In this document: in pieces, positions 1 through 64,000 of the stretch
Numbering within the stretch: position 1 is the first letter of the stretch
Layout: every line of letters starts with the position of its first letter
Assembly (NCBI GenBank): GCA_964590895.1
Contig: CAZPYV010000001.1
Location: forward strand, 262,164-326,163
From: an uncultured Methanoregula sp.
Lineage (GTDB): Archaea; Halobacteriota; Methanomicrobia; Methanomicrobiales; Methanospirillaceae
Reading direction: 5' to 3'
DNA: 64,000 nucleotides
Program-made: the position numbers and the translations under genes
Notes under the pieces: model-generated
The model's input: only the letters and a program-made list of their open reading frames with translations
What the model was told of the DNA's origin: nothing
Databases searched by the model: none

Positions 1-36
1 TCCGCGCCGAGCACGAACACCACAAGGAGGACTATT

Positions 37-531
37 ATGGAATTTGACAAGGCGATACCTGATACGAGAATGCAACCGGTCGCAACCATTGTCGGGTTAT
101 ACCGGGGCACCTTGAGCGGCCTCGAACCGCTCACCAGAGATACGCCCCTCACGCTCGATGAAGTCCGACGCAACCCGATCTTTTTCGAGCTGGACCTGAA
201 CCCCGACCTGGAGGATGCGGATCTTATCATCAATGTATGCTACGACAACCTGACGCCCCTATGGCTGCAGGACCTGGAGCGGGGAACGAATCTCCCGCGA
301 GGTATCCGCTTCTGGCCATACTGGTTCGATATCCCCTACTACAAGATGATGCGGGACAGCGATGGCCGGAGGGTCTATCCCCGGGCGCCGGGCACCCATA
401 CGATCCGTATCCGCACAGCCCGCAAGAAGATGGGGCAGCAGGGAATGCGTAGGGATTTCAGCCCGGCAAACCACGGTTACACGAGCCCGGTCTTCGAACT
501 TACTATCGTGCCGGGTGAGGATGATGTTTGA
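37..531 (+). CDS. hypothetical protein (164 aa), no domain recognised
   Basis: ATG at 37 is preceded by AAGGAGG at 24-30. The stop TGA at 529-531 overlaps the ATG (521) of the next ORF, which suggests translational coupling. The region is visibly more GC-rich than the rest of the window. Confidence 0.5.
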   Translation: MEFDKAIPDTRMQPVATIVGLYRGTLSGLEPLTRDTPLTLDEVRRNPIFFELDLNPDLEDADLIINVCYDNLTPLWLQDLERGTNLPRGIRFWPYWFDIPYYKMMRDSDGRRVYPRAPGTHTIRIRTARKKMGQQGMRRDFSPANHGYTSPVFELTIVPGEDDV

Positions 532-1102
532 GAATGAGATGCAGACCCGGTCCGCCATCTGCGGAACCGGGTGCCTGCTCGGACTGGTCTTTGTTCTGGC
601 CCACCTCCCTCTTCTCATCCTTATCGTGCCGATCGTGATCCTCTTTCTGGGTCTTGTTGCAGACCCGGAGGAGTCGCACGCGGTCTGGTACGGGATGCTG
701 CACACGCTGGGCATCTTCAATCTGTCTGCGCTGACAGATGCTGAACGATTGAATTACGCTGAGAAGCGGCATTATTTCTGGTTCGGTGAGGTGGGAATGG
801 CGGCGATGTTGGCGGGGGTTTTTGCGGTTCCGCTCGGGATCTTACTTGCTGGCCGGGCGGATATCACGCTCGCGTTCATCGGGGCGTCGGTCCTGTTCCT
901 GCCGCTCTTTGTGTTCCTGCCAAAGCTGATCCAGCGGGCGATGCAAGCGGATGTCGAGGTTGTTATCGAGGCGTTCGGGAAGAACGAGCAGGTCCGTAAG
1001 GTGTTCTGGACATTGTTCGTGGCAATGGCGGGCTTAGTGCTGGCGCAGGTTGTTGACCCGGTCTCGGCGCAGCAGATTATCGGGTTGATTTCCACCGTAT
1101 AG
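521..1102 (+). CDS. hypothetical integral membrane protein (about 193 aa, about 5 hydrophobic helices)
   Basis: I used the in-frame ATG at 521 (MMFENEMQ...) inside track ORF 362..1102. The protein has long hydrophobic stretches (LLGLVFVLAHLPLLILIVPIVILFLGLV, MAAMLAGVFAVPLGILLAG, AFIGASVLFLPLFVFLP, FWTLFVAMAGLVLAQVV). Confidence 0.5.
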   Translation: MMFENEMQTRSAICGTGCLLGLVFVLAHLPLLILIVPIVILFLGLVADPEESHAVWYGMLHTLGIFNLSALTDAERLNYAEKRHYFWFGEVGMAAMLAGVFAVPLGILLAGRADITLAFIGASVLFLPLFVFLPKLIQRAMQADVEVVIEAFGKNEQVRKVFWTLFVAMAGLVLAQVVDPVSAQQIIGLISTV

Positions 1103-1207
1103 CATTGACAGCACTGCCTGAACCGGCCTAACAATCTCCCTCTCTTTTAACAACTTATCTGATATACCAACTGATTTAAACTGTATGCGATAATACACTC
1201 CTCACCG

Positions 1208-1579
1208 ATGATTGACTCCATCACCGCAGAGCAGATCTTTGATGCTGCAATCCGGATACAGGTTTGTGAAGAAAAATCCCTGGAAGTAGATTTTTTCCCG
1301 GACCGGGTCCGGGTGCGTCTACCTCCGAAGCGGGTATTGGCCCGGTCCTGCTCGGTACCGATGTCAAAAATGACTGTCATCCTATCCGAAATGGAGCAAA
1401 ATCAGCTGATCGGTACAGAACAACGCGGGGGAATGTGGGCCACCTCGCTTGGAAATCGGATCATTGTCAATTGTCTTGCACGGAAATACCGAAAAGAAGC
1501 AGAGGCCGTGCTGGGGCCGGTAGTGTTAAAAACTCTTCTCAAGCGTTTGTCCGAATCCTTGCTTAAAGGACCGGAGTGA
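1208..1579 (+). CDS. hypothetical protein (123 aa); the C-terminal half is vaguely winged-helix-like
   Basis: ATG-initiated ORF with no recognisable family and no clear RBS. Confidence 0.3.
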   Translation: MIDSITAEQIFDAAIRIQVCEEKSLEVDFFPDRVRVRLPPKRVLARSCSVPMSKMTVILSEMEQNQLIGTEQRGGMWATSLGNRIIVNCLARKYRKEAEAVLGPVVLKTLLKRLSESLLKGPE

Positions 1580-2132
1580 AAATGGGCATTTATCCCTAAT
1601 CGGAGACCTCCATAATCAGGGGGTATGTACCCTGAGGGAAAACAAGCCCGATTCGGGCTCCGTTTGCCATACCCCTTATCCGGAAAACCCCGTAAAACCA
1701 TCGGATTCCGGTCCCGCGAAAAACAGCCCGATATTTGCCCGGATTGCCCAAATATAAACGGAAAGCCCGTCGCCTATCGGCCGCCAAAGGCCATTAAATC
1801 GAGGCTGTTTTTGCCACTTAGTTTACCCCATCCGGACCCCGGAAACGCCATTGGAATGCGAATATGAGGGTCATTTTTTCGGGGGGTGAAAAAATTTGAT
1901 ATATTACCCGATATTTGTGTCCGCATTACGTGAGATTTGACGACCCGTTGGATACGATAACTCATCGCATGAATTTTTTACATTCCCATTCCTCACCCTT
2001 ATCCTAAAATATTGATAATTAGGAATTAAAAATTAAGAAATGCACGAAATAATGTTTTACATCAATAGGTAAAAAAAATGAGGAGGGGAGAGGATAATAC
2101 AGCCACGGTGTCGCATAAGTGAAGTGGCTCTC

Positions 2133-4859
2133 CTACACCCGGAACTTCGTCATCTCCGAGCTCACATTCACAACAATACTATTTACTTTTCCCACAACTT
2201 TTGTGATCTCATCCAGCGCAGCCGACGCCTCTTCTGTTGCTGCGGCTGCATCACCGGCTTCTTTTGTCGTGCCCTGGATCAGGTTGCTGACTTCATTGAC
2301 ACTTGCGGTGATCTCTTCAACACTTGCGGCCTGTTCTTCAGTTGCTGCTGCCACATCCGAACTGCTCTGGGAGATCTTTGCCACAGACTCTACGATCTGG
2401 TTAAAGACGGTCAGGGTATCTTCAACATCCTTACTGCCTTGTGTCACCTGTTGCGTGGCCTGAACTACTGCTTCTGCGGATTTCTGGCTCCTCTTTTGGA
2501 GTTCTTCGATCATTGCTGCTATGTTTTCTGCCGAGCTGCGGGATTCCTGTGCAAGCGATTTGACTTCGGCAGCAACAACGGCAAACCCTCGCCCTGCATC
2601 GCCAGCCCGTGCCGCTTCGATAGCTGCATTGAGCGCAAGGAGATTGGTCTGGTTTGCGATATCGCGGATAAGCTTGACTATCTTTCCTATCTCTTTCATC
2701 TGGTTGTTGATCTCTAAGATGTTCGTATCAACGATCTTTGTTGAATCATTGATCCTTCCCATACTCTGGTTTGCCTTGCCAGCAAGTTTGACACCGTTAT
2801 CGCTGAGCGTATTGGTGTTCTTTGCCATACCCGCAACCGACTCCATCGAGGAGGCGACTTCTTCAACAGTTGATGAGAGGTCCGACATGGCTTTTAAGAC
2901 CTGCTCTATTCCGTGATCGCTCTTTTCAGCATTCTGGCTCACCTGGCCGGTATTCTTTGCAATCTGTGAGGCCCCTACAGAGATATCACGCACTCCGTTG
3001 TCGGCAGCTTTTGCTGCATCGGAAAGCTCAGCTACCTGCTGGTTGATGAGGACTACTGCTTTTGAGACTTCAATACCGATGTTGTTCAGTGAATCCTTAA
3101 ACAGTTGGAAATCCCCGGATACCTGTAATTTCTCATCCACCCGTGCAGCAAAATTACATTGGGCATATTCAATTGAGATCCGCAATGCCTCGTTGACGGG
3201 TTCGATTACCGAGTCAAGCGTTGAGTTTACCCCATTAACGATCTTTTTGTAGTCGCCCTGGTGTTTGCCTGCATCAGCGCGGGTCTTTAACTTGCCTTCA
3301 ACTGCTGCCTTTGCAAGCATGTTGGCATCGGCAGTGAGGGCGTTGATATTATCGATACAGTTGTTTAAATTATTCTTGATCTCATTGAAGTCGCCGTTGT
3401 ACTTATCGGTAATCTTTGACGGGATGTCGCCTTTGCTGATCCGGTCTACATATTCGGCTGCCACATTGAGCGGACCAATAACAGAGTCAAGGCAGTCATT
3501 CACACCCTTGACGATCTTCTGGTAGTCGCCGTGATGCCTGCTCGCATCTGCACGCGTGTCAAGTTTACCTTCAACTGCGGCCTTTGAGAGCAGACCGGCA
3601 TCAGCAACAAGTGCATTGACCGCGTCGATACAGTTGTTTAAATTATTCTTGATCTCATTGAAATCACCGTTGTAATTATCGGTAATTTTTGACGGGATAT
3701 CGCCTTTGCTGATCCGGTCTACATATTCGGCTGCCACGTTCAAAGGTCCGATCACTGCGTCAAGGCAGTCGTTAACTCCGGATACTATTTTCTTGAAGTC
3801 GCCCTGATGTTTGCCTGCATCTGCACGCGTGTCGAGTTTGCCTTCAACAGCAGCATTTGATAGCGAATTTGCATCAGAGACCAGAAGTCCGAGTGCCTCT
3901 TTTACATCGGAAAGATTTTTGTTTATGCCAAGGAACCATTCCCGTGCCTCTTTTGTTGTTTTCGAAGCAGGGGAGATCTCTAAGTTAAAGTCGAGGTCTC
4001 CTTTGGAGAGTTTGACCAGGTTGTCGGCTATAGAGGAGAGATAAGCAGAGATATAGTTGGCCAGTTCCTCGCGGTTTGCTTCTTCGAGCAGTTTTTCGGT
4101 GAGATCATTGTACACTGCCATGATGCTCACAATCTCCCCCTCTTTGTCAAGCAGGGGGATTGTGTGCTGTTCCAGATCGTGAGTGGCTTTGGGAAATTCC
4201 ACCGTGACTTGCCCGGTCACTCCTTTCTTGGTTGCTAATGCTTCCTTGAGATTGTGCCCGCTCTTTTTTAAGATTTTGAACTCCCGGATATTCATCTTCT
4301 GCAACGTCTCTTCAGTATATCCGCTCAGGGTGAGAAACGCTTCGTTTGCCAGTTTGATATTGAATTTTTTATCAATGATGAGGAGCGGCTGGGGATTTTG
4401 CATGATCATGGTAAAGGCGAGCTGGCGCTGTTTTTCCGCTTCATGTTTCTGCTTTGCGGTCTCTGCCTCCCGGGCCTTTCTTTGGGTATATTCCTCAATC
4501 TCCCGCCTTATTGCAGGAACGAGACGGGCATACTTCCCTTTGACAATGAAGTCGTGAGCTCCTGCCCGCATTGTATCCACGGCGGTATCTTCGCCGATGA
4601 CTCCGGAGATGATGATGACGGGAAAGTCACAGTTCATTTCTTTTAATAGGGCAAGGGCAGGCATAGCCCCAAACCCGGGGATGGAGTAATCGCACAGGAT
4701 GATATCCCATGTATCCTTGCTTAACGCGTCTCTCATATCGCGGGCAGTATCCACTCTTCGCTGCTGGATTTTTAGACCGCCCTTCACGAGCTCGTCAGTA
4801 ACAAATAATGCATCATCTGCCGAGTCTTCAACCATTAATACTCTGATCTCATCTTTCAT
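2133..4859 (-). CDS. soluble methyl-accepting chemotaxis protein with an N-terminal CheY-like receiver and a PAS domain (REC-PAS-repeat-MCP, 908 aa)
   Basis: Receiver motifs are present ([28 protein letters not shown]), followed by a PAS-like segment. There are about 2.5 copies of a 91-aa repeat ([62 protein letters not shown]). The C-terminal MCP signalling hairpin is present ([35 protein letters not shown]). I saw no TM helix. GAGGAGG lies upstream of the ATG at 4859. Confidence 0.9.
3270..4000 (-). repeat. in-frame 273-bp tandem repeat (about 2.5 units) inside the REC-PAS-MCP gene
   Basis: The anchor tcgatacagttgtttaaattattcttgatctcattgaa recurs at 3352 and 3625, giving a period of 273. 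Shadow ORFs 3265..3525 and 3811..4044 start with the same peptide. Confidence 0.75.
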
Positions 4860-4950
4860 TTTGTTTCTTTCCTCCTCATTTCCTGTTCATTATTGTACAA
4901 TTCATTCTCGATCCTGAATCTGGCTGTTATTCGATTTGTGGCGTATCTCG

Positions 4951-6060
4951 TCATCCAGGCCTCTTTGGAGGTCCAAGGCCCCCATCATTAAGCGTGAAAA
5001 ATACCGTTGTCCCGCCATTAACTGTGCTCTCAAGCCAGACGCTTCCCTCATGTCGGCTGATAATTTTCTCAACGATTGCAAGCCCGATACCGGTGCCGGG
5101 GAACTGCGATTCCGGATGGAACCGTTTAAACGGCGTGAACAGGTCTTTTGCATTCGCTGAATCGAATCCTTCTCCATTGTCCCGGACGAAACAAACAGAT
5201 CTGCCATCGATTAACTTCCTGCCAAATTCTATACTGATCGGGGACCGGTTCTTTGAAAATTTACAGGAATTGTCAAGGATCTGTTGCATTGCTTGTTCGA
5301 GCAGTGCCCTGTCACCCTGCACGATCACATCTTTTTCGATTTCCTGAACGAATTGTGATGGCTGCATCGGGTGCGGGAGTTTCTGGAGGGTAGTGTTTGC
5401 AAGGGAGGACAGGTTTACCTGCTCGTTTTTCATAGGACGGCGACCGGCCCGTGAGAGCTGGAGCAAATCCTCAAAATACGCATCCATCCGGGCTGTAGAA
5501 GCCCGGAGACGGCTGATGTGCTGCTGGGCATCTGCCGGCAGGTTGGCACTATATTTGTCAGAGAGGATCTTGCAATAGCCGTCAATGATCCTTAAAGGGG
5601 CCCTGAGGTCATGGGAGACCGAATAGGAAAAGGACTCAAAATCTTTTTGAGTTACTAAAAGTGCCTGCTCTGCGTGCCTGCATCTGTGCAGGTGCAGGAT
5701 TAAGTTCTTTAATTCTGCATACTGGACATCAGGCTGGGCTGATTTCTGGCAATAGAATGCAGCACCATTTTTTATGGCTTCTGCGGCATAGTCTTCTCGC
5801 GCAAATCCTGAAAACACAATGAGCGGGATATCGATACCCTTAACCTTCATGGCTTTGAGTAAACCGGTGCTGTCCATGCCCGGTGGCATCCGGTAATCAC
5901 AAATGATTACATCGAAATGCTGCACGGTGATCTTTTGAAGAGCATCTTCAGCAGAAAGCGATGTTTCAACCGCGATGGTCTTGTCATCTTCGAGAAACTC
6001 TTTTCCTATCTGGAGAAAATCCTTATCGTCATCGATAAGAAGTACGGGTATTTTATTCAT
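4951..6060 (-). CDS. hybrid sensor histidine kinase (REC-HisKA-HATPase)
   Basis: The N-terminal receiver is clear (VLLIDDDKDF, DVIICDYRMP). The H-box is SHDLRAPL, the N-box ILDNSCKF, and the G-boxes DNGEGF and GTGIGLAIV. I used the ATG at 6060 (MNKIPV...); the track ORF extends to 6087. Confidence 0.85.
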   Translation of the reverse strand: MNKIPVLLIDDDKDFLQIGKEFLEDDKTIAVETSLSAEDALQKITVQHFDVIICDYRMPPGMDSTGLLKAMKVKGIDIPLIVFSGFAREDYAAEAIKNGAAFYCQKSAQPDVQYAELKNLILHLHRCRHAEQALLVTQKDFESFSYSVSHDLRAPLRIIDGYCKILSDKYSANLPADAQQHISRLRASTARMDAYFEDLLQLSRAGRRPMKNEQVNLSSLANTTLQKLPHPMQPSQFVQEIEKDVIVQGDRALLEQAMQQILDNSCKFSKNRSPISIEFGRKLIDGRSVCFVRDNGEGFDSANAKDLFTPFKRFHPESQFPGTGIGLAIVEKIISRHEGSVWLESTVNGGTTVFFTLNDGGLGPPKRPG

Positions 6061-6229
6061 GGTACAAGTCTCATCGCTCCCGTGCAATGGAGCGGATTTA
6101 TTGTTTTATTCCTCATCGTAATGGTGACCATTGTATCGTGTTTCATGTTGTCCGGATACGGGGAGTTTGTGAAATGCATAATAGTCCTTTTTTTACAGAT
6201 AAGGGTGTTTAAGGAATACCGGATTTGTA

Positions 6230-6257
6230 TTTTTTTTAGCTTATCCGCTAAAAAAAA
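6230..6257 (-). terminator. T8 / A8-flanked palindrome directly downstream of cheW (oligo-T terminator candidate)
   Basis: The sequence ttttttttagc-ttatcc-gctaaaaaaaa is a perfect 11-nt inverted repeat. On the minus strand it presents a T8 run 16 nt after the stop at 6273, and a 185-nt AT-rich gap follows before the next gene. Confidence 0.45.
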
Positions 6258-6272
6258 GGACAATTTTATCAT

Positions 6273-6857
6273 TTACACTCCCTTCTTTTTTTCATCCAGG
6301 CTTTGGGTAAGTTGCCGGATGTCAATCCAGATGATGAGGTCGGTCTTTTCTTTCTCCTGCTCTTTTGTCTTTCTTCTGATGGTGCCGAGGATCGCTGGGT
6401 CTCCCCAGTTGCCGCCATCCTTGTTGATATCAATATCGGTATGTTCAAACGTGGATACCGCAAGGACATCGTCAACAAGCACACCGGTCTTGACCCGTGT
6501 AATCTTGTCATCAAGTACCATGATGCGGGAAGTTTCTTTTACCAGATTTTCCTGAACAGCGATGTTCAACCGCTCCCGCAGGTCAAGGATGGTTGTTATC
6601 TCTCCACGTAAATCGATGATACCCTGTACAGCTGCAGGTGCATTGGGAAGCGGGGTGATGGCAGTATATTCAACAACTTCCCGGATATCGGTTAAGTTGA
6701 CTGCATAATGTTCCTTTCCGAGCAGGAACTCCACCACATGAATGGCTTTTCCGGTCGGGCCCGCTGCCTGGGCAGTTGCCTTGCCATAGGCCGGCCCATC
6801 TGTCAGGGCCGGCTGGCCGGTGGGTTTTACGATTCCTTCTGTCGCTGTCATGGTCAT
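6273..6857 (-). CDS. cheW: chemotaxis coupling protein CheW (paralogue 2)
   Basis: The CheW-like domain is recognisable (VVEFLLGKEHYAVNLTDIREVVEY...IIDLRGEITTILDLRERL...GVLVDDV). I used the ATG at 6857 (MTMTATEG), which has GAGG just upstream. The track start at 6914 would overlap the upstream cheW. Confidence 0.85.
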   Translation of the reverse strand: MTMTATEGIVKPTGQPALTDGPAYGKATAQAAGPTGKAIHVVEFLLGKEHYAVNLTDIREVVEYTAITPLPNAPAAVQGIIDLRGEITTILDLRERLNIAVQENLVKETSRIMVLDDKITRVKTGVLVDDVLAVSTFEHTDIDINKDGGNWGDPAILGTIRRKTKEQEKEKTDLIIWIDIRQLTQSLDEKKKGV

Positions 6858-6888
6858 CCTCGTTTTAATCCTGGAATTTTTTAATGGA

Positions 6889-7485
6889 TCACGTGAGTGA
6901 CATTCCTTCGCCAATATCTTTGAGCAGGTACTTGATATCGACCCAGATGATCAGTTCGTTCTTCTCGTGGTCCTTATCCTTGACCTTCTTTTTTATGATA
7001 CCAAGGATCGCCGTGTCATCGTTTGCATCACCGGCTGAAGTCTTGTCGATATCGCTCAGATCGAAGGTTGAAACCGATGTCACATCATCGACCATAATCC
7101 CTGTTTTGGCTTTTGTGATCTTTTCGTCCAGAACGATGATTCGGCTGTTTTCATCATTTGTCTCAGCACCCGCAGCAATATGCAGGCGTTCTTTTAAGTC
7201 CACAATCGTGGTGATCTCGCCACGAAGATCGATGATACCTTTCATGTAGGAGGCGCTGTTTGGGAGTTTTGTGATGGTCGTGTATTCGACCACCTCCTTG
7301 ACATCGAAGAGGTCAACTGCGTAGTGCTCGTTTCCGAGCAGGAACTCAACGACCTGCAACATTCCCTTCTCATGTTTTCCCGCCTTTGTCTCTTTTATGG
7401 ACTGGTTTTTATCAGCAGCTTCTGTAGCCGAAGCAAGGGAGGAGGAGATTTTTTCCTCTTCTGTTGGCTTTGTAGATTTTGCCAT
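6889..7485 (-). CDS. cheW: chemotaxis coupling protein CheW (paralogue 1)
   Basis: The CheW-like domain is recognisable (VVEFLLGNEHYAVDLFDVKEVVEY...GIIDLRGEITTIVDLKERL...GIMVDDV). GGGGGT lies upstream of the ATG. Confidence 0.9.
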   Translation of the reverse strand: MAKSTKPTEEEKISSSLASATEAADKNQSIKETKAGKHEKGMLQVVEFLLGNEHYAVDLFDVKEVVEYTTITKLPNSASYMKGIIDLRGEITTIVDLKERLHIAAGAETNDENSRIIVLDEKITKAKTGIMVDDVTSVSTFDLSDIDKTSAGDANDDTAILGIIKKKVKDKDHEKNELIIWVDIKYLLKDIGEGMSLT

Positions 7486-7500
7486 TTCAGTACCCCCGAA

Positions 7501-10500
7501 TCAGCACTTGAACTTCGAGACTTCTTTGGTCACTTTGTCAACAATATTGTTCACATTGCCAATGACCTTTGAGATCTGATCAATTGCGGCAGCTGACTCT
7601 TCGCTTGCCGCAGCGGCATCAGTTGACTCCTTTGCCGTGCTCTGCATCAGACCGTTCACTTCATTGACACTGGCTGTTACTTCTTCGACCGAAGCTGCCT
7701 GTTCTTCAGCTGCAGCTGCTACATCGCTGACGTTCTTGCTCACCTGGTCGATCGATTCGACAATCTTGGTGAAGCTGCTCAGGGTGTCATGCAGGGCTTC
7801 ACTGCCTTCCCGGACTCCGGTGTTGGCAGAAGCGACTGCATCTACTGCATTGTTGGTCTTGGACTGGAGGTTGTTGATCATCTCAGAGATCTTCTCTGCT
7901 GATGCCCGTGACTCGACTGCAAGCGACTTGACTTCAGTTGCGACAACTGCAAATCCGCGTCCTGCATCTCCAGCCCTTGCTGCTTCAATGGCTGCATTGA
8001 GGGCTAACAGGTTTGTCTGGTTTGCAAGGTCGGTGATGAGGTTGACGATCTCGCTAATTTTGTCCATCTGTCCTTTGATCTCAAGGATGATGACATTGAC
8101 ATCGTTTGAAGACTTGGTGATCCCCTGCATGCCGTTTTCGGTCTTCCTTGCAAGGTCCATACCTTCCTTGCTGTACGTGGTGGTGTCCTGCACAAGTTTT
8201 GCGGTGACATCGGCACGAGTAGCTACTTCCTGGATAGTGCGGGAGAGATCTTCCATGGCTTTCTGTACCTGTTCGATACCCGCCATTGATTTCTCGACAT
8301 TGGTGCTGACCGCACTGGTGTTCTTTGCTACCTGACCTGCACCTGCAGTAACTTCTTCAACGCTGGCATTCGCCTCTTCGGCTCCTGCGGCAAGGTCGGT
8401 TACCTGAGAACTGATGTTGGTGACTGCGGTTGAAACTGCAACCCCGATATTGTTCAATGCTTCTTTGAAGGCTAACCAGTCGCCGGGCACTTTGAGGTTG
8501 TTGTCCACACGTGTGGTGAAGTCCTGAGTTGCATATCCTTTCGATACGCGGAGAGCTTCATTGACCGGTTCAATAACTGAGTCGAGCGTCTGGTTGACAC
8601 CATCAACAATCTTCTTGTAGTCGCCGGTGTGTTTGCTGGCATCCGCACGGGTCTTGAGTTTACCTTCATCCGCTGCCTTTGCGAGCATAGCTGCATCGGC
8701 TACGAGCATGTTGACTGCGTCGATACAGTTGTTGAGGTTATTCTTGATCTCGTTGAAGTCGCCGTTGTAGTTGTCAGTGATCCTAGCAGGTATGTCTCCT
8801 TTTGATATGCGGTCTACATATTCCGCTGCCACATTGAGTGGGCCGATCACAGAGTCCAGAGTTTTGTTAATACCCTCAATAACTACCTTATACTCGCCCT
8901 GGTGCTTGCTGGCATCCGCACGGGTATCGAGTTTTCCTTCCTCTGCGGCTTTTGCCAGCATCTTAGAGTCAACCAGCAGATTTTCAACGGTCTGAAGGCA
9001 ATTTATGATCGCAGGCAGCAGGTGGTCTTGCTCACTCCGTTTCCCGACCTTTATGAGATCTGGTAGTTCTTTGGTGTCTCCCATAGCGATCTCGTTGATC
9101 TGCTTGGTCACACCAAGGAGCCGTTCGCGGACCATATTGGTCGATTCCGCAGTCGAGGCAAAGATACCCTGGTACTTGCCTTCGACTTTCTGGGAGTGAT
9201 CGTTCATTGCCATGCAATGGAGGACACGATCAGACTCAACAAGCCCCTGCATCCCATCAATACAGTTGTTTAAGTTGTTCTTGATCTCGTTGAAATCACC
9301 ATTGTAGGTATCGGTGATCTTCTTTGGGACTTCACCTTTGGAGATCCGGTCAACATATTCCGCTGCCACATTGAGTGGGCCGATCACAGAGTCCAGAGTT
9401 TTGTTAATACCCTCAATAACTACCTTATACTCGCCCTGGTGCTTGCTGGCATCCGCACGGGTATCGAGTTTTCCTTCCTCTGCGGCTTTTGCCAGCATCT
9501 TAGAGTCAACCAGCAGATTTTCAACGGTCTGAAGGCAATTTATGATCGCAGGCAGCAGGTGGTCTTGCTCACTCCGTTTCCCGACCTTTATGAGATCTGG
9601 CAGTTCTTTGGTATCTCCCATGGAGATCTCGTTGATCTGCTTGGTCACACCAAGGAGCCGTTCGCGGACCATATTAGTCGATTCGGCGGTCGAGGCAAAG
9701 ATACCCTGGTACTTCCCTTCGACTTTCTGGGAGTGATCGTTCATGGCCATGCAATGGAGAACACGATCACACTCGACAAGCCCCTGCAGCCCATCAATAC
9801 AGTTGTTTAAGTTGTTCTTGATCTCGTTGAAATCGCCGTTGTAGGTATCGGTGATCTTCTTTGGGACGTCCCCTTTGGAGATCCTGTCTATGTACTCTGA
9901 AGTGACTTTGATTGGATGTACAAAAGCCTCGATAAGGTCATTGACCCCGCCAACCAGTTTGCCCCATCCACCGTTAAACTTCTGGGCGTTTCCGCGGGTC
10001 TGAAGTTTCCCGTCCTGGGTTGCCTTGATGAGTCCGTTTGTCTCGTCAAGGAGGCCGTTCATGACATCAATACAGTTGTTGAGATTGTTCTTGATCTCGT
10101 TGAAGTCGCCATTGTAGGTGTCTGTGATCTTCGGAGGAATGTCGCCTTTGGAGATCCGGTCCACATATTCTGCCGTAACATTAATCGGGTGGACAAATGC
10201 ATCGACCAGTTCATTGACACCGCCAACAAGCGTACCCCATCCTCCGGGGAACTTCTGGGAGTTGCCGCGTGTGTCAAGTTTTCCTTCTTTTGTAGCTTTA
10301 ATGAGTCCATTGGTCTCGGCAAGGAGGCCGTTCATCACGTCAATACAGTTGTTCAGATTGTTCTTGATCTCGTTGAAGTCGCCATTGTAGGTGTCTGTGA
10401 TCTTCGGAGGAATGTCGCCTTTGGAGATCCGGTCCACATATTCTGCCGTAACATTAATCGGGTGGACAAATGCATCGACCAGTTCATTGACACCGCCAAC

Positions 10501-11778
10501 AAGCGTACCCCATCCTCCGGGGAACTTCTGGGAGTTGCCGCGTGTGTCAAGTTTTCCTTCTTTTGTAGCTTTAATGAGTCCATTGGTCTCGGCAAGGAGG
10601 CCGTTCATCACGTCAATACAGTTGTTCAGATTGTTCTTGATCTCGTTGAAGTCGCCATTGTAGTTGTCAGTGATCTTCGGGGGGATGTCACCTTTGGAGA
10701 TACGGTCCACATACTCAGCCGTAACATTGAGGGGTCCAATAACTGCATCGAGCGTCTTGTTGACTCCTTCAACGATATTCCTGAAATCACCCTGATGTTT
10801 GGTTACATCAGCACGGGTGTCGAGTTTCCCATCAACTGCTGCCTTTGCGAGTATTCTGGCATCTTCAGTCATCGCATTGATAGCATTTGTCATCGTGATA
10901 AGAGCAGGGCTGATCTCATCCTGATTGTCCTTGGCTTTGACAACGGTTGAGAGATCTCCAACGGCAATCTTCTTCATTACTGCGACCACATTGTTCTGAA
11001 GATCATCCGAGAAGGAATCCATCACCGAAGCCATCTCACCGATCTCGTCCTTCCGGCTCATCTTCATCCGGTTGCCGAGGTGTCCCATGCCCATCTCTTT
11101 TAAGTTCTTGCTGGCAAGGTCAAGAGGCGCAGTGATGCTCTTAGAGAGGAAGAGTGCGAGTGCGATCGCGATGATGACACCAACGATAGTTGCGATGATC
11201 ATCATCATGCTGCTGCTGTTGTAGAGCGCAGTGTTGGCGTCGGAGAGCTTCTTTGCCTCATCCGTATTGATCTTAACAAGATCTGTAATTGCGGCGACCG
11301 CACCAGTCCGTGCATTGATAAGCGGGGAACCTGGAGTTAAAGCGGCATCGACCGTTCTCATATCATTTTTGTCAGCGGCTGCAATAGCATCATCAAACAG
11401 CTTATCCCATTGAGCATAGTTTGCATCAAACGACGCTAAACTGGTCTTCTCACTAGGGGTCAGAGATGTGGCCCGATACGCGTCCAGCTCTTTCTTGATA
11501 TTGACCCGCAAATTCGCAATTGTTGTTTGAGTTGAAGACCGTGCGGAAGGGACATAGACATACCGGTAAAGTTCAGCCCGCATCTGCTGAAGATCTGCAT
11601 CCACAGATCCCAACTGTCCAAGCGGAATTGTACGATCCTGGTACAATTCAGTATCCGCTTTATCCAATGCTCCCATGTTCATGTAACCGATCGCCGCCAC
11701 AACGACGAGGATCAGCACAACGATCAGGAATCCCCCGATCAGTTTCTTCCCGATTTTCATGTCATCAATGAAACTCAT
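7501..11778 (-). CDS. giant transmembrane methyl-accepting chemotaxis protein (1425 aa) with a very long HAMP-like repeat stalk
   Basis: TM1 ([20 protein letters not shown]) is followed by a helical extracellular region of about 170 aa, then TM2 ([21 protein letters not shown]) and a HAMP domain. About 800 aa of repeats follow, containing six NNLNNCID motifs. The C-terminal signalling domain is present ([35 protein letters not shown]). Confidence 0.95.
8720..9793 (-). repeat. 2 x 537-bp in-frame tandem duplication (179-aa unit) within the giant MCP gene
   Basis: The anchor tc(a/g)atacagttgtt occurs at 8720, 9257 and 9794, a spacing of 537. Stretches such as 8821-9060 and 9358-9597 are nearly identical by eye. 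Shadow ORFs 8771..8995 / 9314..9532 and 9005..9199 / 9542..9736 give near-identical peptides. Confidence 0.9.
9794..10612 (-). repeat. 3 x 273-bp in-frame tandem repeat (91-aa unit); the last two units are essentially identical
   Basis: The anchor tcaatacagttgtt occurs at 9794, 10067, 10340 and 10613. Shadow ORFs 10118..10390 and 10391..10663 translate to identical 90-aa peptides. The 9794 unit is clearly diverged. Confidence 0.92.
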
Positions 11779-11839
11779 TTTTTAAAACCTCGTTTTTTCC
11801 TCATGCATTACTGGATTTCCCTCATTCTCCCGCTTGATA

Positions 11840-11960
11840 AGGCTGGGATGCAGGGCCACGATGTACCCTGCCCCGCACCCCGTGCTGTGTTGGGGCACAC
11901 CCAGGCGCATGCCGGGGGCGTGCCGTCGAAATACCCGGAACTCCGGGCGGAATGTGGGCG
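11840..11960 (-). other. GC-rich hairpin-dense patch in the putative 5' leader of the giant MCP gene
   Basis: The hairpins are GCAGGG-n10-CCCTGC, GCAC-ccc-GTGC and CCCGG-aact-CCGGG, embedded in otherwise AT-rich intergenic DNA. A TTTATATA box (minus-strand reading of 11984-11991) lies just upstream. Confidence 0.3.
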
Positions 11961-12111
11961 AAACAATCTTTTGTCAAGCATGCTATATAAATCTACTGTG
12001 CTATGATGATGATAAGCAATGATTAAAATAGATGAACAAATATGATAACTATTACCAATCGCCGCAAAGGGGAAATTGCGGAATCTATAAGGGTGGGAGC
12101 ATGACGAAAGC

Positions 12112-13779
12112 ATGGTAAAAGATAATGAAATCCTGCGCATCCGTGACGAGCTGGAGCGCAACCCGAAGGGGATGACCATTGAAGATGTCTCCCAGAAACT
12201 ATCGATGAACCGTGGCACTGCGGCAAAATACCTCAACCTGCTGGTGGTTTCGGGACAGGCAGAGATGCGCACGCTGGGCCCTGCAAAGCTCTTCTCCATT
12301 TCCCAGCGGGTACCGCTCTCCCAGATGCTCAGTGTCTGGACGGATTTGATCCTGATCCTTGATGCAGATCTCTTCATCCAGCAGGTAAACGACGCTCTTC
12401 TTTCCTATTTCCAGCTCGATCGCAATCAACTCATGGGCGTGCAGCTCACCCACTCGCCGCTAGCCCAGTATTTTACCGATGAACATCTCGACACACTAAA
12501 ATCCGCACTCGAAGGCGAAGAAAAAATCTTTGAAGAAGAGATCGAGATCCACGGAAAGGTCCATTCGTTCCGGATAAAAGTCCTCCCACTGGTCTTTGAC
12601 CAGGGAGGCAAGGGTATCGGCACGATCCTTATCGATATCACTGGAATCAAAGCCTACCAGAATGATCTTGAAAGTAAAGTTAAGGAGCGCACCGATCTTT
12701 TAAATGAAACAAATGTTGAACTGGAACGGCGAATCCGGGAGTATAAGAAGATCGAAAAAGCTCTGGTAGAATCTGAAGAAAAGTACCGGGCGCTGGTCGA
12801 TAATATCACTGAAGTGATCTTTACTATCAATGACCATGGCGTGATTACCTATATCTCTCCTGCGATTACTCCCATCTGTGGATTTTTACCGGATGAATTG
12901 CTCGGACGCCCAATAGCAGATTTTGTCCTTAGTGAGGATCTGGTCTCGTTTACCAAAGGTCTTGATAAGAGCAAGAGCGGAAATATCAGCCCGTTTGAAT
13001 TCCGTATCGTTGCAAAAGATGGCGGACTCCGCTGGGTACATGCATCAGGAAAACCGGTTGAACACGCGGGAGCTCCGGACGGATACCAGGGCATGATTAC
13101 CGACATCCATGAACAGAAGCGTGCCGAAGATACGCTGCGCAGGGCAAACAAACAGATTGTCCTCTTAAACAGCATCACGCGCCATGATATCTTAAACGGC
13201 ATCACAAAGCTCCTTGCCTATCTCGATATCGCAAAGCGCCAGACCAAAGATGCAAAACTCTTAGAACTGCTCGACAAGGAAAAAGAGATCACAAACACCA
13301 TCCAGCGCCAGATCACGTTCACCCGCGACTACCAGAACATCGGCATCCGTCCCCCGCAGTGGAAGGACCTTGGCACCAGCATAAGGGACGCAGCAACCGA
13401 AGTGAATCTTGGAAAAATTACCCTGTCAGTAACGGTTGACAAGACAAAAATATTTGCCGACGATCTCATTGAAAAAGTATTTTGCAACCTGATGGAAAAT
13501 TCAGTGCAGCATGGGGGAAAGGTTACTGCGATCACCTTCTCTTCCAAAAAGAAAGGCAAGGTGCTCGTAATTACCTGTGAAGATAATGGAACGGGTATCG
13601 CAAAAGAAGAAAAAGAACTTATCTTTGAGCACAGCCGGGGCGGCAGGATCAACTACGGGCTCTTCTTCTCACGAGAAGTGCTCTCCATCACCGGTCTCAC
13701 CATCAAAGAGACCGGTACAGCAGGCAGCGGTGCCCGGTTTGAAATTACGGTTCCAGAAGAGATGTTCCGGGGGGCATAA
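12112..13779 (+). CDS. wHTH-PAS-PAS sensor histidine kinase (555 aa)
   Basis: The N-terminal winged helix is MTIEDVSQKLSMNRGTAAKYLNLLVVSGQAEM. A coiled-coil linker and PAS segments follow. The H-box-like motif is ITRHDILNG, and the ATPase motifs are NLMENSVQHG, EDNGTGI and GLFFSREV. Confidence 0.85.
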   Translation: MVKDNEILRIRDELERNPKGMTIEDVSQKLSMNRGTAAKYLNLLVVSGQAEMRTLGPAKLFSISQRVPLSQMLSVWTDLILILDADLFIQQVNDALLSYFQLDRNQLMGVQLTHSPLAQYFTDEHLDTLKSALEGEEKIFEEEIEIHGKVHSFRIKVLPLVFDQGGKGIGTILIDITGIKAYQNDLESKVKERTDLLNETNVELERRIREYKKIEKALVESEEKYRALVDNITEVIFTINDHGVITYISPAITPICGFLPDELLGRPIADFVLSEDLVSFTKGLDKSKSGNISPFEFRIVAKDGGLRWVHASGKPVEHAGAPDGYQGMITDIHEQKRAEDTLRRANKQIVLLNSITRHDILNGITKLLAYLDIAKRQTKDAKLLELLDKEKEITNTIQRQITFTRDYQNIGIRPPQWKDLGTSIRDAATEVNLGKITLSVTVDKTKIFADDLIEKVFCNLMENSVQHGGKVTAITFSSKKKGKVLVITCEDNGTGIAKEEKELIFEHSRGGRINYGLFFSREVLSITGLTIKETGTAGSGARFEITVPEEMFRGA

Positions 13780-13845
13780 GCTGTGATTAACACTATGAGA
13801 AAAAAATGGCAGATACACAAAATAATCAGAGCGAGGAAAACTTAA

Positions 13846-14361
13846 ATGGCAGAAGCTGAAGCATCGTCTCAGGCAACCGGAAGATCCGGAATGGACGAAA
13901 TAATTGAAGTAGTAGAATTCGCGCTGGGCGGTAAACGGTATGCACTCGACATCCAGCTGGTCCGGGAAATTGTGGTGATGATGCCTATCACCCCCATCCC
14001 GCGTGCTCCGGAATTCGTATCGGGCGTGCTCAACCTTCGCGGTGAGATCACCTACATCATCAACCTAAACAAACTTCTGGATGTGGAAGACCCAGAGATT
14101 AGAAAGGACCAGAAAATTATCGTCTTTGTACCGGCAGCTGCCAAGAAAAATAATGTCGGGATCATTGTCGATAATGTGAGCAGTGTCTTTCAGGTGCCAG
14201 AAGAAGATATTGAAAAGATACAGGACAATGCCTCATCAAAGATCTCAGGTTTTGTAAAAGGGATTATCAAATTAAAGAGCGATGATCACGAGAAGAAGAG
14301 CAAAGGACTGCTCATCTGGATTGATATGGAAAAAATTTTTTCCGGTATGATACCCCAATAA
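13846..14361 (+). CDS. cheW: chemotaxis coupling protein CheW (paralogue 3)
   Basis: The CheW-like domain is recognisable (VVEFALGGKRYALDIQLVREIV...VLNLRGEITYIINLNKLL...GIIVDNV). Confidence 0.9.
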   Translation: MAEAEASSQATGRSGMDEIIEVVEFALGGKRYALDIQLVREIVVMMPITPIPRAPEFVSGVLNLRGEITYIINLNKLLDVEDPEIRKDQKIIVFVPAAAKKNNVGIIVDNVSSVFQVPEEDIEKIQDNASSKISGFVKGIIKLKSDDHEKKSKGLLIWIDMEKIFSGMIPQ

Positions 14362-14398
14362 ATCCCCAAAACTTTTAAAAACCGCGAAATCATTGGTG

Positions 14399-15235
14399 AT
14401 GCTTAATAATCATCCTGAGGCAGACATGGACGATTTTGATACCCTGAAACGATACATTGAACAGACGTTAAAGATCCAGTGTTCGAGTTACAAAGAGGAT
14501 TATATCAAGCGCCGTCTCTTATCAAGGATGCGCTCTACCAATTCTGCAGACTACGGGGCGTATCTCCGGTACCTCAAGATAACTACTCCTGAACTCGAAT
14601 TGTTAAGAAACGCGCTAACCGTTAATGTTACAGAATTTTTCCGCGACATTGAAGTCTATGATGCGATCAGAAAAGAAGTCCTGCCCGATCTTTTCAAACA
14701 GCGAAAACGTCTCAGGATCTGGAGCGCCGGTTGTTCAACCGGAGAAGAACCTTATTCGCTTGCCATGATCCTCCACGAAATGATGTCAATCAACAAGGAA
14801 ATATCCGCACAGATCCTTGCCACTGATATCGATCTGGTGGTGCTGGGTAAAGCCAAAGAGGGTATCTTCTCGCCAAAAGCCATGGTTAAACTCACCGAGA
14901 CCCAGACTCACCGGCATTTCAACAAGCTTCCTAATGGCGATTTCCAGGCCAAACAACATTTAAAAGATTTAATCAAGTTCACCCCAAACGATCTGATGTC
15001 TGGTATCCCTGTCTCACGGTATTTGGATCTCATCACCTGCCGTAATGTGACCATATATTTCAATGAAAAGCAAAAGGATGAACTCGCACGCACATTCCAT
15101 GGCGCACTTGTGGCTGATGGTTACTATATCATGGGTAAGACAGAATATCTCGGACGGGCAGTAGACGGGCTCTTTACTGCGAAAAATACTGCACAGAAAA
15201 TTTTTGTGAGAAAGGAACCTGCAAAGACGGTTTGA
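14399..15235 (+). CDS. cheR: chemotaxis protein methyltransferase CheR
   Basis: The CheR N-terminal helical domain is followed by the SAM-binding domain (TEFFRD, LRIWSAGCSTGEEPYSLAM, ILATDID, FDLITCRNVTIYF). I used the ATG at 14399 because the track start at 14393 is TTG. Confidence 0.9.
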   Translation: MLNNHPEADMDDFDTLKRYIEQTLKIQCSSYKEDYIKRRLLSRMRSTNSADYGAYLRYLKITTPELELLRNALTVNVTEFFRDIEVYDAIRKEVLPDLFKQRKRLRIWSAGCSTGEEPYSLAMILHEMMSINKEISAQILATDIDLVVLGKAKEGIFSPKAMVKLTETQTHRHFNKLPNGDFQAKQHLKDLIKFTPNDLMSGIPVSRYLDLITCRNVTIYFNEKQKDELARTFHGALVADGYYIMGKTEYLGRAVDGLFTAKNTAQKIFVRKEPAKTV

Positions 15236-15621
15236 GGGGTTAGTAGATTTTCCTTTTTTTATTCGTGAAATCTTTGATCAGATAAGGGCATACAGACGGG
15301 TGTAAAGCGTACATCCTGATATGGACAACCATCACGTGGAATTGATTTCTGTGATAACCTCATGCATCGGGCTCTCCCGAAATATTTTGTCTTCCTTTTT
15401 TTTAGGCGTGGGCTTGTAAGACAAGATTTTGTGAACAAGATTGCTGATTGTTTGACACAACCAGAAAATCCGGTAATAAACGTGTTCTTTGCATTAGTCA
15501 ATTATAATCGCGGCGTCTGGTGCTGGTCCGGCAGGTGTTTTTAAAAAGAGTAATTTCAGATGGGTAAAAAGGATTGGTGATTTAGTTGAGATTTCCTGTT
15601 CTTTGTGTTCTGTTTTTTTGT

Positions 15622-16065
15622 TCAGAAAATGATTGGTGAACTGTCCTTTTCTATTAAGAAAGTTTCCATAGTAACGAATCTGATTTCACCGGAGTGCACA
15701 CGAAATATGACAATCTCCGGATCATCCGGACCGCTATAACCAAGAGAGATTAATGACGGACGGTCATTAAACAATCGTGTTTTTAATTTTTTATCCTCAA
15801 CATACTCGCAAAATCCAGTCACCCGCATCATCCGGGCCGTAAGGGGCGGTACCGGTGGAGCAAAAAAGCAGATCTCCACTTTTGGGTTCTTTTTTATTTC
15901 TTTTGCCAGAAGTGTTGAAGCGCCGGTATGGAAATAGAAGGCATCATTCATGACACTCCAGAGTAACAATGTTCTGACATGTGGCTGAGAACCTGCTGCT
16001 GTTGCAAATGAACAAAGCGGGAAATTACCGGCAAATCGCCAACACTCATTTAAATCCATTTTCAA
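15622..16065 (-). CDS. pyridoxamine 5'-phosphate oxidase-like FMN-binding split-barrel family protein
   Basis: The size (147 aa) and sequence pattern (PHVRTLLLW...FYFHTGASTLLAKEIKKNPKVEICF...MRVTG) fit the family. The assignment is from memory of the family, not from a search. Confidence 0.5.
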   Translation of the reverse strand: MKMDLNECWRFAGNFPLCSFATAAGSQPHVRTLLLWSVMNDAFYFHTGASTLLAKEIKKNPKVEICFFAPPVPPLTARMMRVTGFCEYVEDKKLKTRLFNDRPSLISLGYSGPDDPEIVIFRVHSGEIRFVTMETFLIEKDSSPIIF

Positions 16066-16193
16066 TCGTCTTACTTAATTTTTTTGGATTCCTGAAATAG
16101 ATTTCTCAACTAAAAAATCCTCTACAAATAATTGTTAAGACCCACCACATTAAAAACATCCTTATTTCTCACATTTCACGTCAGAATATTTCT

Positions 16194-16250
16194 CTGCATT
16201 TCATATATGCCGTGCATTATCGTTTTGCAAATATTCAATATATCCCCCCA
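16194..16250 (+). promoter_or_regulatory. conserved upstream block of HEAT gene 1 (TATA-like TTCATATATG)
   Basis: ctgcatttcatatatgccgtgca...gcaaatattcaata recurs with few changes at 16927-16980, at the same distance (about 85-95 nt) from the start codon of the paralogue. Confidence 0.35.
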
Positions 16251-16294
16251 GACATTATGATTCATCCCAACAGGGTGGGACTGGAGAAGAAAAA

Positions 16295-16714
16295 ATGGAA
16301 AAAACATTCAATCAGTTAAAAGACAAGAACAGACCCGAGCGCTGGATGTCTGTTATTGCTCTTGGAAATTTTGGTACACCAGCGGTTGATTACCTTCACA
16401 AGGCATTGCATGATGACGACAAGTGGGTACGCTACATGGCTGCCGACGCACTGGGTAACATTGGGGATGTGCGTTCCATTGATCCACTTGTAAAACTCTT
16501 AAATGACAATGATCAGGATGTGCGGTTTGCAACAGTTTATGCACTAGGAACCATTGGACATCCTTCTGCTGTACCAGCACTCCAACAGACATGTGAGAAG
16601 GATAATTGCTTTGTTAGGATTGCCGCTGAAGAAGCACTCTTGAAACTCGGAGAACCCGATAAAAAATCTGGTGCGGGAAAAGCAGGATCATCCCCGTCAG
16701 CGCACAAACGGTAA
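16295..16714 (+). CDS. HEAT-repeat (PBS-lyase-like) protein
   Basis: The HEAT-like units repeat (DDKWVRYMAADALGNIGD..SIDPLVKLLND.DQDVRFATVYALGTIG). Confidence 0.8.
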   Translation: MEKTFNQLKDKNRPERWMSVIALGNFGTPAVDYLHKALHDDDKWVRYMAADALGNIGDVRSIDPLVKLLNDNDQDVRFATVYALGTIGHPSAVPALQQTCEKDNCFVRIAAEEALLKLGEPDKKSGAGKAGSSPSAHKR

Positions 16715-16926
16715 CAATAATCAAACTGTAAACTTTTTAAAAAAATTTTGCATTTTTTTCGTATCTTCGGGAATAATTTTTCCCGGAATGTACAATTCCA
16801 GGATAATCCCCGGCAGGCTAAATCTATCCAGACAAAGACAGATTGTTCCCCTTCTTTTAAACATCCAAAAACGATCCACCATATCAAGAGGTTACTCTTT
16901 TTCGGCTCTTACGACGGAATCATTCA

Positions 16927-16980
16927 CTGCATTTCATATATGCCATGCAATAACTACTGGCAAATGTTGATAATATTACT
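16927..16980 (+). promoter_or_regulatory. conserved upstream block of HEAT gene 2
   Basis: ctgcatttcatatatgccatgca...gcaaatgttgataat is the paralogous copy of 16194-16250. Confidence 0.35.
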
Positions 16981-17022
16981 TATGTGACTACTCATCATCC
17001 CCAAGCGGGGAGGAGTCGTTCT

Positions 17023-17409
17023 ATGCAGAATATAGTCGCAGCACTTGCAAAAAAGGATAATCTTGAACGGTGGAAAAACGTTGTAGATCTGGAAAAGTTT
17101 GGGCAACCGGCAACAGAATTTCTCGTACAGGCACTCGCAGATGATGATCGCTGGGTCAGGTACCTTGCTGCTGATGCACTGGCAAATATCGGAGCTACCA
17201 ATTCCGTGGACTCCATTGTATCACTCTTAAGAGATCCGGATCAGGACGTGCGCTTTGCTGCAGCAGCAGCACTGGGAAAACTTGGCGATCCAAAGGCGAT
17301 AAAGAGTCTGCAGGAAGTTGTCAAACGAGATAACGGTTATGTGAAGATTGCTGCAGAAGAATCATTAGAAAAATTATCCCCACAAGGTGCGGGATCTTCT
17401 TCACACTGA
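17023..17409 (+). CDS. HEAT-repeat (PBS-lyase-like) protein, tandem paralogue
   Basis: The repeat pattern matches the 16295 gene (DDRWVRYLAADALANIG..SVDSIVSLLRDPDQDVRFAAAAALGKLGD). I used the ATG at 17023, which is preceded by GGGGAGGAG. The track start at 16984 is GTG. Confidence 0.8.
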   Translation: MQNIVAALAKKDNLERWKNVVDLEKFGQPATEFLVQALADDDRWVRYLAADALANIGATNSVDSIVSLLRDPDQDVRFAAAAALGKLGDPKAIKSLQEVVKRDNGYVKIAAEESLEKLSPQGAGSSSH

Positions 17410-17581
17410 CAAATGAAATCGCCTCATATCTCATATCATCCCGTTTTCATTTTTGGTCTGATTCACACAGATCTGGCTTTACTCCTGCAAAGGGGCTCCA
17501 TTTATGTCCTGGGATTGCCCGGAAATTGTATGCTAAATCCCTTGTTAAGGCCCCAAAAAACAAGTGACCCCATAAGGCTTT

Positions 17582-20047
17582 CTAGCGGGAATGAAGTTGC
17601 CTGAAAACCCGGCTGGCATCAGATTTTTTCCTTTCATCAATGTTCTGGGCAATGGTAGAGATACCGATAATGTGACCTTCTTCATCCTTGATGGGTGAAA
17701 GGGTTACACTGACTTTAACACGGGATCCATCTTTTCGTAGCCGGATCGTATCGAAACGTTCAATGGTCTCACCAGTCGCCACCCTCTTTAGGAAGAGGGG
17801 GATCTGATCGCGAAATTCCGGAGGAATAATGAGGCTGATATGATTTCCAATCACCTCTTCTGCAAGATAGCCGTAATACCGTTCCGCAGCTTTATTCCAG
17901 CTCTGGATTGTGCCGTCAAGTGTTTTTCCGATTATCGCATCATTTGAAGAATTCACAATCGATGCAAGTATAGAGCGCAGCCGGTCGGATTCTGTTTTGT
18001 CGGTTAAATCTTCATATACGACAAACTGTTCACTGCTTTTAAGGGTAATCGGACAGAAATGGATCTGGCGGACAGACCCGTCTTTGCAGGTAATCGGAAA
18101 TAAGCGGGGTTTTGCCAGATCCCAATCTTCACAACGATCCTGATTCCAGGTCTTAATTGCGTTCGTGCGATCAGTAATTTCGGGAAATGCCTTTAAAAAC
18201 CAGTCTTTTTCTGTGGGAATATCAGTAATTGTGTACCCAAAAATTTTTTCGAATTTTTTGTTCAGGTACCGGTAATTTCCTGAACTGTCGATTAAGGATA
18301 AAGGAAATGGAGAGAGTTCAGTGATCATCCTGAAGCGCTCCTCATTTTCGCGGATTTTTTGTATCAGTTCCTGTTTTTCTGTGGTATCAATTCCAACGGA
18401 TTGGTATTCTATTACTTTTCTGTCGGTATTAAAAATTGCACGATCTGTCCAGAAATGCCACCGTATTTTACCGTCAGGCAAAATTACCCGGTGTTCGATC
18501 GTCCCTGTGGGATTTTCTAAAGTAAGTGAAGCGAGATGCTGTTTCATCAACCCGGCATCTTCGTCCGGCAAAACCACTTTATGTGGACTCCCGATGCACG
18601 CACTTTTGTTCAATCCAAAATACCGGCAATATGCATCATTGACAAACGTGATGATTCCATCGGGGGTGAACCGGCAGATAAATTCGGTCTGGTCCTCTAC
18701 CACATTCCGGAATCGCTCTTCGCTCTCAATATGTGCCAATTCGATCCGTTTCCGTTCAGAAATATCCCTAAAAAACCCTTCAACACCAGTGATATTTCCC
18801 TCTGAGTCGTACAGGAGCTGACTGTTTGTGGATACAATTACCGTAGATCCATCCCTTTTTTTTAGGGTAATTTCATAATCAGTAACTTTTTTCTCCCGGT
18901 AAATAGTTTCCAGAAATTGTTTGCGTTCCTGAGATGAATAGTAAAACTTTTCAGCAATATTCTGCCCGATTATTTCCTGAAGAGAATCGTAGCCCAGCAG
19001 TTTTGACGCTGAAGGGCTGGCCATTATAAGGTTGCCATCTTTGTCAGAGCGGTAGTATATGTCCTGAATATTATCAAGAATGGTCCTGTACAATAATTCA
19101 CTCTGACGAAGCGCTTCTTGCGATTCTTTAAGCTCTGTGATGTCCCGCCCCACAGACTGGCATTCGGTAAGGGTGCTGTTTTTATCATAGAACCCACGGG
19201 TATTCCACTGGTGCCAGCGATACTTTCCGGTTCTGTCCAGTATCCGAACTTCAGTATACATGCCCTGCTTGGTTTTATTTATATCAGTGATCCTTTCCCG
19301 TACAAGACCGTGATCCTCAGGGAATATATAGGAAAAAATATTCTGTCCGCAAACGCCTTTACTGGAGATTCCAAGGTAACGGCTCAAGGATTCATTGATG
19401 AACGTGATAGTCCCGTCAGGGTGCCAACGGCAGATATAGTCGGTCTGGTCTTCAACAATGCCACGGAACCGTGCTTCAGAGATCATCAGGCGCTCTTCAA
19501 ACCGAATCTGTTCTGTGATGTCTTCTCCAATTACCGTCATTCCCTCTTCCCGGTTATCAAATACCGTTGGTATCAGACGAACCCGGTAATGGTAATCTTC
19601 GTTTTGTCGGGTTACGACAAATTCCCTCTGGATTTCTCCGGTTACCTGGATCTCTTTAAAAACATCCGGAATGGAAAGACGCGAGATAATAGGGGAGGTA
19701 AGATCATCTACCCGGTTTCCGATCAGATCATTTCTGGGTAATCCAAGAACCGTAAGAGCGTTCTCATTAACATCGAGAATGCGCATTTCCTGATCGATCA
19801 TGATAATAAAATCAGCAGAAAATTTGAGCATGGCTGATACAGGCATCTTGTGTGAGATCGTGTAGACCTTTGCAGGGCCGTATGAATTGAGGGCAACCTC
19901 TCCGGAGATAAGAAGCATTTCAAGATATTTTGCTGTTGAGTTCCGGTTGAGTTTAAGTTTATTGGCAATATCTGTTATTGTGAGCCCGTTGCGGTGAAGT
20001 TTAAGGAGAGTCAGAATTTTCTTTTGGGGCTCTGGACGGATATCCAT
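17582..20047 (-). CDS. wHTH + multi-PAS (about 6 units) sensor protein without a recognisable output domain
   Basis: The N-terminal winged helix is LTITDIANKLKLNRNSTAKYLEMLLISGEV. PAS/PAC-like units then repeat up to the stop, each introduced by ..E.RFR..VE.. segments. I used the ATG at 20047 (MDIRPE) because the track start at 20092 is TTG. Confidence 0.85.
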   Translation of the reverse strand: MDIRPEPQKKILTLLKLHRNGLTITDIANKLKLNRNSTAKYLEMLLISGEVALNSYGPAKVYTISHKMPVSAMLKFSADFIIMIDQEMRILDVNENALTVLGLPRNDLIGNRVDDLTSPIISRLSIPDVFKEIQVTGEIQREFVVTRQNEDYHYRVRLIPTVFDNREEGMTVIGEDITEQIRFEERLMISEARFRGIVEDQTDYICRWHPDGTITFINESLSRYLGISSKGVCGQNIFSYIFPEDHGLVRERITDINKTKQGMYTEVRILDRTGKYRWHQWNTRGFYDKNSTLTECQSVGRDITELKESQEALRQSELLYRTILDNIQDIYYRSDKDGNLIMASPSASKLLGYDSLQEIIGQNIAEKFYYSSQERKQFLETIYREKKVTDYEITLKKRDGSTVIVSTNSQLLYDSEGNITGVEGFFRDISERKRIELAHIESEERFRNVVEDQTEFICRFTPDGIITFVNDAYCRYFGLNKSACIGSPHKVVLPDEDAGLMKQHLASLTLENPTGTIEHRVILPDGKIRWHFWTDRAIFNTDRKVIEYQSVGIDTTEKQELIQKIRENEERFRMITELSPFPLSLIDSSGNYRYLNKKFEKIFGYTITDIPTEKDWFLKAFPEITDRTNAIKTWNQDRCEDWDLAKPRLFPITCKDGSVRQIHFCPITLKSSEQFVVYEDLTDKTESDRLRSILASIVNSSNDAIIGKTLDGTIQSWNKAAERYYGYLAEEVIGNHISLIIPPEFRDQIPLFLKRVATGETIERFDTIRLRKDGSRVKVSVTLSPIKDEEGHIIGISTIAQNIDERKKSDASRVFRQLHSR

Positions 20048-20302
20048 TTCTTTTAAACAGGGAGTATTATTATAAAAAGATATGCCATGCAATTCTGCAA
20101 GGTTTAATAATATTTTAATGACAGGGAATAGATGTTAAAATTGTATCATACCGACAAAAAAATATTATTGAAAAATTTCCCCTGTGCATTGGTTAAAAAA
20201 AAACGTTTGCAGTTTTGCTCGTTGTGCAGGCAGTACCTCATAAGGCAATATCCAATTGCAGAGAACATGGCAAGTGTGCAACGCAAATAAAAAAATGAGC
20301 GC

Positions 20303-20569
20303 CTAATGTTTTGGCCGGTCATCCGTTACCAGTTTTTCACCACGAACAAAATCTTTAGTCAGGTCATGCTGCATCTGCTTGCGGGACGTCTGAAGCTTGA
20401 GCTGAAGAAACACCACGTAAAAATTAATGCCCACAATAACAATGACAAGCATCAGACTCACCCAGAGCATGATACCCTTTGCTGAGAGAAACGCTGCCCA
20501 TAAAAGAACAACAAACGAGATCAGGTAAAAAACAATCCACGTCTGAATTCCCGGCAGCTCCATACACAT
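20303..20569 (-). CDS. small hypothetical membrane protein (2 TM)
   Basis: Two long hydrophobic segments (WIVFYLISFVVLLWAAFL and MLWVSLMLVIVIVGINFYVVFL) are followed by a charged tail. Confidence 0.4.
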   Translation of the reverse strand: MCMELPGIQTWIVFYLISFVVLLWAAFLSAKGIMLWVSLMLVIVIVGINFYVVFLQLKLQTSRKQMQHDLTKDFVRGEKLVTDDRPKH

Positions 20570-20727
20570 CAGTTATTCGCCAAATGCATAAAAAATATCC
20601 GTGGTTTTTCGTTGGGGAATCACAAATACCAAATAGAACCTAAAAAAAACTGCACCGTAATTCCGGAAATTTTTTTTATCCGGAAAACATCACCATAATT
20701 TTTATAGAGTATCGCCCAGTACTTTGT

Positions 20728-21378
20728 GTGGAAAAAGGCGACATAATCACCCTTGCTGTCGGTCTTGTCATTGTGCTGGTGATAGCCGTACTTGCAAACC
20801 CCCAGTACCTCTCTTCCATCAAGAGTATTGGTGAGAAGCCAACTCAAGTCCCAACACCAACCCCGCTTCCGGTTCCAACAGTCGTATACCCGACACCGAC
20901 AACGACCATTGCCAAACCAACACCCATACCAGTAGTAACTGATGCCCCACTGTATCGGATCACTTTTACCGACAATCCCTTCAGTTACCCGGTCTTTAAA
21001 CTTCCCGAAAATATGCAGAGATACGGCGCATCAGATATTCTCTCGCAAAAAACAGAGTGGGTTCCCTTTGCATATATAGATGGAAAACAGGGAGGCCTTA
21101 CAAAGAATTTTTCCGTACCTTACCCATTATGGCTAATCAATACCACCGTTACAGCAAATACAAATCCACAATATGGCAAATTCCAGATGGCCCTCTGCTA
21201 TACATCAAATGGCATCATCATTGAAGGAGAGGAGATCTTTAACCGTGGTACTTCATACCGTCTTGTACAAGTGTCCAATACGGATATGTATATGATCATC
21301 ACTGCTGCATATATCGATAGTTATCATATCAGTCTTGAAGCTCCGCGGGATTACTATGATATGTACCGGCCTCGGTAG
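20728..21378 (+). CDS. hypothetical membrane-anchored extracellular protein with a Pro/Thr-rich linker
   Basis: The ORF starts at a GTG. An N-terminal anchor (ITLAVGLVIVLVIAVLA) is followed by a PT-rich stretch (PTQVPTPTPLPVPTVVYPTPTTT) and a globular region of about 130 aa. Confidence 0.5.
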   Translation: MEKGDIITLAVGLVIVLVIAVLANPQYLSSIKSIGEKPTQVPTPTPLPVPTVVYPTPTTTIAKPTPIPVVTDAPLYRITFTDNPFSYPVFKLPENMQRYGASDILSQKTEWVPFAYIDGKQGGLTKNFSVPYPLWLINTTVTANTNPQYGKFQMALCYTSNGIIIEGEEIFNRGTSYRLVQVSNTDMYMIITAAYIDSYHISLEAPRDYYDMYRPR

Positions 21379-21437
21379 TGTTGTTCGTTTTTTAGCTCTT
21401 TTTGTTTCATTGTCGTTTCCTGAAACGATCCACTGCA

Positions 21438-21490
21438 CGATTTGATGAGCGTTTTCTGTTTGACTGATGATGGGACCAACTGCTGAATTG
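21438..21490 (+). ncRNA. weak C/D-box sRNA-like candidate
   Basis: uUGAUGA lies at 21442-21448 and CUGA at 21464-21467, overlapping a second UGAUGA at 21465-21470. A 12-nt spacer follows, then CUGA at 21483-21486. The flanks cgat/attg could form a 4-bp terminal stem. The D'/C' overlap and the 15-nt first spacer are atypical. Confidence 0.2.
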
Positions 21491-21643
21491 GGTTTGTTGA
21501 TTTTTTCAAATCAGAGATTTGGTTTTTTTACGGCAGAATAACTAACAATACTCACGTAAAATGATCTATTTCAACACCTTTTTTTAAAGACTTCCAGCAC
21601 ATTGACCGATAAATATCTCTGATAATTCAAAAAAAGATTGCAG

Positions 21644-22690
21644 TTATTTTTTTAACCGCACTTCCATCTGCGGGAAGGGGATCAAAATCCCTTCAGCTGC
21701 AAAACGTTCTGCGATTTGTGTGTTGATGGAATCTTTTACTTCATCAGGAAGGTTATATTTGCGTGCCCAGACGTAGAGTATAAATTTCAGACTGGAATCC
21801 TGGAACTCTGAAAAAAATGCTTTTGGGGCTGGTTCTTCAAGAAGGTATTCGGTATTTTTAATAGTATTTTGTGCAATGTCAAGCAGGATCTCTTTTACCT
21901 TTTTTGGATCGCTACCATAGGCTACAGAAGCCGGGATAATAATTCTGATTTTTTGATCTGGTTCTGCATAATTTACAATTACATTGGTAGTTATCTTGTT
22001 ATTGGGTATCGTGACAATCTGGTAATCCAAAGTTTTTAAGCGGGTACTCCTCGGTCCGATACTCATTACATCCCCATAATACTGGTCTACCTTTATACGG
22101 TCGCCTATCCTGAACGGTTTGTCGACGGTAATAATTGCCCCGCCAAAGAAGTTAGAGATAAGATCCTGCGCTGCCAGAGCAACAGCCAGCCCGGCGATAC
22201 CAGCACCTGCAAGGAACGGGGTAATATTCACTTCAAAGATGGACAAGACGGCCATTAAAGCTGCAAACCAGATCACATATTTGACAATAAGTTCGAGCAG
22301 CTCTACTAACCGGTCATCCCAATCACCCTCCGAGTTTTCAGCCAGTTCATGACCATAGATGACAATGATATCGTGCAGGAAAGATGAGATGATCCATGCA
22401 CCGATCACAACATAAAATGCAGTAACGTACCGTGGATCAAGCAGCCATTGCAGGTTTGAGGGAAGAATGCCGAAATGACTGATCGCAAAATAGATTGCGA
22501 CAACAACGATAGCGACTTGGACCGGGGTACCAATTGCTGCAATAATGATATCGTCCCAATTCGTTTCCGTTTCTCCGGCTTTTGTTTTAAGCCAGTTAAC
22601 AACTGCCCGTACGATTAGGGCAATAAGCACGCCAAATACAACTGTTGCAGCTGCATACGCGTAATTGATATCTGAAATCCCTAGCTCCAT
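21644..22690 (-). CDS. mechanosensitive ion channel (MscS family)
   Basis: N-terminal TM helices are followed by the MscS beta-domain signature (FFGGAIITVDKPFRIGDRIKVDQYYGDVMSIGPRSTRLKTLDYQIVTIPNNKI). I used the ATG at 22690 (MELGISD) to avoid an overlap with hypD. Confidence 0.85.
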   Translation of the reverse strand: MELGISDINYAYAAATVVFGVLIALIVRAVVNWLKTKAGETETNWDDIIIAAIGTPVQVAIVVVAIYFAISHFGILPSNLQWLLDPRYVTAFYVVIGAWIISSFLHDIIVIYGHELAENSEGDWDDRLVELLELIVKYVIWFAALMAVLSIFEVNITPFLAGAGIAGLAVALAAQDLISNFFGGAIITVDKPFRIGDRIKVDQYYGDVMSIGPRSTRLKTLDYQIVTIPNNKITTNVIVNYAEPDQKIRIIIPASVAYGSDPKKVKEILLDIAQNTIKNTEYLLEEPAPKAFFSEFQDSSLKFILYVWARKYNLPDEVKDSINTQIAERFAAEGILIPFPQMEVRLKK

Positions 22691-22734
22691 GTACGTAAAC
22701 TTATGTGACCTAAAGTAAATAATATTAAGATTAC

Positions 22735-23763
22735 ATGGCGACGGGAACTGATATAGCCAAAACACTTGCAGAGTTAGTGGACCGGGATATGACCTTTATG
22801 CATATCTGCGGTACTCATGAAGCATCCATAGCACGTTCCGGTCTGCGCAGTATCCTGCCAGAACAATTAAAGATCGTAATGGGCCCGGGATGCCCGGTCT
22901 GTATCACCCCGCAAGGCGAGATTGATGCAGCACTTGATCTGGTTGACAAAAACTGTATTATCGCTACATATGGCGACCTTCTCCGTGTTCCCGGATCAAA
23001 AGGCTCACTTGAATCATGCGGTGGAGATGTCAGGGTGGTGCAGGGCGTTCATAAAGCCGTCGAGATTGCCCAGAAGACCGATAAAGAAGTGGTATTCATC
23101 TCCGTAGGTTTTGAGACAACTGCTCCTACGGTTGCTGCAACTATTCTAACAAAACCCCCGAAAAATTTCTCCATTCTTTCCTGTCATCGCATTGTTCCCC
23201 CCGCCATGAAATGGTTACTTGAACAAGGTGAAGCTAAACTTCACGGGTTCATGCTTCCCGGTCATGTCTGCACTATTATGGGATATGAGGAGTATGAACA
23301 GTTTCCGGTCCCGCAGGTTGTAGCAGGGTTTGAACCCGAAGATGTCCTTCTTGGTCTGCTTATGCTGGTCAGACAGGTAAAGGAAGGAACGCACAGGGTT
23401 GACAATGCATATCCAAGAGCCGTTTCACGCGAAGGTAACGTAAAAGCCAAAAAAGTAATGTATGAAGTTTTTGAAACTTCCGATGTTGAATGGCGGGGTT
23501 TTCCGGTTATTCCGGGCTCCGGATTACGGTTGAAAAAAGAATTTGAACAGTACGATGCCCAGAAAAAATTTAAGATTGTCTTTAAACACATCAGTAAGCA
23601 CTCGGCCTGTGTCTGCGATAAAGTGCTGAGAGGAATTGCCACTCCGGAAGACTGTAAGCTCTACGGAAAGGTCTGCACCCCGAGAAACCCGGTCGGTCCG
23701 TGTATGGTCAGTCATGAAGGTGCCTGCAAGATATGGCACATGTATCACGTAAAAAAAGTGTGA
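22735..23763 (+). CDS. hypD: [NiFe]-hydrogenase maturation factor HypD
   Basis: The HypD motifs are present: MHICGTHE, GPGCPVC, VGFETTAP, and the C-terminal Cys-rich segment (CVCDKVLRG...C.PRNPVGPCMVSHEGAC). Confidence 0.9.
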   Translation: MATGTDIAKTLAELVDRDMTFMHICGTHEASIARSGLRSILPEQLKIVMGPGCPVCITPQGEIDAALDLVDKNCIIATYGDLLRVPGSKGSLESCGGDVRVVQGVHKAVEIAQKTDKEVVFISVGFETTAPTVAATILTKPPKNFSILSCHRIVPPAMKWLLEQGEAKLHGFMLPGHVCTIMGYEEYEQFPVPQVVAGFEPEDVLLGLLMLVRQVKEGTHRVDNAYPRAVSREGNVKAKKVMYEVFETSDVEWRGFPVIPGSGLRLKKEFEQYDAQKKFKIVFKHISKHSACVCDKVLRGIATPEDCKLYGKVCTPRNPVGPCMVSHEGACKIWHMYHVKKV

Positions 23764-23824
23764 TCCTTACGAAACATCCTTGCATTTATATGGGTAGGGA
23801 AGAGAATAAGTAAGGTAAATTTTT

Positions 23825-23896
23825 GCCTCGGTAGGGTAGCGGACATCCTAGAAGCCTCCGGAGCTTTTGACCCGGGTTCAAGTCCCGGCCGAGGCG
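23825..23896 (+). tRNA. tRNA-Arg (anticodon CCG)
   Basis: I folded the cloverleaf manually. The acceptor stem is GCCUCGG/CCGAGGC with discriminator G. The D-loop is AGCGGACA. The anticodon stem is GAAGC/GCUUU with loop CU-CCG-GA. The T-arm is CCGGG-UUCAAGU-CCCGG. No CCA is encoded, and a T-rich tract follows. Confidence 0.9.
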
Positions 23897-23962
23897 CTCT
23901 GGTTTTTGTTTTAATCTTTTTGTCCCAGGAACACAAATTTTCAAAAAAAGAATAATCAAAAA

Positions 23963-25009
23963 TTATAATACCGGCTTTTTCTTCAGCGCAGCTACAAGAA
24001 TTTTTACACCGGCTTCAATATCCTGGCAATCCAGCACTTCTACCGGTGAATGAATATACCGCGAAGGGATGCTGACAGTTGTACTTGGGATGCCACCTTT
24101 TGTCAGGTGGATTGCAGTTGCATCGGTCGTTCCCCCGCTGCCGACTTCCATCTGCACGGGAATTGAATTTGAATCAGCTGCATCCTTTAACCATTTGACC
24201 ACTTTACGATTGGCTATTAAACCTCTTCCACTGCTATCAACAATAGTGATGACAGGACCTTTTCCCATCACAACAGGAGCATCCTTCATCTCAATGCCCG
24301 GATGATCGCCGGGGATGGTGACATCGGTTGCAATTGCACAATCGGGATCGAGTGCATAAGCACTTGTACGTGCGCCTTTCAAACCAACTTCTTCCTGTAC
24401 TGTAAAAACGCCAAAGATGGTGAGCGGGGACTTTACTTCCTGTAACGTTTTTATCAGCATGGCGACACCGGCCCGGTTGTCAAAGGCTTTTCCGGTAACC
24501 CGTGAATTTGCCAGTTCACAGAATTCCCGGTCAATGGTAACAGGAGTACCGACATCAATACCGAGATAATCAACCTCATTAGGATTTGTTGCACCGATAT
24601 CAATGAAGAGATCATCGACTTTCACACCCTTCTTACGCTCTTCATCATCCATCATGTGCGGGGGTTTACCGCCAATGACACCAATAACAGGACCGTTTGT
24701 TCCATGAAGGACTACCCGCTGATTGTAGAGTGTTGGCCCGTACCATCCGCCGAGAGCAACGAACCGGATAAAGCCTTTTTCTTCTATGTACTTCACCATG
24801 AGCCCGATCTCATCCATGTGAGCGGCGAGCATCACCTTGAACTTGTTACCGTGCTTGATTGCGATCAGGTTGCCCATCGGATCTTCACGGATCTCATCGA
24901 CATGCCCTTTAAGCTCTTTTTTGATGAGTGCATAGACGTTGCCTTCACTGCCCGATACACCGTGGGCATTGGATAATTTACGTAACAGTTCTTTGACCAT
25001 GTTAATCAC
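23963..25009 (-). CDS. M42 family aminopeptidase (TET/FrvX-like)
   Basis: Family signatures are present (HGVSGSEGNV, DPMGNLIA, MLAAHMDEIGLMV, FDNRAGV, TVQEEVGLKGA, SIPSRYIHSP). Confidence 0.85.
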   Translation of the reverse strand: MINMVKELLRKLSNAHGVSGSEGNVYALIKKELKGHVDEIREDPMGNLIAIKHGNKFKVMLAAHMDEIGLMVKYIEEKGFIRFVALGGWYGPTLYNQRVVLHGTNGPVIGVIGGKPPHMMDDEERKKGVKVDDLFIDIGATNPNEVDYLGIDVGTPVTIDREFCELANSRVTGKAFDNRAGVAMLIKTLQEVKSPLTIFGVFTVQEEVGLKGARTSAYALDPDCAIATDVTIPGDHPGIEMKDAPVVMGKGPVITIVDSSGRGLIANRKVVKWLKDAADSNSIPVQMEVGSGGTTDATAIHLTKGGIPSTTVSIPSRYIHSPVEVLDCQDIEAGVKILVAALKKKPVL

Positions 25010-26108
25010 ACATTACTTTTTCTATCCTATCAAGGGCACGCTTTAAGTTCTCTTTCGATGTGGCATAACTCATGCGGGCATACTCAGGCGCATTGACACC
25101 GAACGCAGAGCCCGGAACAATCACTACACCGGAATCAATAATTTTCTGGGTAAGCACAGGTTTCATGGGAACAAATGCGTAAAATGCACCTTCAGGAAGC
25201 GGGAAGTTCAACCCAAGTGCAGACAATCCTTTGCAGAAGAGATCCCGCCGCGCCCGGTATTCATCGCACATCACTTTAACGGGATGTTGATCCCCTTCGT
25301 ATGCGGCAACTGCTGCGTACTGGGAGATGGAAGTAGCGCAGGCAAGGCAGTACTGGTGAACTTTGATACACTGGCCAATGATATCGGGAGATGCCGCAAG
25401 ATAACCAAGACGCCAGCCGGTCATTGCATAGGTCTTGCTCGCCGCATTAATGGTGATGACATTTTCACCGAACTGGGCAGCACTCCAGTGCTTTTTTCCA
25501 TAAATGAAATGCTCGTACACTTCATCAGACACAACAGTAACACCGGCATCATCAGCATATTCAACTATGGCTTTTATGGACTCTTTGCTCTCAACTGCAC
25601 CGGTGGGATTTGCCGGGGAGTTCAAGACAAAGAGTTTTGCCCCGCCCATCAACTCCTTTGCCTTCTCAACCTGAATATGCAAATCTTTGGTGAGTGGGAC
25701 ACTGACCGGATGACCACCAGCAAGGATTGCCATTGAAGCGTAAGAGACAAAACCCGGATCCGGGCAAAGCACCCTGTCGCCACTACCGATCATTGCCTGC
25801 ATCACAATATGGAGTGCTTCGCTTGCACCGGCAGTAACAATGATCTGATCCGGAGTATAAGAGAGTTGATTCTCTTTTTTGAATTTTTCACTTATTGCTC
25901 TGCGAAGTTCGGGAATACCATTGTTACCGGTATAGCCGGTCTTTCCTTCCTGTATCGCTTTTATCGCTGCATCTTTGATGTGCTGAGGTGTATCAAAATC
26001 TGGTTGGCCAAGCCCTAAATTGATGGAGTCCGGACCTGCTGCTTCAAACAAGCGGCGGATACCCGAAATCTCAATATCTTTTACCCGTTCTGCAAATTTC
26101 ATGCTCAT
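25002..26108 (-). CDS. class I/II PLP-dependent aminotransferase (aspartate aminotransferase-like)
   Basis: Family signatures are present (ISGIRRLF, NLGLGQPDF, YTGNNGIPELR, NSPANPTG, SKTYAMTGWRLGY). Confidence 0.85.
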   Translation of the reverse strand: MSMKFAERVKDIEISGIRRLFEAAGPDSINLGLGQPDFDTPQHIKDAAIKAIQEGKTGYTGNNGIPELRRAISEKFKKENQLSYTPDQIIVTAGASEALHIVMQAMIGSGDRVLCPDPGFVSYASMAILAGGHPVSVPLTKDLHIQVEKAKELMGGAKLFVLNSPANPTGAVESKESIKAIVEYADDAGVTVVSDEVYEHFIYGKKHWSAAQFGENVITINAASKTYAMTGWRLGYLAASPDIIGQCIKVHQYCLACATSISQYAAVAAYEGDQHPVKVMCDEYRARRDLFCKGLSALGLNFPLPEGAFYAFVPMKPVLTQKIIDSGVVIVPGSAFGVNAPEYARMSYATSKENLKRALDRIEKVMCD

Positions 26109-26117
26109 TGTTATCTC

Positions 26118-26732
26118 CTATTCAATATTCGTATGCCGGTTCTTGAGAGCGCTTTCATCGGTCTTTGTTATCTCCATTAACCTCGATACCACCGCATCTG
26201 CAAAGATCATGGAGACCGTCTCAAAGAGCGTTCCTAAAGGAGCAAACGATTTGTGCTCACCCATCATCTGCCGGATCTCAAACTCAACTGCATCATCTTC
26301 TACAGAATCCCGGTGCTGCTCTATTATCACTATGCAATCAGAGATCTTACCTATACGGGAATCTGCATTCGAAGAGATTAGGCAGATTCTTCCACCAATC
26401 TCCTTTGCAGTCTCTGCCAGATCAGCAACGGTCTTTGTCCGGCCGGAACCCGAGAAGATAACCATCAGATCTCCTTTGTTCAATGCCGGAGTTATTGTTT
26501 CTCCGACCACATATGCATGAAACCCCAGATGCATGAGACGCATGGCAAAGGCTTTTGCCACAAGTCCTGACCGTCCAGCACCGATCACATAAATGCGTTT
26601 TGCGTTTAAGAGTTCGGTAATAAACTTCCCTATAGCGTCATCTGATATGGTATCGGCAATTGAACGGATCTTTGATGCCATCAGCCGCATCATTTCCTGT
26701 ACCCTGTGGCTCTCCAATATTTTTCCCCACAA
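26118..26732 (-). CDS. hxlB: SIS-domain 6-phospho-3-hexuloisomerase-like protein
   Basis: The SIS motifs are present (RIYVIGAGRSGLVAKAFAMRLMHLG, DLMVIFSGSGRT). This family is typical of the methanogen RuMP-type pentose route. The specific activity is inferred. Confidence 0.7.
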   Translation of the reverse strand: MWGKILESHRVQEMMRLMASKIRSIADTISDDAIGKFITELLNAKRIYVIGAGRSGLVAKAFAMRLMHLGFHAYVVGETITPALNKGDLMVIFSGSGRTKTVADLAETAKEIGGRICLISSNADSRIGKISDCIVIIEQHRDSVEDDAVEFEIRQMMGEHKSFAPLGTLFETVSMIFADAVVSRLMEITKTDESALKNRHTNIE

Positions 26733-26907
26733 GAAGATGCTATTGCAAAGTAGATGAGAATTTCGTAAATGATTCTCAAGCTCGATTAAGCAAAAGGCAA
26801 TTTCTCACCTTTAATTATGTAAATCCGGTAAAGATAAGCAGTCATTCGCCCCCTTAAACGAGGTATAAAAGTTTGAAAGATAACAAGCAAAAACAGCAGA
26901 ATAAAAT

Positions 26908-28410
26908 TTACGGTATGTACCGCTCGATCTCCCCACAGGTCACAAGCTTTCCACCATCAAGCACCGATACAGCCCCATGACCCCCGCAGATAAGACAGTG
27001 TTTTCCGGTTGACACCAGTTCGTTATCAGTATCCTGTGCCAGTGCAAGCAAACCTTTTCGTTCCTTCTTTGCCATGTCGCTGTCCACATTCACTGACGTT
27101 ACAAGAAATGCGGCAAGCGAACTATAATCCGCCCGTTCTTGTGAGAGACTGGCAAAATTGATCACACTGTCTGCGGAAAACAACAGACCAGATTTCTGTG
27201 AATACAAAAACACCTGACCAGCCGTATGTCCGCTTAAACCATCCAGCACTTCAAGTTCAATATCTCCAATAGAAACCATGCCAATCACTGGAAAAATTCC
27301 CCGAATATTTCCGTTTGGTGCCAAAAAACATTCGATTTCTTCAGGAGTATTAAACCGTGAGAACAGGTTGATCATCTTTGTGTAGAATTCATCCAGAGAG
27401 GAGTGATCACTTCGTGAGCCGTAAGCCCGGTTGTTTGTCCGGATGATCTCACGTGTACTCTGGTGCATGAGCACCGGCACTGCAAAAAAACCGGCAGCCC
27501 CGCAATGATCCGCGTCGGCATGAGTTACAACAATGCGGGAGATTTTCTTTAAGTTCCCCACTCCATACCGCAAAAACATGGAAATTATATCCTGATGATA
27601 AATCCCGTATCCGGTATCAATCATCAGCAGGCTATCTCCGGATCTTAAAAGAAAAATATTACCGCCACATGGTACCTGGAAACAGAACAATGTTGTGTCA
27701 TCGTCTATCCGGAATTTCTGGACCTCTGCGTAAAAATTTTTTCCGGTAGTAGATTTCAAAGTCTGACCAGTCTTAAGAACGCTTTCAAAAACCTGTTTTG
27801 GATCACAATCACGGTTCATTAATTCCTGTGCAATGCGATTGGTGTCGGCCAGAAACGAGAGAAGGAAAGTATCTTCATATTCACCGATAAGTTCGCGGAT
27901 TGCCTGCGCATATCGGACATAGAATACCGTATCATCCAGTTGTTTTCCGGAAGTATCGTATTCAATGATCTCCAAGCGGTACAGGGATTTTAACTGGTTT
28001 AATAAACGATCAACTACTGCACCCTGTTCAAGATTCAGGCTTACCGTAAGACGATCCGGGTGCCGTCCCTTATCATCGAAATCCAAGAATGAGATATTTG
28101 CATCAGCTGATGTTGTTAAACTTAAAAAATCGTACAGTGCACCCGGGCGGTGGGGCAGGTAAACAGAGAATTTTAAGAAACTTTGGGGTTTTATGGAACT
28201 CTGGAGATACCCGATCTGCTTGAGATCCTTTGTTATCTTTTTAAAGGATTCTTCCGATACTGTAACCTCATAAAAAACCGTTCCGGGATCAATGCGGCGG
28301 TCAAACTGGATACGGTTGATATTGCCATCATATTTTTTGATAATCTCTGCAACCCGGTAAAGTGATCCCGGCGTATCGGGCATATGAGCGATAAAAGAGA
28401 ATTTCTTCAA
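26908..28410 (-). CDS. ACT-ACT-metallo-beta-lactamase-fold fusion protein (500 aa)
   Basis: Two N-terminal ACT-like units (HMPDTPGSLYRVAEII; YLPHRPGALYDFLS) precede an MBL-fold domain with the motif VVTHADADHCG. The start is a TTG, which is needed to retain the first ACT beta-strand. Confidence 0.7.
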   Translation of the reverse strand: MKKFSFIAHMPDTPGSLYRVAEIIKKYDGNINRIQFDRRIDPGTVFYEVTVSEESFKKITKDLKQIGYLQSSIKPQSFLKFSVYLPHRPGALYDFLSLTTSADANISFLDFDDKGRHPDRLTVSLNLEQGAVVDRLLNQLKSLYRLEIIEYDTSGKQLDDTVFYVRYAQAIRELIGEYEDTFLLSFLADTNRIAQELMNRDCDPKQVFESVLKTGQTLKSTTGKNFYAEVQKFRIDDDTTLFCFQVPCGGNIFLLRSGDSLLMIDTGYGIYHQDIISMFLRYGVGNLKKISRIVVTHADADHCGAAGFFAVPVLMHQSTREIIRTNNRAYGSRSDHSSLDEFYTKMINLFSRFNTPEEIECFLAPNGNIRGIFPVIGMVSIGDIELEVLDGLSGHTAGQVFLYSQKSGLLFSADSVINFASLSQERADYSSLAAFLVTSVNVDSDMAKKERKGLLALAQDTDNELVSTGKHCLICGGHGAVSVLDGGKLVTCGEIERYIP

Positions 28411-28515
28411 AGATATTCACCGATAATATCATTAAACGTAAGCGTTTATACCGATATAAGTTATGGAAGAAAATTAATAAGAACTACCAAAAAAAGAGAG
28501 GCGGGTTATTGGTTT

Positions 28516-29436
28516 TTACGGCCTTTTCCCTACAAGGACAATTACACCGGTGATTAAAAGCCCGATAAGTGCAGTTACCGGTGAAAGAGGAATTGAAGAT
28601 GGGCTTTTTTGAAGTGCCGGAGATTGTGTTCCTGCCGTACCAGGTAGATTCTGCGTTGTTGCAGCAGATGGGGAAATGCCAGCTGTTATTAATGACGTTG
28701 GATTACCAGAAGATACTCCCACAGTTGTTATGACCGGAGTTGGCGTTCGTGGAGGAAGAACCGTAAAAACCATGACAAGAGGACTTGTCAGTGCGGGGTT
28801 GCTCATCGTGATATAATATTGTCCGGGGGGCATGTCAACATGGAAACCATAATTGAAATATCCAGATCCACTTACCGGTGAAGAATATGTGCGAAGAGTT
28901 GTTCCGGAGATGTCTGTCAGATCAATCCGCAGATAAGATATTCCCCGCTCTGAAAAACCTGTCAACGACACGTAATCGGCAAAGGTCGCAGGGTTAGGAG
29001 TAAGGTTTGCATAAAATTCTGGTTTTTTCATGAACACTGACGTTGTCGAAGAGATTTCAGGATGGTCAAGATCTGTAGCCGTAAGAGTATATCGTGCAGT
29101 CTGCATCTTTTCAATTCCTTTGATACTCGATGTATACCATGCAAACTGCCAGCTACCATCAGGATTCACTTCAACAGGATTTCCTGCACCCGGAATTCCG
29201 TTGAGATCATATATGGGGACTCCCTCTAAAGGGAGACCGGGGCCGGTGATTCGCAGAGATATAATATTTCCAACAGTGTTTTGCCCATCAAAAATAATCG
29301 TGTCACCAATATAGCTCCCACCCGATCCACGGTAGGCAATGCTTACGGTCCCATTCACACCCAGCACCGGCTGGATAATACAAATTGCAGCAATCAGCAG
29401 CACAAGAACTAAAAAAAAACTTCGCATAATACTCAT
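28516..29436 (-). CDS. secreted or cell-surface protein with a signal peptide and a C-terminal TM anchor
   Basis: The N-terminal signal is FFLVLVLLIAAICIIQPVLG. A Ser/Thr/Pro-rich stalk precedes the C-terminal PLSPVTALIGLLITGVIVLVGKRP. Confidence 0.55.
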   Translation of the reverse strand: MSIMRSFFLVLVLLIAAICIIQPVLGVNGTVSIAYRGSGGSYIGDTIIFDGQNTVGNIISLRITGPGLPLEGVPIYDLNGIPGAGNPVEVNPDGSWQFAWYTSSIKGIEKMQTARYTLTATDLDHPEISSTTSVFMKKPEFYANLTPNPATFADYVSLTGFSERGISYLRIDLTDISGTTLRTYSSPVSGSGYFNYGFHVDMPPGQYYITMSNPALTSPLVMVFTVLPPRTPTPVITTVGVSSGNPTSLITAGISPSAATTQNLPGTAGTQSPALQKSPSSIPLSPVTALIGLLITGVIVLVGKRP

Positions 29437-29602
29437 TTTCTAGCCTCTCATTTAAGAGAATATCATTTTTTAAAGGGATAAATTTTTGTTATCGTCAGGA
29501 GCGTACGCTCAAAGATAATAAAAAGGAAGTATTGTTTTTTACCCTATAACGAAACTATATCTGTATTACAAAGGAAACTCTTGTATTCGAGGTAATTTGA
29601 TA

Positions 29603-31633
29603 ATGACCGACGTTGAGTTGGCAATAAAAAATGGAGAACTCCAGTTAAAAACAGCAATAACGACGATACAGGGAACATTTTCCTATGAAGATACAGCCTA
29701 TCATCTCCCCATTTCCTATGCACTGACGGGTATAGCTGTGCATGACCGGAATACCTCTTTGGATGTTTTTTCCCGTACAAAAGATAATTCACTGGTGGCC
29801 TCTGAAATAATCCTTGCAAAAAAAACTGCAGGGAATGGAAAAGAAGAATTATCCTGCACAGGTTTTATTGGCGATAGTACAATCCGTAAGCTTGGGTATT
29901 CACTTGTTGACGGTAGTATTCTTGGACTTGCACTCATTGTCGGAACCCCAGAAAGTGCCGGATCTGCAGCTGCCATCTGCCGCGAACTCCAGGAAAAATA
30001 TATGCTCACCTTCCTTGCCGGCCCTGTCATACCCTCATTATCATCTGCTGGTGTAAAACTGGGTCTTGATTATCGCCTGATCCCCCTTGGCTCAAGCGCG
30101 TTATATGGTGTGCACTTTGTCGATATCATTGCCCGCGTAGCCATGATGTTTGGGGGAGTCACTCCCGGAGATATGCACCGGCTTTTAACCTATGCAGCTG
30201 AACGGGCAAAGGCCATTGTTATCGCACTGCCCGGTCTTTCTGATGAGGAAATTGCGCTTGTTGATAGTATGCGGGTGCTTGGATTTCCCATACTGTCATT
30301 GGGAGATTATAAAAATGGTGCATGGATCTCTGCAACCCCGGAACATATTGTCCGAACCGGCATGGAACTAAAAGGTATTCGTGTCAATGTGACTGCAATT
30401 CCGATTCCCATGGGATGTTCTCCCGCGTTTGAGGGAAAAAGTATCCGGAAAGAAGAGATGTTCGTGGAGTTTGGTGGCGGCAGATCACCGGCATTTGAAT
30501 TGCTGCAAATGAAAAACGCAAATGAGATCAAAGACGGTCTGGTAACAGTCATTGGTCCTGAGATCGATTCCATGAAAGAAGGATCTGCAAATCCGCTGGG
30601 AATCATTATGGAAGTGGCCGGAAAAACCATGAAAAAAGATTATGAGCCGGTTCTCGAGAGACGGATTCATAATTTTGTTAACTACGGCGAAGGATCGTGG
30701 CATGTAGCCCAACGGGATCTCATCTGGGTCCGATTATCGAAAGAGGCTGTGGCAAAAGGTGTAAAGATCGAACATCTGGGAAAACTTCTCGCAAGTAAGT
30801 TCCGTATGGATTTTCCCCAGTTACTCGATGCGGTATCGGTCACTCTCATCACAGATCCGGAAAAAATACTTGTGGCAAAGACAGAGGCAGAACGGGTCTA
30901 TGATGAGCGGGATGCCCGCATCAAAGGTATGCGTGACGGGGATGTAAATACTTTTTATTCCTGCACGCTCTGCCAGACATTTGCACCGAACCATGTCTGC
31001 GTGATCACACCTGAACGCCCTGCACTGTGCGGAGCCATCAGCTGGCTCGATGGAAAGATCGCATACGAGATCTCGCCTGCCGGTGCAAACCAGCCGATCG
31101 AAAAAGGAGCGGCAATCAACGCATTAAACGGTGAATTTGATGGAGTAAACCGGTTCGTCAAAAAAGCTAGCCATGGAGAAATTGACCGGTGTTCACTCTA
31201 CAGCGTCATGGAATACCCGATGACCTGTTGCGGGTGTTTTGAATGCATCGCCCTGATGCTTCCGGAAGTGAACGGGATTATGGTTGTGAACCGTGAGTTC
31301 AAAGGTCTCACACCTTCGGGCATGTCATTTTCCACTCTTGCCGGCACAATTGGCGGCGGTGCACAGACACCGGGGTTTGCAGGAATTTCAAAAGGGTATA
31401 TTCTTTCTGACCGGTTCTTACAAGGTGAGGGGGGAATAGAACGCCTTGTCTGGATGCCTGCGCAACTTAAAGAAGAACTCAAACCGCGCCTGATAAAAAA
31501 ATTTAAAGAGCAGGGCAAACCGGACCTGTTTGATAAGATCGCAGATGAAACAAAAGCCGCCTCCATCGAAGATCTCATGGTGTATCTTGATGGCATAAAA
31601 CACCCGGCTCTGACTATGAAACCACTGGTGTGA
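29603..31633 (+). CDS. acsB: acetyl-CoA synthase catalytic subunit, full-length bacterial AcsB type (676 aa)
   Basis: The A-cluster ligand motifs are FYSCTLCQTFAPNHVCVITPERPALCGAISWLDG and CCGCFE. The protein is collinear from the N-terminus (MTD..., GFIGD, MMFGGVTPG, PAFEGKSIRK, ERRIHNFVNYGEG) to the C-terminus (DKIADET...HPALTM) with Moorella AcsB as I remember it. I used the ATG at 29603, which has GAGGT about 10 nt upstream. Confidence 0.93.
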   Translation: MTDVELAIKNGELQLKTAITTIQGTFSYEDTAYHLPISYALTGIAVHDRNTSLDVFSRTKDNSLVASEIILAKKTAGNGKEELSCTGFIGDSTIRKLGYSLVDGSILGLALIVGTPESAGSAAAICRELQEKYMLTFLAGPVIPSLSSAGVKLGLDYRLIPLGSSALYGVHFVDIIARVAMMFGGVTPGDMHRLLTYAAERAKAIVIALPGLSDEEIALVDSMRVLGFPILSLGDYKNGAWISATPEHIVRTGMELKGIRVNVTAIPIPMGCSPAFEGKSIRKEEMFVEFGGGRSPAFELLQMKNANEIKDGLVTVIGPEIDSMKEGSANPLGIIMEVAGKTMKKDYEPVLERRIHNFVNYGEGSWHVAQRDLIWVRLSKEAVAKGVKIEHLGKLLASKFRMDFPQLLDAVSVTLITDPEKILVAKTEAERVYDERDARIKGMRDGDVNTFYSCTLCQTFAPNHVCVITPERPALCGAISWLDGKIAYEISPAGANQPIEKGAAINALNGEFDGVNRFVKKASHGEIDRCSLYSVMEYPMTCCGCFECIALMLPEVNGIMVVNREFKGLTPSGMSFSTLAGTIGGGAQTPGFAGISKGYILSDRFLQGEGGIERLVWMPAQLKEELKPRLIKKFKEQGKPDLFDKIADETKAASIEDLMVYLDGIKHPALTMKPLV

Positions 31634-31637
31634 GATC

Positions 31638-32594
31638 ATGGTTTCTGATGTGAATTTTGGATGGAGCGGTACTATAGTAAAAGTAATTCTCGGTGCAACA
31701 AAATCAGATGGTGGAACCCGCAGGCTCTCATACCAGATTGGTGGAAGAACAACACTTCCGTTTCTTGAAAGGACTCCGGGCACTTCAGGTCCGCTCATCG
31801 CCTTCGAGATCTGTGATGACCCGCAGAACTGGTCCCCGATTGTCAGGAACTATTTAGGGGATGTTGTTAATGATTGCGGAGAATGGGCACATGCTGCAGA
31901 TTCTGTCTATGGCGCAGACATGATCCGCCTGTACCTGACAAGCACCCGGCAGCGGAATTTTTCAGATATTGCATCTGTGGGAAAAACGGTAGAATCCGTG
32001 TTATCCAAAACCAGCCTGCCACTCATCATTGAGGGAAGCAATGAACCAACAATTGACAGCGAGGTATTCTTAAAATGCGGCGAAGCAGGTGAAGGAGAAC
32101 GCCTGCTTCTTGGAACTGCTGAAGCGGGAAGGTACCGCAGTATTGCTGCTGCTGCAATGGCTTATAATCATTCAGTGATTGCCCAGTCGCCCATAGATGT
32201 CAATCTGGCAAAACAACTCAACATTCTGTTAAAAGAGATCGGTGTAGCAAGAGACCACATAGTCATCGATCCTTATACCGGCTCTCTGGGCTATGGATTT
32301 GAGTATTCCTATTCAGCCATGGAACGGATCCGGTTTGCTGCGCTTAAAGGCGATGCCGATCTTGCCATGCCGGTCATCTGCTCAGCCATTGATTCATTAA
32401 CCGTAAAGGAAGTAAGGGATGCAGAACCAGCCATTAAAGACGATATCGCAGTCCAGTGGGAATTCACAACCGGACTTGCAGCTGCAGCAGCCGGTGCAGA
32501 GATCATCTGTGTGCGGCACCCACGGACAATTTCCCTGCTCAGAAAAGCATTTACAAATCTTAAATCCGTAAAAACTGATGTGGGGGTGCAATAA
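31638..32594 (+). CDS. acsD: corrinoid iron-sulfur protein small subunit (AcsD / CdhD-like)
   Basis: The assignment rests on the size (318 aa), the position between acsB and acsC, and the TIM-barrel CFeSP small-subunit pattern (LIAFEI.D, SLPLIIEGS, IDPYTGSLGYGFEYSYS). The gene starts 4 nt after the acsB stop. Confidence 0.85.
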   Translation: MVSDVNFGWSGTIVKVILGATKSDGGTRRLSYQIGGRTTLPFLERTPGTSGPLIAFEICDDPQNWSPIVRNYLGDVVNDCGEWAHAADSVYGADMIRLYLTSTRQRNFSDIASVGKTVESVLSKTSLPLIIEGSNEPTIDSEVFLKCGEAGEGERLLLGTAEAGRYRSIAAAAMAYNHSVIAQSPIDVNLAKQLNILLKEIGVARDHIVIDPYTGSLGYGFEYSYSAMERIRFAALKGDADLAMPVICSAIDSLTVKEVRDAEPAIKDDIAVQWEFTTGLAAAAAGAEIICVRHPRTISLLRKAFTNLKSVKTDVGVQ

Positions 32595-32595
32595 G

Positions 32596-33930
32596 ATGGC
32601 ACTCAAAGCTCTTGACATCTACAAACTCCTGCCAAGAAAAAACTGCAAGGAATGCGGTGATCCCACCTGCCTGACCTTTGCTATGAAACTTGCCGGGGGA
32701 AAAACTGATGTAGACCTCTGTCCGTATCTCGATGATGCAGCCAAAGCGGTATTGGGCGCTACAACCCGCCCGCCAATCCGGCTTGTGAAACTCGGGATTG
32801 GTGAACGATCTTTTGCAGTTGGTGAAGAGTTTGTTCTCTATCGTCACGAAAAAACGTTTTATCACCCCCCGGGAATTTTATTTAAGATTTCAGACACTCA
32901 GACCACGGATGAAATTCAGGCAATAACAACGCGTGTCCGGGATGAATCGTTTACCCGTGTGGGAGCGGATCTCCGGTTTAACGGAATTGCGATTGAAAAT
33001 ACCAGTGGTAATCCAGATACTTTTGCACGAGCGGTTGAATCGGTTGAAAAAAATGCTGACCTGCCGCTTGTACTGATGGCCAGAGACCCTGCAGCATTAT
33101 CAGCAGCTCTTATGCATTGCGGAACCTATCGTCCACTAATCCACGCAGCTACTTCGGAAAATTACAAGGAATTCTGTGCACTTGCAAAAAACCATAGTTG
33201 CCCGCTGGTAATTAAAGAAAATAATATCGATACACTGGCACAACTCGCAAAAGACTGCACAGCAAATGGAGTGCAGGATCTGATACTGGATCTTTCACCG
33301 GAATCATTACAGGCATTTATTGTCCGGTCTACAACGATCCGCCAGCTTGCCATCACCCGGGCAGCACCCGATCTCGGGTACCCGGTATTTCTCGATGCGT
33401 CCGTAATGGAGATGCCGGATGCAGCAATTACACTGGGCATTGCAAAATATGCTTCAGTCATTATTTCTAATCCACTTTCTTTTGCAACTGCAAGAGCAGC
33501 ACTGACCCTGCGCCAGAATATTTATACCGATCCCCAGAAACCAATCCAGATGAACCCGGGTCTGTACCGTCTGGGAAATCCTGGAAAAGACGCCCCCGTC
33601 TTAATGACGGTAAATTTTTCGCTTACATTCTTTACCTTGCAGGGATATCTTGAATCCACCCGTGTGCCCTGCTTCATGCTGATTGTTGACACCGAAGGAC
33701 TCTCTGTGCTCACAGCAGTTGCTGCAGGAAAACTTAGTGAGATGCTGGTAAAAGACTCAATAAAAAAATTTGCAGTTGAAGATGAGGTATCCCACAGGAA
33801 ACTCATTATTCCCGGATACGCTTCCCCGCTCTCGGGCATGATAAACGAAGCAACCGGTTGGGAAGTGCTGGTCGGTCCACGGGATGCAGCAGAAATTGGT
33901 GATTTTTTAAATGAGGAGTGGAAACAATAA
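32596..33930 (+). CDS. acsC: corrinoid iron-sulfur protein large subunit (AcsC / CdhE-like)
   Basis: The N-terminal [4Fe-4S] motif is MALKALDIYKLLPRKNCKECGDPTCLTFAMKLAGGKTDVDLCPYL (C-x2-C-x4-C-x16-C). The ATG at 32596 lies 1 nt after the acsD stop. Confidence 0.9.
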   Translation: MALKALDIYKLLPRKNCKECGDPTCLTFAMKLAGGKTDVDLCPYLDDAAKAVLGATTRPPIRLVKLGIGERSFAVGEEFVLYRHEKTFYHPPGILFKISDTQTTDEIQAITTRVRDESFTRVGADLRFNGIAIENTSGNPDTFARAVESVEKNADLPLVLMARDPAALSAALMHCGTYRPLIHAATSENYKEFCALAKNHSCPLVIKENNIDTLAQLAKDCTANGVQDLILDLSPESLQAFIVRSTTIRQLAITRAAPDLGYPVFLDASVMEMPDAAITLGIAKYASVIISNPLSFATARAALTLRQNIYTDPQKPIQMNPGLYRLGNPGKDAPVLMTVNFSLTFFTLQGYLESTRVPCFMLIVDTEGLSVLTAVAAGKLSEMLVKDSIKKFAVEDEVSHRKLIIPGYASPLSGMINEATGWEVLVGPRDAAEIGDFLNEEWKQ

Positions 33931-35832
33931 ATGCGTACCGTTACTTTTATTCCCGGTTATCGTAAGATCGATGTTGAACAGGGCAGCACAATCCTTGATG
34001 CTGCCCAGCGTGCTGGATTAAATATTAACGTGGTCTGCGGCGGTCAGGGAAAATGCGGAAAATGCATTGTCTATATCCAGTCTGGAAAGACAAACTTTGA
34101 CCAGCAGAAATTCGGGCAGTTTTTTACAGCTGATGAACGTACACGTGGAGCCTGTCTGGCCTGCCAGACAACAGTAGAAAGCGATTTGCAGGTATTTATT
34201 CCAGAGAGTACATTGATCCAAGAACAGAAAATTCTCATAGATGGACAGGAAACCGCTATTGAATTTCACCCATCGGTCCGGAAATATTATGTTGAACTCC
34301 AACCTCCAACTATTTCCGATCCCTCGCCGGATCTTTCCCGTTTGCTCTGGGGCATCCAGAAAGCCGGAGGCCCTTCAGCAGAAAAAATTTATGCGCCTTT
34401 AGAAAATCTCCGGAAAATCCCGGCCATCCTTCGCCATTCCGAGTGGAAAGCCACCGGGACCGTTGCCCTTGTGCCGGGTGGATACCGCCTTGTTGATGTG
34501 CAGGAAAATAATACGGCAAAAAGACTCTATGGAGCAGCAGTAGATCTGGGCTCTACAACAATCGTTGTATACATCTGGGATCTGGTCTCTGGAAAAGTAG
34601 CCGGCGTTGCTTCGAATTACAACCGGCAGATCAGTTGTGGAGAGGATATTTTAGCCCGCGTGAATTTTGCCCGGAAGAACGGGCTTTTTAAACTCCAGAC
34701 CCTTGCTACCGAGAGCATTAATGCAGCTATCACTACGGCATCCAACACAGCAGGCATTGACCGTGAGGATATCTACGAGATTGTTGTTGCAGGAAATACC
34801 GTAATGACCCACATGCTGCTGGGTATCGATCCTGCATATATGATCTCCGAACCGTATGTTCCGGTAGTGCGAAGAGCACTATCGGTATCAACAGGCAGGA
34901 TTGGTATAACCTGTAATTCCAACGGGGGACTCTTTGTATTTCCGGCAGTCAGCGATTTTATAGGCGGTGACATCATTGCAGATATCCTTGCCTGTGGGAT
35001 GAGCGAGAAAGAAGAGATCTCCCTCTTGATCGATATTGGTACCAATTTTGAAGTTGTACTCGGCAACAGTGAGTGGATGTTTTCCTGCGCAGGTGCGGCC
35101 GGCCCCGCCCTCGAAGGCGGTGAGGTACTCTTTGGCATGCGGGCAAACCCGGGTGCAATTGAAAAGATCTCCATTGATCCGGGCACGCTCAACCCTGTGT
35201 ATTCCACAATCAATGGTGTAAAACCCCGTGGCATCTGCGGCTCCGGACTTATCGATCTTCTGGCAGAACTCCTCTGCACCTGTGTCATTGACAGAACCGG
35301 GCGCATCAACACAGGTATAGCCAATCCACGAATACGGACAAACGGCCACTTCCCCGAATACGTTATTGAATGGGCGAACGGAACCGGTATAGGAAAAGAT
35401 ATTGTCATTACCGAAAACGATATCAAAAATCTGATCATGAGTAAAGCATCAGTACATGCAGCCTGTGTCACCCTGATGAACCAGGCCGGTATTAACCGAA
35501 AAGAGATAAGTACCATCTATTTTGCCGGGGCATTTGGAAACTACATCAACAAAAAGAATGCAACCATCATTGGACTCATACCGGAAATTGGAATTGATAA
35601 GATCGTCAATATCGGAAACGGGGCGGTAACCGGTGCAAATATTGCGCTCATCAACCGGAGGAAGAGAAAAACTCTTGACGATATTGCATGCCGGATTGCC
35701 TATATTGAGCTCAATGCTGAGTCAGCATTCATGGATGAATATACCTCCAGCACATTCCTGCCCCATACTGATCTTACGCTTTTTCCGGAGGTACAGAAAC
35801 TCCTTGATACCTGCCGGATAACAAAGGAGTAA
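33931..35832 (+). CDS. acsV: reductive activator of the corrinoid Fe-S protein (RACo / AcsV-like; 2Fe-2S ferredoxin + ASKHA ATPase)
   Basis: The N-terminal plant-type ferredoxin motif is VVCGGQGKCGKCIV...ACLACQT. A large ASKHA-like domain follows (AVDLGSTTIV, IDIGTN). The start abuts the acsC stop. Confidence 0.85.
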   Translation: MRTVTFIPGYRKIDVEQGSTILDAAQRAGLNINVVCGGQGKCGKCIVYIQSGKTNFDQQKFGQFFTADERTRGACLACQTTVESDLQVFIPESTLIQEQKILIDGQETAIEFHPSVRKYYVELQPPTISDPSPDLSRLLWGIQKAGGPSAEKIYAPLENLRKIPAILRHSEWKATGTVALVPGGYRLVDVQENNTAKRLYGAAVDLGSTTIVVYIWDLVSGKVAGVASNYNRQISCGEDILARVNFARKNGLFKLQTLATESINAAITTASNTAGIDREDIYEIVVAGNTVMTHMLLGIDPAYMISEPYVPVVRRALSVSTGRIGITCNSNGGLFVFPAVSDFIGGDIIADILACGMSEKEEISLLIDIGTNFEVVLGNSEWMFSCAGAAGPALEGGEVLFGMRANPGAIEKISIDPGTLNPVYSTINGVKPRGICGSGLIDLLAELLCTCVIDRTGRINTGIANPRIRTNGHFPEYVIEWANGTGIGKDIVITENDIKNLIMSKASVHAACVTLMNQAGINRKEISTIYFAGAFGNYINKKNATIIGLIPEIGIDKIVNIGNGAVTGANIALINRRKRKTLDDIACRIAYIELNAESAFMDEYTSSTFLPHTDLTLFPEVQKLLDTCRITKE

Positions 35833-35839
35833 AAAAACT

Positions 35840-36874
35840 ATGGCAAAGATGATTCCTTCTCCCCATTCACAGGCAACGGGTATCGGGTCTCTTCCAAATT
35901 TGGATCCGCTTGAAGCTTGCCAGGATGTGCTGGAAATCTTTCCTGCGTTTCCTTATATTCCCTCCCTGCCCCGCAGGGGATTGTTAGAAAGAATTGTTTT
36001 TAATGATTCTGAACAGTTACCCGGCCGAATCATACGGGATGAACGGCTCTTCTTTGACAGCGCTTCTGACCAGACTGCAGCCATGGAACAGGTGTACATG
36101 GATTATGTTGAGGGAAATTTTGCACCCTATGCCCTGCACACCGAATATTCATCAGCATTTACCGAGATGATGATGCGTAAGCTTCCTGATATCAGCATCC
36201 TGAAATTCCAGATCACCGGACCGGTCACTTTCGGCATGCAGGTGGTAGATGAAGCCAAACGCCCGATCTATTTTGATACACAACTGGCCGATGTACTGGG
36301 AAAGATGCTGGCTTTAAAGGCACGCTGGTGCGAAGTGGAAATGCAGGAAAAGACCGGTGTTAAAGAGACCCTGATTTTTCTTGACGAACCCTATTTTGCA
36401 TCGCTGGGATCTTCTGTTGTTCCTGTTGACCAGGAGACGGTAAGGGCTAATTGGGAAGATGCTGCGGCACTGGTAAAAGGAGGGTTAGGGGTTCATTGCT
36501 GCTCGAATACGGACTGGGAATTTGTTATCGGCCTTAATCCTTCAGTTGTGTCACTCGATGCATATACAACGGCTAAAGAGTTCCTGTTGTACGCTGATAC
36601 GATCGTTCCTTATATGGAGCGCGGAGGTGTTGTCGCATGGGGCATTGTCCCTTCTGACCCACAGCTTTTTACTCAAGAGACCACGGATTCACTCTATAGC
36701 AAATATATCGATATCCGCACGCGGCTCTGTAACTGTATGCCAGAAGATCTCTTTGATGCCCAGTCATTAATTACACCAAGTTGTGGGATCCGTTTTGCTG
36801 ATCGCCCCACTGCCCGGGCAATTATGCAGGCAGCAGCAGAAATTTCGCATCGTATCCGTAATAAAAACGGATGA
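35840..36874 (+). CDS. core MetE-like (cobalamin-independent methionine synthase C-terminal barrel only) Zn-dependent methyltransferase
   Basis: At 344 aa this is about half of a full MetE. The N-terminal motif TGIGSLP resembles T..GS.P. A candidate Zn-ligand motif GVHCCSNTDW fits H-x-C, and ITPSCGIRF fits the C-terminal P.CG. The family call is by pattern, not by search. Confidence 0.6.
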   Translation: MAKMIPSPHSQATGIGSLPNLDPLEACQDVLEIFPAFPYIPSLPRRGLLERIVFNDSEQLPGRIIRDERLFFDSASDQTAAMEQVYMDYVEGNFAPYALHTEYSSAFTEMMMRKLPDISILKFQITGPVTFGMQVVDEAKRPIYFDTQLADVLGKMLALKARWCEVEMQEKTGVKETLIFLDEPYFASLGSSVVPVDQETVRANWEDAAALVKGGLGVHCCSNTDWEFVIGLNPSVVSLDAYTTAKEFLLYADTIVPYMERGGVVAWGIVPSDPQLFTQETTDSLYSKYIDIRTRLCNCMPEDLFDAQSLITPSCGIRFADRPTARAIMQAAAEISHRIRNKNG

Positions 36875-36896
36875 TTGCAGTCAGAAAGGAACATCC

Positions 36897-37664
36897 ATGT
36901 CCCACCATCCCTTTGTCATAGTAATTTCCGGAAAAGGCGGGACCGGAAAGACCACCCTCAGTTCACTGCTCATCCGCTCCTTACTCGAAACTGGAGAAAA
37001 GCCGGTGCTCGCAGTAGATGCTGACCCTAATGCAAATCTTCACGAGGCTCTTGGGGTTACGGTCGGTGAGACGCTGGGCAGCATGCGCGAAGAAGCATTT
37101 ACAAGAAAGATACCTCCCGGAATGAACCGGCATGATTATGTCCGTTTCAGGTTCCGGCAGGCGCTTGTTGAAGCAGAAGGATTTGATCTCATTGCAATGG
37201 GAAGACCTGAAGGCAGCGGGTGTTACTGTTTTGCAAACGATCTCCTTTCAGAATGTATAACAGAGCTGGAACGGGAATATCGTTTCATTGTTATCGACAC
37301 TGAAGCAGGAATGGAACATATCAGCAGGGGGACGATAGGAAAACCCAATATGCTGTTGATAGTCAGTGATCCCGGAGCACGGGGGCTGCGAACAATAGTA
37401 CGAATACGAGAGATCGCCACCCAGCTCGGGCTGGAACCGGCAAAGATCCATATCGTTTTTAATAAATACAAAACCGGAACTGCCCCTGTGGATATCGGCA
37501 ATGAAACGCCTATTGCAATTCTTCCTTATGATCCAAAAGTAGAGGCTGCCGATCTTGCTGCAACGCCGGTTTCACAAATTCCTCCTGACAGTCCCGCCCG
37601 GATTGTTGTAAAGGGGCTTGCAGAAAAAATCAGCACCCTTGCAAAAGAAAACACCAATCATTAA
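36897..37664 (+). CDS. cooC: CooC/AcsF-type nickel-insertion ATPase
   Basis: The deviant Walker A is SGKGGTGKTT and the metal-binding C-x-C is GSGCYCFAN. I used the ATG at 36897 (MSHHPF); the track start at 36783 would overlap the upstream gene. Confidence 0.85.
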   Translation: MSHHPFVIVISGKGGTGKTTLSSLLIRSLLETGEKPVLAVDADPNANLHEALGVTVGETLGSMREEAFTRKIPPGMNRHDYVRFRFRQALVEAEGFDLIAMGRPEGSGCYCFANDLLSECITELEREYRFIVIDTEAGMEHISRGTIGKPNMLLIVSDPGARGLRTIVRIREIATQLGLEPAKIHIVFNKYKTGTAPVDIGNETPIAILPYDPKVEAADLAATPVSQIPPDSPARIVVKGLAEKISTLAKENTNH

Positions 37665-37672
37665 AAAGATAT

Positions 37673-38215
37673 TCAAAGGAAAACTGCAACTGCAATGGTT
37701 GTTGTCCAGAGACCGTTTTTGTCTCCTTCAGCGGACTGACAGGTATTTTTTGTCTTGATGATCTTGCCACTTGCCTTGTATATCTGTTCACGTTCCTGCC
37801 ATGCAAGGTTTACATCGAATTCAATGCCAAGCGTAGTTGCCAGCATTGTTGCGGCAAGATCTTCAGCATATTCTCCGGTCTTTTCCTGGGTTTCCCCATA
37901 GGCATGATGCTCAGAGAGGTACCCGTACTCTTCAGAATCCTTGGGCAGTGCAAGACCGATTGCTGAGGATACCAGCCGGTTTGGTTCGTTTGTCTCATTC
38001 CGTGCCATGACGCAGAAGGTGATCCCCCCCGGAAGCAGTTGCTTTAATCCATCGGTCCTGGATAATTGCTTACAGTTGGGGGGGAATATACTCGAAACAT
38101 ACACAAGATTGCACTTCTCTATCCCGGCCTTTCTCAGAGCAAGCTCAAAAGAAGCAAGGCGGTCTTTATGGACGCCAACTCCTTTAGTGAAAAAGATCTT
38201 GGACGGAACAAACAT
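37673..38215 (-). CDS. pdaD: pyruvoyl-dependent arginine decarboxylase
   Basis: The N-terminus is [28 protein letters not shown], the self-cleavage region is VYVSSIFPP, and the size is 180 aa. Confidence 0.9.
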
Positions 38216-38356
38216 ATTTTTTAAATATTATCTGTTTCCTTTTTAAGTTTTGGCCATTTTGATGAAAAACAGATGAAATCAAAGGATTTTTACCCTGAAT
38301 TTTCGGGACGCGCCCTTTCAGGAGTTTTTTTGCACTATTGTTTGTGAACCTGACCC

Positions 38357-39049
38357 TTATTTTCCAGAAAGGCTTGCCAGGATATCAGGTAATTCATTCA
38401 TCGCATCAATCGTAAAATCCGCCTTAAACTCACTCCGGTCGTCAGAGAATCGGTCACCATACCGGGCATAAACCGAACATATGCCCAGTAACCTGCAGGG
38501 TTCAATATCGCGCCTTGGACTGTCTCCTACTAACAACACCTCATGAGTATTTGCTTTCATCATCTCAAGGGCAAAGAGGAAAGGATCGGGAGCGGGTTTC
38601 TTTACACCTACCATATCGTAGGTCACCATCCCACAAAAAAACGGGAGAAGTCCGGCTTTTTCAAGACGAAGTGTCGCATCTTTAGAATGAGCGTCGGTGA
38701 TAATACCCATAGGATACCCCCATTCCCGGAGTAATTCAAGAGTTTCTTTTACACCGGAATATGGAGTTATATGTTTAAGTTTCTCGCTCTCGTAAATCCG
38801 ACATGCTGTTTTATACATTCCATCATTGGAGAGCGAGCGATCATCCATGTAGTCAAGAATGTTTTCATGAGATTCAAATCCACGAACCGGGCGGAGGAAA
38901 TAATCAAAAAGCGCGTTTCCGTCATCCTTTCCAAGATATTTGGCAACCGCATGACAGGAGGAGATCTGGGCGCCGACAAGATCAAAGAGGGTATTGTCCA
39001 TATCGAATAAGACCGTAGTGATAGGTTTTTTAAGATTTTTTGGGGCCAT
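38357..39049 (-). CDS. HAD-superfamily hydrolase
   Basis: Motif I is VLFDMDNTLFD, motif II GIITDA and motif IV LLVGDSPRRDI. Confidence 0.75.
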   Translation of the reverse strand: MAPKNLKKPITTVLFDMDNTLFDLVGAQISSCHAVAKYLGKDDGNALFDYFLRPVRGFESHENILDYMDDRSLSNDGMYKTACRIYESEKLKHITPYSGVKETLELLREWGYPMGIITDAHSKDATLRLEKAGLLPFFCGMVTYDMVGVKKPAPDPFLFALEMMKANTHEVLLVGDSPRRDIEPCRLLGICSVYARYGDRFSDDRSEFKADFTIDAMNELPDILASLSGK

Positions 39050-39236
39050 TCTGGTATCAACTTATAGGTAAGAATCAAGATGAGTCTTTTGATTGTGATA
39101 AATATCCATAAGCTCCCCCATATCCAACCTGACCGGGCACATCCTGCAGTTTGATTGTTTATAAAAAACATGGTTTGACAGGTCAAAACAAGAAGGTATT
39201 TATACATTGATGTTTAATTTTGATTCATCTGGTTAA

Positions 39237-39297
39237 GTCAGACACTAAGACACTAAATGTCTGACATATGTATGACAAATGACAGACATATGTCAGA
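39237..39297 (+). promoter_or_regulatory. cluster of GTCAGACA / TGTCTGAC palindromic repeats between a TATA-like box and the RHH gene start (operator candidate)
   Basis: GTCAGACA at 39237-39244 pairs with TGTCTGAC at 39258-39265. TCTGACATATG at 39260-39270 is the exact reverse complement of CATATGTCAGA at 39287-39297. TTTGAC-ag-GTCAAA lies at about 39171-39186, and TTTATACA at about 39199. Confidence 0.4.
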
Positions 39298-39311
39298 AAC
39301 GTTGGGGTAAA

Positions 39312-39491
39312 ATGATGCAACGAATCACGCTCCGGTTGCCTGAACAGCAAATCAATCTGCTCCAGCAGATAGTAGACACGGGAGAATATCCTAATGTCTC
39401 TGAGGCTGTTCGGGCTGCGGTCCGCGAACTTGTTGAAAAACGTGCAAACCGTGTCTTAAAGGAGAGCGACCAGGTTTCATTTAAGGTTTGA
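39312..39491 (+). CDS. cdrS: ribbon-helix-helix (CopG-like) protein immediately upstream of ftsZ (CdrS-like)
   Basis: [39 protein letters not shown] fits the RHH fold pattern. The stop lies 11 nt before the ftsZ ATG. The arrangement matches the haloarchaeal cdrS-ftsZ2 pair, so the symbol is assigned by synteny. Confidence 0.7.
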
Positions 39492-39502
39492 GAGGGTAGA
39501 AA

Positions 39503-40669
39503 ATGCAGAGCATTATTAACGACGCTTTAAAAAACGCCGACCTTGAAAAAGAGATGAACAAGGCTGGCAAATCAAATGAACTGGATGAGGACTTTTGCGG
39601 CCAGCCACGTATCGTTATTATCGGATGCGGTGGCGCGGGCAACAACACGGTAAACCGTATCCACCACATGGGTGTTTCCGGTGCAGAGACGATTGCAATC
39701 AACACTGACAAGCAGCACCTTGACATGATTCAGGCCGACAAACGCATCCTGATTGGTAAATCCTTAACCAAAGGTCTTGGCGCAGGTGGATACCCCGATG
39801 TTGGTAAACGTGCAGCTGAGATGGCACGCCCTACCCTTGAGGCAATTTTAGAATCCGCAGATCTTGTCTTTATCACAGCAGGTATGGGAGGAGGTACCGG
39901 TACCGGTTCAGCACCCGTTGTCGCATCTATTGCAAAAGAGCAGGGCGCAATTGTTGTCGGAATGGTCAGCTACCCGTTCCAGGTTGAAAAGGCCAGACTT
40001 ATCCGCGCAGAAGAAGGTCTTGAAGCACTTGCAGCAGCAGCTGACTCAGTGATTGTTCTTGACAACAACCGGTTGAAGAACTTCGTTCCGAACCTCCCGC
40101 TCGGTCAGGCATTCTCTGTCATGGACCAGCTCATTGGTGAGACCGTAAAAGGTATTTCTGAAACAATCACCGAGCCGTCACTCATCAACATTGACTATGC
40201 AGATGTCCGCGCCATCATGTCCAAGGGCGGCGTTGCAGTCATGCTCGTTGGGGAAAGCAAGCAGCAGAACAAAGCAGAAAGCGTAGTCCGCGAATGTTTA
40301 AGCAACCCGATGCTCGACATCGACTACCGTGGCGCAACCGGCAGCTTAATCCACATCACAGGAGGCACTGACCTTACCCTGCAGGATGCAGAAGAAGTAG
40401 CAACATCACTTACGTACGAACTCGATCCCCATGCAGATGTGATCTGGGGCGCCCGTGTACGCAGTGATATGGAAGGAAAGATCCGTGTTCTCGCTATCAT
40501 GACCGGTGTCAAGAGCGCGCAGATCCTCGGTACCCGCCAGTCCTACAAGACTATGGTCCAGGACATCGATAACAAGCGGTCAAATCCAAAAGCAGTTGAG
40601 ATGCCCCAAAGCAGAAGAAGCGGCAGGGACCAGCCAAGTGGCGGCGGCACTCTGGAATGGGTCGGTTAA
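39503..40669 (+). CDS. ftsZ: cell division GTPase FtsZ
   Basis: The signatures are [14 protein letters not shown], the tubulin signature [15 protein letters not shown], and NTDKQHL. Confidence 0.95.
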
Positions 40670-41156
40670 ACATACCGGAATAATTGTTAAACGAAAAATC
40701 TACAAAAAATCTTCAGTAATTCAGGGAAATGTTGGCCAATCCAACTACCAACATCCTTTTTGCAATAATTCTTAAAAAACGCAGAATCAATTATTTGTTA
40801 TATCGTCTTGTTGTCACTTCTGGTAAATTGGCGAAACGCTTAATAATTCCTCAATCCTTTAAAATATAGTACATTTGATCTGTCCTTTTGGAAGGATATG
40901 GGTTTTTCCTTTTCATATAAGGTGACACCCAGGTATCGGGAGTTGAACATCATGAACAGAGTGTTGAACAAAGACTTCAATTGGAAGTCTTCTACGCTGA
41001 TTGCATTTTCTGATGTTTTTTTCCCTGCATCCTGCATGCAGAGTTGGTATTTGAGTAACGTAAAAGAGTCAGATTTTTCTGCTCTTTTTAATAAATATAC
41101 TCGTTTACACTACTGCACTTCCAAAGACAGTAAAATCTGATGAGGAGTTGTAACGC

Positions 41157-42017
41157 ATGTTGAATGACCTTATGGAAAAGAGAAAGAAGACTCTTGCTGA
41201 GTCTGAAGAACACAAAAACCGTCGCAATGAACTTAATGCAGCTGCAAGCAAGTCCGCCCGCGAAAGAAACACGCTCAACAACCAGACCAGAGAGTTTGTA
41301 GAAGAGGCGCAGAAGAACAAGGATCTCAGGGACAAATATAATCAGGATGTCCTTGATGTCAAAGCCCAGCGCAACGATTTCAACGATAAGGCAAACGTAC
41401 TTTTCGAAGAGATTGAATCGTTTAAAAAGGATCATGGCACTGCAAAAAGCCGCGGCACCAAAGAGATCCAAAAGCAGATCGAATTAATGGAGTACCGCCA
41501 GCAGACCGAGGTCTTTACTACCGATAAGGAACGCGAACTGATCGAAAAGATCAAACAGATGAAAGGTCAGGTGAGGGAACAGGATGCCGAGTTTGAGCAG
41601 AACAAGGAGATGCGCACCAAGATCTCTGAAGCCCGCGATTTTCGAAAGCATGCATCCGATCTGCATGCAAAGGTAACTGAAGTAGCTGAACTTGCCCAGA
41701 AGCACCATGACCTGATGGTCGAGTCTTACCGCAAGGCAGATAAATCGCGCGAGGCTGCAGATGCAGCGCACAAGAGTTTTGTCGAAGCACAGGAGTCTGC
41801 AGATTCTGAGCACAAGTTCTTTATCTCCTGCCAGAAAGAACTTCGCGACTACGATAAGGTCATATCAGGTCTGCGCAAGAAGACCAAGAAAGTCAAAGTA
41901 ACTAAAGAGCAAAAAGCGGTCAGGAAAGAAGCAGAGAGCCTGTTTAAGAATTTCCGGGCCGGAGAAAAACTTACCACCGACGATATTTTACTCCTCCAGC
42001 GCTCAAAACTCATCTGA
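41157..42017 (+). CDS. conserved archaeal coiled-coil protein (COG1340-like)
   Basis: This 286-aa protein is Lys/Glu-rich with heptad-like sequence throughout. The family assignment is from memory. Confidence 0.65.
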   Translation: MLNDLMEKRKKTLAESEEHKNRRNELNAAASKSARERNTLNNQTREFVEEAQKNKDLRDKYNQDVLDVKAQRNDFNDKANVLFEEIESFKKDHGTAKSRGTKEIQKQIELMEYRQQTEVFTTDKERELIEKIKQMKGQVREQDAEFEQNKEMRTKISEARDFRKHASDLHAKVTEVAELAQKHHDLMVESYRKADKSREAADAAHKSFVEAQESADSEHKFFISCQKELRDYDKVISGLRKKTKKVKVTKEQKAVRKEAESLFKNFRAGEKLTTDDILLLQRSKLI

Positions 42018-42085
42018 TTTTCTTATCTTATTTTTTTCTCCGTCAATAAGGGTTTAATAGATTTACTGCAATTTTATTACTAGCG

Positions 42086-43219
42086 ATGACGCAGGGACGG
42101 ACATTGGTCCTCAGTGTCGATCGGGATGATGATATCGGCTGGAAAGCAAAAATTGACAGTCCGGTCATCGGTCGAGCGGCGACAGTAAAAGCAGCTAACA
42201 CATTAGCCCTTGCTGACCCTGAAGATTCAGATGTTAATGCAATCTTCATGGCTGTTAAAATCTACGATGAACTCACCGCCAAAGGAGAGGACACAGCCAT
42301 TGCGGTGATCGCAGGAAATCACCTGCACATGATCGAAGGAGATCGCAGGATTGCAGCATCGTTAGAACAGGTTGTAACAGAAACACAGGCAACAAACTGC
42401 ATCCTTGTTTCCGATGGCGCTGAAGATGAATATGTAGTTCCAATCATCCAGTCAAAAATTCCTGTATCCAGCATAAAACGGGTTATTGTCAACCAGATGC
42501 CCAATCTCGAAGGCACCTACTATATTTTAAAGAAATTATTCGATGACCCAAAGATATCAAGAATGATCTTCATCCCGCTCGGGCTTGCGATGCTGCTCTA
42601 TGCCTCTGCATACCTGCTGGGATATCCCGGTACTGCCACCATCATTGTCGTTGGCGTTATTGGTTGTTACATGCTCTATAAAGGATTCGGGTTTGATGAA
42701 ATTGTACACAGTGTGCTTGATGCACTACGAGTGTCCCTGTCGCGGGGAAGGTTCTCATTTATTACCTACTCCGCCACGATTCTTCTCATCATCATCGGGT
42801 TTACTACAGGATTTATCAATATCCTGAAGTATTATTCATCAGACTCAAGCCTTGGTATTCTGCTGTATCTGATGACATTTATCTATGGCGCTATTGAATG
42901 GCTGATTGTTGCCGGACTGGTGACATCCATTGGTGTGATTATCGACGTATATGTCAATGAGCGGGAGGCACTCGGTAAGGTGATAGTATTTCCGTTCTTT
43001 GTCACTGCTCTCGGCCTCATTCTCTATGGAGCCAGCGTGTACATAATTATTGTAAGCAGTGTTGCTGATTTCCCCCTTAATGCAGCAGCTGCGCAAAGTA
43101 TCATCATGTACTCAACAATAATTGGAATCATATCTGCGGTTCTGGGAGTGGTTATCCAGTACTTTGTAAATAAGAAAATGACAGAACTCCGCAAGCAGGA
43201 GATCATTGAAGTCATGTAA
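42086..43219 (+). CDS. DUF373-like membrane protein
   Basis: A soluble N-terminal domain (LVLSVDRDDDIG...ALADPEDSDVN) is followed by about 6 TM helices. The family name is recalled, not searched. Confidence 0.55.
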   Translation: MTQGRTLVLSVDRDDDIGWKAKIDSPVIGRAATVKAANTLALADPEDSDVNAIFMAVKIYDELTAKGEDTAIAVIAGNHLHMIEGDRRIAASLEQVVTETQATNCILVSDGAEDEYVVPIIQSKIPVSSIKRVIVNQMPNLEGTYYILKKLFDDPKISRMIFIPLGLAMLLYASAYLLGYPGTATIIVVGVIGCYMLYKGFGFDEIVHSVLDALRVSLSRGRFSFITYSATILLIIIGFTTGFINILKYYSSDSSLGILLYLMTFIYGAIEWLIVAGLVTSIGVIIDVYVNEREALGKVIVFPFFVTALGLILYGASVYIIIVSSVADFPLNAAAAQSIIMYSTIIGIISAVLGVVIQYFVNKKMTELRKQEIIEVM

Positions 43220-43282
43220 GAGTTAGTTAGTCAACCCTCCCACCAATTAGGTTGGATCGTATCAACATCCTGCAATAATTTT

Positions 43283-43480
43283 TTATTTTCCATACAAATT
43301 GAGGGCTGTCACCCTAAAAACCCCTGAATTGTGAGGAAAACCATGTCCTGATGGTGGTCGGCGCGATGCTTCGTCAGGTCGTGCCTGGGTAAAGCAGTTC
43401 AAGAGGTTGCATGTAAGCAAGATTTGGAGTTCCTCTTACCAACTGAAAACGCTGAAAAGGCAATTTTCTTTTATAATATT
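43283..43480 (+). repeat. copy A of a roughly 160-200 nt conserved hairpin-rich element (candidate sRNA or MITE-like repeat)
   Basis: The core at 43298-43456 aligns by eye (roughly 70-80 % identity) with the reverse complement of 48878-49035. The central hairpin is GGCGCGAU-n10-GUCGUGCC at 43360-43385. The element lies about 65-80 nt downstream of the stop of a plus-strand gene. Confidence 0.5.
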
Positions 43481-43510
43481 TCCCGGCTTTTAAAAAAAAC
43501 ACACAATATC

Positions 43511-44005
43511 TTACTTATTGACAGATTCTGAAACATTGGAGTATTGTGTCCCAGCATTGTTCATTGCGAAAAAACCCAGGCCGGCCGGGAACGCTTTAAC
43601 CATAGTAAAGTTCCGTGTCACCTGAGGAGTGTGAATCGTCAGGTTCGGGATTGCCACATTAAATTCATGGGAAGGATACCAGTATATGCCGTTCCCGTAC
43701 GAAAATGCTGCATCATCTACAATAAAGTCAGCACTGGAAAGATCGATGCGGGTTATTTGGGCATCCTCATAATTGAGGATCTTCAACAACTTTTTTTTGA
43801 GATCCTGTTTTCCCAGTAAAAAAAAGATGAATCGCGTACCTTCATCTACGGCGTAATTCACATGGATTGCTGCAGTCCCGTTATCAAGCTGAACAGTCAC
43901 ATCCTGAACCTTGATGTAACCATAACGATCTTCATTTGCGGCTAGCGCAGGAGTGACTAAGCACAGTAAAATGATGATCAGCAGCGCGATAGCACAGGCT
44001 CGCAT
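43511..44005 (-). CDS. hypothetical secreted protein
   Basis: The ATG at 44005 gives a signal-like N-terminus (MRACAIALLIIILLCLVTPALA). The track start at 44107 is TTG. Confidence 0.5.
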   Translation of the reverse strand: MRACAIALLIIILLCLVTPALAANEDRYGYIKVQDVTVQLDNGTAAIHVNYAVDEGTRFIFFLLGKQDLKKKLLKILNYEDAQITRIDLSSADFIVDDAAFSYGNGIYWYPSHEFNVAIPNLTIHTPQVTRNFTMVKAFPAGLGFFAMNNAGTQYSNVSESVNK

Positions 44006-44119
44006 GGCAGTACAAATTCGTGAATGCCGCTTAAATCGTTTTGGGTGATTTGTAGGCAGGCAGTCATCGGTTTTCATGAATTCGTGCCTGAAATAACGTT
44101 CTATCAAATAAAAATAAGA

Positions 44120-44401
44120 CTATGTATTATGGATCAGTATGATCTCGATGCTAGAAACATTGGTTTTTCCAGAATCGGTATCAATGACCTCAGTGGAAAT
44201 CACAATATCTTTTTTTGTAACTCCCACTAAAAACCGGTTTAAGGAGATCTCTGCAGTATCAACTGCACGGGAAATTGCCTTGCCTCTGGCTTTGATTGCC
44301 ACCTCCTCTGCACCATTGTTAAACTGCGTAACTACGGCAAGCACGTAGTTCATTACCGGTTTATTTCCTACAAATACGGTGTTTTCTCTTGGCTGCTGCA
44401 T
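44120..44401 (-). CDS. albA: DNA/RNA-binding protein Alba
   Basis: The 93-aa protein matches Alba ([46 protein letters not shown]). Confidence 0.9.
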
Positions 44402-44414
44402 AAAGTCTCACCCG

Positions 44415-45434
44415 TTAAAGATACTTCTTCTTTACGATCAGTTCAGCATTCAGCACACTTGCGCCGGCAGCACCACGAATAGTATTATGTCCCATTGCAA
44501 CGAAACGCACACCCTCTCTAAGGCGTCCTACTGAAACGGTCATGCCCTTACCCCGCATCCGGTCAAGACGGGGCTGGGGGCGATCGGGTTCCTCTTCAAA
44601 GAAATGGACGGATTCTGCGGGTTGTGTCGGCAGTCCTTTTATTAAGGGTTTGTAATCCCGGTAGGCTTTTTTGAGTTTTTCAACCGGCTCTTTGATGTCA
44701 ACCCAGACTGCCATTGAATGCCCATCGATCACCGGCACTCGGTGGCAGCTGGCACTCACTTTAAACGAAGCGTTAGTAACTTTGTTACCTTTTAAGGTAC
44801 CCATAATCTTGAGCGTCTCAGTCTCCATCTTCTCTTCTTCTTTACCTATGTACGGGATGACATTATCATAAATCGACATGGCAGCAACTCCGGCAAATCC
44901 GGCCCCGGATATCGCCTGCATAGTTGCTACCCGGAGATCGGTGAATTTGAACTCCCGAATAGGTGCAAGTGCAGTCACCATCACAATCGTGGAACAATTC
45001 GGGTTGGTGACAATGAACCCGTCCCTGCCTGCATCCTTCTGGACGTCAATGAGACCGAGATGCTCCGGGTTCACTTCCGGAACAACAAGAGGGATGTCCT
45101 TTTCCATGCGGTAAGAACTCGCGTTGCTGCATACAGCGATTCCTGCATCAGCAAATTCCTTCTCCACATCAATGGCAATTTCTGCAGGAAGTGCAGAAAA
45201 TACCAAGTCTACATCCTTCATCGCTTTGGGTGAAGTAGGAACGACTTTGAGTTTTCCAATCTTTTCAGGAAACGGCGTGTCAAGACGCCAGTTCACGATC
45301 TTTCCATAGGGCTTTCCCGCGCTGCGATCGGATGCGGCGAGCTTCGACAGATTGAACCAGGGATGTTCCGCAAGTTGTTCAACAAATCGCTGACCTACCG
45401 CACCCGTTGCTCCGAGCACTCCAACATTGATCAT
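44415..45434 (-). CDS. asd: aspartate-semialdehyde dehydrogenase
   Basis: The NAD-binding motif is VGVLGATGAVGQRF and the active-site region is NPNCSTI. I used the ATG at 45434 (MINVGVLG). Confidence 0.92.
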   Translation of the reverse strand: MINVGVLGATGAVGQRFVEQLAEHPWFNLSKLAASDRSAGKPYGKIVNWRLDTPFPEKIGKLKVVPTSPKAMKDVDLVFSALPAEIAIDVEKEFADAGIAVCSNASSYRMEKDIPLVVPEVNPEHLGLIDVQKDAGRDGFIVTNPNCSTIVMVTALAPIREFKFTDLRVATMQAISGAGFAGVAAMSIYDNVIPYIGKEEEKMETETLKIMGTLKGNKVTNASFKVSASCHRVPVIDGHSMAVWVDIKEPVEKLKKAYRDYKPLIKGLPTQPAESVHFFEEEPDRPQPRLDRMRGKGMTVSVGRLREGVRFVAMGHNTIRGAAGASVLNAELIVKKKYL

Positions 45435-45757
45435 AGGTATCAGGTCCTGTATGTGTGTGATTTTCCCCGTTTGCGATGGTGGCGGGTTTATAAAATCCCA
45501 TTTCTCCTGTGATAATAAAAACATTGTTTTTTAATATTTGGGGAGAAACAATCCTGAAATTTATTATTTTTTAAGGTTGATTGCGAAATTCTGTAATGGG
45601 AATGAATTCTTAAAAAATCGTATTTACGACAAAGGAATCGAAAAAAATCCGCACCTTTTCCGATATTTTTAAAAAATCCTCGCTAAACGGATATAGGAAT
45701 TGTTGACCTGCTGAGGAAGAAGCCTAAAAAAAAATAAAAACCGGACAAAATCCGTAA

Positions 45758-45931
45758 TTATTCCATGTGAATTGCTTCTGACGGGCAGACATCAACACAG
45801 GTCTGGCAGTCTACGCACTGGTCCTTATCCACTTTTGCCTTGTCATCCTCCATGGCAATGGCCGATGCAGGGCATTCACTCACACAGGTTTCACATCCGG
45901 TACATTTCGTATTGTCAACGATTGCTACCAA
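45758..45931 (-). CDS. 2x[4Fe-4S] ferredoxin (57 aa, below the ORF-track cutoff)
   Basis: Manual translation of the minus strand gives (M)VAIVDNTKCTGCETCVSECPASAIAMEDDKAKVDKDQCVDCQTCVDVCPSEAIHME, which has two CxxCxxCxxxCP motifs. The start is a TTG at 45931 with GGAG 8 nt upstream. This replaces the implausible plus-strand ORF 45772..45975. Confidence 0.7.
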   Translation of the reverse strand: MVAIVDNTKCTGCETCVSECPASAIAMEDDKAKVDKDQCVDCQTCVDVCPSEAIHME

Positions 45932-46016
45932 CTAGTTCACTCCATCGTATATGTTTTACAAAAGACAAAAAATAGGTTTCGATATTACCACCGGTTTATC
46001 CTGGCAAAAAAAGTGA

Positions 46017-46781
46017 TTATTTTTTAAGATTGAGCACATCACTCATGCCGTAGATACCGGGTTTTTTACCCACAACCCACCTAGCTGCATGGAGAGCTCC
46101 GCTGGCAAACACAGAACGATCGGACGCATGGTGCGAGAGTTCAATTGTCTCAAAATTCTTTGAGAACATGACCTTGTGATCGCCAACAATATCGCCACCG
46201 CGGACTACATGGACACCGATCTCATTTTTACGTTCCGTCATCCCCTCGCGCCCATACTGCTTCTGGCGGGGACCTGCCTCTTCTTCAAGAATCTGCAGGA
46301 TGGTCTTTGCAGTCCCGCTCGGTGCATCCTTCTTATTCCTGTGGTGCGCTTCGAATACCTCAATATCATAATCTTTTAACAGCTTTCCGGATTCTCTGAC
46401 GAGTTGCCAGAAGATATTTACACCGACTGAGAAGTTGCTTGATATCACTGCAGGCACGTTGTTATGGATTGCTTTTTCCATCACTGCGCGCTGCTCTGTA
46501 GTGAAACCCGTAGTGCCGACAACCAGCGCTACATTGTTGCGCGCAGCCATCTTTACGTTCTCGACAGCGGCTGCAGCTATCGTAAAATCGATCAGCACAT
46601 CAGCCTGTGTCGTCTTGATGAACGATTCTGCATTCTTCGTTTCCACAATTTCAGCGCCAAAGAATGAACTGGATTTGAGGTTTATGCCACCTACCAGTTC
46701 CAGATCAGAAGACTCATTGACCATCCTGCCAATGGTCTGCCCCATCCGTCCTGAGGCCCCGCATACCACGACTTTGATCAT
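46017..46781 (-). CDS. dapB: 4-hydroxy-tetrahydrodipicolinate reductase
   Basis: The signatures are MIKVVVCGASGRMG and EAHHRNKKDAPSGTA. Confidence 0.92.
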   Translation of the reverse strand: MIKVVVCGASGRMGQTIGRMVNESSDLELVGGINLKSSSFFGAEIVETKNAESFIKTTQADVLIDFTIAAAAVENVKMAARNNVALVVGTTGFTTEQRAVMEKAIHNNVPAVISSNFSVGVNIFWQLVRESGKLLKDYDIEVFEAHHRNKKDAPSGTAKTILQILEEEAGPRQKQYGREGMTERKNEIGVHVVRGGDIVGDHKVMFSKNFETIELSHHASDRSVFASGALHAARWVVGKKPGIYGMSDVLNLKK

Positions 46782-46789
46782 GGTTCAGC

Positions 46790-47755
46790 TCACCTCATCC
46801 GTTTCGATGCTGCAGATTTTTTTGTTCCGTTTTTTGTTACTGGTTTCTTTGCCGATACCGCACGTTTAGCACTGGTTTTTGCCGGTATTGTGGCCAGCAC
46901 TTTTTTGAGTTGTTCTGTCTTTTTTGTATCCAGATCATCGAGCGGAAGTCGCACGGGTCCACCCGCCATACCCAAAAGTTCCACAGCCTTTTTCACCGGA
47001 ATGGGATTGGTATCAATGAACATCGAGCGGAACAGTGGGGACAGGGCAAAATGCAGCACCAGTGCTTTCTGGTAATCGCCCTGTTTCATGGCCTCATACA
47101 TGGCAACCATACGGCTGGGATCCACATTTGCTGCAACCGATATGACACCAGCACCACCCAGTGCCATGATGGGGAGCGTGATGTTGTCATCACCGGAGAT
47201 GACAGCAAATTCATCGTCTTGCGTATCTTCAATGATTCTTGATATCTGGCTGATATTACCACTGGCTTCCTTAATTGCTACGATATTTGGATGTTGGGCC
47301 AGCTCGGCTACCAGATCGGGTTCAAGATTCTGGCCGGTTCTTCCCGGAACATTATACATAATGACCGGGATGTCGAGATCCGCCAGTTTTGTGTAATGCT
47401 TGATGAGCCCTGAACGGTTCGGCTTGTTGTAGTACGGACTGATGACGAGCACCCCATCCGCACCGATGTCCTTAGCTGCCTTTGTTAACCGTACCGCTTC
47501 TGCTGTGTTGTTGGACCCGGTGCCGGCAATAACGGGAATCCGGCCCTTGACTTTCTCGACAGTTATCTGGACAACCTTCTCATGCTCTTCAAACGTGAGT
47601 GTTGCTGATTCACCAGTCGATCCACACGGAACAATCCCGTGGATACCACAGGACATGAGAAATTCTATGTTGCGTTCCAGACCCTGAATATCAAGGCCCA
47701 TCGCAGAGTTCCGTTTAAAAGGAGTTATGATAGCTGGAAGGACACCTTCAAACAT
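46790..47755 (-). CDS. dapA: 4-hydroxy-tetrahydrodipicolinate synthase with a basic C-terminal extension of about 31 aa
   Basis: The signatures are GIVPCGSTGE, GTGSN, YNVPGRTG and IVAIKEASG (catalytic Lys). The extra tail is PAKTSAKRAVSAKKPVTKNGTKKSAASKRMR. Confidence 0.92.
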   Translation of the reverse strand: MFEGVLPAIITPFKRNSAMGLDIQGLERNIEFLMSCGIHGIVPCGSTGESATLTFEEHEKVVQITVEKVKGRIPVIAGTGSNNTAEAVRLTKAAKDIGADGVLVISPYYNKPNRSGLIKHYTKLADLDIPVIMYNVPGRTGQNLEPDLVAELAQHPNIVAIKEASGNISQISRIIEDTQDDEFAVISGDDNITLPIMALGGAGVISVAANVDPSRMVAMYEAMKQGDYQKALVLHFALSPLFRSMFIDTNPIPVKKAVELLGMAGGPVRLPLDDLDTKKTEQLKKVLATIPAKTSAKRAVSAKKPVTKNGTKKSAASKRMR

Positions 47756-47763
47756 GAATTAGA

Positions 47764-47955
47764 TTATGAACGTCTCTTGGTATTTATTTTTCTTGTGATG
47801 TAGCCGGCGACGCGGTTCCGGACACGTTTGCTTGAGATGATTGCTGAAGCGCCCAACTGCTGCTTGTTCTCATCGAAGTTGGGGGAAAAATAATCCCGCT
47901 GCTTTGCCAGTAGTGCGTTACCAAGATTTTTTATGTATGACGGCTTGATTCCCAT
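47764..47955 (-). CDS. rps17e: 30S ribosomal protein S17e
   Basis: The 63-aa protein begins MGIKPSYIKN.....L and contains NKQ.......SKRVRNRVAGYITR. Confidence 0.9.
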   Translation of the reverse strand: MGIKPSYIKNLGNALLAKQRDYFSPNFDENKQQLGASAIISSKRVRNRVAGYITRKINTKRRS

Positions 47956-47980
47956 GAATGATTCCTCAAATTTCTATATG

Positions 47981-48523
47981 TTAAATGCGGTTTGAACAGA
48001 TAATAATATTGTTTGTAACGACGACCGGATCCTCGCCAAAAATATACATAATTCCTGTTTTTTTATTCCCGCCGGAATCATAAATTATATCCGGTACACC
48101 GTCGTTGCAACAAGAAGCGACACCAAAGTCCATGGTGCTGATACCCGTGGCTTTCCGGGTGCAGTCAATGGGTAAACATTCAAGGAGCATTCCTTTAAAC
48201 ATGGCAAGAGCATTTTCTGAAAAACGAATGGTTGCCACACTCCGCATGAGCGGATCGAACTTCATCGCAGTGAGTACTATCCGCGCGCACGGTTCATCAG
48301 CACCAAACGCGCACGGCCTTCTGGCAGTTACCTTTCCGTCACGGTGTACGATTCCTCCAGGAACTGCTGCAACACCATCACGATCCCGTGCTCCTTTTAT
48401 AGCGTACACAAGAGATGCGCCACTTTCGGGGATGAGCAGAGGATTCATCGATGCTTCCAGCTGAGTAACTGCCAGATCAAGCCGGTAGAGTACCTCGTTT
48501 CGTTCCTGTGCCGGATCCTTCAT
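47981..48523 (-). CDS. ThiN-like (thiamine-phosphate synthase family, COG1992-like) protein
   Basis: The pattern ESGASLVYAI..A....GVAAVPGGI......V......FGAD.P.ARIVL resembles ThiN domains as I recall them. I used the ATG at 48523 because the track start at 48532 is GTG. Confidence 0.45.
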   Translation of the reverse strand: MKDPAQERNEVLYRLDLAVTQLEASMNPLLIPESGASLVYAIKGARDRDGVAAVPGGIVHRDGKVTARRPCAFGADEPCARIVLTAMKFDPLMRSVATIRFSENALAMFKGMLLECLPIDCTRKATGISTMDFGVASCCNDGVPDIIYDSGGNKKTGIMYIFGEDPVVVTNNIIICSNRI

Positions 48524-48634
48524 GAGTACCACAATGGACGTAACTTCACATAATGATGTCTTGTCACCGCGCAGAAATTCCGTTGAAGGGAGTATCGGAT
48601 AAGCCTATATTCTTCTGCAACGAAAAATTTACCA

Positions 48635-48811
48635 ATGGATGCCCGACTTCTTGATGTGATCATCGGCGTGATCGCATTTTTAATCCTGATTGCACTGCTC
48701 GCCATATTACCTATGGTTATTACAGCCGGTATCGCCTACCTTGCAGCAATAATTGTATTCATCCTCTTCCTTTCTGGAGCGGGATACCTCGTAAACGAAA
48801 AAATAGCATAA
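48635..48811 (+). CDS. small hypothetical membrane protein (58 aa, below the ORF-track cutoff)
   Basis: Manual translation gives MDARLLDVIIGVIAFLILIALLAILPMVITAGIAYLAAIIVFILFLSGAGYLVNEKIA, which has two hydrophobic helices. Confidence 0.35.
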   Translation: MDARLLDVIIGVIAFLILIALLAILPMVITAGIAYLAAIIVFILFLSGAGYLVNEKIA

Positions 48812-48849
48812 TAGGTAATCTTATTATCATTTTGTATGGGTGTATTTTA

Positions 48850-49050
48850 AACGAGAAGATCGCATTATAAAGGCCGATTCAGCGTTTTCAGTTGGGAAGA
48901 GGATTGACAAATTTTGCTTACATGCAGTCACGTGAAATGCCTTGCCCAGGTGCGACCCGACGAGGCGTCGCACCGACCCCCATCATGAGGGGGGTTCCCC
49001 ATAATACATGGGTTTTTGGGACAGCAACCCTCAATCAGGATGGTAAATTT
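48850..49050 (-). repeat. copy B of the roughly 160-200 nt conserved element, inverted relative to copy A
   Basis: The reverse complement of 48878-49035 aligns with 43298-43456. The central perfect hairpin is GGTGCGAC-n10-GTCGCACC at 48949-48974. The element lies about 60-75 nt downstream of the stop of the minus-strand priL gene, which is the same relative placement as copy A. Confidence 0.5.
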
Positions 49051-49107
49051 CTACTGATTTTACCCCATTATATCACTCAAACACTGAAAAAAAGCATAAT
49101 GCATTTT

Positions 49108-50163
49108 TTATGTTTTTTCATTAGGCCTTTTTTTTAAGTCTCTCTTTTTTGCCCGGTAATAACTGAGCGGATGGTTGACCCTCTCGCACAGATCATCTGA
49201 GTGAATACAAAGGCCGGTGGTGCGCATGGCAGCACATGCAGGAGCGGTGTATTCCGTTCCGGATCCTCCTCTGCCGGTGATATGTTCAACCTGGTACATT
49301 GTTTTTTCCAGGTCAAAATCCGGAGAACGGGCATAGAGCTGGCAAATTCCATTGACATCCATGCCAATCGTATGAAGAAAAGTGGTAAGGGTAAACCGAC
49401 CTGCATGCGTAAGGTTTATCCCGGCAGTTAATGCAGAGATGAGTGCTTGCATACAGGGTGGAAACGAGCTCTCTTCAATAGTTCCGAATTGCTCGAGCAT
49501 CTGTTCCTGGTAGACTTTTTTAATGAGGGCAACCCGGGGTCCTAGTTTTTCGCAGACTGAAGAGGGAACCTTATGGGGGAGATCCCGTCGCAGGAGTACA
49601 CGGATACGTTCCCTGATCAACTCATATCGTTCATCTTTTTTAATATCTACAAAACCATGTTCAAGCCGGCGGTTCACCAGATTAAACCTGTCCTGGTGAA
49701 GAGGGGCTACCAGTTCGACATAATCAGCAAGGGGGATCCGATCTTTTGTGATCTGAATTCCCAGCTCGTGCGCAATTGCAATACAAAGTCGCGAGTATTC
49801 GCCATCATTCTGATGGTAATTCTGGTTCCATTCCTCTTCATTTACCAGAGAATAATATGCACGTTCCGATTCGTATCGCGTTAAGCGATCAATAAGCGTT
49901 TTGTCATGAACGCAGGAAACAATGATCCGCGCCAGTGCGTACCCGGCAATTTCAACCTCTGCAGATCCGGTAATCTCGGGTGCGAATGATTTTTTTACCG
50001 TGATAGCATTCTTGATGCGTTCGAGTGCACGATCAATGAGCAGTTCGCCCTTTTTATCGTTGAACAAGGAATCCAGTGAAGAAAAGCGGCCCTTGATATG
50101 ATCCTGGGCTTTTTTTAAAAAGGGGAAATGGGAAAGTTCCTTTGCAGATGGGGAAAAATCCAT
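49108..50163 (-). CDS. priL: DNA primase large subunit PriL
   Basis: The Fe-S domain Cys pattern is present (FPPCMQAL..., TAPACAAMRTTGLCIHSDDLCERV). The ATG at 50163 overlaps the PCNA stop (TGATG). Confidence 0.9.
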   Translation of the reverse strand: MDFSPSAKELSHFPFLKKAQDHIKGRFSSLDSLFNDKKGELLIDRALERIKNAITVKKSFAPEITGSAEVEIAGYALARIIVSCVHDKTLIDRLTRYESERAYYSLVNEEEWNQNYHQNDGEYSRLCIAIAHELGIQITKDRIPLADYVELVAPLHQDRFNLVNRRLEHGFVDIKKDERYELIRERIRVLLRRDLPHKVPSSVCEKLGPRVALIKKVYQEQMLEQFGTIEESSFPPCMQALISALTAGINLTHAGRFTLTTFLHTIGMDVNGICQLYARSPDFDLEKTMYQVEHITGRGGSGTEYTAPACAAMRTTGLCIHSDDLCERVNHPLSYYRAKKRDLKKRPNEKT

Positions 50164-50906
50164 CAATCAGCCTCGATCCGGGGTGCGAGGAGATATTCAA
50201 CATGACCGTTACCACCGGCAATGTCAAATGAGAACCTGACGGGGTGATCGATACCTAAGAATATCTCAACCTCTGTAGCTTTTGCCATGACTTTTCCCAT
50301 GTCTTTTAAGTAATCAAGAGAGAAGAGTGAGCGGGCCTCCACAGGGGTGAGCGATTTGAGCTCGTCTTTTGAGAACTCGCGCCTTATATTATCCGTATCT
50401 CCTTCTGCTACAAGGAAAAAAGTCTGGTCTTTTGGATTGATCCCAAGAGCTATCTTATCCGAAATTACCGCTGCCGCCTTCATGGCGTTGTTAAAGTCTT
50501 CTCCGGCAATAACAATTTTTCCTGGGAGATTGATTGTGGGAGGACTGGGATCTTTTCGTATGGTGTTCGTATCAAGGAGAGTAATGGAATAATGGTACCC
50601 ATGAACCGATACCGACATCTTCTGGGCATTGTCGGCGAGTTCGATGCTGATCAAATCGCCCTTTCCTGCCATGCCAAAGATGTTCTTCATCTTGGATATG
50701 TCAATGCCCAACTGACTGTTAGTTGCACTGAACGAATCAAATGCTTCTTTCTTGAGCGTAAGTCCGATCATGGCAACATTCGCGGTATCAACAGCCCGCG
50801 TGGATATGCCATTTTCGTCCGTATGCAGCCGGCACTCCGTAATGAGGGCCGAGATCGCATCGATAAATTCCCTGAAAATATCTGCATCAATCGTAGCTTT
50901 TAACAT
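50163..50906 (-). CDS. pcn: DNA polymerase sliding clamp (PCNA)
   Basis: The 247-aa protein begins MLKATIDADIFREFIDAISALITECRL, the typical archaeal PCNA N-terminus, and has the expected two-domain length. Confidence 0.92.
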   Translation of the reverse strand: MLKATIDADIFREFIDAISALITECRLHTDENGISTRAVDTANVAMIGLTLKKEAFDSFSATNSQLGIDISKMKNIFGMAGKGDLISIELADNAQKMSVSVHGYHYSITLLDTNTIRKDPSPPTINLPGKIVIAGEDFNNAMKAAAVISDKIALGINPKDQTFFLVAEGDTDNIRREFSKDELKSLTPVEARSLFSLDYLKDMGKVMAKATEVEIFLGIDHPVRFSFDIAGGNGHVEYLLAPRIEAD

Positions 50907-51006
50907 TACTTACCCCTTAACAAATTGTATTATACAGTATATCATCATACTTTAATAATAGCGTTTTGGGTTTAACCCGGAACAATTCAGGGGAACGATT
51001 AAGACA

Positions 51007-51588
51007 ATGGGTTCACAATGGGGACAGGATAAAACATATTTTCGGGCAAAACATGAAGGCTACCGTTCGCGGGCAGCCTATAAACTCATGGAAATCCAGA
51101 AAAAATTTGCGGTTATCAGGCCGGATGATAACATTGTTGACTTAGGTGCAGCACCGGGAAGCTGGCTCCAGATTGAGCGAACACTCACCGATGCCCGTAT
51201 AATCGGTATTGATCTCAACCCGATTGCCGAACTCGATGGCATAGAAACCATCGAAGGTGACATCAATGATCCCGCAGTTGTAGAACAGGTCAAATCGAGC
51301 CTGGGGGTTGTCAATATTGTACTCTGCGATGCTGCACCAAAACTCTCTGGTCATAAAAGTTATGATCAGGCCCGTATTATTGAACTGAACGAACAGGCAC
51401 TTGCATTTGCCTGCAAAGTCTTAAAACCGGGAGGTAATTTTGTGGTAAAATCATTCCAGGGAACGGACTTTCCTGAACTCTATGAAGATTGCAAGAAGAA
51501 CTTCTATTCAGTGAAAACCTGTATGACAAAATCCACCCGGAAAGGAAGCACCGAGCTCTACATAGTTGCAAAGAACTTCATAGGCTGA
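51007..51588 (+). CDS. rlmE: 23S rRNA (uridine-2'-O)-methyltransferase RlmE/FtsJ
   Basis: The signatures are YRSRAAYKL.EI, VVDLGAAPGSWLQ and VLCDAAPKLSG. Confidence 0.9.
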   Translation: MGSQWGQDKTYFRAKHEGYRSRAAYKLMEIQKKFAVIRPDDNIVDLGAAPGSWLQIERTLTDARIIGIDLNPIAELDGIETIEGDINDPAVVEQVKSSLGVVNIVLCDAAPKLSGHKSYDQARIIELNEQALAFACKVLKPGGNFVVKSFQGTDFPELYEDCKKNFYSVKTCMTKSTRKGSTELYIVAKNFIG

Positions 51589-51597
51589 ACTTTTTTT

Positions 51598-52476
51598 ATG
51601 ATTCTCAAAGATCCCTACAATCGCCCGGTCAGCAATCTGCGGATTAGTCTTACGCCTAAATGTAATTTATCCTGCATATACTGTCACCGTGAAGGTGAAA
51701 AAGCACCCAAAGAACCGCTGTCAGCTGGCGAAATTGCTGAAATTTTACGAGTGGCAGCACACTTTGGTATCCGCAGCGTAAAGTTTACCGGTGGCGAACC
51801 CATGCTTCGTACAGATCTTCTGGAGATTATTAAGTCCGTACCTGCCGGAATGGAATCATCCATCACCACCAACGGCACTCTTCTTGCCGGGCTTGCTGCT
51901 GATCTCAAGCAAAACGGATTACGGCGGGTGAATGTCAGTATCGACAGCCTGAACCACGAAACCTACAAAAAAATCACCGGCACGGATAAGCTCGATGCAG
52001 TGCTTAAAGGCATTACCGCAGCAATTAAAACCGGTCTCACGCCGGTCAAGCTGAACATGGTTGTCCTTGCCGGAATAAACGATCACGAGATTGATGACTT
52101 CCTTGCGTTTGTCAGGGGCAACAGGAACCTTGTGCTCCAGCTCATCGAGCTGATGCACTTCAATGAATGCACCAATCACGGGAATCTCAATATTGTAGAA
52201 GATGAACTTGCCGCCCGTTCAAAACAGATTATTACCCGGAGGATGCATCACCGGAAAAAATACTGCCTTGACGGAGCAGAAGTAGAAGTTGTCCGTCCAT
52301 TACATAACACCGAGTTCTGTGCGTTTTGCAACCGGCTCAGGGTGACATCGGATGGAAAACTCAAACCCTGCCTCCTGCGCACGGATAATCACATAGACAT
52401 ACGGGGAAAGAGCGGGACTGAACTTAAAGAACTCTTCAAAAAGGCAGTTTCGTTGCGCGAACCCTTTTATAAATAA
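51598..52476 (+). CDS. moaA: GTP 3',8-cyclase MoaA (radical SAM)
   Basis: The radical SAM motif is NLRISLTPKCNLSCIYCH. The FTGGEP motif is present, as is the C-terminal Cys cluster CAFCNRLRVTSDGKLKPCL. Confidence 0.9.
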   Translation: MILKDPYNRPVSNLRISLTPKCNLSCIYCHREGEKAPKEPLSAGEIAEILRVAAHFGIRSVKFTGGEPMLRTDLLEIIKSVPAGMESSITTNGTLLAGLAADLKQNGLRRVNVSIDSLNHETYKKITGTDKLDAVLKGITAAIKTGLTPVKLNMVVLAGINDHEIDDFLAFVRGNRNLVLQLIELMHFNECTNHGNLNIVEDELAARSKQIITRRMHHRKKYCLDGAEVEVVRPLHNTEFCAFCNRLRVTSDGKLKPCLLRTDNHIDIRGKSGTELKELFKKAVSLREPFYK

Positions 52477-52565
52477 GGATCATTTTTTATTTCTTGTTAC
52501 AGTAAAAATGGGCCTCATCAAGGTTTACGGGAATATATTTACAATGCCATAACGAACCGGATGCT

Positions 52566-53069
52566 ATGTTGGATGATAATGAATACCCGGCTGTTCTCAA
52601 CCACCTGTATGAGAAATCGCTCATGCTCCACGATACCGGAAGTTTCAACAAAACCTTGTATTTTTTCTTTATCGACGCATTAGCCCATATTGACTATACG
52701 GCAAGTATCTATGCCTATCATTACGAATCGCCGAAAAATATTATGGGGGGGGAATATCTCCGCTGGCGCGTGGATGAAGAAAAGAAAGGGGAACGTGCGA
52801 AATTTAAGGGATTTATTAACTGGCTCCGTGTGAGCCACCCGCAGAAATTTGCCACCCTGCCCTCGTTGTGGCAGATGATCTATGATACAGAAGACCCCGC
52901 CAGTTATCGGAGTTTCCGGATCGTGCCGGATCCTGACAGTAAATCCCCACTCCCTCCAAATTTCTTCTATGCAGTCATTGACGAATTTTTTGACCAGGAT
53001 TTCTTAAAGAGCCTGTATAGCGATGCTTCGCTATCAAAATTATTTATAACGTATTCAGCGAGCCATTGA
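52566..53069 (+). CDS. hypothetical protein (167 aa)
   Basis: ATG-initiated ORF in a clean intergenic slot; no domain recognised. Confidence 0.45.
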   Translation: MLDDNEYPAVLNHLYEKSLMLHDTGSFNKTLYFFFIDALAHIDYTASIYAYHYESPKNIMGGEYLRWRVDEEKKGERAKFKGFINWLRVSHPQKFATLPSLWQMIYDTEDPASYRSFRIVPDPDSKSPLPPNFFYAVIDEFFDQDFLKSLYSDASLSKLFITYSASH

Positions 53070-53084
53070 TCCTTTAGGTGCCCT

Positions 53085-54269
53085 ATGAGAGATGTCAGCC
53101 GAATCTGTGCCGATCTGGTCAAAATCCGTAGTGAAAATCCACCCGGACGAACAGATGAGGTTATTGAATATATCCGGTCATTTCTCACAGGTATTGGCAT
53201 CAGTTCCATAGTCTCTGGAAATGCACAGGGGATGTGCAATCTTGTCACAACAGGCAAGAGTGAATTAAGACCCCTCCTCTTCTGTGGCCATGTGGATGTG
53301 GTACCTGCTCTGGATGCAGGGTGGACCAGACCCCCGTTCTCTGGAATCATTGAGGATGGATTTGTGCACGGGCGCGGGGCGACCGACATGAAAGGGGGCT
53401 GTGCATCCATTCTGTCTGCCTCTGAGACGTTTATGAACCGTAATCAGGTGATACCGGCAATACTTGCCTTTGTCTGCGATGAAGAGACCGGGGGTGTACA
53501 TGGAATCCAGCGCCTTCTTTCTGATGGTGCGCTCAAACCCTGTGACTGCATCATTGCTGAGCCAACACCTTCACTGCATCCCTGCATAGGTCAAAAAGGG
53601 CTCTGCCGCCTCGAGATGACATTCACCGGCACACCCGCTCATGGCTCACTGTACCCTGCCGTGGGAGTAAGCGCAATCATGGAGGCCATGTCCCTGCTCG
53701 ATCATATCAGGGATCTGAATAAAAAAGAGTATCCCGTTGATCCCCCGCTCAAGGAGATCATTGCACAATCATCTGCAGTGCTCGGTCAAGAGTTCAGAAT
53801 CGAAGGCGTGAGCGAGGTGCTAAAAAAACTCACGTTCAACCCGGGTGTCATCAAAGGCGGTGAAAAATCCAATGTGGTGGCACAGCGCTGTGATCTTGAA
53901 CTTGAACTCAGGGTACCATGGGGATGCTCCATTCCTGACATCATCTCCTCGATTCAGACTCACGCGATTAACGCAAAGATCGTATCACAGGTAACCCATG
54001 AGCCCTCGATCACCGATCCGAAGTCACCGCTGGTTGCCAAAACCTGTGATGCGGTAAAAAACGTATATGGAAAAGATGTATTTCCCATCGTCCAGTGGGC
54101 GGCAAGCGATGCCCGCTATCTACGGTCTGCCGGTTTTAAGGTAGTTGAGTACGGTCCCGGTGAGATCCCGACACTCCATGCCGTAAATGAGCGGACAGCT
54201 ATTGAATCACTCGAAAAGGCGTCCCTGGTGTATCAGGACATCATGGAAAAATATTCAGAATCAGGATAG
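53085..54269 (+). CDS. M20 family metallopeptidase (ArgE/DapE-like deacylase)
   Basis: The family signatures are LLFCGHVDVVP, GRGATDMKGG and DEETGG. Confidence 0.85.
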   Translation: MRDVSRICADLVKIRSENPPGRTDEVIEYIRSFLTGIGISSIVSGNAQGMCNLVTTGKSELRPLLFCGHVDVVPALDAGWTRPPFSGIIEDGFVHGRGATDMKGGCASILSASETFMNRNQVIPAILAFVCDEETGGVHGIQRLLSDGALKPCDCIIAEPTPSLHPCIGQKGLCRLEMTFTGTPAHGSLYPAVGVSAIMEAMSLLDHIRDLNKKEYPVDPPLKEIIAQSSAVLGQEFRIEGVSEVLKKLTFNPGVIKGGEKSNVVAQRCDLELELRVPWGCSIPDIISSIQTHAINAKIVSQVTHEPSITDPKSPLVAKTCDAVKNVYGKDVFPIVQWAASDARYLRSAGFKVVEYGPGEIPTLHAVNERTAIESLEKASLVYQDIMEKYSESG

Positions 54270-54276
54270 GAAAAAA

Positions 54277-55284
54277 TTATTTTTTCTGCCGGTTAAGAAC
54301 CAATACAATCGCGCAGACAACGATGACTGCACTAAATGCAGTAACAAGAGATACCGGGGAATAGGTTGTTTTCTTTTGTACAGTGGTCGTTCTAACTGTT
54401 GCAATCCCCGTGACTTCTGGAGTCAATACTGGTGCAGAAGTTGTAATTTCGGTTGGCAATGGTGTGGGAATAGCAGTTGTGTAAAATGTGCCGAGCCGGC
54501 TTATGGTAACTACGGGTGTGATAGTACCGGTGATGTTTACTATCTGGAGTTTCCCCATCATGCTCTCCTTGTTATTGATTGCATCTGCAAAATTGGGATC
54601 AATGTTAATAGCTTTTTTGAAACACTCGGATGCGTCCTCGGGTTTTCCCAACTGGACATAGGCAAGTCCTTTGTTATTCCAGAGCGTTGCATTATTTATC
54701 GTTATTCCGGTTGCCCGGTCAAAGGAACTGAGTGCCTGGTCGTACTTCTGGCTGCCCATGTAAGACAGTCCCTTATAGTTCCAGGACATGAAATTGAGGG
54801 GATCTAACGTTGTGCAACGATCATAAGGGGGGATCGATGCATCGTAATTCTTCAACTGGAAGTAGGCGTATGCCTGGTTGCAGTATGCATCCACGCGGTT
54901 GTTCTGGACTATGAAAAATTTGTCATAAGCAGTCACCGATTCATTATATCTCCCGAGTTTAAAAAGTCCGTAAGCTCTCGCATACAGTGCAGTTGGATCG
55001 ACTGATTTGATGATAAGCGCCTGATCGGAAAGGGTGACAGCATCAGAATATCTCCCCAGTTCGATCAAAGCCACCGCTTTACCTGCCATGGCAGATACAG
55101 AATCCTTGTCAAGTGCAAGGGCTTTATCGTAATACGTAAGGGCATCTGCATAGTTTCCCGCTATTGCCGCGTTCTGCCCTTTTGTATACCATTCCTGAGC
55201 ATCCTCAGCATGCACACACGGTATTACAAAGAGGGTTAAGAGAACAATCAGAATAATTATTTTTGATCTCATAATTTCAATCAC
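54277..55284 (-). CDS. TPR-repeat surface protein with a signal peptide and a C-terminal TM anchor
   Basis: The N-terminal signal is IIILIVLLTLFVIPCVHA. About 6 TPR units follow (Y..G......Y..A...YDKAL.LDP), then a Thr/Pro-rich stalk and the C-terminal SPVSLVTAFSAVIVVCAIVLVLNRQKK. Confidence 0.8.
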   Translation of the reverse strand: MIEIMRSKIIILIVLLTLFVIPCVHAEDAQEWYTKGQNAAIAGNYADALTYYDKALALDKDSVSAMAGKAVALIELGRYSDAVTLSDQALIIKSVDPTALYARAYGLFKLGRYNESVTAYDKFFIVQNNRVDAYCNQAYAYFQLKNYDASIPPYDRCTTLDPLNFMSWNYKGLSYMGSQKYDQALSSFDRATGITINNATLWNNKGLAYVQLGKPEDASECFKKAINIDPNFADAINNKESMMGKLQIVNITGTITPVVTISRLGTFYTTAIPTPLPTEITTSAPVLTPEVTGIATVRTTTVQKKTTYSPVSLVTAFSAVIVVCAIVLVLNRQKK

Positions 55285-55466
55285 GAAATTTCCCTTAATC
55301 GCAGATGAATCTATTCATTTTAATGGGTTTCTCATGATACCGGATTCCTAAAGACCCATTGACTGATTGTGTGAGAGATCGTGTCTGCCACAAGATGCAA
55401 GTTAGCAAAGTAAAAAAAGTGAACCTAAAAAAAAAGAGTGGACCGGGCTCTTATGGTGCCGGTGAA

Positions 55467-57386
55467 TCAGACCATGCGGTATGTCTCAAGATTCATGGGA
55501 GAATGCGTCTCGATATGGTAGCGCTTGTAGATGGAACTTGCCAGATCGATCGTGTTATTTTCATCGCCGTGAATGCAGAAGATCTTCTCAGGGCGCGGCT
55601 GGATCTGGCCGATGTAATTCATCAGTTGCCTGCGATCCGAGTGACCCGAGAACCCATCGACGGTAACGATCTCCAGATTGATGGTGATGGTACCTTTTCT
55701 TCCCATCGGCACTTCGCGCCAGCCTTTCTGGATGCGGCGGCCGTAGGTTCCATCAGCCTGGTACCCGACAAAGATAAGCGCGTTCTTCTCATCCTGTGCA
55801 AGGTTCAAGAGATATTCCATCACCGGGCCGCCGTTGAGCATCCCACTTGTTGTGATGATCACACAGGGATCACCGTTGATGACTTTTTCGCGCAGATCCT
55901 GTGAGTCCACCTGCTGGAAGCATTCGGCAAGGAAGGGATTCATGCCTTCGCGGAATATCTGGTTCCTTAGCTCCGTGTTGAGGTACTCCGGATAGCAGGT
56001 GTGAATCGCTGTTGCCTCACGGATCATACCATCGAGATAGATCTTAACTTTCGGGATCTTATCAAGGCGCATACCCTCTTCAAGCGCAAGCATCACTTCC
56101 TGTGAACGCCCGACGGAGAAGGCCGGAATGATGACTTTTCCACCTCGCGAAAGAACAGTGTTTATCGTTTCGTAGAGCTTTGCCTCGGCATCTGTGCGTG
56201 ACTGCTGGAAGTCGTTGCTGCCACCGTACGTACTTTCCATGAAAAGCGCTTCGAGACGGGGGAACTGGTTGATGGCCGGATTGAATAAACGGCTCTTTGC
56301 GTAATTGAAATCGCCGGTAAATGCGATGTTGTACATACCATCGCCGATATGGAAGTGCGCTATGGCTGAACCAAGAATATGACCGGCGTTATGGAAGGTG
56401 AGTTTGATATCCGGTGCAATATCAGTTACACTGCCATAGTTGAGGGTTATTGAGTGCCTGATATAGGTCTTGACTTCGTTGGATGAATAGGGAACCTTCC
56501 GGTCTTCCTTATGGATCACATCGAGATAATCCAGCTGGAGCATAGCCGAGAGATCACGGGTTGGGGGGGTGGAGTAGACCGGACCTTCGTACCCGTACTT
56601 GTAAAGAAGGGGCACAAGAGCGCAGTGATCGAGATGCGCATGGGTAAGAACGACCGCATCGAGCTGGGCTAACGGGTGGATCTCCGGCACATAGAGGTAA
56701 GGCGTACCTCCCTGGTTGTCCGGTTTCTCACCGCAGTCGATGAGCACCCGGCTGTTAGGAGTGGTGAGAAGAAATGCAGCTCTGCCTACTTCACGGCAAC
56801 AGCCAAGCATGGTCACTCGTGCCCACTGGTCTCTTTTGACTGCATCCTTGCTGGTATCTTCTTTGCCGGGTATGTCCCGGTGAATACGGCGGCCGATGGT
56901 ACGCAGGAACGCTTTTCTTTCTTCATTTGTAGAGCGGAGGTACTGCCGGATCTGTTTTACCGTTGAGCTCTCAATGGGAGGTGTCCGTACAACCTTTGGA
57001 GTCCACCCGATATGACGGGTGATATCCCGAAGAGTGGTTCCGTTCTTCCCAATAACTACCCCGGGTTTTTCCGCTTCGATCAGCACTTCACCAGTGTCGG
57101 GATCAAAAAAGATATCGGTAATACCCGCAGTATCTGGCACAACCGCTTTGATATCATTGTACGCCTTTTCGGGATCTTCTAAGATTGTTGGTCGTATCAC
57201 AATCCGCTTGCGTAAATCCCTGGCAAGGATCTTGATTAAATCTGCCTCATCAGCAAACTTCTTCGGATCGTCGGTATAGATGACGAGTTCGGGTCCTTCG
57301 AATTCCACCTGCGTCACCGTGATGCCACGGGGCACCTTTTCATTGATCTTATCTTTAAGCTCTTTGAGCCGTTCTTCGATTAACAT
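55467..57386 (-). CDS. beta-CASP ribonuclease aCPSF1 (KH-KH-MBL-beta-CASP; archaeal termination factor FttA type)
   Basis: N-terminal KH domains are followed by the MBL motif VVLTHAHLDHCA. The length of 639 aa is typical, and adjacency to proteasome beta is a widely conserved archaeal synteny. Confidence 0.93.
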   Translation of the reverse strand: MLIEERLKELKDKINEKVPRGITVTQVEFEGPELVIYTDDPKKFADEADLIKILARDLRKRIVIRPTILEDPEKAYNDIKAVVPDTAGITDIFFDPDTGEVLIEAEKPGVVIGKNGTTLRDITRHIGWTPKVVRTPPIESSTVKQIRQYLRSTNEERKAFLRTIGRRIHRDIPGKEDTSKDAVKRDQWARVTMLGCCREVGRAAFLLTTPNSRVLIDCGEKPDNQGGTPYLYVPEIHPLAQLDAVVLTHAHLDHCALVPLLYKYGYEGPVYSTPPTRDLSAMLQLDYLDVIHKEDRKVPYSSNEVKTYIRHSITLNYGSVTDIAPDIKLTFHNAGHILGSAIAHFHIGDGMYNIAFTGDFNYAKSRLFNPAINQFPRLEALFMESTYGGSNDFQQSRTDAEAKLYETINTVLSRGGKVIIPAFSVGRSQEVMLALEEGMRLDKIPKVKIYLDGMIREATAIHTCYPEYLNTELRNQIFREGMNPFLAECFQQVDSQDLREKVINGDPCVIITTSGMLNGGPVMEYLLNLAQDEKNALIFVGYQADGTYGRRIQKGWREVPMGRKGTITINLEIVTVDGFSGHSDRRQLMNYIGQIQPRPEKIFCIHGDENNTIDLASSIYKRYHIETHSPMNLETYRMV

Positions 57387-57411
57387 AATAATTAACGTCC
57401 TAAAAAAAGAT

Positions 57412-58053
57412 TTATGCGGGAGATTTTACGAGAAATTTTGAAAGTGCGTCTTCTCCCATTTCCTGGTATCTGTCTTTTGTGATCACAACTACATGGATGC
57501 CTTCTCCGGATCCGGCATCGCGTTTCATGGCAGATTTCAACGCACGAATTGCAATATCAATGGCTTCATCTTCATTCATATCCTTACGGAACCGGTCTTC
57601 GAGCACACCGTACGCCATAGGAGACCCTGAACCGGTTGCAACAATCTCTTCTTCCTTTGTTGCGCCACCCATTGCATCCACTGAGTATATACTTGGTCCT
57701 GTCTCGTCAATTCCACCGACAAGAAGCTGGACATAGTACGGGAAATACCGGTTCTGGTTCAAATAATTCGAAAGCAATGTGGCAGAAGCACCTACCGTGA
57801 TCGAACGGGATCGGCGAATCTGGTAGAGATTACACTCAACTGTAAGGATACGTGCGAGTTGCTGGGCATCCCCGACACCCCCGGCAGTTGTCATGCCTAT
57901 GCGTTCTGCTACCTTGTACACTTTTTTTGCTTTCTTGCTTGCGATCATGTAGCCCATGGTCGCACGCTTCTCGGTTGCAAGGATCACACCATCTTTAAAA
58001 ACAATACCGATGGTTGTTGTTCCCTTCATGGACTCCTGTAACTGTTCAGGCAT
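57412..58053 (-). CDS. psmB: proteasome subunit beta
   Basis: A propeptide precedes the catalytic Thr in [20 protein letters not shown]. Confidence 0.93.
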
Positions 58054-58143
58054 AGTAACATCCTAAAAATAAATTTAACGCTAAATTTCTTAATAAAAGC
58101 GCTGTAAGGTATTAGAGGATATGCAGAAATTTAAAGGTTTTTA

Positions 58144-58971
58144 TTAAGATCCTTCATTACAGAGGGATTTGATAAGGTCGCGATCATAGAGCATGGCAAC
58201 AAGTTGCTTGTCACCGTTAATAACGGGTAGCTGATCAACCCGTGCCCTGCGCATCTTTAATGCACACTCACTCACTTCAGCATTGTGCGGAACGGCAACC
58301 ACATTTTTTACCATCGCCAGTTTTACCGGACGGTTGGGAAGCTGGACTTTTGATATCCCGAAGCTTATCGTATGGTTATCCCGGATACTTTCCCATGTCC
58401 ACTCATCATCATCCGTACCATTCGAAAAGTCACTCACACCAACGGAATCTTCAATACTGGAATTTCTTATGAGATCTCGTTCTGAAATAATACCCTTAAG
58501 TTTATTTTCGTTATCAAGGATGGGAATTGCATCTACACCGGAGATTTCCATAATCCGTCCCACCACCGGAAGAGGTGTTTCTTCCCAGAGTGCAAATGTA
58601 TTGCTGGTATATTTAGTCTTGATCTCATCTTTTATTTTGAGATGGGCAATGGCGTGAATAAGGTCAGACACTGAGAGCAGACCGAGCAGGTGACCATCCT
58701 CAACAACCGGTAATCTCCGAATATGGTGTTCCACTAAAAGACGTGCAGCCTGCCGGATATCTGCATCAGGTCCGATACAGACTGGCTTTGGAGTCATGAG
58801 AAGTCCCAATTGGGTCTCTTCAGGTTTTCGCAGCAGATCCTTTCTTGTAATGATACCAACAATCTTCTTGTTCTTGACGACCGGTACTCCGGAGATGCCC
58901 GTGCGTTTGAGAATTTTTAATACATCATCACGATTGCCCGGTATCTCAACATGGACGACATCGAACGTCAT
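58144..58971 (-). CDS. CBS domain-containing protein (four CBS motifs)
   Basis: CBS units repeat (GVPVV..KKIVGIITRKDLL; RRLPVVEDGHLLGLLSVSDL; IPILDNENKLKGIISERDL; LPVINGDKQLVAMLYDRDL). Confidence 0.85.
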   Translation of the reverse strand: MTFDVVHVEIPGNRDDVLKILKRTGISGVPVVKNKKIVGIITRKDLLRKPEETQLGLLMTPKPVCIGPDADIRQAARLLVEHHIRRLPVVEDGHLLGLLSVSDLIHAIAHLKIKDEIKTKYTSNTFALWEETPLPVVGRIMEISGVDAIPILDNENKLKGIISERDLIRNSSIEDSVGVSDFSNGTDDDEWTWESIRDNHTISFGISKVQLPNRPVKLAMVKNVVAVPHNAEVSECALKMRRARVDQLPVINGDKQLVAMLYDRDLIKSLCNEGS

Positions 58972-58994
58972 ATAATCTCTGACAACTTTTTCAG

Positions 58995-59432
58995 TTATGA
59001 TCTCACCACCATTGTTGAGATTTTGCTATGAGCAATCACAAACGTGCTGACACTCCCGATAAGCAGCTTGTCTGCATTGCTCTTTCCGTGCGAGCCGACT
59101 ATAATCAGATCGGCTTTTTCCCGCTCTGCCAGAGTAACGATCTCGCTGCCGGCATGACCCTGTTTCATGTGTGTAGTGAGGACCAGACCCTGTGTTGCAG
59201 CAAATGACTTTGCCTGTGCAAGTTTATCCTGTCCCTCTTTTTCTAAAACCCGGTACATGATCTCTACGGTATTATCGGTAGGAAGGGAAGAAAAAAGCCC
59301 AGTCTCCACCACATAGATGGCATGGATCTTTGCATTCCAGATCCGTGCCTCATCAACGGCCCGGGCCAATGCCCGATCGCTCACTCCAGAGCCATCAATA
59401 GCAACGAGTATATTAGTAAACACTGGAATCAC
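58995..59432 (-). CDS. universal stress protein (UspA family)
   Basis: The signatures are ILVAIDGS and DLIIVGSHGKS......GSVS..V. Confidence 0.85.
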   Translation of the reverse strand: MIPVFTNILVAIDGSGVSDRALARAVDEARIWNAKIHAIYVVETGLFSSLPTDNTVEIMYRVLEKEGQDKLAQAKSFAATQGLVLTTHMKQGHAGSEIVTLAEREKADLIIVGSHGKSNADKLLIGSVSTFVIAHSKISTMVVRS

Positions 59433-59462
59433 CCAAAATAAACATTCCCTTTTTATTTGGGT

Positions 59463-60503
59463 CTACGAATTAAAAATATTATGGACAATATGCCCGCAGG
59501 AGACCCTTTTTGTGATGCTGGTAACCGGATCGCGGCTGAATTGCAATGCAGACTCGAAAGGATCGATCTGTATAAGGTTAGCCCGCGCTCCAGTGCGGAT
59601 AAAAAAGGATTCCCCGGTAAGTTCCGATCCCTGTATCGCTGCGCGCAGGAGGGTTTCGGGTTCCAGTCCGTAGACAGTTGAGGTAAACGCCATTTCAGAG
59701 AACATATCCGGTGGCACAAACATGACATTGTCTGTGCCAAGGTAGAGCGTGCAGCCGAGTTTGTGCATGAGCCGCAGGGGAGGTTTCTTTGCAGTTTTCG
59801 TCACTCCAAGAGTCCAGTTGGATCGTGGGCAGACAGCAATGGGAATTGCCATATCGGCGCATTGACGGAGCTGTTTCTTTGTTGCATGGGTGGCATGGAT
59901 GATCAGATCCGGTTCATATACGAGAGCATCATCGATATCTTCAGAGTCCCGCTCTCCGGCATGAAATGCGATCTTCTTTCCCATTTGTCTTGCCTCACTC
60001 ACCAGGCGCTCTGTGTCCTTAACATCGCGGACACTGCTGATCCCAAGTCCCTCTGCATCTTTCTCACCGCCATCCCGGCCAAAAATTACGGTTGAGAACG
60101 AGAGCCCACCTGCAGCTTCTTTGAGTGCGGAAACACCTTTTACTCCCCCTTCCCGGAAATCTGCACAGCCTGCAACCCCCCCTTTGATCATTTCCTGTAT
60201 GCTTGATCGCATACCGCTCACCAAATCTTTTCGGGACGCTGCCGCAAGAAGCCGGTGCTTAAGTCCATCAGGAGGAGTGACAAGAGTAGTGAGATCGCCG
60301 GTTACTCCACAATCCATGGCAACCGTATCGCCAAGATGTGTATGTGCATTAAACAATGCCGGGCAGATCCAGCACTGCGGCGCACGGGAATTATCCTCAA
60401 TTGCCGTGATATACCCATCCTCTATAATGATATCAACCGGTGAGAGAGTAAGCTCGTCGCCAATCAACGCTTGTCCGGAGATCTGGTGCAGGGTCTTTTT
60501 CAT
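59463..60503 (-). CDS. amidohydrolase family protein (chlorohydrolase/deaminase-like)
   Basis: The metal-binding motif is FNAHTHLGDT, and later motifs are FHAGE and IHATH. I used the ATG at 60503 (MKKTLHQ). Confidence 0.8.
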   Translation of the reverse strand: MKKTLHQISGQALIGDELTLSPVDIIIEDGYITAIEDNSRAPQCWICPALFNAHTHLGDTVAMDCGVTGDLTTLVTPPDGLKHRLLAAASRKDLVSGMRSSIQEMIKGGVAGCADFREGGVKGVSALKEAAGGLSFSTVIFGRDGGEKDAEGLGISSVRDVKDTERLVSEARQMGKKIAFHAGERDSEDIDDALVYEPDLIIHATHATKKQLRQCADMAIPIAVCPRSNWTLGVTKTAKKPPLRLMHKLGCTLYLGTDNVMFVPPDMFSEMAFTSTVYGLEPETLLRAAIQGSELTGESFFIRTGARANLIQIDPFESALQFSRDPVTSITKRVSCGHIVHNIFNS

Positions 60504-60548
60504 ACGCCGTGACTCTTCTTTATATATCCAAAAATGAAATATATTTGC

Positions 60549-60707
60549 ATGGCAAAGAAGCAAGGTGGAAGATTATTATCATCAGCAGGTCTCGTTAACT
60601 ATTATGAGAGCGAGGACCGGCGGGCAATTCATATCGATCCCATTACTGTTATGGCAGTATCAGCAGGGATTGGTATCGTTATCATGGTACTGAACTATAT
60701 CTACTGA
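60549..60707 (+). CDS. secG: preprotein translocase subunit Sec61beta/SecG (52 aa, below the ORF-track cutoff)
   Basis: Manual translation gives MAKKQGGRLLSSAGLVNYYESEDRRAIHIDPITVMAVSAGIGIVIMVLNYIY. This is the typical archaeal Sec61beta pattern (SSAGL..Y plus a single C-terminal TM). Confidence 0.8.
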   Translation: MAKKQGGRLLSSAGLVNYYESEDRRAIHIDPITVMAVSAGIGIVIMVLNYIY

Positions 60708-61453
60708 TTCCATTCCTTTTTCAACACTTTTTTGGTGATATCCTCATCTGTCTTAAAATACAGGTTGTCATGACCTGTCCATTTCGGGCAGTTGCGGAAC
60801 ACAACGGCCGGAATGCCATTGTTGCTCTCACCCATCACAAAATTGGCAAAGCCTGCAATCTCATCAACGACTGCCTCTTCAGTGATCTTGAGCACATGGC
60901 CGAACAGATCGGTATCGCCCCGGAAATCACGAATCGCAGTAAAACCACTCCACCCAATCGCGTGACCGGTCTGTCCGCGACGGAATGAGCGCCCGCAGGT
61001 ATCGGTAATGATAATGCCGACATCCTTGCTACTGATCTTTTTAATTTCATCTTTCAGATCATGGGCAGACTTCATAGGATCAGGTGGCAGGAAAATGACC
61101 ATGCCATCTTCGATATTGCTCTGGTCAACACCAGCTCTTACGCCAATATGACCAAACGCCATCTCTGATAGTATGAATGGGTGCTCCATGATGATATCTG
61201 TTGAAGCATCGAGCACAGCCTGGACAAAACGCGGGTCTTCGCCATTTAATTTGCCGAGGCGCTCGGCGCGTTCAGAAGGAGTGATCAAAGAAAGTTTTTT
61301 CGTATAGCCTTTTGCTTTAGAGTATATTGTTGACGCAATGCACAGGATATCTCCATCCTGCAATGGCACAGATTTAGAGATCATTTGAGCAATATCGTCA
61401 CCTGCATGGATGAGGGGAAGGCCCTGCACACCCATGACCTGAATATTTTCCAT
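60701..61453 (-). CDS. cofE: coenzyme F420-0:L-glutamate ligase
   Basis: The signatures are GLPLIHAGDDIA, GDILCIASTIYSKA, GVDQSN and IIITDTCGRSFRRGQTG. Confidence 0.9.
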   Translation of the reverse strand: MENIQVMGVQGLPLIHAGDDIAQMISKSVPLQDGDILCIASTIYSKAKGYTKKLSLITPSERAERLGKLNGEDPRFVQAVLDASTDIIMEHPFILSEMAFGHIGVRAGVDQSNIEDGMVIFLPPDPMKSAHDLKDEIKKISSKDVGIIITDTCGRSFRRGQTGHAIGWSGFTAIRDFRGDTDLFGHVLKITEEAVVDEIAGFANFVMGESNNGIPAVVFRNCPKWTGHDNLYFKTDEDITKKVLKKEWNQ

Positions 61454-61634
61454 AACATCTCTATGGGTTTATCTCACGATATAGGAGTTTCGATTCTTTT
61501 CCGGGTGTTTTTTATACGAATACTTCCCTACACCAGCAGCATTATTGAATGCCTATACCATCAGGTTCAAGCGAATTTGAAAAAAAACACCTCCGATATA
61601 TTTTTAAGAAGATAGCGCGCAACACATCTTTACC

Positions 61635-61919
61635 ATGTACCTTGTTATCCGGTGCCCATCCTGCAGAACGTTTACGTACGTGGATCATTTCCAGCGCTGG
61701 AAACTCTGCCCGCAGTGCGGGCATGCACATGAAGTGATAAAAGCACCAGCATATCTTGAGGTTCACGATTATCACGAGGCCGAGCATATTGTCAGGCAGA
61801 TGGAAAAACACCTCCATACCAACAAGAAAAAAGATTTCACTCCAGAGGAAACCGCTGACCTGCGCCACCATTATGCAGAAGCGCTGCGTAAACGGGTTCC
61901 CGGCCATCACGCGCACTAA
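61635..61919 (+). CDS. DUF1922-like zinc-ribbon protein
   Basis: MYLVIRCPSCRTFTYV.....WKLCPQCGH carries a C-x2-C...C-x2-C ribbon. The family name is recalled, not searched. Confidence 0.55.
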   Translation: MYLVIRCPSCRTFTYVDHFQRWKLCPQCGHAHEVIKAPAYLEVHDYHEAEHIVRQMEKHLHTNKKKDFTPEETADLRHHYAEALRKRVPGHHAH

Positions 61920-61988
61920 CGCAATCATTCTTTTTTATTAAGCCCTTTTTTTAAGGAGTCAGATCTTTAAGAAAAATGGGAGAGGTTA

Positions 61989-63362
61989 TCAATCATGGAT
62001 CGTTCCCCGCACATATGAGGTGCCTACCCCAACGATACACAAGCCGGTAAATACCAAAAATGAGATCTTCACACTGGTCATGAGTGCCGGAAAGACTTCC
62101 GGTGTGATAGTGACCGTTCCGATAAGAACTGAAAAACAGAACATGGCAATTGCCATCGAGAGCACCTGTCCAAGCGAGCGCATGGTGGCATTCATACCGG
62201 ATGCAATGCCAAGATACCGTGGGTCTACCGAGCTCATGATCGCATTTGTATTGGGTGACGAGAAGAGGGCGTACCCAAAACCAAGCACCATTAAGGCAAT
62301 CACAATGGCGTAGAGCGGTGTGGAGGGGGTTAAAAATATGAAAAATGAGAGCCCGGTTGTTGTGATAGCCATTCCCACTGTTGCAACAATGCGGGGCTCG
62401 ATACGATCGGACAGCTTTCCGGCAATAGGTGAAAAGAATGTCTGGACAACCGGTTGGGCGACAAGAATAAAACCGGCAGTTTCTGCAGAGAAACCCTTGA
62501 TATACTGGAGGTATAATGACAGGAGAACTGCAACTGCAAAGGTTGCACCATAGTTAATCATTGCAGCGATATTTGAGAAAACAAAAGTCCTGTTATTGGA
62601 AAAGATTTTAAGATTGAAAAGTGGGCTTTTACACCGCCGTTCCCACCAGACAAAGATCCCTGCTGTGCAGAGTGCAACAAACAGCCATGAAAAAGCATAC
62701 AGGTCCGGCAGCAGGAGCATCCCAAAGATCCCGCTAAAGAGCATGACCCCGTACACCAGTGCACCCGTGAGATCAAACCGTTCCCCCGCAGCATCCGCCC
62801 ATTCGTGCTTCACTCCATAGAGGGTTAAGGCAATGGTGATGAGCCCAAGAGGTACATTGATGAGAAAGATTGCCGGCCATCCAAAGCGATCCGTAAGAAT
62901 TCCTCCGAGGAAAGGGCCGATTGAGAGACCGGCATAGACTGTCGCTATGGTAATTCCAAGTGCCCACCCCCGCTCACCCGGACCATACACCTGTGTAACG
63001 ATAGCAACCGATGTAGCAAAGAGCATGGCTCCGCCGATCCCCTGGATGAACCGTGCTGCAATCAGGATGCCCGCAGTAGGTGCAATGGCTGATGCCAGAG
63101 ATGCAACAGAGAAGATCAGGACGCCAAGTAAAAAGATCTTTTTGCGGCCATAAATATCCGCAAGTCTGCCAAACGGGACGATGAAGACGGCGGCTGAAAC
63201 GATATAGGCCGAAGTGATCCACCCGAGGGTTACGGCATCGGCAGTGAACTGGGCAGCCATTGCCGGAAGTGCAACGGTTATTGATGATCCAGTGTAAGGA
63301 ACAAGAAATGATGCGAGCGATGCGACAAGAAGGATAATCTTTTTTTCCCGTTCATCATCCAT
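61989..63362 (-). CDS. MFS transporter (14-TM DHA2/EmrB-like)
   Basis: The protein has many TM helices, the MFS motif A-like GRLADIYGRKK, and a length of 457 aa. Confidence 0.88.
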   Translation of the reverse strand: MDDEREKKIILLVASLASFLVPYTGSSITVALPAMAAQFTADAVTLGWITSAYIVSAAVFIVPFGRLADIYGRKKIFLLGVLIFSVASLASAIAPTAGILIAARFIQGIGGAMLFATSVAIVTQVYGPGERGWALGITIATVYAGLSIGPFLGGILTDRFGWPAIFLINVPLGLITIALTLYGVKHEWADAAGERFDLTGALVYGVMLFSGIFGMLLLPDLYAFSWLFVALCTAGIFVWWERRCKSPLFNLKIFSNNRTFVFSNIAAMINYGATFAVAVLLSLYLQYIKGFSAETAGFILVAQPVVQTFFSPIAGKLSDRIEPRIVATVGMAITTTGLSFFIFLTPSTPLYAIVIALMVLGFGYALFSSPNTNAIMSSVDPRYLGIASGMNATMRSLGQVLSMAIAMFCFSVLIGTVTITPEVFPALMTSVKISFLVFTGLCIVGVGTSYVRGTIHD

Positions 63363-63494
63363 GGATATCCGGTTTTTGCGCTTGAAAGGATTAAGGATAT
63401 TGTAATTTGCCGGCTATGAATCGAATGATGAGAAGTGAGAACATGGACCTCGCTTGCAATACTTCAAGAGGTACGCGCGTGGCACTACTATAGG

Positions 63495-64000
63495 ATGAAT
63501 GTGATGGAGCAGTATGATATTACCGTGATTGGTGCAGGACCTGCCGGGCTCTTTTGCGCAATTCACGCAAGCGCACCCGGCAGCAAGGTTCTTCTTTTAG
63601 AAAAGATGGACGAGCCGGGGAAAAAACTCCTGCTTTCGGGTACCGGCCAATGTAACATCACCCATGCGGGTGAGATGCGGGATTTCCTTTCACATTATGG
63701 AGACCATGGGAAATTTTTAAAACCAGCACTCTTTTCGTTTACGAACAAAGCACTCATCGCTTTCTTTGAGGAGCGCGGCCTTTTTATGATGAATGAGGAG
63801 AATGGAAAGGTGTTTCCAATAACCCGGCAGTCCACCGATGTGCTGGCAGTTCTTCTTAAAGAATGCAAAGTAAAGGGAGTGAAAATCCATTGCGATGAAC
63901 CGGTTACGGGCATCTCACATCATGCGGAAGGATTCGAGATCACAACTTCCCGCGCAACTTACCACTCTGCTGTGATTGTTATTACAACGGGGGGAGCGTC
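63495..64000 (+). CDS. NAD(P)/FAD-dependent oxidoreductase (HI0933/BaiN-like flavoprotein), 3'-truncated by the window end
   Basis: Manual translation gives MNVMEQYDITVIGAGPAGLFCAIHA...LLLEKMDEPGKKLLLSGTGQCNITH. This contains the dinucleotide-binding GxGxxG motif and the family-typical SG.G.CN.T motif. Confidence 0.8.
   Translation, partial: MNVMEQYDITVIGAGPAGLFCAIHASAPGSKVLLLEKMDEPGKKLLLSGTGQCNITHAGEMRDFLSHYGDHGKFLKPALFSFTNKALIAFFEERGLFMMNEENGKVFPITRQSTDVLAVLLKECKVKGVKIHCDEPVTGISHHAEGFEITTSRATYHSAVIVITTGGA

What the first reader, a model, noticed from the sequence alone, without database searches (positions are those of the whole stretch)
7501..11778. 1425-aa chemoreceptor with a repeat stalk of about 800 aa built from about 45-aa HAMP-like half-units, each long unit carrying a conserved Cys
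About 800 residues lie between the membrane-proximal HAMP and the signalling hairpin. They consist of alternating half-repeats, ..ISKGD(I/V)[22 protein letters not shown].. and ..EGKLDTR(A/G)...K..G.(F/W/Y)...V.GVN.L.D..(I/V).P(L/I)... This makes roughly 18 half-units, including diverged ones, and six invariant NNLNNCID motifs.

Each half-unit resembles the G-D-L/hydrophobic-heptad pattern that follows HAMP AS1/AS2 helices, so this looks like an extreme poly-HAMP-like rod. The same module occurs in the neighbouring REC-PAS-MCP.

A cytoplasmic stalk this long would not fit the canonical chemoreceptor array geometry. The recurrent single Cys could be a redox or metal-sensing feature, or purely structural.
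Basis: partly seen in the sequence, partly recalled or inferred. Interest (0 to 1): 0.62.

Follow-up and report, generated by a model that had tools for sequence, protein, structure and literature searches.

The report
Membrane chemoreceptor with 20-HAMP rod
This methanogen gene encodes a membrane chemotaxis receptor whose sensor and kinase-control tip are joined by a rod of about 20 chained HAMP relay domains, but this receptor type is already described and common, and many relatives carry longer rods.

Summary
The ORF at 7501-11778 (-) encodes a 1425-aa receptor: 4HB sensor with two TM segments, about 900 aa of repeats, then a 44H-class MCP signalling domain.

Each 45-aa "half-unit" is a complete HAMP domain. 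Pfam HAMP_2 matches seven times (652 bits). The repeats also match the solved AskA poly-HAMP structure (9TRK, E 6e-20).

My parse is H1-H2-(A-B)4-(X-Y-A-B)2-A-B', which is 20 HAMP units. A is the non-canonical type and B the canonical type. The two 88-aa Cys/His-containing inserts (X-Y) are internal copies of the membrane-proximal H1-H2 pair (hhalign 97%, E 2e-11).

This is the chemoreceptor-type poly-HAMP array of Dunin-Horkawicz & Lupas 2010 and Coles et al. 2026. It is not extreme. More than 6,400 homologues were found, with up to 42 A/B HAMPs (2255 aa) and lengths up to 2368 aa.

The array grew by recent in-frame duplication. One 273-nt unit pair is 98.9% identical, and a 537-nt unit is duplicated at about 95%. 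A 92%-identical metagenome allele lacks exactly one 179-aa unit, and a congener has only four HAMPs.

The NNLNNCID Cys occupies a heptad core position of helix AS2 of the canonical HAMP. It is the family consensus (70% Cys, otherwise L/A/V/T/M), so it is most likely structural.

Verdict: an ordinary new member of a known kind.

The parts
7501..11778 (-). Complete 1425-aa transmembrane poly-HAMP chemoreceptor gene (P0001).
   Evidence: Pfam matches: 4HB_MCP_1 6-186, HAMP 210-261, HAMP_2 x7, MCPsignal 1233-1377.
11137..11778 (-). Residues 1-214: TM1 (about 8-33), extracytoplasmic four-helix-bundle sensor, and TM2 (about 188-212).
   Evidence: Pfam 4HB_MCP_1 at E 7e-36 and TarH at E 3e-12. Two hydrophobic 19-mers lie at residues about 7-21 and 187-201.
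10873..11136 (-). Residues 215-302: the membrane-proximal di-HAMP. H1 is canonical. H2 is divergent, with motifs IAvGDL and DEIsPAL.
   Evidence: H1 matches Pfam HAMP at 100 bits. H2 alone matches Pfam HAMP weakly (E 0.0014, below cut-off). The pair is conserved in TM-anchored homologues.
9781..10872 (-). Residues 303-666: four 91-aa di-HAMP modules, (A-B)x4. A is the non-canonical 'EGKLDTRAD...G-F/W/Y...GVN' type. B is the canonical '[17 protein letters not shown]...[15 protein letters not shown]' type.
10054..10599 (-). Residues 394-575: two tandem 273-nt di-HAMP units with identical protein sequence and 98.9% nt identity (3 synonymous differences). This is a very recent duplication.
9517..9780 (-). 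Residues 667-754: X1-Y1, an 88-aa internal copy of the H1-H2 di-HAMP. It contains non-conserved Cys/His residues (C670, H675, C676, H681, C748).
   Evidence: No Pfam hit. X resembles B (hhalign 96%, E 3e-9). XY resembles H1-H2 (hhalign 97.3%, E 1.8e-11 over 82 columns). The AF2 model shows helix-connector-helix twice at pLDDT about 90. The extra Cys/His are not conserved among 72 XY copies.
9244..9516 (-). Residues 755-845: di-HAMP A5-B5.
8980..9243 (-). Residues 846-933: X2-Y2, the second copy of the XY module (95.5% nt identity to X1-Y1).
8707..8979 (-). Residues 934-1024: di-HAMP A6-B6. Together with X2-Y2 it forms the duplicated 179-aa super-unit.
   Evidence: the B-X-Y-A frame is 94.6% nt identical between the two copies; a 92.5%-identical allele (P0008) lacks exactly residues 825-1003.
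8425..8706 (-). Residues 1025-1118: the terminal di-HAMP A7-B', the output HAMP pair that joins the signalling bundle.
   Evidence: HAMP_2 scores 54.7 bits at own-genome C1:270603-270797. The same A-B' pair is present in the 4-HAMP congener.
7501..8424 (-). Residues 1119-1425 plus the stop codon: the MCP adaptation and kinase-control hairpin, class 44H.
   Evidence: Gapless alignment of residues 1121-1422 to T. maritima Tm1143, residues 6-307 (PDB 2CH7, E 6e-30). Pfam MCPsignal.
2133..4859 (-). Neighbouring soluble REC-PAS-poly-HAMP-MCP (908 aa, 7 HAMPs). It is the only other MCP in the genome.
6273..7485 (-). Two CheW genes (6273-6914 and 6889-7485) immediately downstream of the receptor on the same strand.
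   Evidence: Pfam CheW at E 5e-26 and 5e-28.
13846..15235 (+). A third CheW (13846-14361) and CheR (14393-15235).

Best explanation
The gene encodes a transmembrane, 44H-class methyl-accepting chemotaxis protein of a Methanoregula-type methanogen. A chemoreceptor-type poly-HAMP array of about 20 directly concatenated HAMP domains joins its extracytoplasmic four-helix-bundle sensor to the kinase-control hairpin. The parse is H1-H2-(A-B)4-(X-Y-A-B)2-A-B'.

Shown here:
- The domain identities, the alternation of non-canonical A and canonical B HAMPs in 91-aa di-HAMP modules, and the homology of X-Y to H1-H2.
- Recent intragenic amplification in steps of 2 or 4 HAMPs.
- Variable copy number among close relatives, and wide occurrence of longer arrays.
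- The chemotaxis partners: three CheW and one CheR in the window, with CheA and CheB on another contig.

Inferred from published work on this family (Coles et al. 2026; Airola et al. 2010; Dunin-Horkawicz & Lupas 2010):
- The homodimer forms one continuous, supercoiled four-helix rod, in which AS2 of each HAMP runs straight into AS1 of the next.
- A ligand-induced change at H1 is relayed as alternating helix rotation (x-da in canonical units, da-x in non-canonical units) down to the methylation and CheA/CheW-binding hairpin.
- Because length changes only by whole di- or tetra-HAMP cassettes, the number of HAMPs stays even. The relatives I examined have 4, 10, 14, 16 or 20 units. The sign of the output should therefore be preserved while the rod length changes.

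The NNLNNCID cysteine is a buried heptad-core residue of AS2 in each canonical HAMP and serves packing.

From helix lengths I estimate a rod of about 42 nm, and about 65 nm from membrane to baseplate. That would be a tall array, but a self-consistent one, because this is the only membrane-anchored receptor in the genome.
For: - Pfam: HAMP_2 at 652 bits over 7 stretches, HAMP, 4HB_MCP_1 and MCPsignal. HAMP_2 occurs in the own genome only in these two genes.
- PDB sequence search: 9TRK/9TRJ (AskA poly-HAMP) at E 6e-20 and 3e-18. Tm1143 (2CH7) aligns without gaps over 302 residues.
- Unit parsing.
- X resembles B at hhalign 96%. XY resembles H1-H2 at 97.3%, E 1.8e-11.
- The AF2 model of A4-B4-X-Y-A5 has mean pLDDT 80 (about 90 over X-Y-A5). 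It shows continuous 27-31-residue helices separated by connectors. The best fold matches are the Aer2 poly-HAMP entries 4I3M, 4I44 and 3LNR, with probability 0.89-0.99.
- Amplification: 98.9% and about 95% nt identity between copies. An allele lacks one 179-aa unit. A congener has 704 aa and only H1-H2-A-B'. Relatives in the genus range from 704 to 1321 aa.
- Family size: at least 6,419 homologues at E<=1e-20, with up to 21 A + 21 B units. At least 574 loci occur in species genomes of many phyla, and the closest are Methanoregula MAGs.
- Cys column: 841 of 1204 are Cys, the rest L/A/V/T/M. Some proteins are all Leu or all Ala, and the Cys aligns with a Met in AskA.
- Partners: CheW x3 and CheR; CheA and CheB on contig C5; only 2 MCPs in the genome.
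- Literature: PMC13446029 and PMC7184735.
Against: - Nothing here is experimental. Expression, dimer structure, array formation and ligand are all unknown.
- Only a monomer could be modelled, so the four-helix bundle and the burial of the Cys are inferred from heptad spacing and homology. Foldseek E-values were weak (0.1-0.3).
- Y and H2 have no significant similarity to the A or B types (hhalign probability <=21%). H2 alone is below the Pfam HAMP cut-off. These four units are therefore HAMPs by topology and context only.
- The B-to-X junction places two canonical-like HAMPs in a row. This departs from strict canonical/non-canonical alternation and makes the parity argument uncertain.
The shorter P0008 allele comes from a short-read metagenome contig that may have collapsed a repeat.
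Confidence: 0.85

Rival explanations
1. The poly-HAMP rod is itself the sensing element rather than a passive relay. It would respond to a physical or cytoplasmic variable such as osmolarity or ionic strength, temperature or pH, as proposed for the poly-HAMP of fungal group III histidine kinases. Copy number would then tune sensitivity. The 4HB domain would be a second input.
For: Most described arrays of this family lack any upstream input domain (PMC13446029), and 68 of 120 long homologues here have no TM segment. So the array can function without an extracytoplasmic sensor. Copy number evolves fast, as expected of a tunable element. The B-type unit is extremely conserved across phyla.
Against: This receptor does have a complete 4HB sensor, two TM segments and a canonical H1. 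A congener works with only four HAMPs. Coles et al. report that chemoreceptor-type arrays are predicted to sit in stable conformations, unlike kinase-type arrays. There is no direct evidence for any stimulus.
Confidence: 0.2
2. The conserved Cys in every canonical HAMP forms a redox-sensitive ladder. Oxidation would cross-link the two AS2 helices of the dimer, or a metal would bridge them, and lock the rod. The receptor would then act as an oxidant or O2 sensor for a strict anaerobe.
For: Cys, rather than a generic hydrophobic residue, is the consensus at 70% of 1204 B-type units, and 40 of 121 proteins have Cys in every unit. The residue lies at a heptad core position, where symmetry mates in a parallel dimer are close (an inference). 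Named homologues appear to come mostly from anaerobes (my impression from the record titles, not counted).
Against: Whole proteins have replaced it with Leu (several Methanospirillum homologues, 9-12 of 10-13 units) or Ala (P0026, 11 of 12 units). It aligns with a Met in the solved AskA array. There is only one Cys per HAMP and no partnering His or Cys. The additional Cys/His of the X-Y units are not conserved. The family also occurs in aerobes such as Methylomonas and Limnobacter.
Confidence: 0.06
3. The extreme length is an assembly artefact: a mis-expanded tandem repeat, or a decaying gene rather than a functional receptor.
For: Two unit pairs are 95-99% identical at the DNA level, and short-read assemblers handle such repeats poorly. 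Reads could not be examined.
Against: The frame is open over 4.3 kb, and the differences between the AB2 and AB3 copies are synonymous. The architecture follows the family grammar exactly. Thousands of homologues, some from complete genomes, are as long or longer. An artefact would change the copy number by one or two units but would not change the nature of the protein.
Confidence: 0.05

Closest known systems
Chemoreceptor-associated poly-HAMP arrays, HAMP groups A/B (Dunin-Horkawicz & Lupas 2010; Coles et al. 2026, PMC13446029; example WP_274427672; Pfam HAMP_2 PF18947)
   Same: Both have 91-aa di-HAMP modules of a non-canonical A and a canonical B HAMP, directly concatenated upstream of an MCP signalling domain. 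Both have near-identical modules within one array, produced by intragenic amplification. Both have a Gly at the junctions and a bulky aromatic residue at the start of AS2 in the A type.
   Different: The paper presents the family as soluble receptors that typically lack an input domain. This one has a 4HB sensor, two TM segments and a canonical membrane-proximal HAMP, which is nevertheless common in databases (49 of 120 long homologues). It also re-uses a copy of the H1-H2 pair (X-Y) inside the array, giving a 179-aa tetra-HAMP super-unit. I did not find that mentioned in the paper.
Pseudomonas aeruginosa Aer2 multi-HAMP receptor (PDB 3LNR, 4I3M, 4I44, 3VOL)
   Same: Both have concatenated HAMPs with alternating conformations ahead of an MCP domain. 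According to Coles et al., HAMP2 of Aer2 falls in group A. These are the best fold matches to my model, and there is a weak sequence match of the X unit to 3VOL.
   Different: Aer2 has only 5 diverse HAMPs interrupted by a haem-PAS domain and is class 36H. Here there is no PAS, there are 20 HAMPs in repetitive modules, and the class is 44H. The NCBIfam Aer2 model scores 363 bits against a cut-off of 1200.
Kinase-type poly-HAMP arrays: Myxococcus xanthus AskA/AskB (PDB 9TRK, 9TRJ) and fungal group III histidine kinases (Nik1/Os-1)
   Same: Both are long arrays (21 and 31 HAMPs in AskA and AskB) of alternating canonical and non-canonical HAMPs with the same linker lengths. There is a significant sequence match (E 6e-20).
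   Different: Those arrays use different HAMP groups (C/D), are held to be of independent origin, and have a GAF-histidine-kinase-receiver output and a Trp at the interface. Here the output is an MCP hairpin acting through CheW and CheA.
Thermotoga maritima Tm1143 (PDB 2CH7), a 44H-class signalling domain
   Same: There is a gapless 302-residue alignment of the adaptation and kinase-control hairpin.
   Different: The solved 2CH7 chain (309 residues) covers only the signalling hairpin and has no poly-HAMP array.
Tall F7 chemosensory arrays of gammaproteobacteria (Ortega et al. 2020, PMC7184735)
   Same: They set a precedent: receptors with extra cytoplasmic HAMP/PAS layers build separate, taller arrays (35-40 nm against 24-25 nm).
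   Different: Those receptors carry 2-5 HAMPs plus PAS domains. A 20-HAMP receptor would be roughly 65 nm tall by my estimate. I know of no imaged array of that height.

Membership tests
Chemoreceptor-type poly-HAMP array (groups A/B; Pfam HAMP_2) | Five or more consecutive, directly connected HAMP domains. | tested here: met
   There are 7 HAMP_2 matches above the cut-off. Parsing gives 7 A, 6 B, B', 2 X, 2 Y, H1 and H2 with no spacer between units.
Chemoreceptor-type poly-HAMP array (groups A/B; Pfam HAMP_2) | Repeating di-HAMP modules that alternate a non-canonical (A) and a canonical (B) HAMP. | tested here: met
   The period is 91 aa, and type-specific HMMs recover the order A-B-A-B.... 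The exception is the two X-Y inserts, where a canonical-like X follows B.
Chemoreceptor-type poly-HAMP array (groups A/B; Pfam HAMP_2) | The array lies immediately upstream of a methyl-accepting (MCP) signalling domain. | tested here: met
   MCPsignal matches at E 4e-43, and the region aligns to 2CH7 starting at residue 1121, directly after B'.
Chemoreceptor-type poly-HAMP array (groups A/B; Pfam HAMP_2) | Conserved Gly at HAMP-HAMP junctions and a bulky hydrophobic residue (mostly Phe) at the start of AS2 in the non-canonical HAMP. | tested here: met
   Read directly from the unit alignment. A units have G-D/G/E-F/W/Y. G and P lie at the A-to-B junction and G at the B-to-A junction. The family consensus is 'QGDF'.
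Chemoreceptor-type poly-HAMP array (groups A/B; Pfam HAMP_2) | Homodimeric stack of parallel four-helix bundles with continuous AS2-AS1 helices. | tested here: inconclusive
   The monomer AF2 model shows continuous 27-31-residue helices and connectors. The top fold hits are Aer2 poly-HAMP but with E 0.1-0.3 and TM 0.2-0.3. A dimer could not be modelled with these tools.
Chemoreceptor-type poly-HAMP array (groups A/B; Pfam HAMP_2) | Soluble protein without an upstream input domain. This is described as typical, not as defining. | tested here: not met
   The protein has a 4HB_MCP_1 sensor and two hydrophobic segments. Of 120 long homologues, 49 are also TM-anchored.
MCP heptad class 44H | Signalling hairpin of 44 heptads, with no indels relative to 44H reference receptors. 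| tested here: met
   Residues 1121-1422 align without gaps to Tm1143 residues 6-307. That Tm1143 is a 44H reference receptor rests on my own knowledge (Alexander & Zhulin 2007).
Aer2-type aerotaxis transducer | Haem-binding PAS domain embedded between HAMP domains, and an equivalog-level match. | tested here: not met
   P0001 has no PAS domain. NCBIfam transduc_aer2_vibrio scores 363 bits against a cut-off of 1200.
Kinase-type (C/D) poly-HAMP, AskA/Nik1 | [quoted passage not shown] | tested here: not met
   The output is an MCP domain. Only 3 of the 7 A units have Trp at that position; the others have Phe or Tyr.

The most novel reading that the evidence does not exclude
The single core cysteine in every canonical HAMP forms a ladder of symmetry-related Cys pairs along the dimer axis. 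On oxidant or O2 exposure these pairs would cross-link reversibly and freeze the rod in one rotational state. The poly-HAMP array itself would then be a graded cytoplasmic redox sensor for an oxygen-sensitive methanogen, with the number of rungs (six here) setting the gain and changing quickly through repeat amplification.
Probability: 0.05. Interest if true: 0.6.

Novelty: new member of a known kind. Interest (0 to 1): 0.18.

Why it matters
As it stands this is an annotation result. The long "stalk" is a standard chemoreceptor-type poly-HAMP array, which has a Pfam model, a solved relative and a 2026 paper devoted to the family.

Three things give it modest value.
1. It is a clean natural series. 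Near-relatives in one genus carry 4, 10, 14, 16 and 20 HAMPs on what appears to be the same receptor backbone. That series could be used to test whether rod length changes signal sign, gain or array height.
2. The genome has only two chemoreceptors, both poly-HAMP. That makes it a simple system for imaging a very tall array (predicted about 65 nm).
3. The X-Y unit shows that whole four-HAMP cassettes, including a copy of the membrane-proximal pair, are re-used inside arrays.

None of this changes current understanding.

Tried and rejected
- Metal or redox site in the extra Cys/His of the 88-aa inserts ([19 protein letters not shown]). Rejected: these residues vary freely among 72 homologous X-Y copies.
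- X-Y as a foreign, non-HAMP insertion. Rejected: there is no Pfam hit, but hhalign links X to B and X-Y to H1-H2, and AF2 gives HAMP-like topology.
- Y as an A-type or B-type HAMP. Not supported (hhalign probability <=21%). It is homologous to H2 instead.
- Precomputed family PF27212 listed for this protein. It is a faint 'BrxC_7th' hit and irrelevant.
- Jackhmmer started from X-Y drifted into all HAMP repeats and was not used as evidence. The third iteration of the A and B profiles merged the two types, so I used the first-round profiles.
- Exact-sequence look-up of P0001 found no record.
- Foldseek against the PDB gave only weak E-values, because the monomer model is not rod-shaped. I used it only as a direction-of-evidence check.
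- 'Extreme length' was rejected after the homologue survey.

Full report
**1. Observation**

The minus-strand ORF at 7501-11778 is intact and encodes 1425 aa. Motif scans find 7 copies of 'GKL.TR', 6 of 'SKG[DE][IV]P' and 6 of NNLNNCID, spaced 91 aa apart except for two 179-aa steps. Tandem Repeats Finder reports the 273-nt period here (9792-10728) and in the neighbouring gene (3238-3877).

**2. What the units are**

Pfam assigns these domains:
- 4HB_MCP_1 at 6-186
- HAMP at 210-261
- HAMP_2 (PF18947), seven stretches, 652 bits
- MCPsignal at 1233-1377

The HAMP_2 model straddles two consecutive HAMPs. Read directly, each 45-46-aa "half-unit" is a full AS1-connector-AS2 HAMP.
- Type A: [28 protein letters not shown](F/W/Y)xxIVxGVNxTLDaV
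- Type B: P[43 protein letters not shown]

A sequence search of the PDB hits the 4- and 6-HAMP crystal structures of the Myxococcus xanthus AskA poly-HAMP array (9TRK at E 6e-20, and 9TRJ) and, weakly, Aer2. The signalling domain aligns without a gap over 302 residues to Thermotoga Tm1143 (2CH7), so by my knowledge of that reference it is class 44H.

**3. The two 88-aa inserts**

Residues 667-754 and 846-933 contain extra Cys and His and have no Pfam match.

The same module recurs in 24 of 121 proteins in the set, often with a 179-180-aa period, and sometimes sits at the very start of an array. Its extra Cys and His are not conserved.

Profile-profile comparison shows that the first half (X) is a canonical, B-like HAMP (96%, E 3e-9). 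The whole module is homologous to the membrane-proximal H1-H2 pair of TM-anchored family members (97.3%, E 1.8e-11 over 82 columns). The second half (Y) shares with H2 the motifs 'IAxGD' and 'D-x-L/I-x-P-A'.

An AlphaFold2 model of A4-B4-X-Y-A5 was built from a 26-sequence alignment. Mean pLDDT is 80, and about 90 over X-Y-A5. It gives continuous helices of 27-31 residues separated by connectors, with a short extra helix in the Y connector. Its best PDB fold matches are the three Aer2 poly-HAMP entries, although the E-values are weak.

The full parse is therefore H1-H2-(A-B)4-(X-Y-A-B)2-A-B', which is 20 HAMP units. H2 and the two Y units are supported by homology to each other and by topology, not by a HAMP family score.

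**4. Literature**

Coles et al. 2026 (Protein Sci, PMC13446029) describe this family. It consists of chemoreceptor-associated poly-HAMP arrays built from di-HAMP modules of non-canonical group A and canonical group B HAMPs.
[quoted passage not shown] - They found 723 such chemoreceptors.
- They cite arrays of 'dozens' of HAMPs and a 31-HAMP kinase, AskB.
- They propose that each di-HAMP is a self-contained toggle: rotation is reversed in the first domain and reversed back in the second, so long arrays can pass a signal.
- They describe the family as soluble and typically lacking an input domain.

**5. How unusual is this copy?**

It is not unusual.
- The homologue search returned at least 6,419 proteins at E<=1e-20 among the 8,000 candidates scored. 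Lengths reach 2368 aa.
- With type-specific HMMs, the 119 listed homologues have a median of 20 A+B units and a maximum of 42 (P0003, 2255 aa). This protein has 13.
- At least 574 loci occur in species-representative genomes. They include Methanoregula, Methanospirillum, Methanolobus, Syntrophorhabdaceae, Acidobacteriota, Bacteroidota, Clostridia, Desulfobacterota and Planctomycetota.
- The closest named relatives are Methanoregula MAGs (70-96% identity), which fixes the organism.
- Of the 120 long homologues, 49 carry two TM-like segments upstream of the array, so membrane-anchored versions are common too. That sample is biased by my query.

**6. Evolution of the array**

Units AB2 and AB3 are identical in protein sequence and 98.9% identical in DNA, with 3 synonymous differences. 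The 537-nt B-X-Y-A unit is duplicated at 94.6%.

A metagenome allele that is 92.5% identical (P0008, 1246 aa) differs by a single clean 179-residue gap, which is exactly one super-unit. It comes from a short-read contig, so a collapsed repeat is possible.

Within the genus, homologous receptors have open frames of 704-1321 aa. The 704-aa one has a very similar first ~25 residues, although its sensor domain as a whole is only about 40% identical, and a 73%-identical signalling domain. It carries only H1-H2-A-B'.

All length steps are whole di- or tetra-HAMP cassettes, so the HAMP count stays even: 4, 10, 14, 16, 20. Under the toggle model this keeps the output sign. That is my inference, and the B-to-X junction of two canonical-like HAMPs makes it uncertain.

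**7. The cysteine**

In the B-type AS2 ([14 protein letters not shown]), the residues F, I, L and C fall on a 3-4-3 spacing, which marks a/d core positions.

Across 1204 B-type units the column holds Cys 841, Leu 147, Ala 98, Val 53, Thr 27 and Met 26. Forty of 121 proteins have Cys in every unit. Several Methanospirillum proteins have Leu in nearly all units, and one protein has Ala. In the alignment to AskA the Cys pairs with a Met.

So the Cys is the family consensus for a buried position and is replaceable by hydrophobic residues. A packing role is the most economical reading. A redox ladder is not excluded, and I rate it at about 5%.

**8. Array geometry**

The genome is 2.59 Mb and 98.5% complete. 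It has only two MCPs, this one and the soluble REC-PAS-7-HAMP receptor two genes away. It also has three CheW and one CheR in the window, and one CheA and one CheB on contig C5.

My length estimate runs as follows.
- The modelled helices give about 14 residues, or about 2.1 nm, of axial advance per HAMP.
- Twenty HAMPs give about 42 nm.
- A 44H hairpin with about 151 residues per arm adds about 23 nm.
- The total is roughly 65 nm from membrane to baseplate.

The same arithmetic gives about 24 nm for a 40H single-HAMP receptor. That matches the 24-25 nm measured by cryo-ET, and Aer2-type receptors with extra layers form separate 35-40 nm arrays (PMC7184735).

Only one receptor is membrane-anchored, so no height mismatch arises.

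**9. Verdict**

The poly-HAMP reading is correct, but the array is neither new nor extreme, and the Cys is probably structural. This is a new member of a known kind, of low interest.

The small additions are the identification of X-Y as an internal copy of the H1-H2 pair and the natural 4-to-20-HAMP series within one genus.

Noticed in passing
whole genome (G000); window 2133-15235: The 2.59-Mb genome encodes only two MCPs. Both lie in this cluster and both are poly-HAMP: one is TM-anchored with 20 HAMPs, the other is soluble (REC-PAS, 7 HAMPs). CheA (651-aa frame) and CheB (356-aa frame) lie elsewhere, on contig C5 at about 151-154 kb.
   Followed up: partly
window 6273-7485 (-) and 13846-14361 (+): Three CheW paralogues serve a system with one CheA and two receptors. 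Two of the genes overlap by 26 nt directly downstream of the long MCP.
   Followed up: no
window 4951-6087 (-): A REC-HisKA-HATPase hybrid kinase sits between the two MCP genes, next to the REC-headed soluble MCP. It may feed a phosphorelay input into that receptor.
   Followed up: no
P0003 (JGI metagenome protein, 2255 aa) and P0004 (Methanospirillum sp., 2368 aa): These homologues carry 21 A + 21 B and 19 A + 18 B HAMPs. Both exceed the 31-HAMP AskB array that the 2026 paper cites as a long example.
   Followed up: partly
B-type HAMP units in P0001 and homologues from many phyla (L012-L091): The canonical B unit is almost invariant from methanogens to Acidobacteriota, Bacteroidota and Clostridia. 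The stretch [11 protein letters not shown] is 70-99% conserved per column, mostly at or above 90%. This is unusually strong conservation for a 45-aa coiled-coil module and may reflect horizontal spread as well as constraint.
   Followed up: no
window 667-754 / 846-933 in protein coordinates (9517-9780 and 8980-9243 in nt): The X-Y module has no Pfam model of its own. It recurs in 24 of 121 proteins in the set, either inside arrays with a 179-180-aa period or as the N-terminal cap of soluble arrays. In a few proteins (for example P0101) it follows an A unit instead of a B unit.
   Followed up: partly
own genome C2:142646-143173: A second CheB methylesterase domain lies inside a 1049-aa open frame. 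It is probably a CheB-fusion sensor protein unrelated to the che operon.
   Followed up: no
window 12112-13779 (+) and 17582-20092 (-): A PAS-PAS histidine kinase is transcribed divergently from the long MCP. Nearby is an 836-aa protein with at least five PAS domains and no recognised output domain.
   Followed up: no
window 11808-12377 (-): This 189-aa ORF has no family match and overlaps the start of the + strand kinase gene. It is probably not a gene.
   Followed up: no

Follow-up and report, generated by a model that had tools for sequence, protein, structure and literature searches.

The window analyzed here is a 64-kb stretch of DNA from a Methanoregula-type hydrogenotrophic methanogen (peat-type). 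At positions 29603-37664 it carries six genes, acsB, acsD, acsC, RACo, P5, and CooC, all on the + strand and separated by gaps of 4, 1, 0, 7, and 22 nt, and the ORF coordinates agree with the six co-directional genes, the order, and the spacing given in the first-pass annotation. The RACo start codon is flush against the acsC stop, and a Shine-Dalgarno-like GGAG/GAGG is located 5' of every start codon. An element at 29549..29562 (+), 40 nt before the ATG of acsB, is read from the known archaeal consensus, and we take it to be a promoter with a BRE (ACGAAA) and a TATA box (CTATATCT). When 64 orthologous upstream regions were aligned with MAFFT, the sequence ACGAAACTATAT showed at least 80% conservation, and it occurs once in the window compared with 0.01 occurrences expected by chance. 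As predicted from sequence, the six genes are a single operon behind a conserved BRE/TATA promoter. The operon is flanked by a gene coding for a secreted/anchored 306-aa protein and by pdaD, in line with the earlier description of the flanks as a surface protein and pdaD, unrelated to the cassette.

A survey of the six-gene order found it in 80 Methanoregulaceae genomes and in the cultured Methanolinea mesophila. The chromosomal site of the operon was unchanged in the 80 Methanoregula/Methanoregulaceae genomes, and gene order and flanks were kept in every sufficiently long locus of these species-level genomes (65-96% identity). The dN/dS values of 0.05-0.15 across all six genes indicate strong purifying selection, the GC content is the same as that of the surroundings, and the metal-ligand motifs of the operon proteins are all intact. 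The operon is real and, judged from its sequence features, functional-looking.

The first gene, acsB (29603..31633, +), codes for a bacterial-type acetyl-CoA synthase (ACS) of 676 aa with three domains, including the N-terminal domain. The protein scored 907.7 bits against NCBIfam NF040764 (cutoff 800), and it matched the ACS of C. hydrogenoformans with 630 bits compared with 380 bits for Methanosarcina CdhC. The alignment spanned residues 27-675 on the C. difficile ACS and 73-675 on the C. hydrogenoformans ACS. The A-cluster ligands C454-x2-C457-x8-C466-x9-C476 and C543-G-C545 match the same residues of ACS_Ch, and the dN/dS of acsB was 0.06-0.11. The N-terminal domain, which in bacteria is the CODH-docking and tunnel domain of ACS, is retained with 64-78% conservation. 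The genes acsD (31638..32594, +) and acsC (32596..33930, +) code for the small subunit (318 aa; PF03599; NF003376, 354.6 bits) and the large subunit (444 aa; NF003195, 556 bits) of a corrinoid Fe-S protein (CoFeSP). AcsD had its top PDB match in the CoFeSP small subunit of Moorella (222 bits, full length), AcsC matched the C. hydrogenoformans CoFeSP gamma (401 bits, full length), and the pair gave full-length matches to 2h9a_A/B and 4djd_C/D. The N-terminal [4Fe-4S] motif of AcsC, C17-x2-C20-x4-C25-x16-C42, is present, followed by a CdhD-like barrel and corrinoid domain, and AcsD has the TIM-barrel form of the small subunit. On these matches AcsC and AcsD are a two-subunit corrinoid Fe-S protein, for which corrinoid binding is predicted. 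The operon components are nearer to bacterial ACS/CoFeSP than to archaeal Cdh.

RACo (33931..35832, +) codes for a RACo/AcsV-like ATP-dependent reductive activator of corrinoid proteins (633 aa) that matched all four Pfam domains, Fer2, RACo_linker, Raco_middle, and RACo_C_ter. Its four-cysteine 2Fe-2S-type motif comprises C36, C41, C44, and, as the fourth cysteine, C75 or C78. The AcsV equivalog label was rejected because the score against the AcsV model NF040756 (548 bits) was under the cutoff of 800, and the protein was thus filed in the RACo family. The last gene (36897..37664, +) codes for a CooC/AcsF-type P-loop Ni-insertion ATPase of 255 aa with CbiA/AAA_31 matches. Its top PDB match was C. 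hydrogenoformans CooC1 (3kje, 69 bits), and no curated NCBIfam model matched it at or above cutoff. It contains a deviant Walker A motif, GKGGTGKT, and a nickel motif, C109-Y-C111, aligned with the CxC of CooC1. This CooC/AcsF-like Ni-insertase would most likely mature the A-cluster, the other candidate target being a C-cluster. The metal ligands of AcsB, AcsC, RACo, and CooC had been described as intact from the start, and every motif was recovered on alignment or inspection.

P5 (35840..36874, +) codes for a MesB-like core (single-barrel) MetE-fold zinc-dependent thiol methyltransferase of 344 aa, assigned by its fold and zinc ligands. The first-pass annotation had called it core-MetE-like. 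This label found no support by sequence, as P5 had no Pfam, NCBIfam, or PDB sequence match and stayed under every Pfam/NCBIfam threshold, but it stood by fold and conserved zinc ligands. With the AF2 model (pLDDT 95.8), the top 22 Foldseek matches were MetE catalytic barrels, the best of them with E of about 2e-8 and TM of 0.60-0.63 (query-normalised); MesD and then UROD followed, and no MtaA-type MT2 structure was among the top 50 matches. P5 consists of one MetE-type catalytic barrel without the folate-binding N-terminal barrel. The zinc ligands H219, C221, D240, and C315, together with E183, were invariant in 49 sequences (27-54% identity), and PF01717 was matched by 8 of the 49 relatives. 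S17 (in IGSLP) and D182 (in DEP) were at least 90% conserved in the family alignment; the corresponding MetE motif is IGSFP. The DEP and HxC of P5 are in register with MesD (3rpd) in a profile alignment, and S17 and D182 were likened to Ser15 and Asp177 of DET0516 by spacing, not by direct alignment. P5 is probably a methyl-CoFeSP:homocysteine methyltransferase.

Of 43 metagenome loci that were 8 kb or longer, 16 had the P5-family gene within an ACS/CoFeSP cluster (AcsC present). One of the 16 is a bacterial cassette with the order pta-P5-acsB-acsD-acsC-RACo, and the DNA available for this locus contains no CODH. Another relative lies in a complete cluster, FolD-AcsD-CooS-AcsB-AcsC-MetV-MetF-P5-...-AcsE, and a further one in a second complete cluster, P5-CooC-CooC-CooS-...-AcsB-AcsD-AcsC. 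Since P5 relatives sit in complete Wood-Ljungdahl clusters with AcsA, AcsE, and MetF, the P5 family alone is no sign of acetyl-CoA cleavage.

Neither a CODH (Prismane/CdhA) nor an AcsE/Pterin_bind protein was detected among the 48 ORFs scanned in the window, which bears out the earlier statement that both are missing from the cassette. Similarly, the 10 kb on either side of the cassette contained no CooS homolog, both in the window and in 79 of 81 other cassette loci. A cooS gene was near the cassette solely in two of the 81 loci (L083 and L084), and never in the same transcription unit; in Methanolinea mesophila, cooS and cooC follow downstream at a distance of 2.7 kb, and in Methanoregula sp. 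7_bin.123 they lie 7.8 kb upstream. Many CooS proteins occur in Methanoregula, and cooS-cooC pairs occur widely across the family. In addition, a complete archaeal cdhA-B-C-D-E-RACo cluster is found in both M. boonei and M. formicica (Inoue, 2019, supplement). The term "CODH-less" in the first-pass annotation is thus supported for the operon but overstated for the genome, as relatives have cooS-cooC and these two species have cdhABCDE. A pterin:CoFeSP methyltransferase or CdhA may be encoded elsewhere in the host genome, outside the 64 kb seen.

Our preferred reading, held tentatively and at a little under an even chance, is that the operon is a bacterial-type methyl/carbonyl module that feeds methionine synthesis by acetyl-CoA cleavage, with CODH encoded apart. 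AcsB with its Ni-Ni-[4Fe4S] A-cluster, AcsC/AcsD, RACo, CooC, and P5 would constitute a complete module minus CO dehydrogenase. The corrinoid would be held as Co(I) by RACo, homocysteine would be activated at the zinc site of P5 (H219/C221/D240/C315) and take the methyl group to give methionine, and CO would be oxidized by a separately encoded CooS/CooC pair to give reduced ferredoxin. Bacterial-type CoFeSP is methylated from methyl-pterin only via a separate methyltransferase (MeTr). Cleavage is preferred because no such pterin methyltransferase accompanies the cassette, and because the archaeal Cdh complex, where present, already handles acetyl-CoA synthesis. In D. mccartyi, AcsB and AcsCD occur without AcsA and AcsE, and core-MetE methylates homocysteine from methylcobalamin (PMC7005905), while MesB is predicted to take methyl groups from CoFeSP (PMC7857596). 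MesA is placed in all 12 Methanomicrobiales proteomes examined there (Price et al., 2021; PMC7857596). With abundant methyl-H4MPT in a hydrogenotrophic methanogen and MesA in these proteomes, an acetate-derived methyl group would not be needed as it is in Dehalococcoides. The retained N-terminal domain of AcsB and the occasional proximity of CooS also argue against cleavage; both are in keeping with an ordinary synthetic CODH/ACS.

Under this second explanation, which we consider possible but less probable than cleavage, the operon would encode an ordinary ACS working in the synthetic direction; CO would come from a CODH in trans (CooS/CooC or CdhAB), CoFeSP would receive its methyl group from methyl-H4MPT through a methyltransferase whose gene lies elsewhere, and P5 would tap the CH3-CoFeSP pool for methionine. 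Such tapping by MesB has been proposed for organisms with a complete Wood-Ljungdahl pathway, and clade E CODHs have been found together with ACS beta subunits (Inoue, 2019). The synthetic direction is also consistent with the cooS and cooC genes near the cassette in M. mesophila and 7_bin.123, with the wide distribution of CooS in the family, with the conserved N-terminal domain of AcsB, and with the P5 relatives inside complete CODH/ACS clusters. However, no pterin methyltransferase was present among the window ORFs scanned, bacterial-type AcsC/AcsD require a separate MeTr, cooS was unlinked in 79 of the 81 cassette loci, and M. boonei and M. formicica own an archaeal Cdh complex for synthesis. 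Cultured Methanoregula and Methanolinea require acetate as a carbon source, which also speaks against the synthetic direction.

It is improbable, in our assessment, that P5 is a methyltransferase to another thiol, such as coenzyme M, and that the cassette feeds the acetate methyl group into methanogenesis, bypassing H4MPT and Mtr. In favor of it are the methanogenic host, the lack of a curated family for P5, and the H-x-C...C zinc motif, which MetE-type enzymes share with methylcobamide:CoM methyltransferases. However, the top 50 structural matches of P5 include MetE, MesD, and UROD but no MtaA-type MT2, its relatives occur beside MetF in non-methanogenic bacterial Wood-Ljungdahl clusters, and Methanoregula is, to our knowledge, not aceticlastic. 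The nearly invariant IGS(17)LP and D182-E183-P probably correspond to the homocysteine-binding Ser/Asp positions of MetE and MesB, judging from the family and profile alignments, from the positions reported for MesB (Price et al., 2021), and from comparison with IGSFP of MetE. Finally, the view that the cassette is silent or decaying, left over from a bacterial Wood-Ljungdahl cluster gained by horizontal transfer, which bacterial-type components in an archaeon and the lack of CODH and AcsE genes in the operon might suggest, is extremely improbable and effectively refuted by the selection analysis, and the intact ligand motifs, the order and position kept in 80 of 80 related genomes, the conserved promoter, and the GC content uphold the first-pass judgement that the cassette is not decaying.

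The kind of arrangement is already known, and the operon links a bacterial-style ACS and its corrinoid (vitamin-B12) protein with a small, probable methionine synthase. The incomplete Wood-Ljungdahl pathway and core-MetE of Dehalococcoides mccartyi (Zhuang, 2014; Deobald, 2020, PMC7005905) likewise include AcsB, AcsC/AcsD, and a single-barrel MetE-type enzyme of about 343 aa with H-x-C...D...C ligands, with no AcsA or AcsE alongside. The first-pass comparison with Dehalococcoides holds to the extent that the MesB/core-MetE-like enzyme is the only methyltransferase of the cassette and fits methyl transfer from a methyl-corrinoid to homocysteine. The proposed flow would be the same, from acetyl-CoA through CH3-CoFeSP to homocysteine with CO as by-product. 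In D. mccartyi, however, the core-MetE gene lies beside SAM-cycle genes, whereas all parts here, including RACo and the Ni-insertase, are in one operon. The host here belongs to the methanogenic archaea, which have their own supply of methyl-H4MPT, and, according to Price et al. (2021), it would also have MesA. The D. mccartyi system is defined by a genome-wide absence of CODH (AcsA/CooS), together with AcsE and MetF, whereas the absence of CODH here applies to the 64-kb window; genome-wide absence of AcsA/CooS fails in relatives, which have CooS/CooC and, in M. boonei and M. formicica, CdhA. Since relatives of the host encode CooS/CooC and some encode CdhABCDE, CO need not be excreted, unlike in D. 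mccartyi.

P5 is also similar to MesB in size and zinc spacing (H214/C216/D235/C311 in DET0516 compared with H219/C221/D240/C315), in its gene linkage to acsC/acsD, and in the occurrence of the family in Methanomicrobiales beside MesA (Price, Deutschbauer and Arkin, 2021; PMC7857596). MesB membership is defined there by a phmmer score against DET0516 of no less than 130-173 bits, while P5 was likened to MesB by fold, ligands, and context. The first-pass annotation was not aware of an established role of this kind in a methanogen; mesB-acsCD operons had already been reported in methanogens (Price et al., 2021; PMC7857596). The six-gene CODH-less architecture is not described in the available part of that paper.

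Bacterial CODH/ACS clusters (Moorella, Carboxydothermus, and the P5-bearing metagenomic relatives L109 and L149) share AcsB with the N-terminal domain, AcsC/AcsD, RACo, CooC, and a P5-family gene with the operon. In these clusters, however, a CODH subunit adjoins AcsB, and L109 also has FolD, MetF, MetV, and AcsE, whereas the Methanoregulaceae operon is without all of these. The archaeal CdhABCDE of M. boonei and M. formicica has the same beta-delta-gamma-RACo order and overall chemistry. In contrast to it, the operon has no alpha or epsilon subunit, its delta subunit is the short bacterial form of 318 aa, and its AcsB differs from CdhC in carrying the bacterial N-terminal domain and in scoring far higher against bacterial ACS (630 compared with 380 bits).

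Six co-directional ORFs are packed at positions 29603-37664 of the window with intergenic gaps of 4, 1, 0, 7, and 22 nt, and a GGAG/GAGG-like ribosome-binding site lies upstream of each of the six starts. The first three code for AcsB (29603-31633, +, 676 aa), which matches the NCBIfam model NF040764 ("alpha/beta") at 907.7 bits against a cutoff of 800, AcsD (31638-32594, +, 318 aa; NF003376, 354.6 bits), and AcsC (32596-33930, +, 444 aa; NF003195, 556 bits). They are followed by RACo (33931-35832, +, 633 aa), with a Fer2 and three RACo domains, by P5 (35840-36874, +, 344 aa), the gene 5 product that matches neither Pfam nor NCBIfam, and by a CooC-like P-loop ATPase (36897-37664, +, 255 aa; CbiA/AAA_31). 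The ORF coordinates and profile searches bear out the order and gaps described in the first-pass annotation, and the metal-ligand motifs that it had read as intact in AcsB, AcsC, RACo, and CooC were all found. In AcsB, C454-x2-C457-x8-C466-x9-C476 and C543-G-C545 align residue for residue with the acetyl-CoA synthase (ACS) of Carboxydothermus hydrogenoformans. AcsC carries the cysteine motif C17-x2-C20-x4-C25-x16-C42, RACo carries a four-Cys 2Fe-2S-type motif (C36, C41, C44, and either C75 or C78), and CooC carries GKGGTGKT together with C109-Y-C111, which lines up with the nickel-site CxC of CooC1. No regulatory RNA was found close to the operon with Rfam, and scans for sigma-70 promoters and intrinsic terminators, whose models are not suited to an archaeon, gave counts at or below shuffle expectation. 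A BRE/TATA-like element, ACGAAACTATAT, precedes the acsB ATG by 40 nt (29549-29562, with the putative TATA box at 29555-29562) and is conserved across 64 orthologous upstream regions; as a candidate promoter element it fits the archaeal BRE/TATA consensus.

Judged by sequence comparison, all components of the cassette are of the bacterial type. AcsB scored 630 bits against the C. hydrogenoformans ACS and 589 against that of Moorella, compared with 380 against the Methanosarcina CdhC, and it keeps an N-terminal domain, which is missing from archaeal CdhC. AcsC and AcsD matched the bacterial corrinoid Fe-S protein (CoFeSP) over their full lengths, at 401 and 222 bits, respectively. For its methylation from methyl-pterin, a bacterial CoFeSP depends on a separate enzyme, AcsE. 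No AcsE-type gene was found in the operon or among the 48 ORFs scanned in the window, in agreement with the earlier observation that the cassette has no pterin methyltransferase.

P5 had no significant match in Pfam (E up to 10), NCBIfam, or PDB (phmmer and two profile searches). Because the sequence searches gave nothing usable, it was identified from its fold, conserved ligands, and gene context. An exhaustive profile search placed 1591 clusters at 50% identity in the family with E <=1e-3, including 314 with E <=1e-30. The residues invariant in 49 members (27-54% identity) include E183, H219, C221, D240, and C315, and S17 and D182 are conserved in at least 90% of the same alignment. According to Price et al. 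(2021; PMC7857596), the zinc ligands of the Dehalococcoides MesB, a core methionine synthase, are H214, C216, D235, and C311, and its homocysteine contacts are residues 15, 69, and 177; P5 shows the same ligand spacing, offset by four or five residues. PF01717 (MetE catalytic domain) was matched by 8 of the 49 relatives, while 41 diverse members, the window protein included, had no Pfam match at the E <=0.1 threshold for Meth_synt_2. The DEP and HxC motifs of the family profile are in register with MesD (3rpd), at a marginal E-value. With a shallow alignment AF2 reached a pLDDT of 68.8, and the model used here comes from a diverse alignment (pLDDT 95.8). Its 22 best Foldseek matches were without exception MetE catalytic barrels; MesD came next, and uroporphyrinogen decarboxylase after it. 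No CoM methyltransferase structure appeared among the top 50. Given this model and the conserved zinc ligands, the original label "core-MetE-like methyltransferase" was right for the fold and active site. Most public records call the subfamily "hypothetical protein" because it is out of reach of the Pfam and NCBIfam models, and it thus represents an annotation gap.

A metagenome scan with distant P5 members yielded 80 loci, and the 43 of at least 8 kb were used for gene context; three distant representatives offered contigs of only 2.6-3.9 kb. AcsC was present in 16 of these 43 loci, AcsB in 14, and CooS-type CO dehydrogenase (CODH) in 12. One metagenome locus, L109, is a complete bacterial Wood-Ljungdahl cluster with the order FolD-AcsD-CooS-AcsB-AcsC-MetV-MetF-P5-radical SAM-AcsE, and another, L149, shares the architecture P5-CooC-CooC-CooS-oxidoreductase-AcsB-AcsD-AcsC with seven other loci. 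The nearest architecture to the window operon outside Methanoregulaceae is that of a high-GC locus (L139:239-9025, Ga0209723_1000217), where pta-P5-acsB-acsD-acsC-RACo is followed by sugar-nucleotide and glycosyltransferase genes and no CODH is found within 12 kb of sequence; this cassette is apparently bacterial. Members of the P5 family are thus found in complete pathways as well as in those that lack a linked CODH, and the recurrent neighbors of the family are strong guilt-by-association evidence that it works with CoFeSP. An HNH homing-endonuclease-like gene (L149:16048-16653) is also present in the L149 cluster, between the Fe-S/FAD oxidoreductase gene and acsB.

The cassette had been described as CODH-less. 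This stands for the operon only: the Pfam scan of the 48 window ORFs returned neither Prismane/CODH nor a pterin-binding methyltransferase, but relatives encode cooS-cooC. In Methanolinea mesophila, cooS (652 aa, Prismane family) and cooC (L083:13737-16552) lie 2.7 kb downstream of the cassette, on the same strand and as a separate transcription unit. In Methanoregula sp. 7_bin.123, cooS-cooC (L084:2838-5692, JBDKTL010000029.1) shares a contig with the cassette and lies 7.8 kb upstream of acsB. The pair is absent from the equivalent positions in the window, and no cooS is found within 10 kb of the cassette in the window or in 79 of 81 other cassette loci. With the M. mesophila CooS as the query, many CooS proteins of Methanoregula and Methanoregulaceae were retrieved at 67-79% identity, and cooS and cooC repeatedly occur together as a two-gene unit. 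When the CooS and P5 matches were compared by the length of their longest contigs, a single contig, of 41,153 bp, was common to both. For M. boonei, Inoue et al. (2019) list in their supplement a clade E-2 CooS with CooC, and for each of M. boonei and M. formicica a complete archaeal cdhA-cdhB-cdhC-cdhD-cdhE-RACo cluster.

CH3-Co(III)FeSP is probably the methyl donor of P5, which would methylate homocysteine. How the corrinoid is loaded is less certain. In the chain that we propose, AcsB would cleave acetyl-CoA and thereby load the corrinoid, P5 would pass the methyl group from CH3-Co(III)FeSP to homocysteine, and the CO from the cleavage would be oxidized by a CooS encoded apart from the operon; taken as a whole, it falls slightly short of an even chance. 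Cleavage is favored by the lack of a pterin methyltransferase for the bacterial-type CoFeSP, and by the archaeal Cdh, which, where present, already covers synthesis. However, methyl-H4MPT is plentiful in a methanogen that also has MesA, AcsB retains its N-terminal domain, and CooS sometimes neighbors the cassette, all of which speak against cleavage. The main rival, which we consider unlikely, is a conventional CODH/ACS that runs in the synthetic direction with partners encoded in trans and gives up a share of its methyl groups to MesB. Under the cleavage reading, it is conceivable, if doubtful, that the operon acts as a small acetyl-CoA decarbonylase by which the methyl carbon of assimilated acetate would reach methionine and SAM bypassing methyl-H4MPT, while the separate CooS would convert CO to reduced ferredoxin. 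If so, biosynthetic methyl groups would be obtained without a drain on the methanogenic cycle, whose ferredoxin would even be replenished, and the Dehalococcoides-type reverse use of ACS would be widespread in Archaea. Cultured Methanoregula and Methanolinea probably need acetate as a carbon source; a literature search on this requirement turned up nothing.

When one genome of each GTDB species was scanned with the P5 alignment, 189 loci were obtained. Of these, the best 80 were examined; they all belong to Methanoregula or Methanoregulaceae MAGs (65-92% identity) and do not include M. boonei or M. formicica, and P5 homologs in public records likewise carry the names Methanoregula or Methanoregulaceae. 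The layout by tblastn was the same in every sufficiently long locus of the 80, with the cassette set between minus-strand flanks, namely SIS, MBL/ACT, and surface protein genes before AcsB and pdaD and HAD genes after CooC. All six genes are also present in the cultured M. mesophila. Pairwise dN/dS was 0.05-0.15 in each of the six genes, and conservation of AcsB rose from 64% at residues 1-72 to 78% at 73-263 and about 86% in the catalytic domains. The conserved layout, the dN/dS values, and the conserved promoter element point to an operon that is old, has been maintained, and is presumably expressed. A decaying remnant, already rejected in the first-pass annotation, is likewise rejected here on the same dN/dS and conservation, and recent horizontal transfer on the family-wide synteny and unremarkable GC of the locus (0.47-0.49, as in its surroundings). 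The full cassette and its flanks persist even in Methanoregula sp. SKADARSKE-2 (CP121470.1, 1,949,073 bp), whose complete chromosome is the smallest of the set, an argument against the module being dispensable. Other complete chromosomes with the cassette are OY781161.1, OY970061.1, OY970361.1, OY969564.1, and ERZ21878136 contig_13. Whereas acsC and the RACo gene abut without a gap in the window, an insertion of 1.4-3.4 kb with unrelated ORFs for secreted or membrane proteins separates them in seven Methanoregula genomes (L017:6700-8090 and L030:4730-8090; also L018, L025, L036, L038, and L070). The operon can thus be split at this point, which suggests two separable sub-operons.

To our knowledge, direct methyl transfer from CoFeSP to a core methionine synthase has been predicted and never demonstrated. 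A strongly conserved, bacterial-type ACS/CoFeSP operon that is hard-wired to a MesB-type synthase throughout a family is so far the clearest evidence at the genome level for such a transfer. The central association of MesB with CoFeSP has already been published: Deobald et al. (2020; PMC7005905) characterized the Dehalococcoides core-MetE and proposed a flow from acetyl-CoA through AcsB and AcsCD to core-MetE, and Price et al. (2021; PMC7857596) defined MesB, tied it to CoFeSP, and listed in their S1 Table MesA in 12 of 12 Methanomicrobiales proteomes and MesB in 6. In the literature covered, outside Adam et al. (2018), no description was found of the full six-gene, bacterial-type, CODH-unlinked architecture or of its family-wide conservation. 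The cassette belongs with the known MesB-CoFeSP linkage and with the incomplete carbonyl branch of the Dehalococcoides-like kind. Methanoregulaceae rank among the chief methane producers of peatlands and freshwater sediments, and hydrogenotrophic methanogens of this kind dominate peat and lake sediments. If the cassette runs in the cleavage direction, methanogens regarded as "strictly hydrogenotrophic" would take acetate carbon into their methyl pool, CO would be an internal intermediate, and the reading of isotope labeling in these ecosystems would be affected.

The 48 window ORFs scanned with Pfam otherwise represent ordinary archaeal chromosome content, including HypD, M42 peptidase, aminotransferase, SIS, MBL+ACT, pdaD, HAD, FtsZ, Asd, DapA/B, ThiN, PriL, PCNA, FttA, a proteasome subunit, F420-glutamyl ligase, MoaA, and a chemotaxis cluster. 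The divergent neighbor of the cassette (28516-29436, -) codes for a 306-aa protein with a signal peptide and, at its C-terminus, a hydrophobic anchor. The window copy has no Pfam match, while its counterparts in L002 and L084 match PEGA and CarboxypepD_reg, and it evolves far faster than the cassette (24-87% identity). A tRNA-Arg (anticodon CCG; 23825-23897, +), flanked by hypD and the gene for the M42 peptidase, is the sole Rfam/ARAGORN match in the window. GC falls to 0.40-0.43 at 14000-22000, especially at 15235-17582, compared with about 0.47 elsewhere, and about 2.3 kb of this stretch contains only short ORFs (<=147 aa) and no Rfam match. The chemotaxis/signaling cluster (2133-15235) contains two CheW genes, CheR, a hybrid histidine kinase, a PAS kinase, and two methyl-accepting proteins unusually rich in HAMP_2 repeats, one of 908 aa with three repeats and an N-terminal receiver domain and the other of 1425 aa with seven.

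Follow-up and report, generated by a model that had tools for sequence, protein, structure and literature searches.

The gene lying between those for the reductive activator RACo and the ATPase CooC, in a 64,000-nucleotide stretch of DNA from an uncultured Methanoregula sp. (denoted here as the window), encodes a member of the MesB family of core methionine synthases, and not a canonical MetE, a MesA, an MtaA or an AcsE. Its product is the sole methyltransferase of the surrounding acs operon, and it probably acts as a zinc-dependent methylcorrinoid:homocysteine methyltransferase, the operon encoding the parts of a closed methyl cycle that would run via the corrinoid protein CoFeSP (AcsCD). That the methyl group comes from methylated CoFeSP is the reading with the strongest support. 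The protein described here looks like the most canonical member of its clade, in most of which the side chains expected to bind homocysteine have been replaced, an observation that is possibly new.

The activity of this type of enzyme was characterized by Deobald and coworkers (2020, PMC7005905) using cbdbA481, the core-MetE of Dehalococcoides mccartyi CBDB1. These authors reported methylcobalamin:homocysteine activity and no activity with 5-methyl-THF, and they proposed that CoFeSP (AcsCD) directly donates the methyl group to core-MetE; a value of 170 µM for free methylcobalamin, derived from a Hill fit in an assay with D,L-homocysteine, is found in their supplement. Shortly after, Price and coworkers (2021, PMC7857596) gave the family the name MesB and cited a mesB-acsC-acsD operon of methanogens as evidence that CoFeSP is the donor. 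They also found MesB in 6 of 12 Methanomicrobiales reference proteomes, and MesA in all 12. Both the arrangement of MesB within an acs operon and the donor deduced from it were, thus, already published in 2020–2021, and the window is another instance. The first-pass annotation, made from the sequence of the window, had described the physiological corrinoid donor of such truncated enzymes as unclear, which holds insofar as CoFeSP is still a hypothetical donor, but overlooks that it had been proposed in 2020 and argued for in 2021.

The mesB gene is an intact open reading frame, and its 344-residue product contains TGIGSLP at residues 13–19, H219-C220-C221 within a GVHCCSNTDW motif, and PSCG at residues 313–316, where the first-pass annotation had placed them. 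The stop codon of RACo (35832) is followed by a 7-nt spacer and by the ATG of mesB, with a GGAG sequence 11 nt 5' of this ATG. All of the nearest protein relatives belong to Methanoregula or other Methanoregulaceae, the top match among named genomes being a Methanoregula sp. MAG with 92% identity.

The criterion used for MesB membership was that of Price et al. (2021, PMC7857596), namely a phmmer score of at least 130 bits against a characterized MesB. The cbdbA481 protein was recovered from a public metagenome contig by means of the gene-specific part of primer A481_fw (Deobald 2020 supplement), which yielded a Dehalococcoides core-MetE of 343 aa (L002, 3349–4380, minus strand) whose two ends agree with the primers. 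With cbdbA481 as the query, phmmer gave the Methanoregula protein 195.0 bits (E 1e-61), and BLASTP showed 32% identity over 333/344 residues (E 4e-63). The alignment runs from end to end, residues 13–344 pairing with residues 11–341 of cbdbA481, which bears out the earlier claim that the N-terminal folate-binding barrel is missing. Scores against MesB in phmmer range from 182 to 221 bits over the entire archaeal clade (122 proteins), and the CoFeSP genes acsC and acsD, whose presence is required of a MesB, are found in the same operon. The remaining families do not accommodate the protein: it reaches 16.3 bits with the MesA-type NCBIfam model PRK00957 (cut-off 258), it has half the length of a canonical MetE as well as a single barrel, it has no match to the URO-D Pfam family of MtaA/MtbA, and it has no pterin-binding (DHPS-like) domain of the kind that defines AcsE (MeTr).

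Against Pfam, the protein has no match at E <0.01, and no match to Meth_synt_2 even at E up to 10. The missing Pfam/NCBIfam match was considered as evidence against MetE homology, but this was dropped because cbdbA481 itself has no Pfam match at E up to 10; Meth_synt_2 was passed by one of five MesB family members tested. As no Pfam-A model recognizes MesB, most of its relatives are annotated as "hypothetical protein". Among PDB sequences, neither phmmer with the protein nor hmmsearch with the family profile gave a significant match, the best relevant one being MesD (3rpd, E 0.43).

The relationship with MetE is clearer at the level of the fold. The AF2 model (pLDDT 81.6, pTM 0.85) is a single (β/α)8 barrel with the ligand and substrate residues at the C-terminal ends of the strands. 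When this model was submitted to a fold search with Foldseek, the first 19 PDB matches were all MetE (E ~1e-7), and uroporphyrinogen decarboxylase structures appeared only from rank 30 down (E ~1e-3). The barrel of the MetE C-terminal type anticipated by the first-pass annotation was therefore recovered, and the profile and structural comparison with MtaA/MtbA that it had suggested came out with MetE first. An hhalign comparison of the profile with the single E. coli MetE sequence gave a probability of ~40% and reproduced the DEP, HxC, acidic and C-G motifs; the C-terminal two-thirds are convincing motif by motif, and the region near Glu484 is ambiguous.

The zinc ligands modelled in cbdbA481 (H215, C217, D236 and C312) align with H219, C221, D240 and C315 of the Methanoregula protein, which also align with E. 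coli MetE H641, C643, E665 and C726, while S17 and D182 correspond to the MetE homocysteine ligands Ser433 and Asp599. In a diverse set of 91 representatives out of 1,446 clusters, H219, D240 and E183 are invariant, and the conservation of S17, D182, C221 and C315 is 90% or higher. Within the close clade, where the mean column identity is 81%, the zinc ligands are kept in 120/120 proteins, and the triad, whose retention had been singled out for checking, and its acidic fourth ligand are present in 80/80 species genomes.

The spacings between consecutive genes from acsB to cooC are 4, -17 (acsD and acsC overlap), 0, 7 and 22 nt, indicating a single operon acsB-acsD-acsC-RACo-mesB-cooC (Table 1). 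The real start of cooC is the ATG located 22 nt 3' of mesB. The assignment of acsB rests on NCBIfam NF040764 (907.7 bits, cut-off 800), with additional matches to Pfam CdhC and ACS_CODH_B_C. The gene for the small CoFeSP subunit precedes that for the large one. Wherever acsB, acsD, acsC and RACo are all seen in an annotated related cluster, as they are in three (L003, L085 and L088), this order acsB-acsD-acsC-RACo recurs.

Table 1. Genes of the acs-mesB operon and functional residues of the MesB product (coordinates count from the first nucleotide of the window).
Feature	Coordinates	Strand	Details
acsB, bacterial-type acetyl-CoA synthase (alpha/beta + N-terminal domain)	29597-31633	+	678 aa from the listed TTG
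acsD, CoFeSP small subunit	31638-32594	+	NCBIfam NF003376, 354.6 bits (cut-off 280); Pfam CdhD
acsC, CoFeSP large subunit, corrinoid- and [4Fe-4S]-binding	32578-33930	+	NCBIfam PRK04165, 556 bits; Pfam FeS, CdhD
RACo/AcsV, ATP-dependent reductive activator of corrinoid protein	33931-35832	+	Pfam Fer2, RACo_linker, Raco_middle, RACo_C_ter
mesB, MesB-type core methionine synthase	35840-36874	+	195 bits and 32% identity vs cbdbA481; residue conservation; fold
MesB residues			Zn ligands H219, C221, D240, C315; substrate residues S17, D182/E183; clade-specific IPSLP 40-44
cooC/acsF-type Ni-insertion ATPase	36897-37664	+	255 aa; Pfam CbiA/AAA_31; P-loop GKGGTGKTT; C109-Y-C111

The 64-kb window and four annotated related clusters yielded neither AcsE, MtrH nor CODH, and Pfam and NCBIfam scans of the window revealed no MetE, MetH or MesA. 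None of its open reading frames, mesB included, has a Pterin_bind Pfam match. The first-pass annotation had placed mesB in the slot normally occupied by AcsE; it is indeed the only methyltransferase gene of the operon, but nothing shows that the function of AcsE has been replaced.

Other parts of the window may be briefly mentioned. Divergently oriented upstream of acsB (26908–29436, minus strand) are genes for an ACT-domain/metallo-beta-lactamase fusion (500 aa) and an S-layer/PEGA-like protein (306 aa), and in many Methanoregulaceae genomes both keep their synteny with the acs cluster. A large block devoted to chemotaxis and signalling (2133–15235) contains three CheW genes, CheR and hybrid histidine kinases, together with a 908-aa receiver-PAS-polyHAMP-MCP fusion (2133–4859) and a 1425-aa MCP with many tandem HAMP_2 repeats (7501–11778). 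The sole RNA gene of the window (ARAGORN; Rfam gathering thresholds) is a tRNA-Arg(CCG) at 23825–23897 on the plus strand, and further genes (CofE, pyruvoyl arginine decarboxylase, PCNA, primase, proteasome and FttA) are consistent with a methanogenic archaeon as the host.

The position of mesB, 7 nt after RACo and ahead of cooC, was confirmed by coordinates and Pfam matches, and it is a conserved feature. Where the flanks were long enough, RACo is directly 5' of mesB in 69/69 Methanoregulaceae species genomes and CooC directly 3' in 71/72, counts that derive from the clade alignment and cover Methanoregulaceae genomes only. Such a placement is far from chance. A 54%-identical outgroup protein is encoded in an equivalent cluster (L085, GCA_032942435.1), and in that genome the DNA ~2.8 kb downstream of the acs-mesB cluster (13869–16684) encodes a CooS-type CODH of 652 aa from the Prismane family, along with a second CooC.

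The module also occurs in more distant lineages. In a Heimdallarchaeota MAG (GCA_014730365.1; L088, 1793–14467), the series acsB-acsD-acsC-RACo-MesB-cooC is followed by HcyBio (PF01837), AbpE, asd and aspartokinase, an apparent aspartate-to-methionine operon in which the methyl group would come from acetyl-CoA. In a bacterial MAG (GCA_030602715.1; L089, 3896–12351), the genes acsD-acsC-RACo(short)-MesB-cooC precede those for MetK (SAM synthetase) and AhcY (SAH hydrolase), with no acsB among the genes called in the upstream 8 kb that are shown. These neighbors tie the module to methionine metabolism and, consequently, point to homocysteine as the acceptor. Together with the conserved synteny, they strengthen the case for methyl-CoFeSP as the donor, which the first-pass annotation had deduced, independently of the 2021 argument, from the placement of the gene. 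The window itself contains genes for aspartate-semialdehyde dehydrogenase, dapB and dapA (44415–47755, minus strand), located 7.5–11 kb beyond mesB on its downstream side. Although asd has a further role in homocysteine synthesis, its company here is that of lysine-pathway genes, so that no link to mesB is implied.

We infer that CoFeSP is the donor, that homocysteine is the acceptor and that the flow is, as proposed for Dehalococcoides, from the methyl group of acetyl-CoA to methionine. Briefly, AcsB would cleave (or make) acetyl-CoA, its methyl group being exchanged with the AcsCD corrinoid, which would cycle between Co(I) and CH3-Co(III). In MesB, homocysteine would be activated as a zinc thiolate by H219, C221, D240 and C315, and the transfer of the methyl group from CH3-Co(III)FeSP would then yield methionine and Co(I). 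Corrinoid that has slipped to Co(II) would be re-reduced by RACo, and the Ni site of AcsB would be matured by CooC. No published experiment on methyl transfer from CoFeSP to MesB was found in the literature searched. Several points speak against this explanation: the 64-kb window contains no CODH to dispose of CO; a second methionine synthase looks redundant, given the presence of MesA in all 12 Methanomicrobiales proteomes and an abundance of methyl-H4MPT; and the acceptor pocket is non-canonical in Methanoregulaceae.

This last point requires some attention. At positions 17/182, the 121 proteins of the clade carry Ala/Asn (109), Gly/Asn (3), Thr/Asn (1), Ser/Asn (1) or Ser/Asp (7), and the corresponding figures for the 80 species genomes are 69, 7, 0, 2 and 2, so that Ala or Gly at position 17 and Asn at position 182 occur in 76/80 species orthologues (~95%). 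The Methanoregula protein of the window is of the rare Ser17/Asp182 type, and its 92%-identical named relative is Ser/Asn. In addition, the near-invariant WPQLP motif of the family is changed to [IV]P[TS]LP across the whole Methanoregulaceae clade; the protein has I40 and S42 where 82–83 of the 91 diverse representatives carry W and Q. In the model, the equivalent of WPQLP ends barrel strand β-2, the position of Glu484 in MetE and of a Gln in MesA and MesC, and Price and coworkers (2021, PMC7857596) had difficulty aligning this region in MesB. If the equivalence of Q42 and Glu484, which is based on predicted strand topology, is correct, Gln42 would be the third residue with which MesB really binds homocysteine, and it would also have been lost in this clade. 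With Ser changed to Ala/Gly, Asp to Asn and Gln to Thr in most of these orthologues, the acceptor in the clade is less certain than assumed.

In a neighbour-joining tree, bacterial proteins show the combination S/Q/D and the base of the archaeal clade shows A/T/N. On this tree, the Ser/Asp state of the Methanoregula protein looks secondarily regained by way of an S/N intermediate, and S/D would have arisen independently once more. The sub-clades with S/D and A/N are separated by 15 fixed differences, mostly in predicted active-site loops. The notion that D45 might offset the charge lost at N182 in proteins of the A/N type was discarded as not general, the outgroup protein P0121 having K45 together with N182.

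Whether the remodelled pocket changes the function was weighed from both sides. One possibility, which we consider unlikely, is that the MesB-like enzyme of Methanoregulaceae has shifted to another thiol, for instance as a CoFeSP:CoM methyltransferase analogous to MtaA; in a reverse variant, CoFeSP might be loaded from methyl-CoM, substituting for the missing AcsE/H4MPT methyltransferase and leading to acetyl-CoA synthesis. Such a shift would fit the coexistence of invariant zinc ligands with pocket residues replaced throughout the clade, including Thr or Ser in place of the probable counterpart of Glu484, and the change of Asp to Asn, which removes the charge that binds the amino group of homocysteine. 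It would also fit the reported presence of MesA in all Methanomicrobiales, which would make MesB redundant as a methionine synthase, the lack of any other methyltransferase in the cluster, the CooS and CooC pair 2.8 kb away from it in one relative, and the usual annotation of the acs cluster as an acetyl-CoA-forming CODH/ACS (PMC10579272). However, the Methanoregula protein keeps S17 and D182 like the characterized enzyme, canonical members of the same six-gene module adjoin homocysteine or SAM genes, homocysteine could still be bound by Asn and backbone amides, and no new cationic residue able to bind a sulfonate was identified. In the reverse variant, the methyl group would have to move from methyl-CoM onto Co(I), an uphill step according to the established energetics of Mtr. 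Moreover, M. hungatei, the only cultured Methanomicrobiales species checked, needs acetate for growth, the role of its Cdh cluster being called undefined for that reason (PMC4704411), and this requirement argues against autotrophic acetyl-CoA synthesis. The specific proposal that the combined changes (Ser17 to Ala/Gly, Gln42 to Thr/Ser, Asp182 to Asn and Trp40 to Ile/Val) mean that Methanoregulaceae MesB no longer serves chiefly as a methionine synthase and instead links CoFeSP to a different thiol, e.g., coenzyme M, is, in our opinion, distinctly unlikely. Coenzyme M had been raised speculatively in the first-pass annotation as an alternative acceptor; it is not favored for the protein of the window, which retains Ser17 and Asp182, although it is possible for the clade, in which these residues are mostly replaced.

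It is also highly doubtful that the protein, as a genuine methionine synthase, takes its methyl group from another corrinoid protein (e.g., MtrA) or from a free methylcobamide, with the operon being a co-inherited block acquired horizontally. Core MetEs do accept free methylcobalamin in vitro, some MesB genes are located away from acs genes, with loci of the Dehalococcoides type adjoining methionine-salvage genes, and MesB paralogues may use other corrinoid proteins (Price 2021, PMC7857596). Against this, all 123 MesB-containing proteomes examined in the same work have AcsC or AcsD, and the adjacency to RACo and CooC described above is maintained over ~45% sequence divergence and between domains. 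For free methylcobalamin, the KM is reportedly ~240 µM, and either this figure or that of 170 µM is unphysiologically high. Finally, the idea that the protein is a MetE-like relic, decaying or non-catalytic and devoid of any role as a methyltransferase, might be suggested by the missing Pfam match and the NCBIfam score of only 16 bits, but cbdbA481 is just as invisible to Pfam, and the invariant zinc ligands, the 81% mean column identity and the kept synteny effectively refute it.

If CoFeSP is indeed the donor, the six genes would constitute a self-contained module that conveys the methyl group of acetyl-CoA to homocysteine with no pterin carrier. Such a pterin-free shortcut has been suggested to operate in Dehalococcoides, and the case has been made that it represents an ancient type of methyl metabolism; it would also explain why a bacterial-type ACS has been retained in acetate-requiring Methanomicrobiales. 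Were the remodelled pocket instead to reflect a different thiol, the operon would provide a shunt from the methyl group of acetyl-CoA to methyl-CoM, or an AcsE-independent means of loading bacterial-type ACS, in acetate-requiring methanogens regarded as "hydrogenotrophic", and the lineage of the Methanoregula protein would have recurrently gone back toward homocysteine binding (first S17, then D182). The syntenic S/D and A/N orthologues represent a natural pair with which to probe acceptor specificity.

Among known systems, MesB from D. mccartyi CBDB1 has the same single barrel of ~343–344 aa, 32% identical from end to end. Both proteins contain an HxC...D...C zinc site, in which the fourth ligand is Asp and not Glu, a GVHCC(G/S)NTDW motif, and the Ser and Asp homocysteine ligands, and both hosts have AcsBCD with no AcsE nearby. 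However, the Dehalococcoides gene is located outside the acs operon, adjoining methionine-salvage and SAM genes, whereas that of Methanoregula is inside it; IPSLP replaces WPQLP and M52 is missing in the archaeal protein; and its host differs from Dehalococcoides in being methanogenic and in having methyl-H4MPT and, as reported in the literature, MesA. MesA (Methanothermobacter MetE, MTH775), whose predicted donor is MtrA, and MesC are also single-barrel core enzymes acting as zinc-dependent methylcobalamin:homocysteine methyltransferases, but they form separate families. Canonical MetE (E. coli, T. maritima) has a common catalytic barrel fold with catalytic residues at equivalent positions, the differences being that the Methanoregula protein has no N-terminal folate-binding barrel, that it falls below the Pfam Meth_synt_2 threshold and that its predicted donor is a methylcorrinoid and not a methyl-folate. 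AcsE, the methyl-THF:CoFeSP methyltransferase, acts likewise on a protein-bound methylcorrinoid but has a pterin-binding fold, while MtaA/MtbA (methylcobamide:CoM methyltransferases of the URO-D family) share the protein-bound methylcorrinoid, and MtaA the zinc-thiolate as well, within a different fold. The closest counterparts are the mesB-acsC-acsD operons of methanogens (Price 2021, Fig 3B), which have the same arrangement, occur in the same order, Methanomicrobiales, and present no essential difference from the operon described here.
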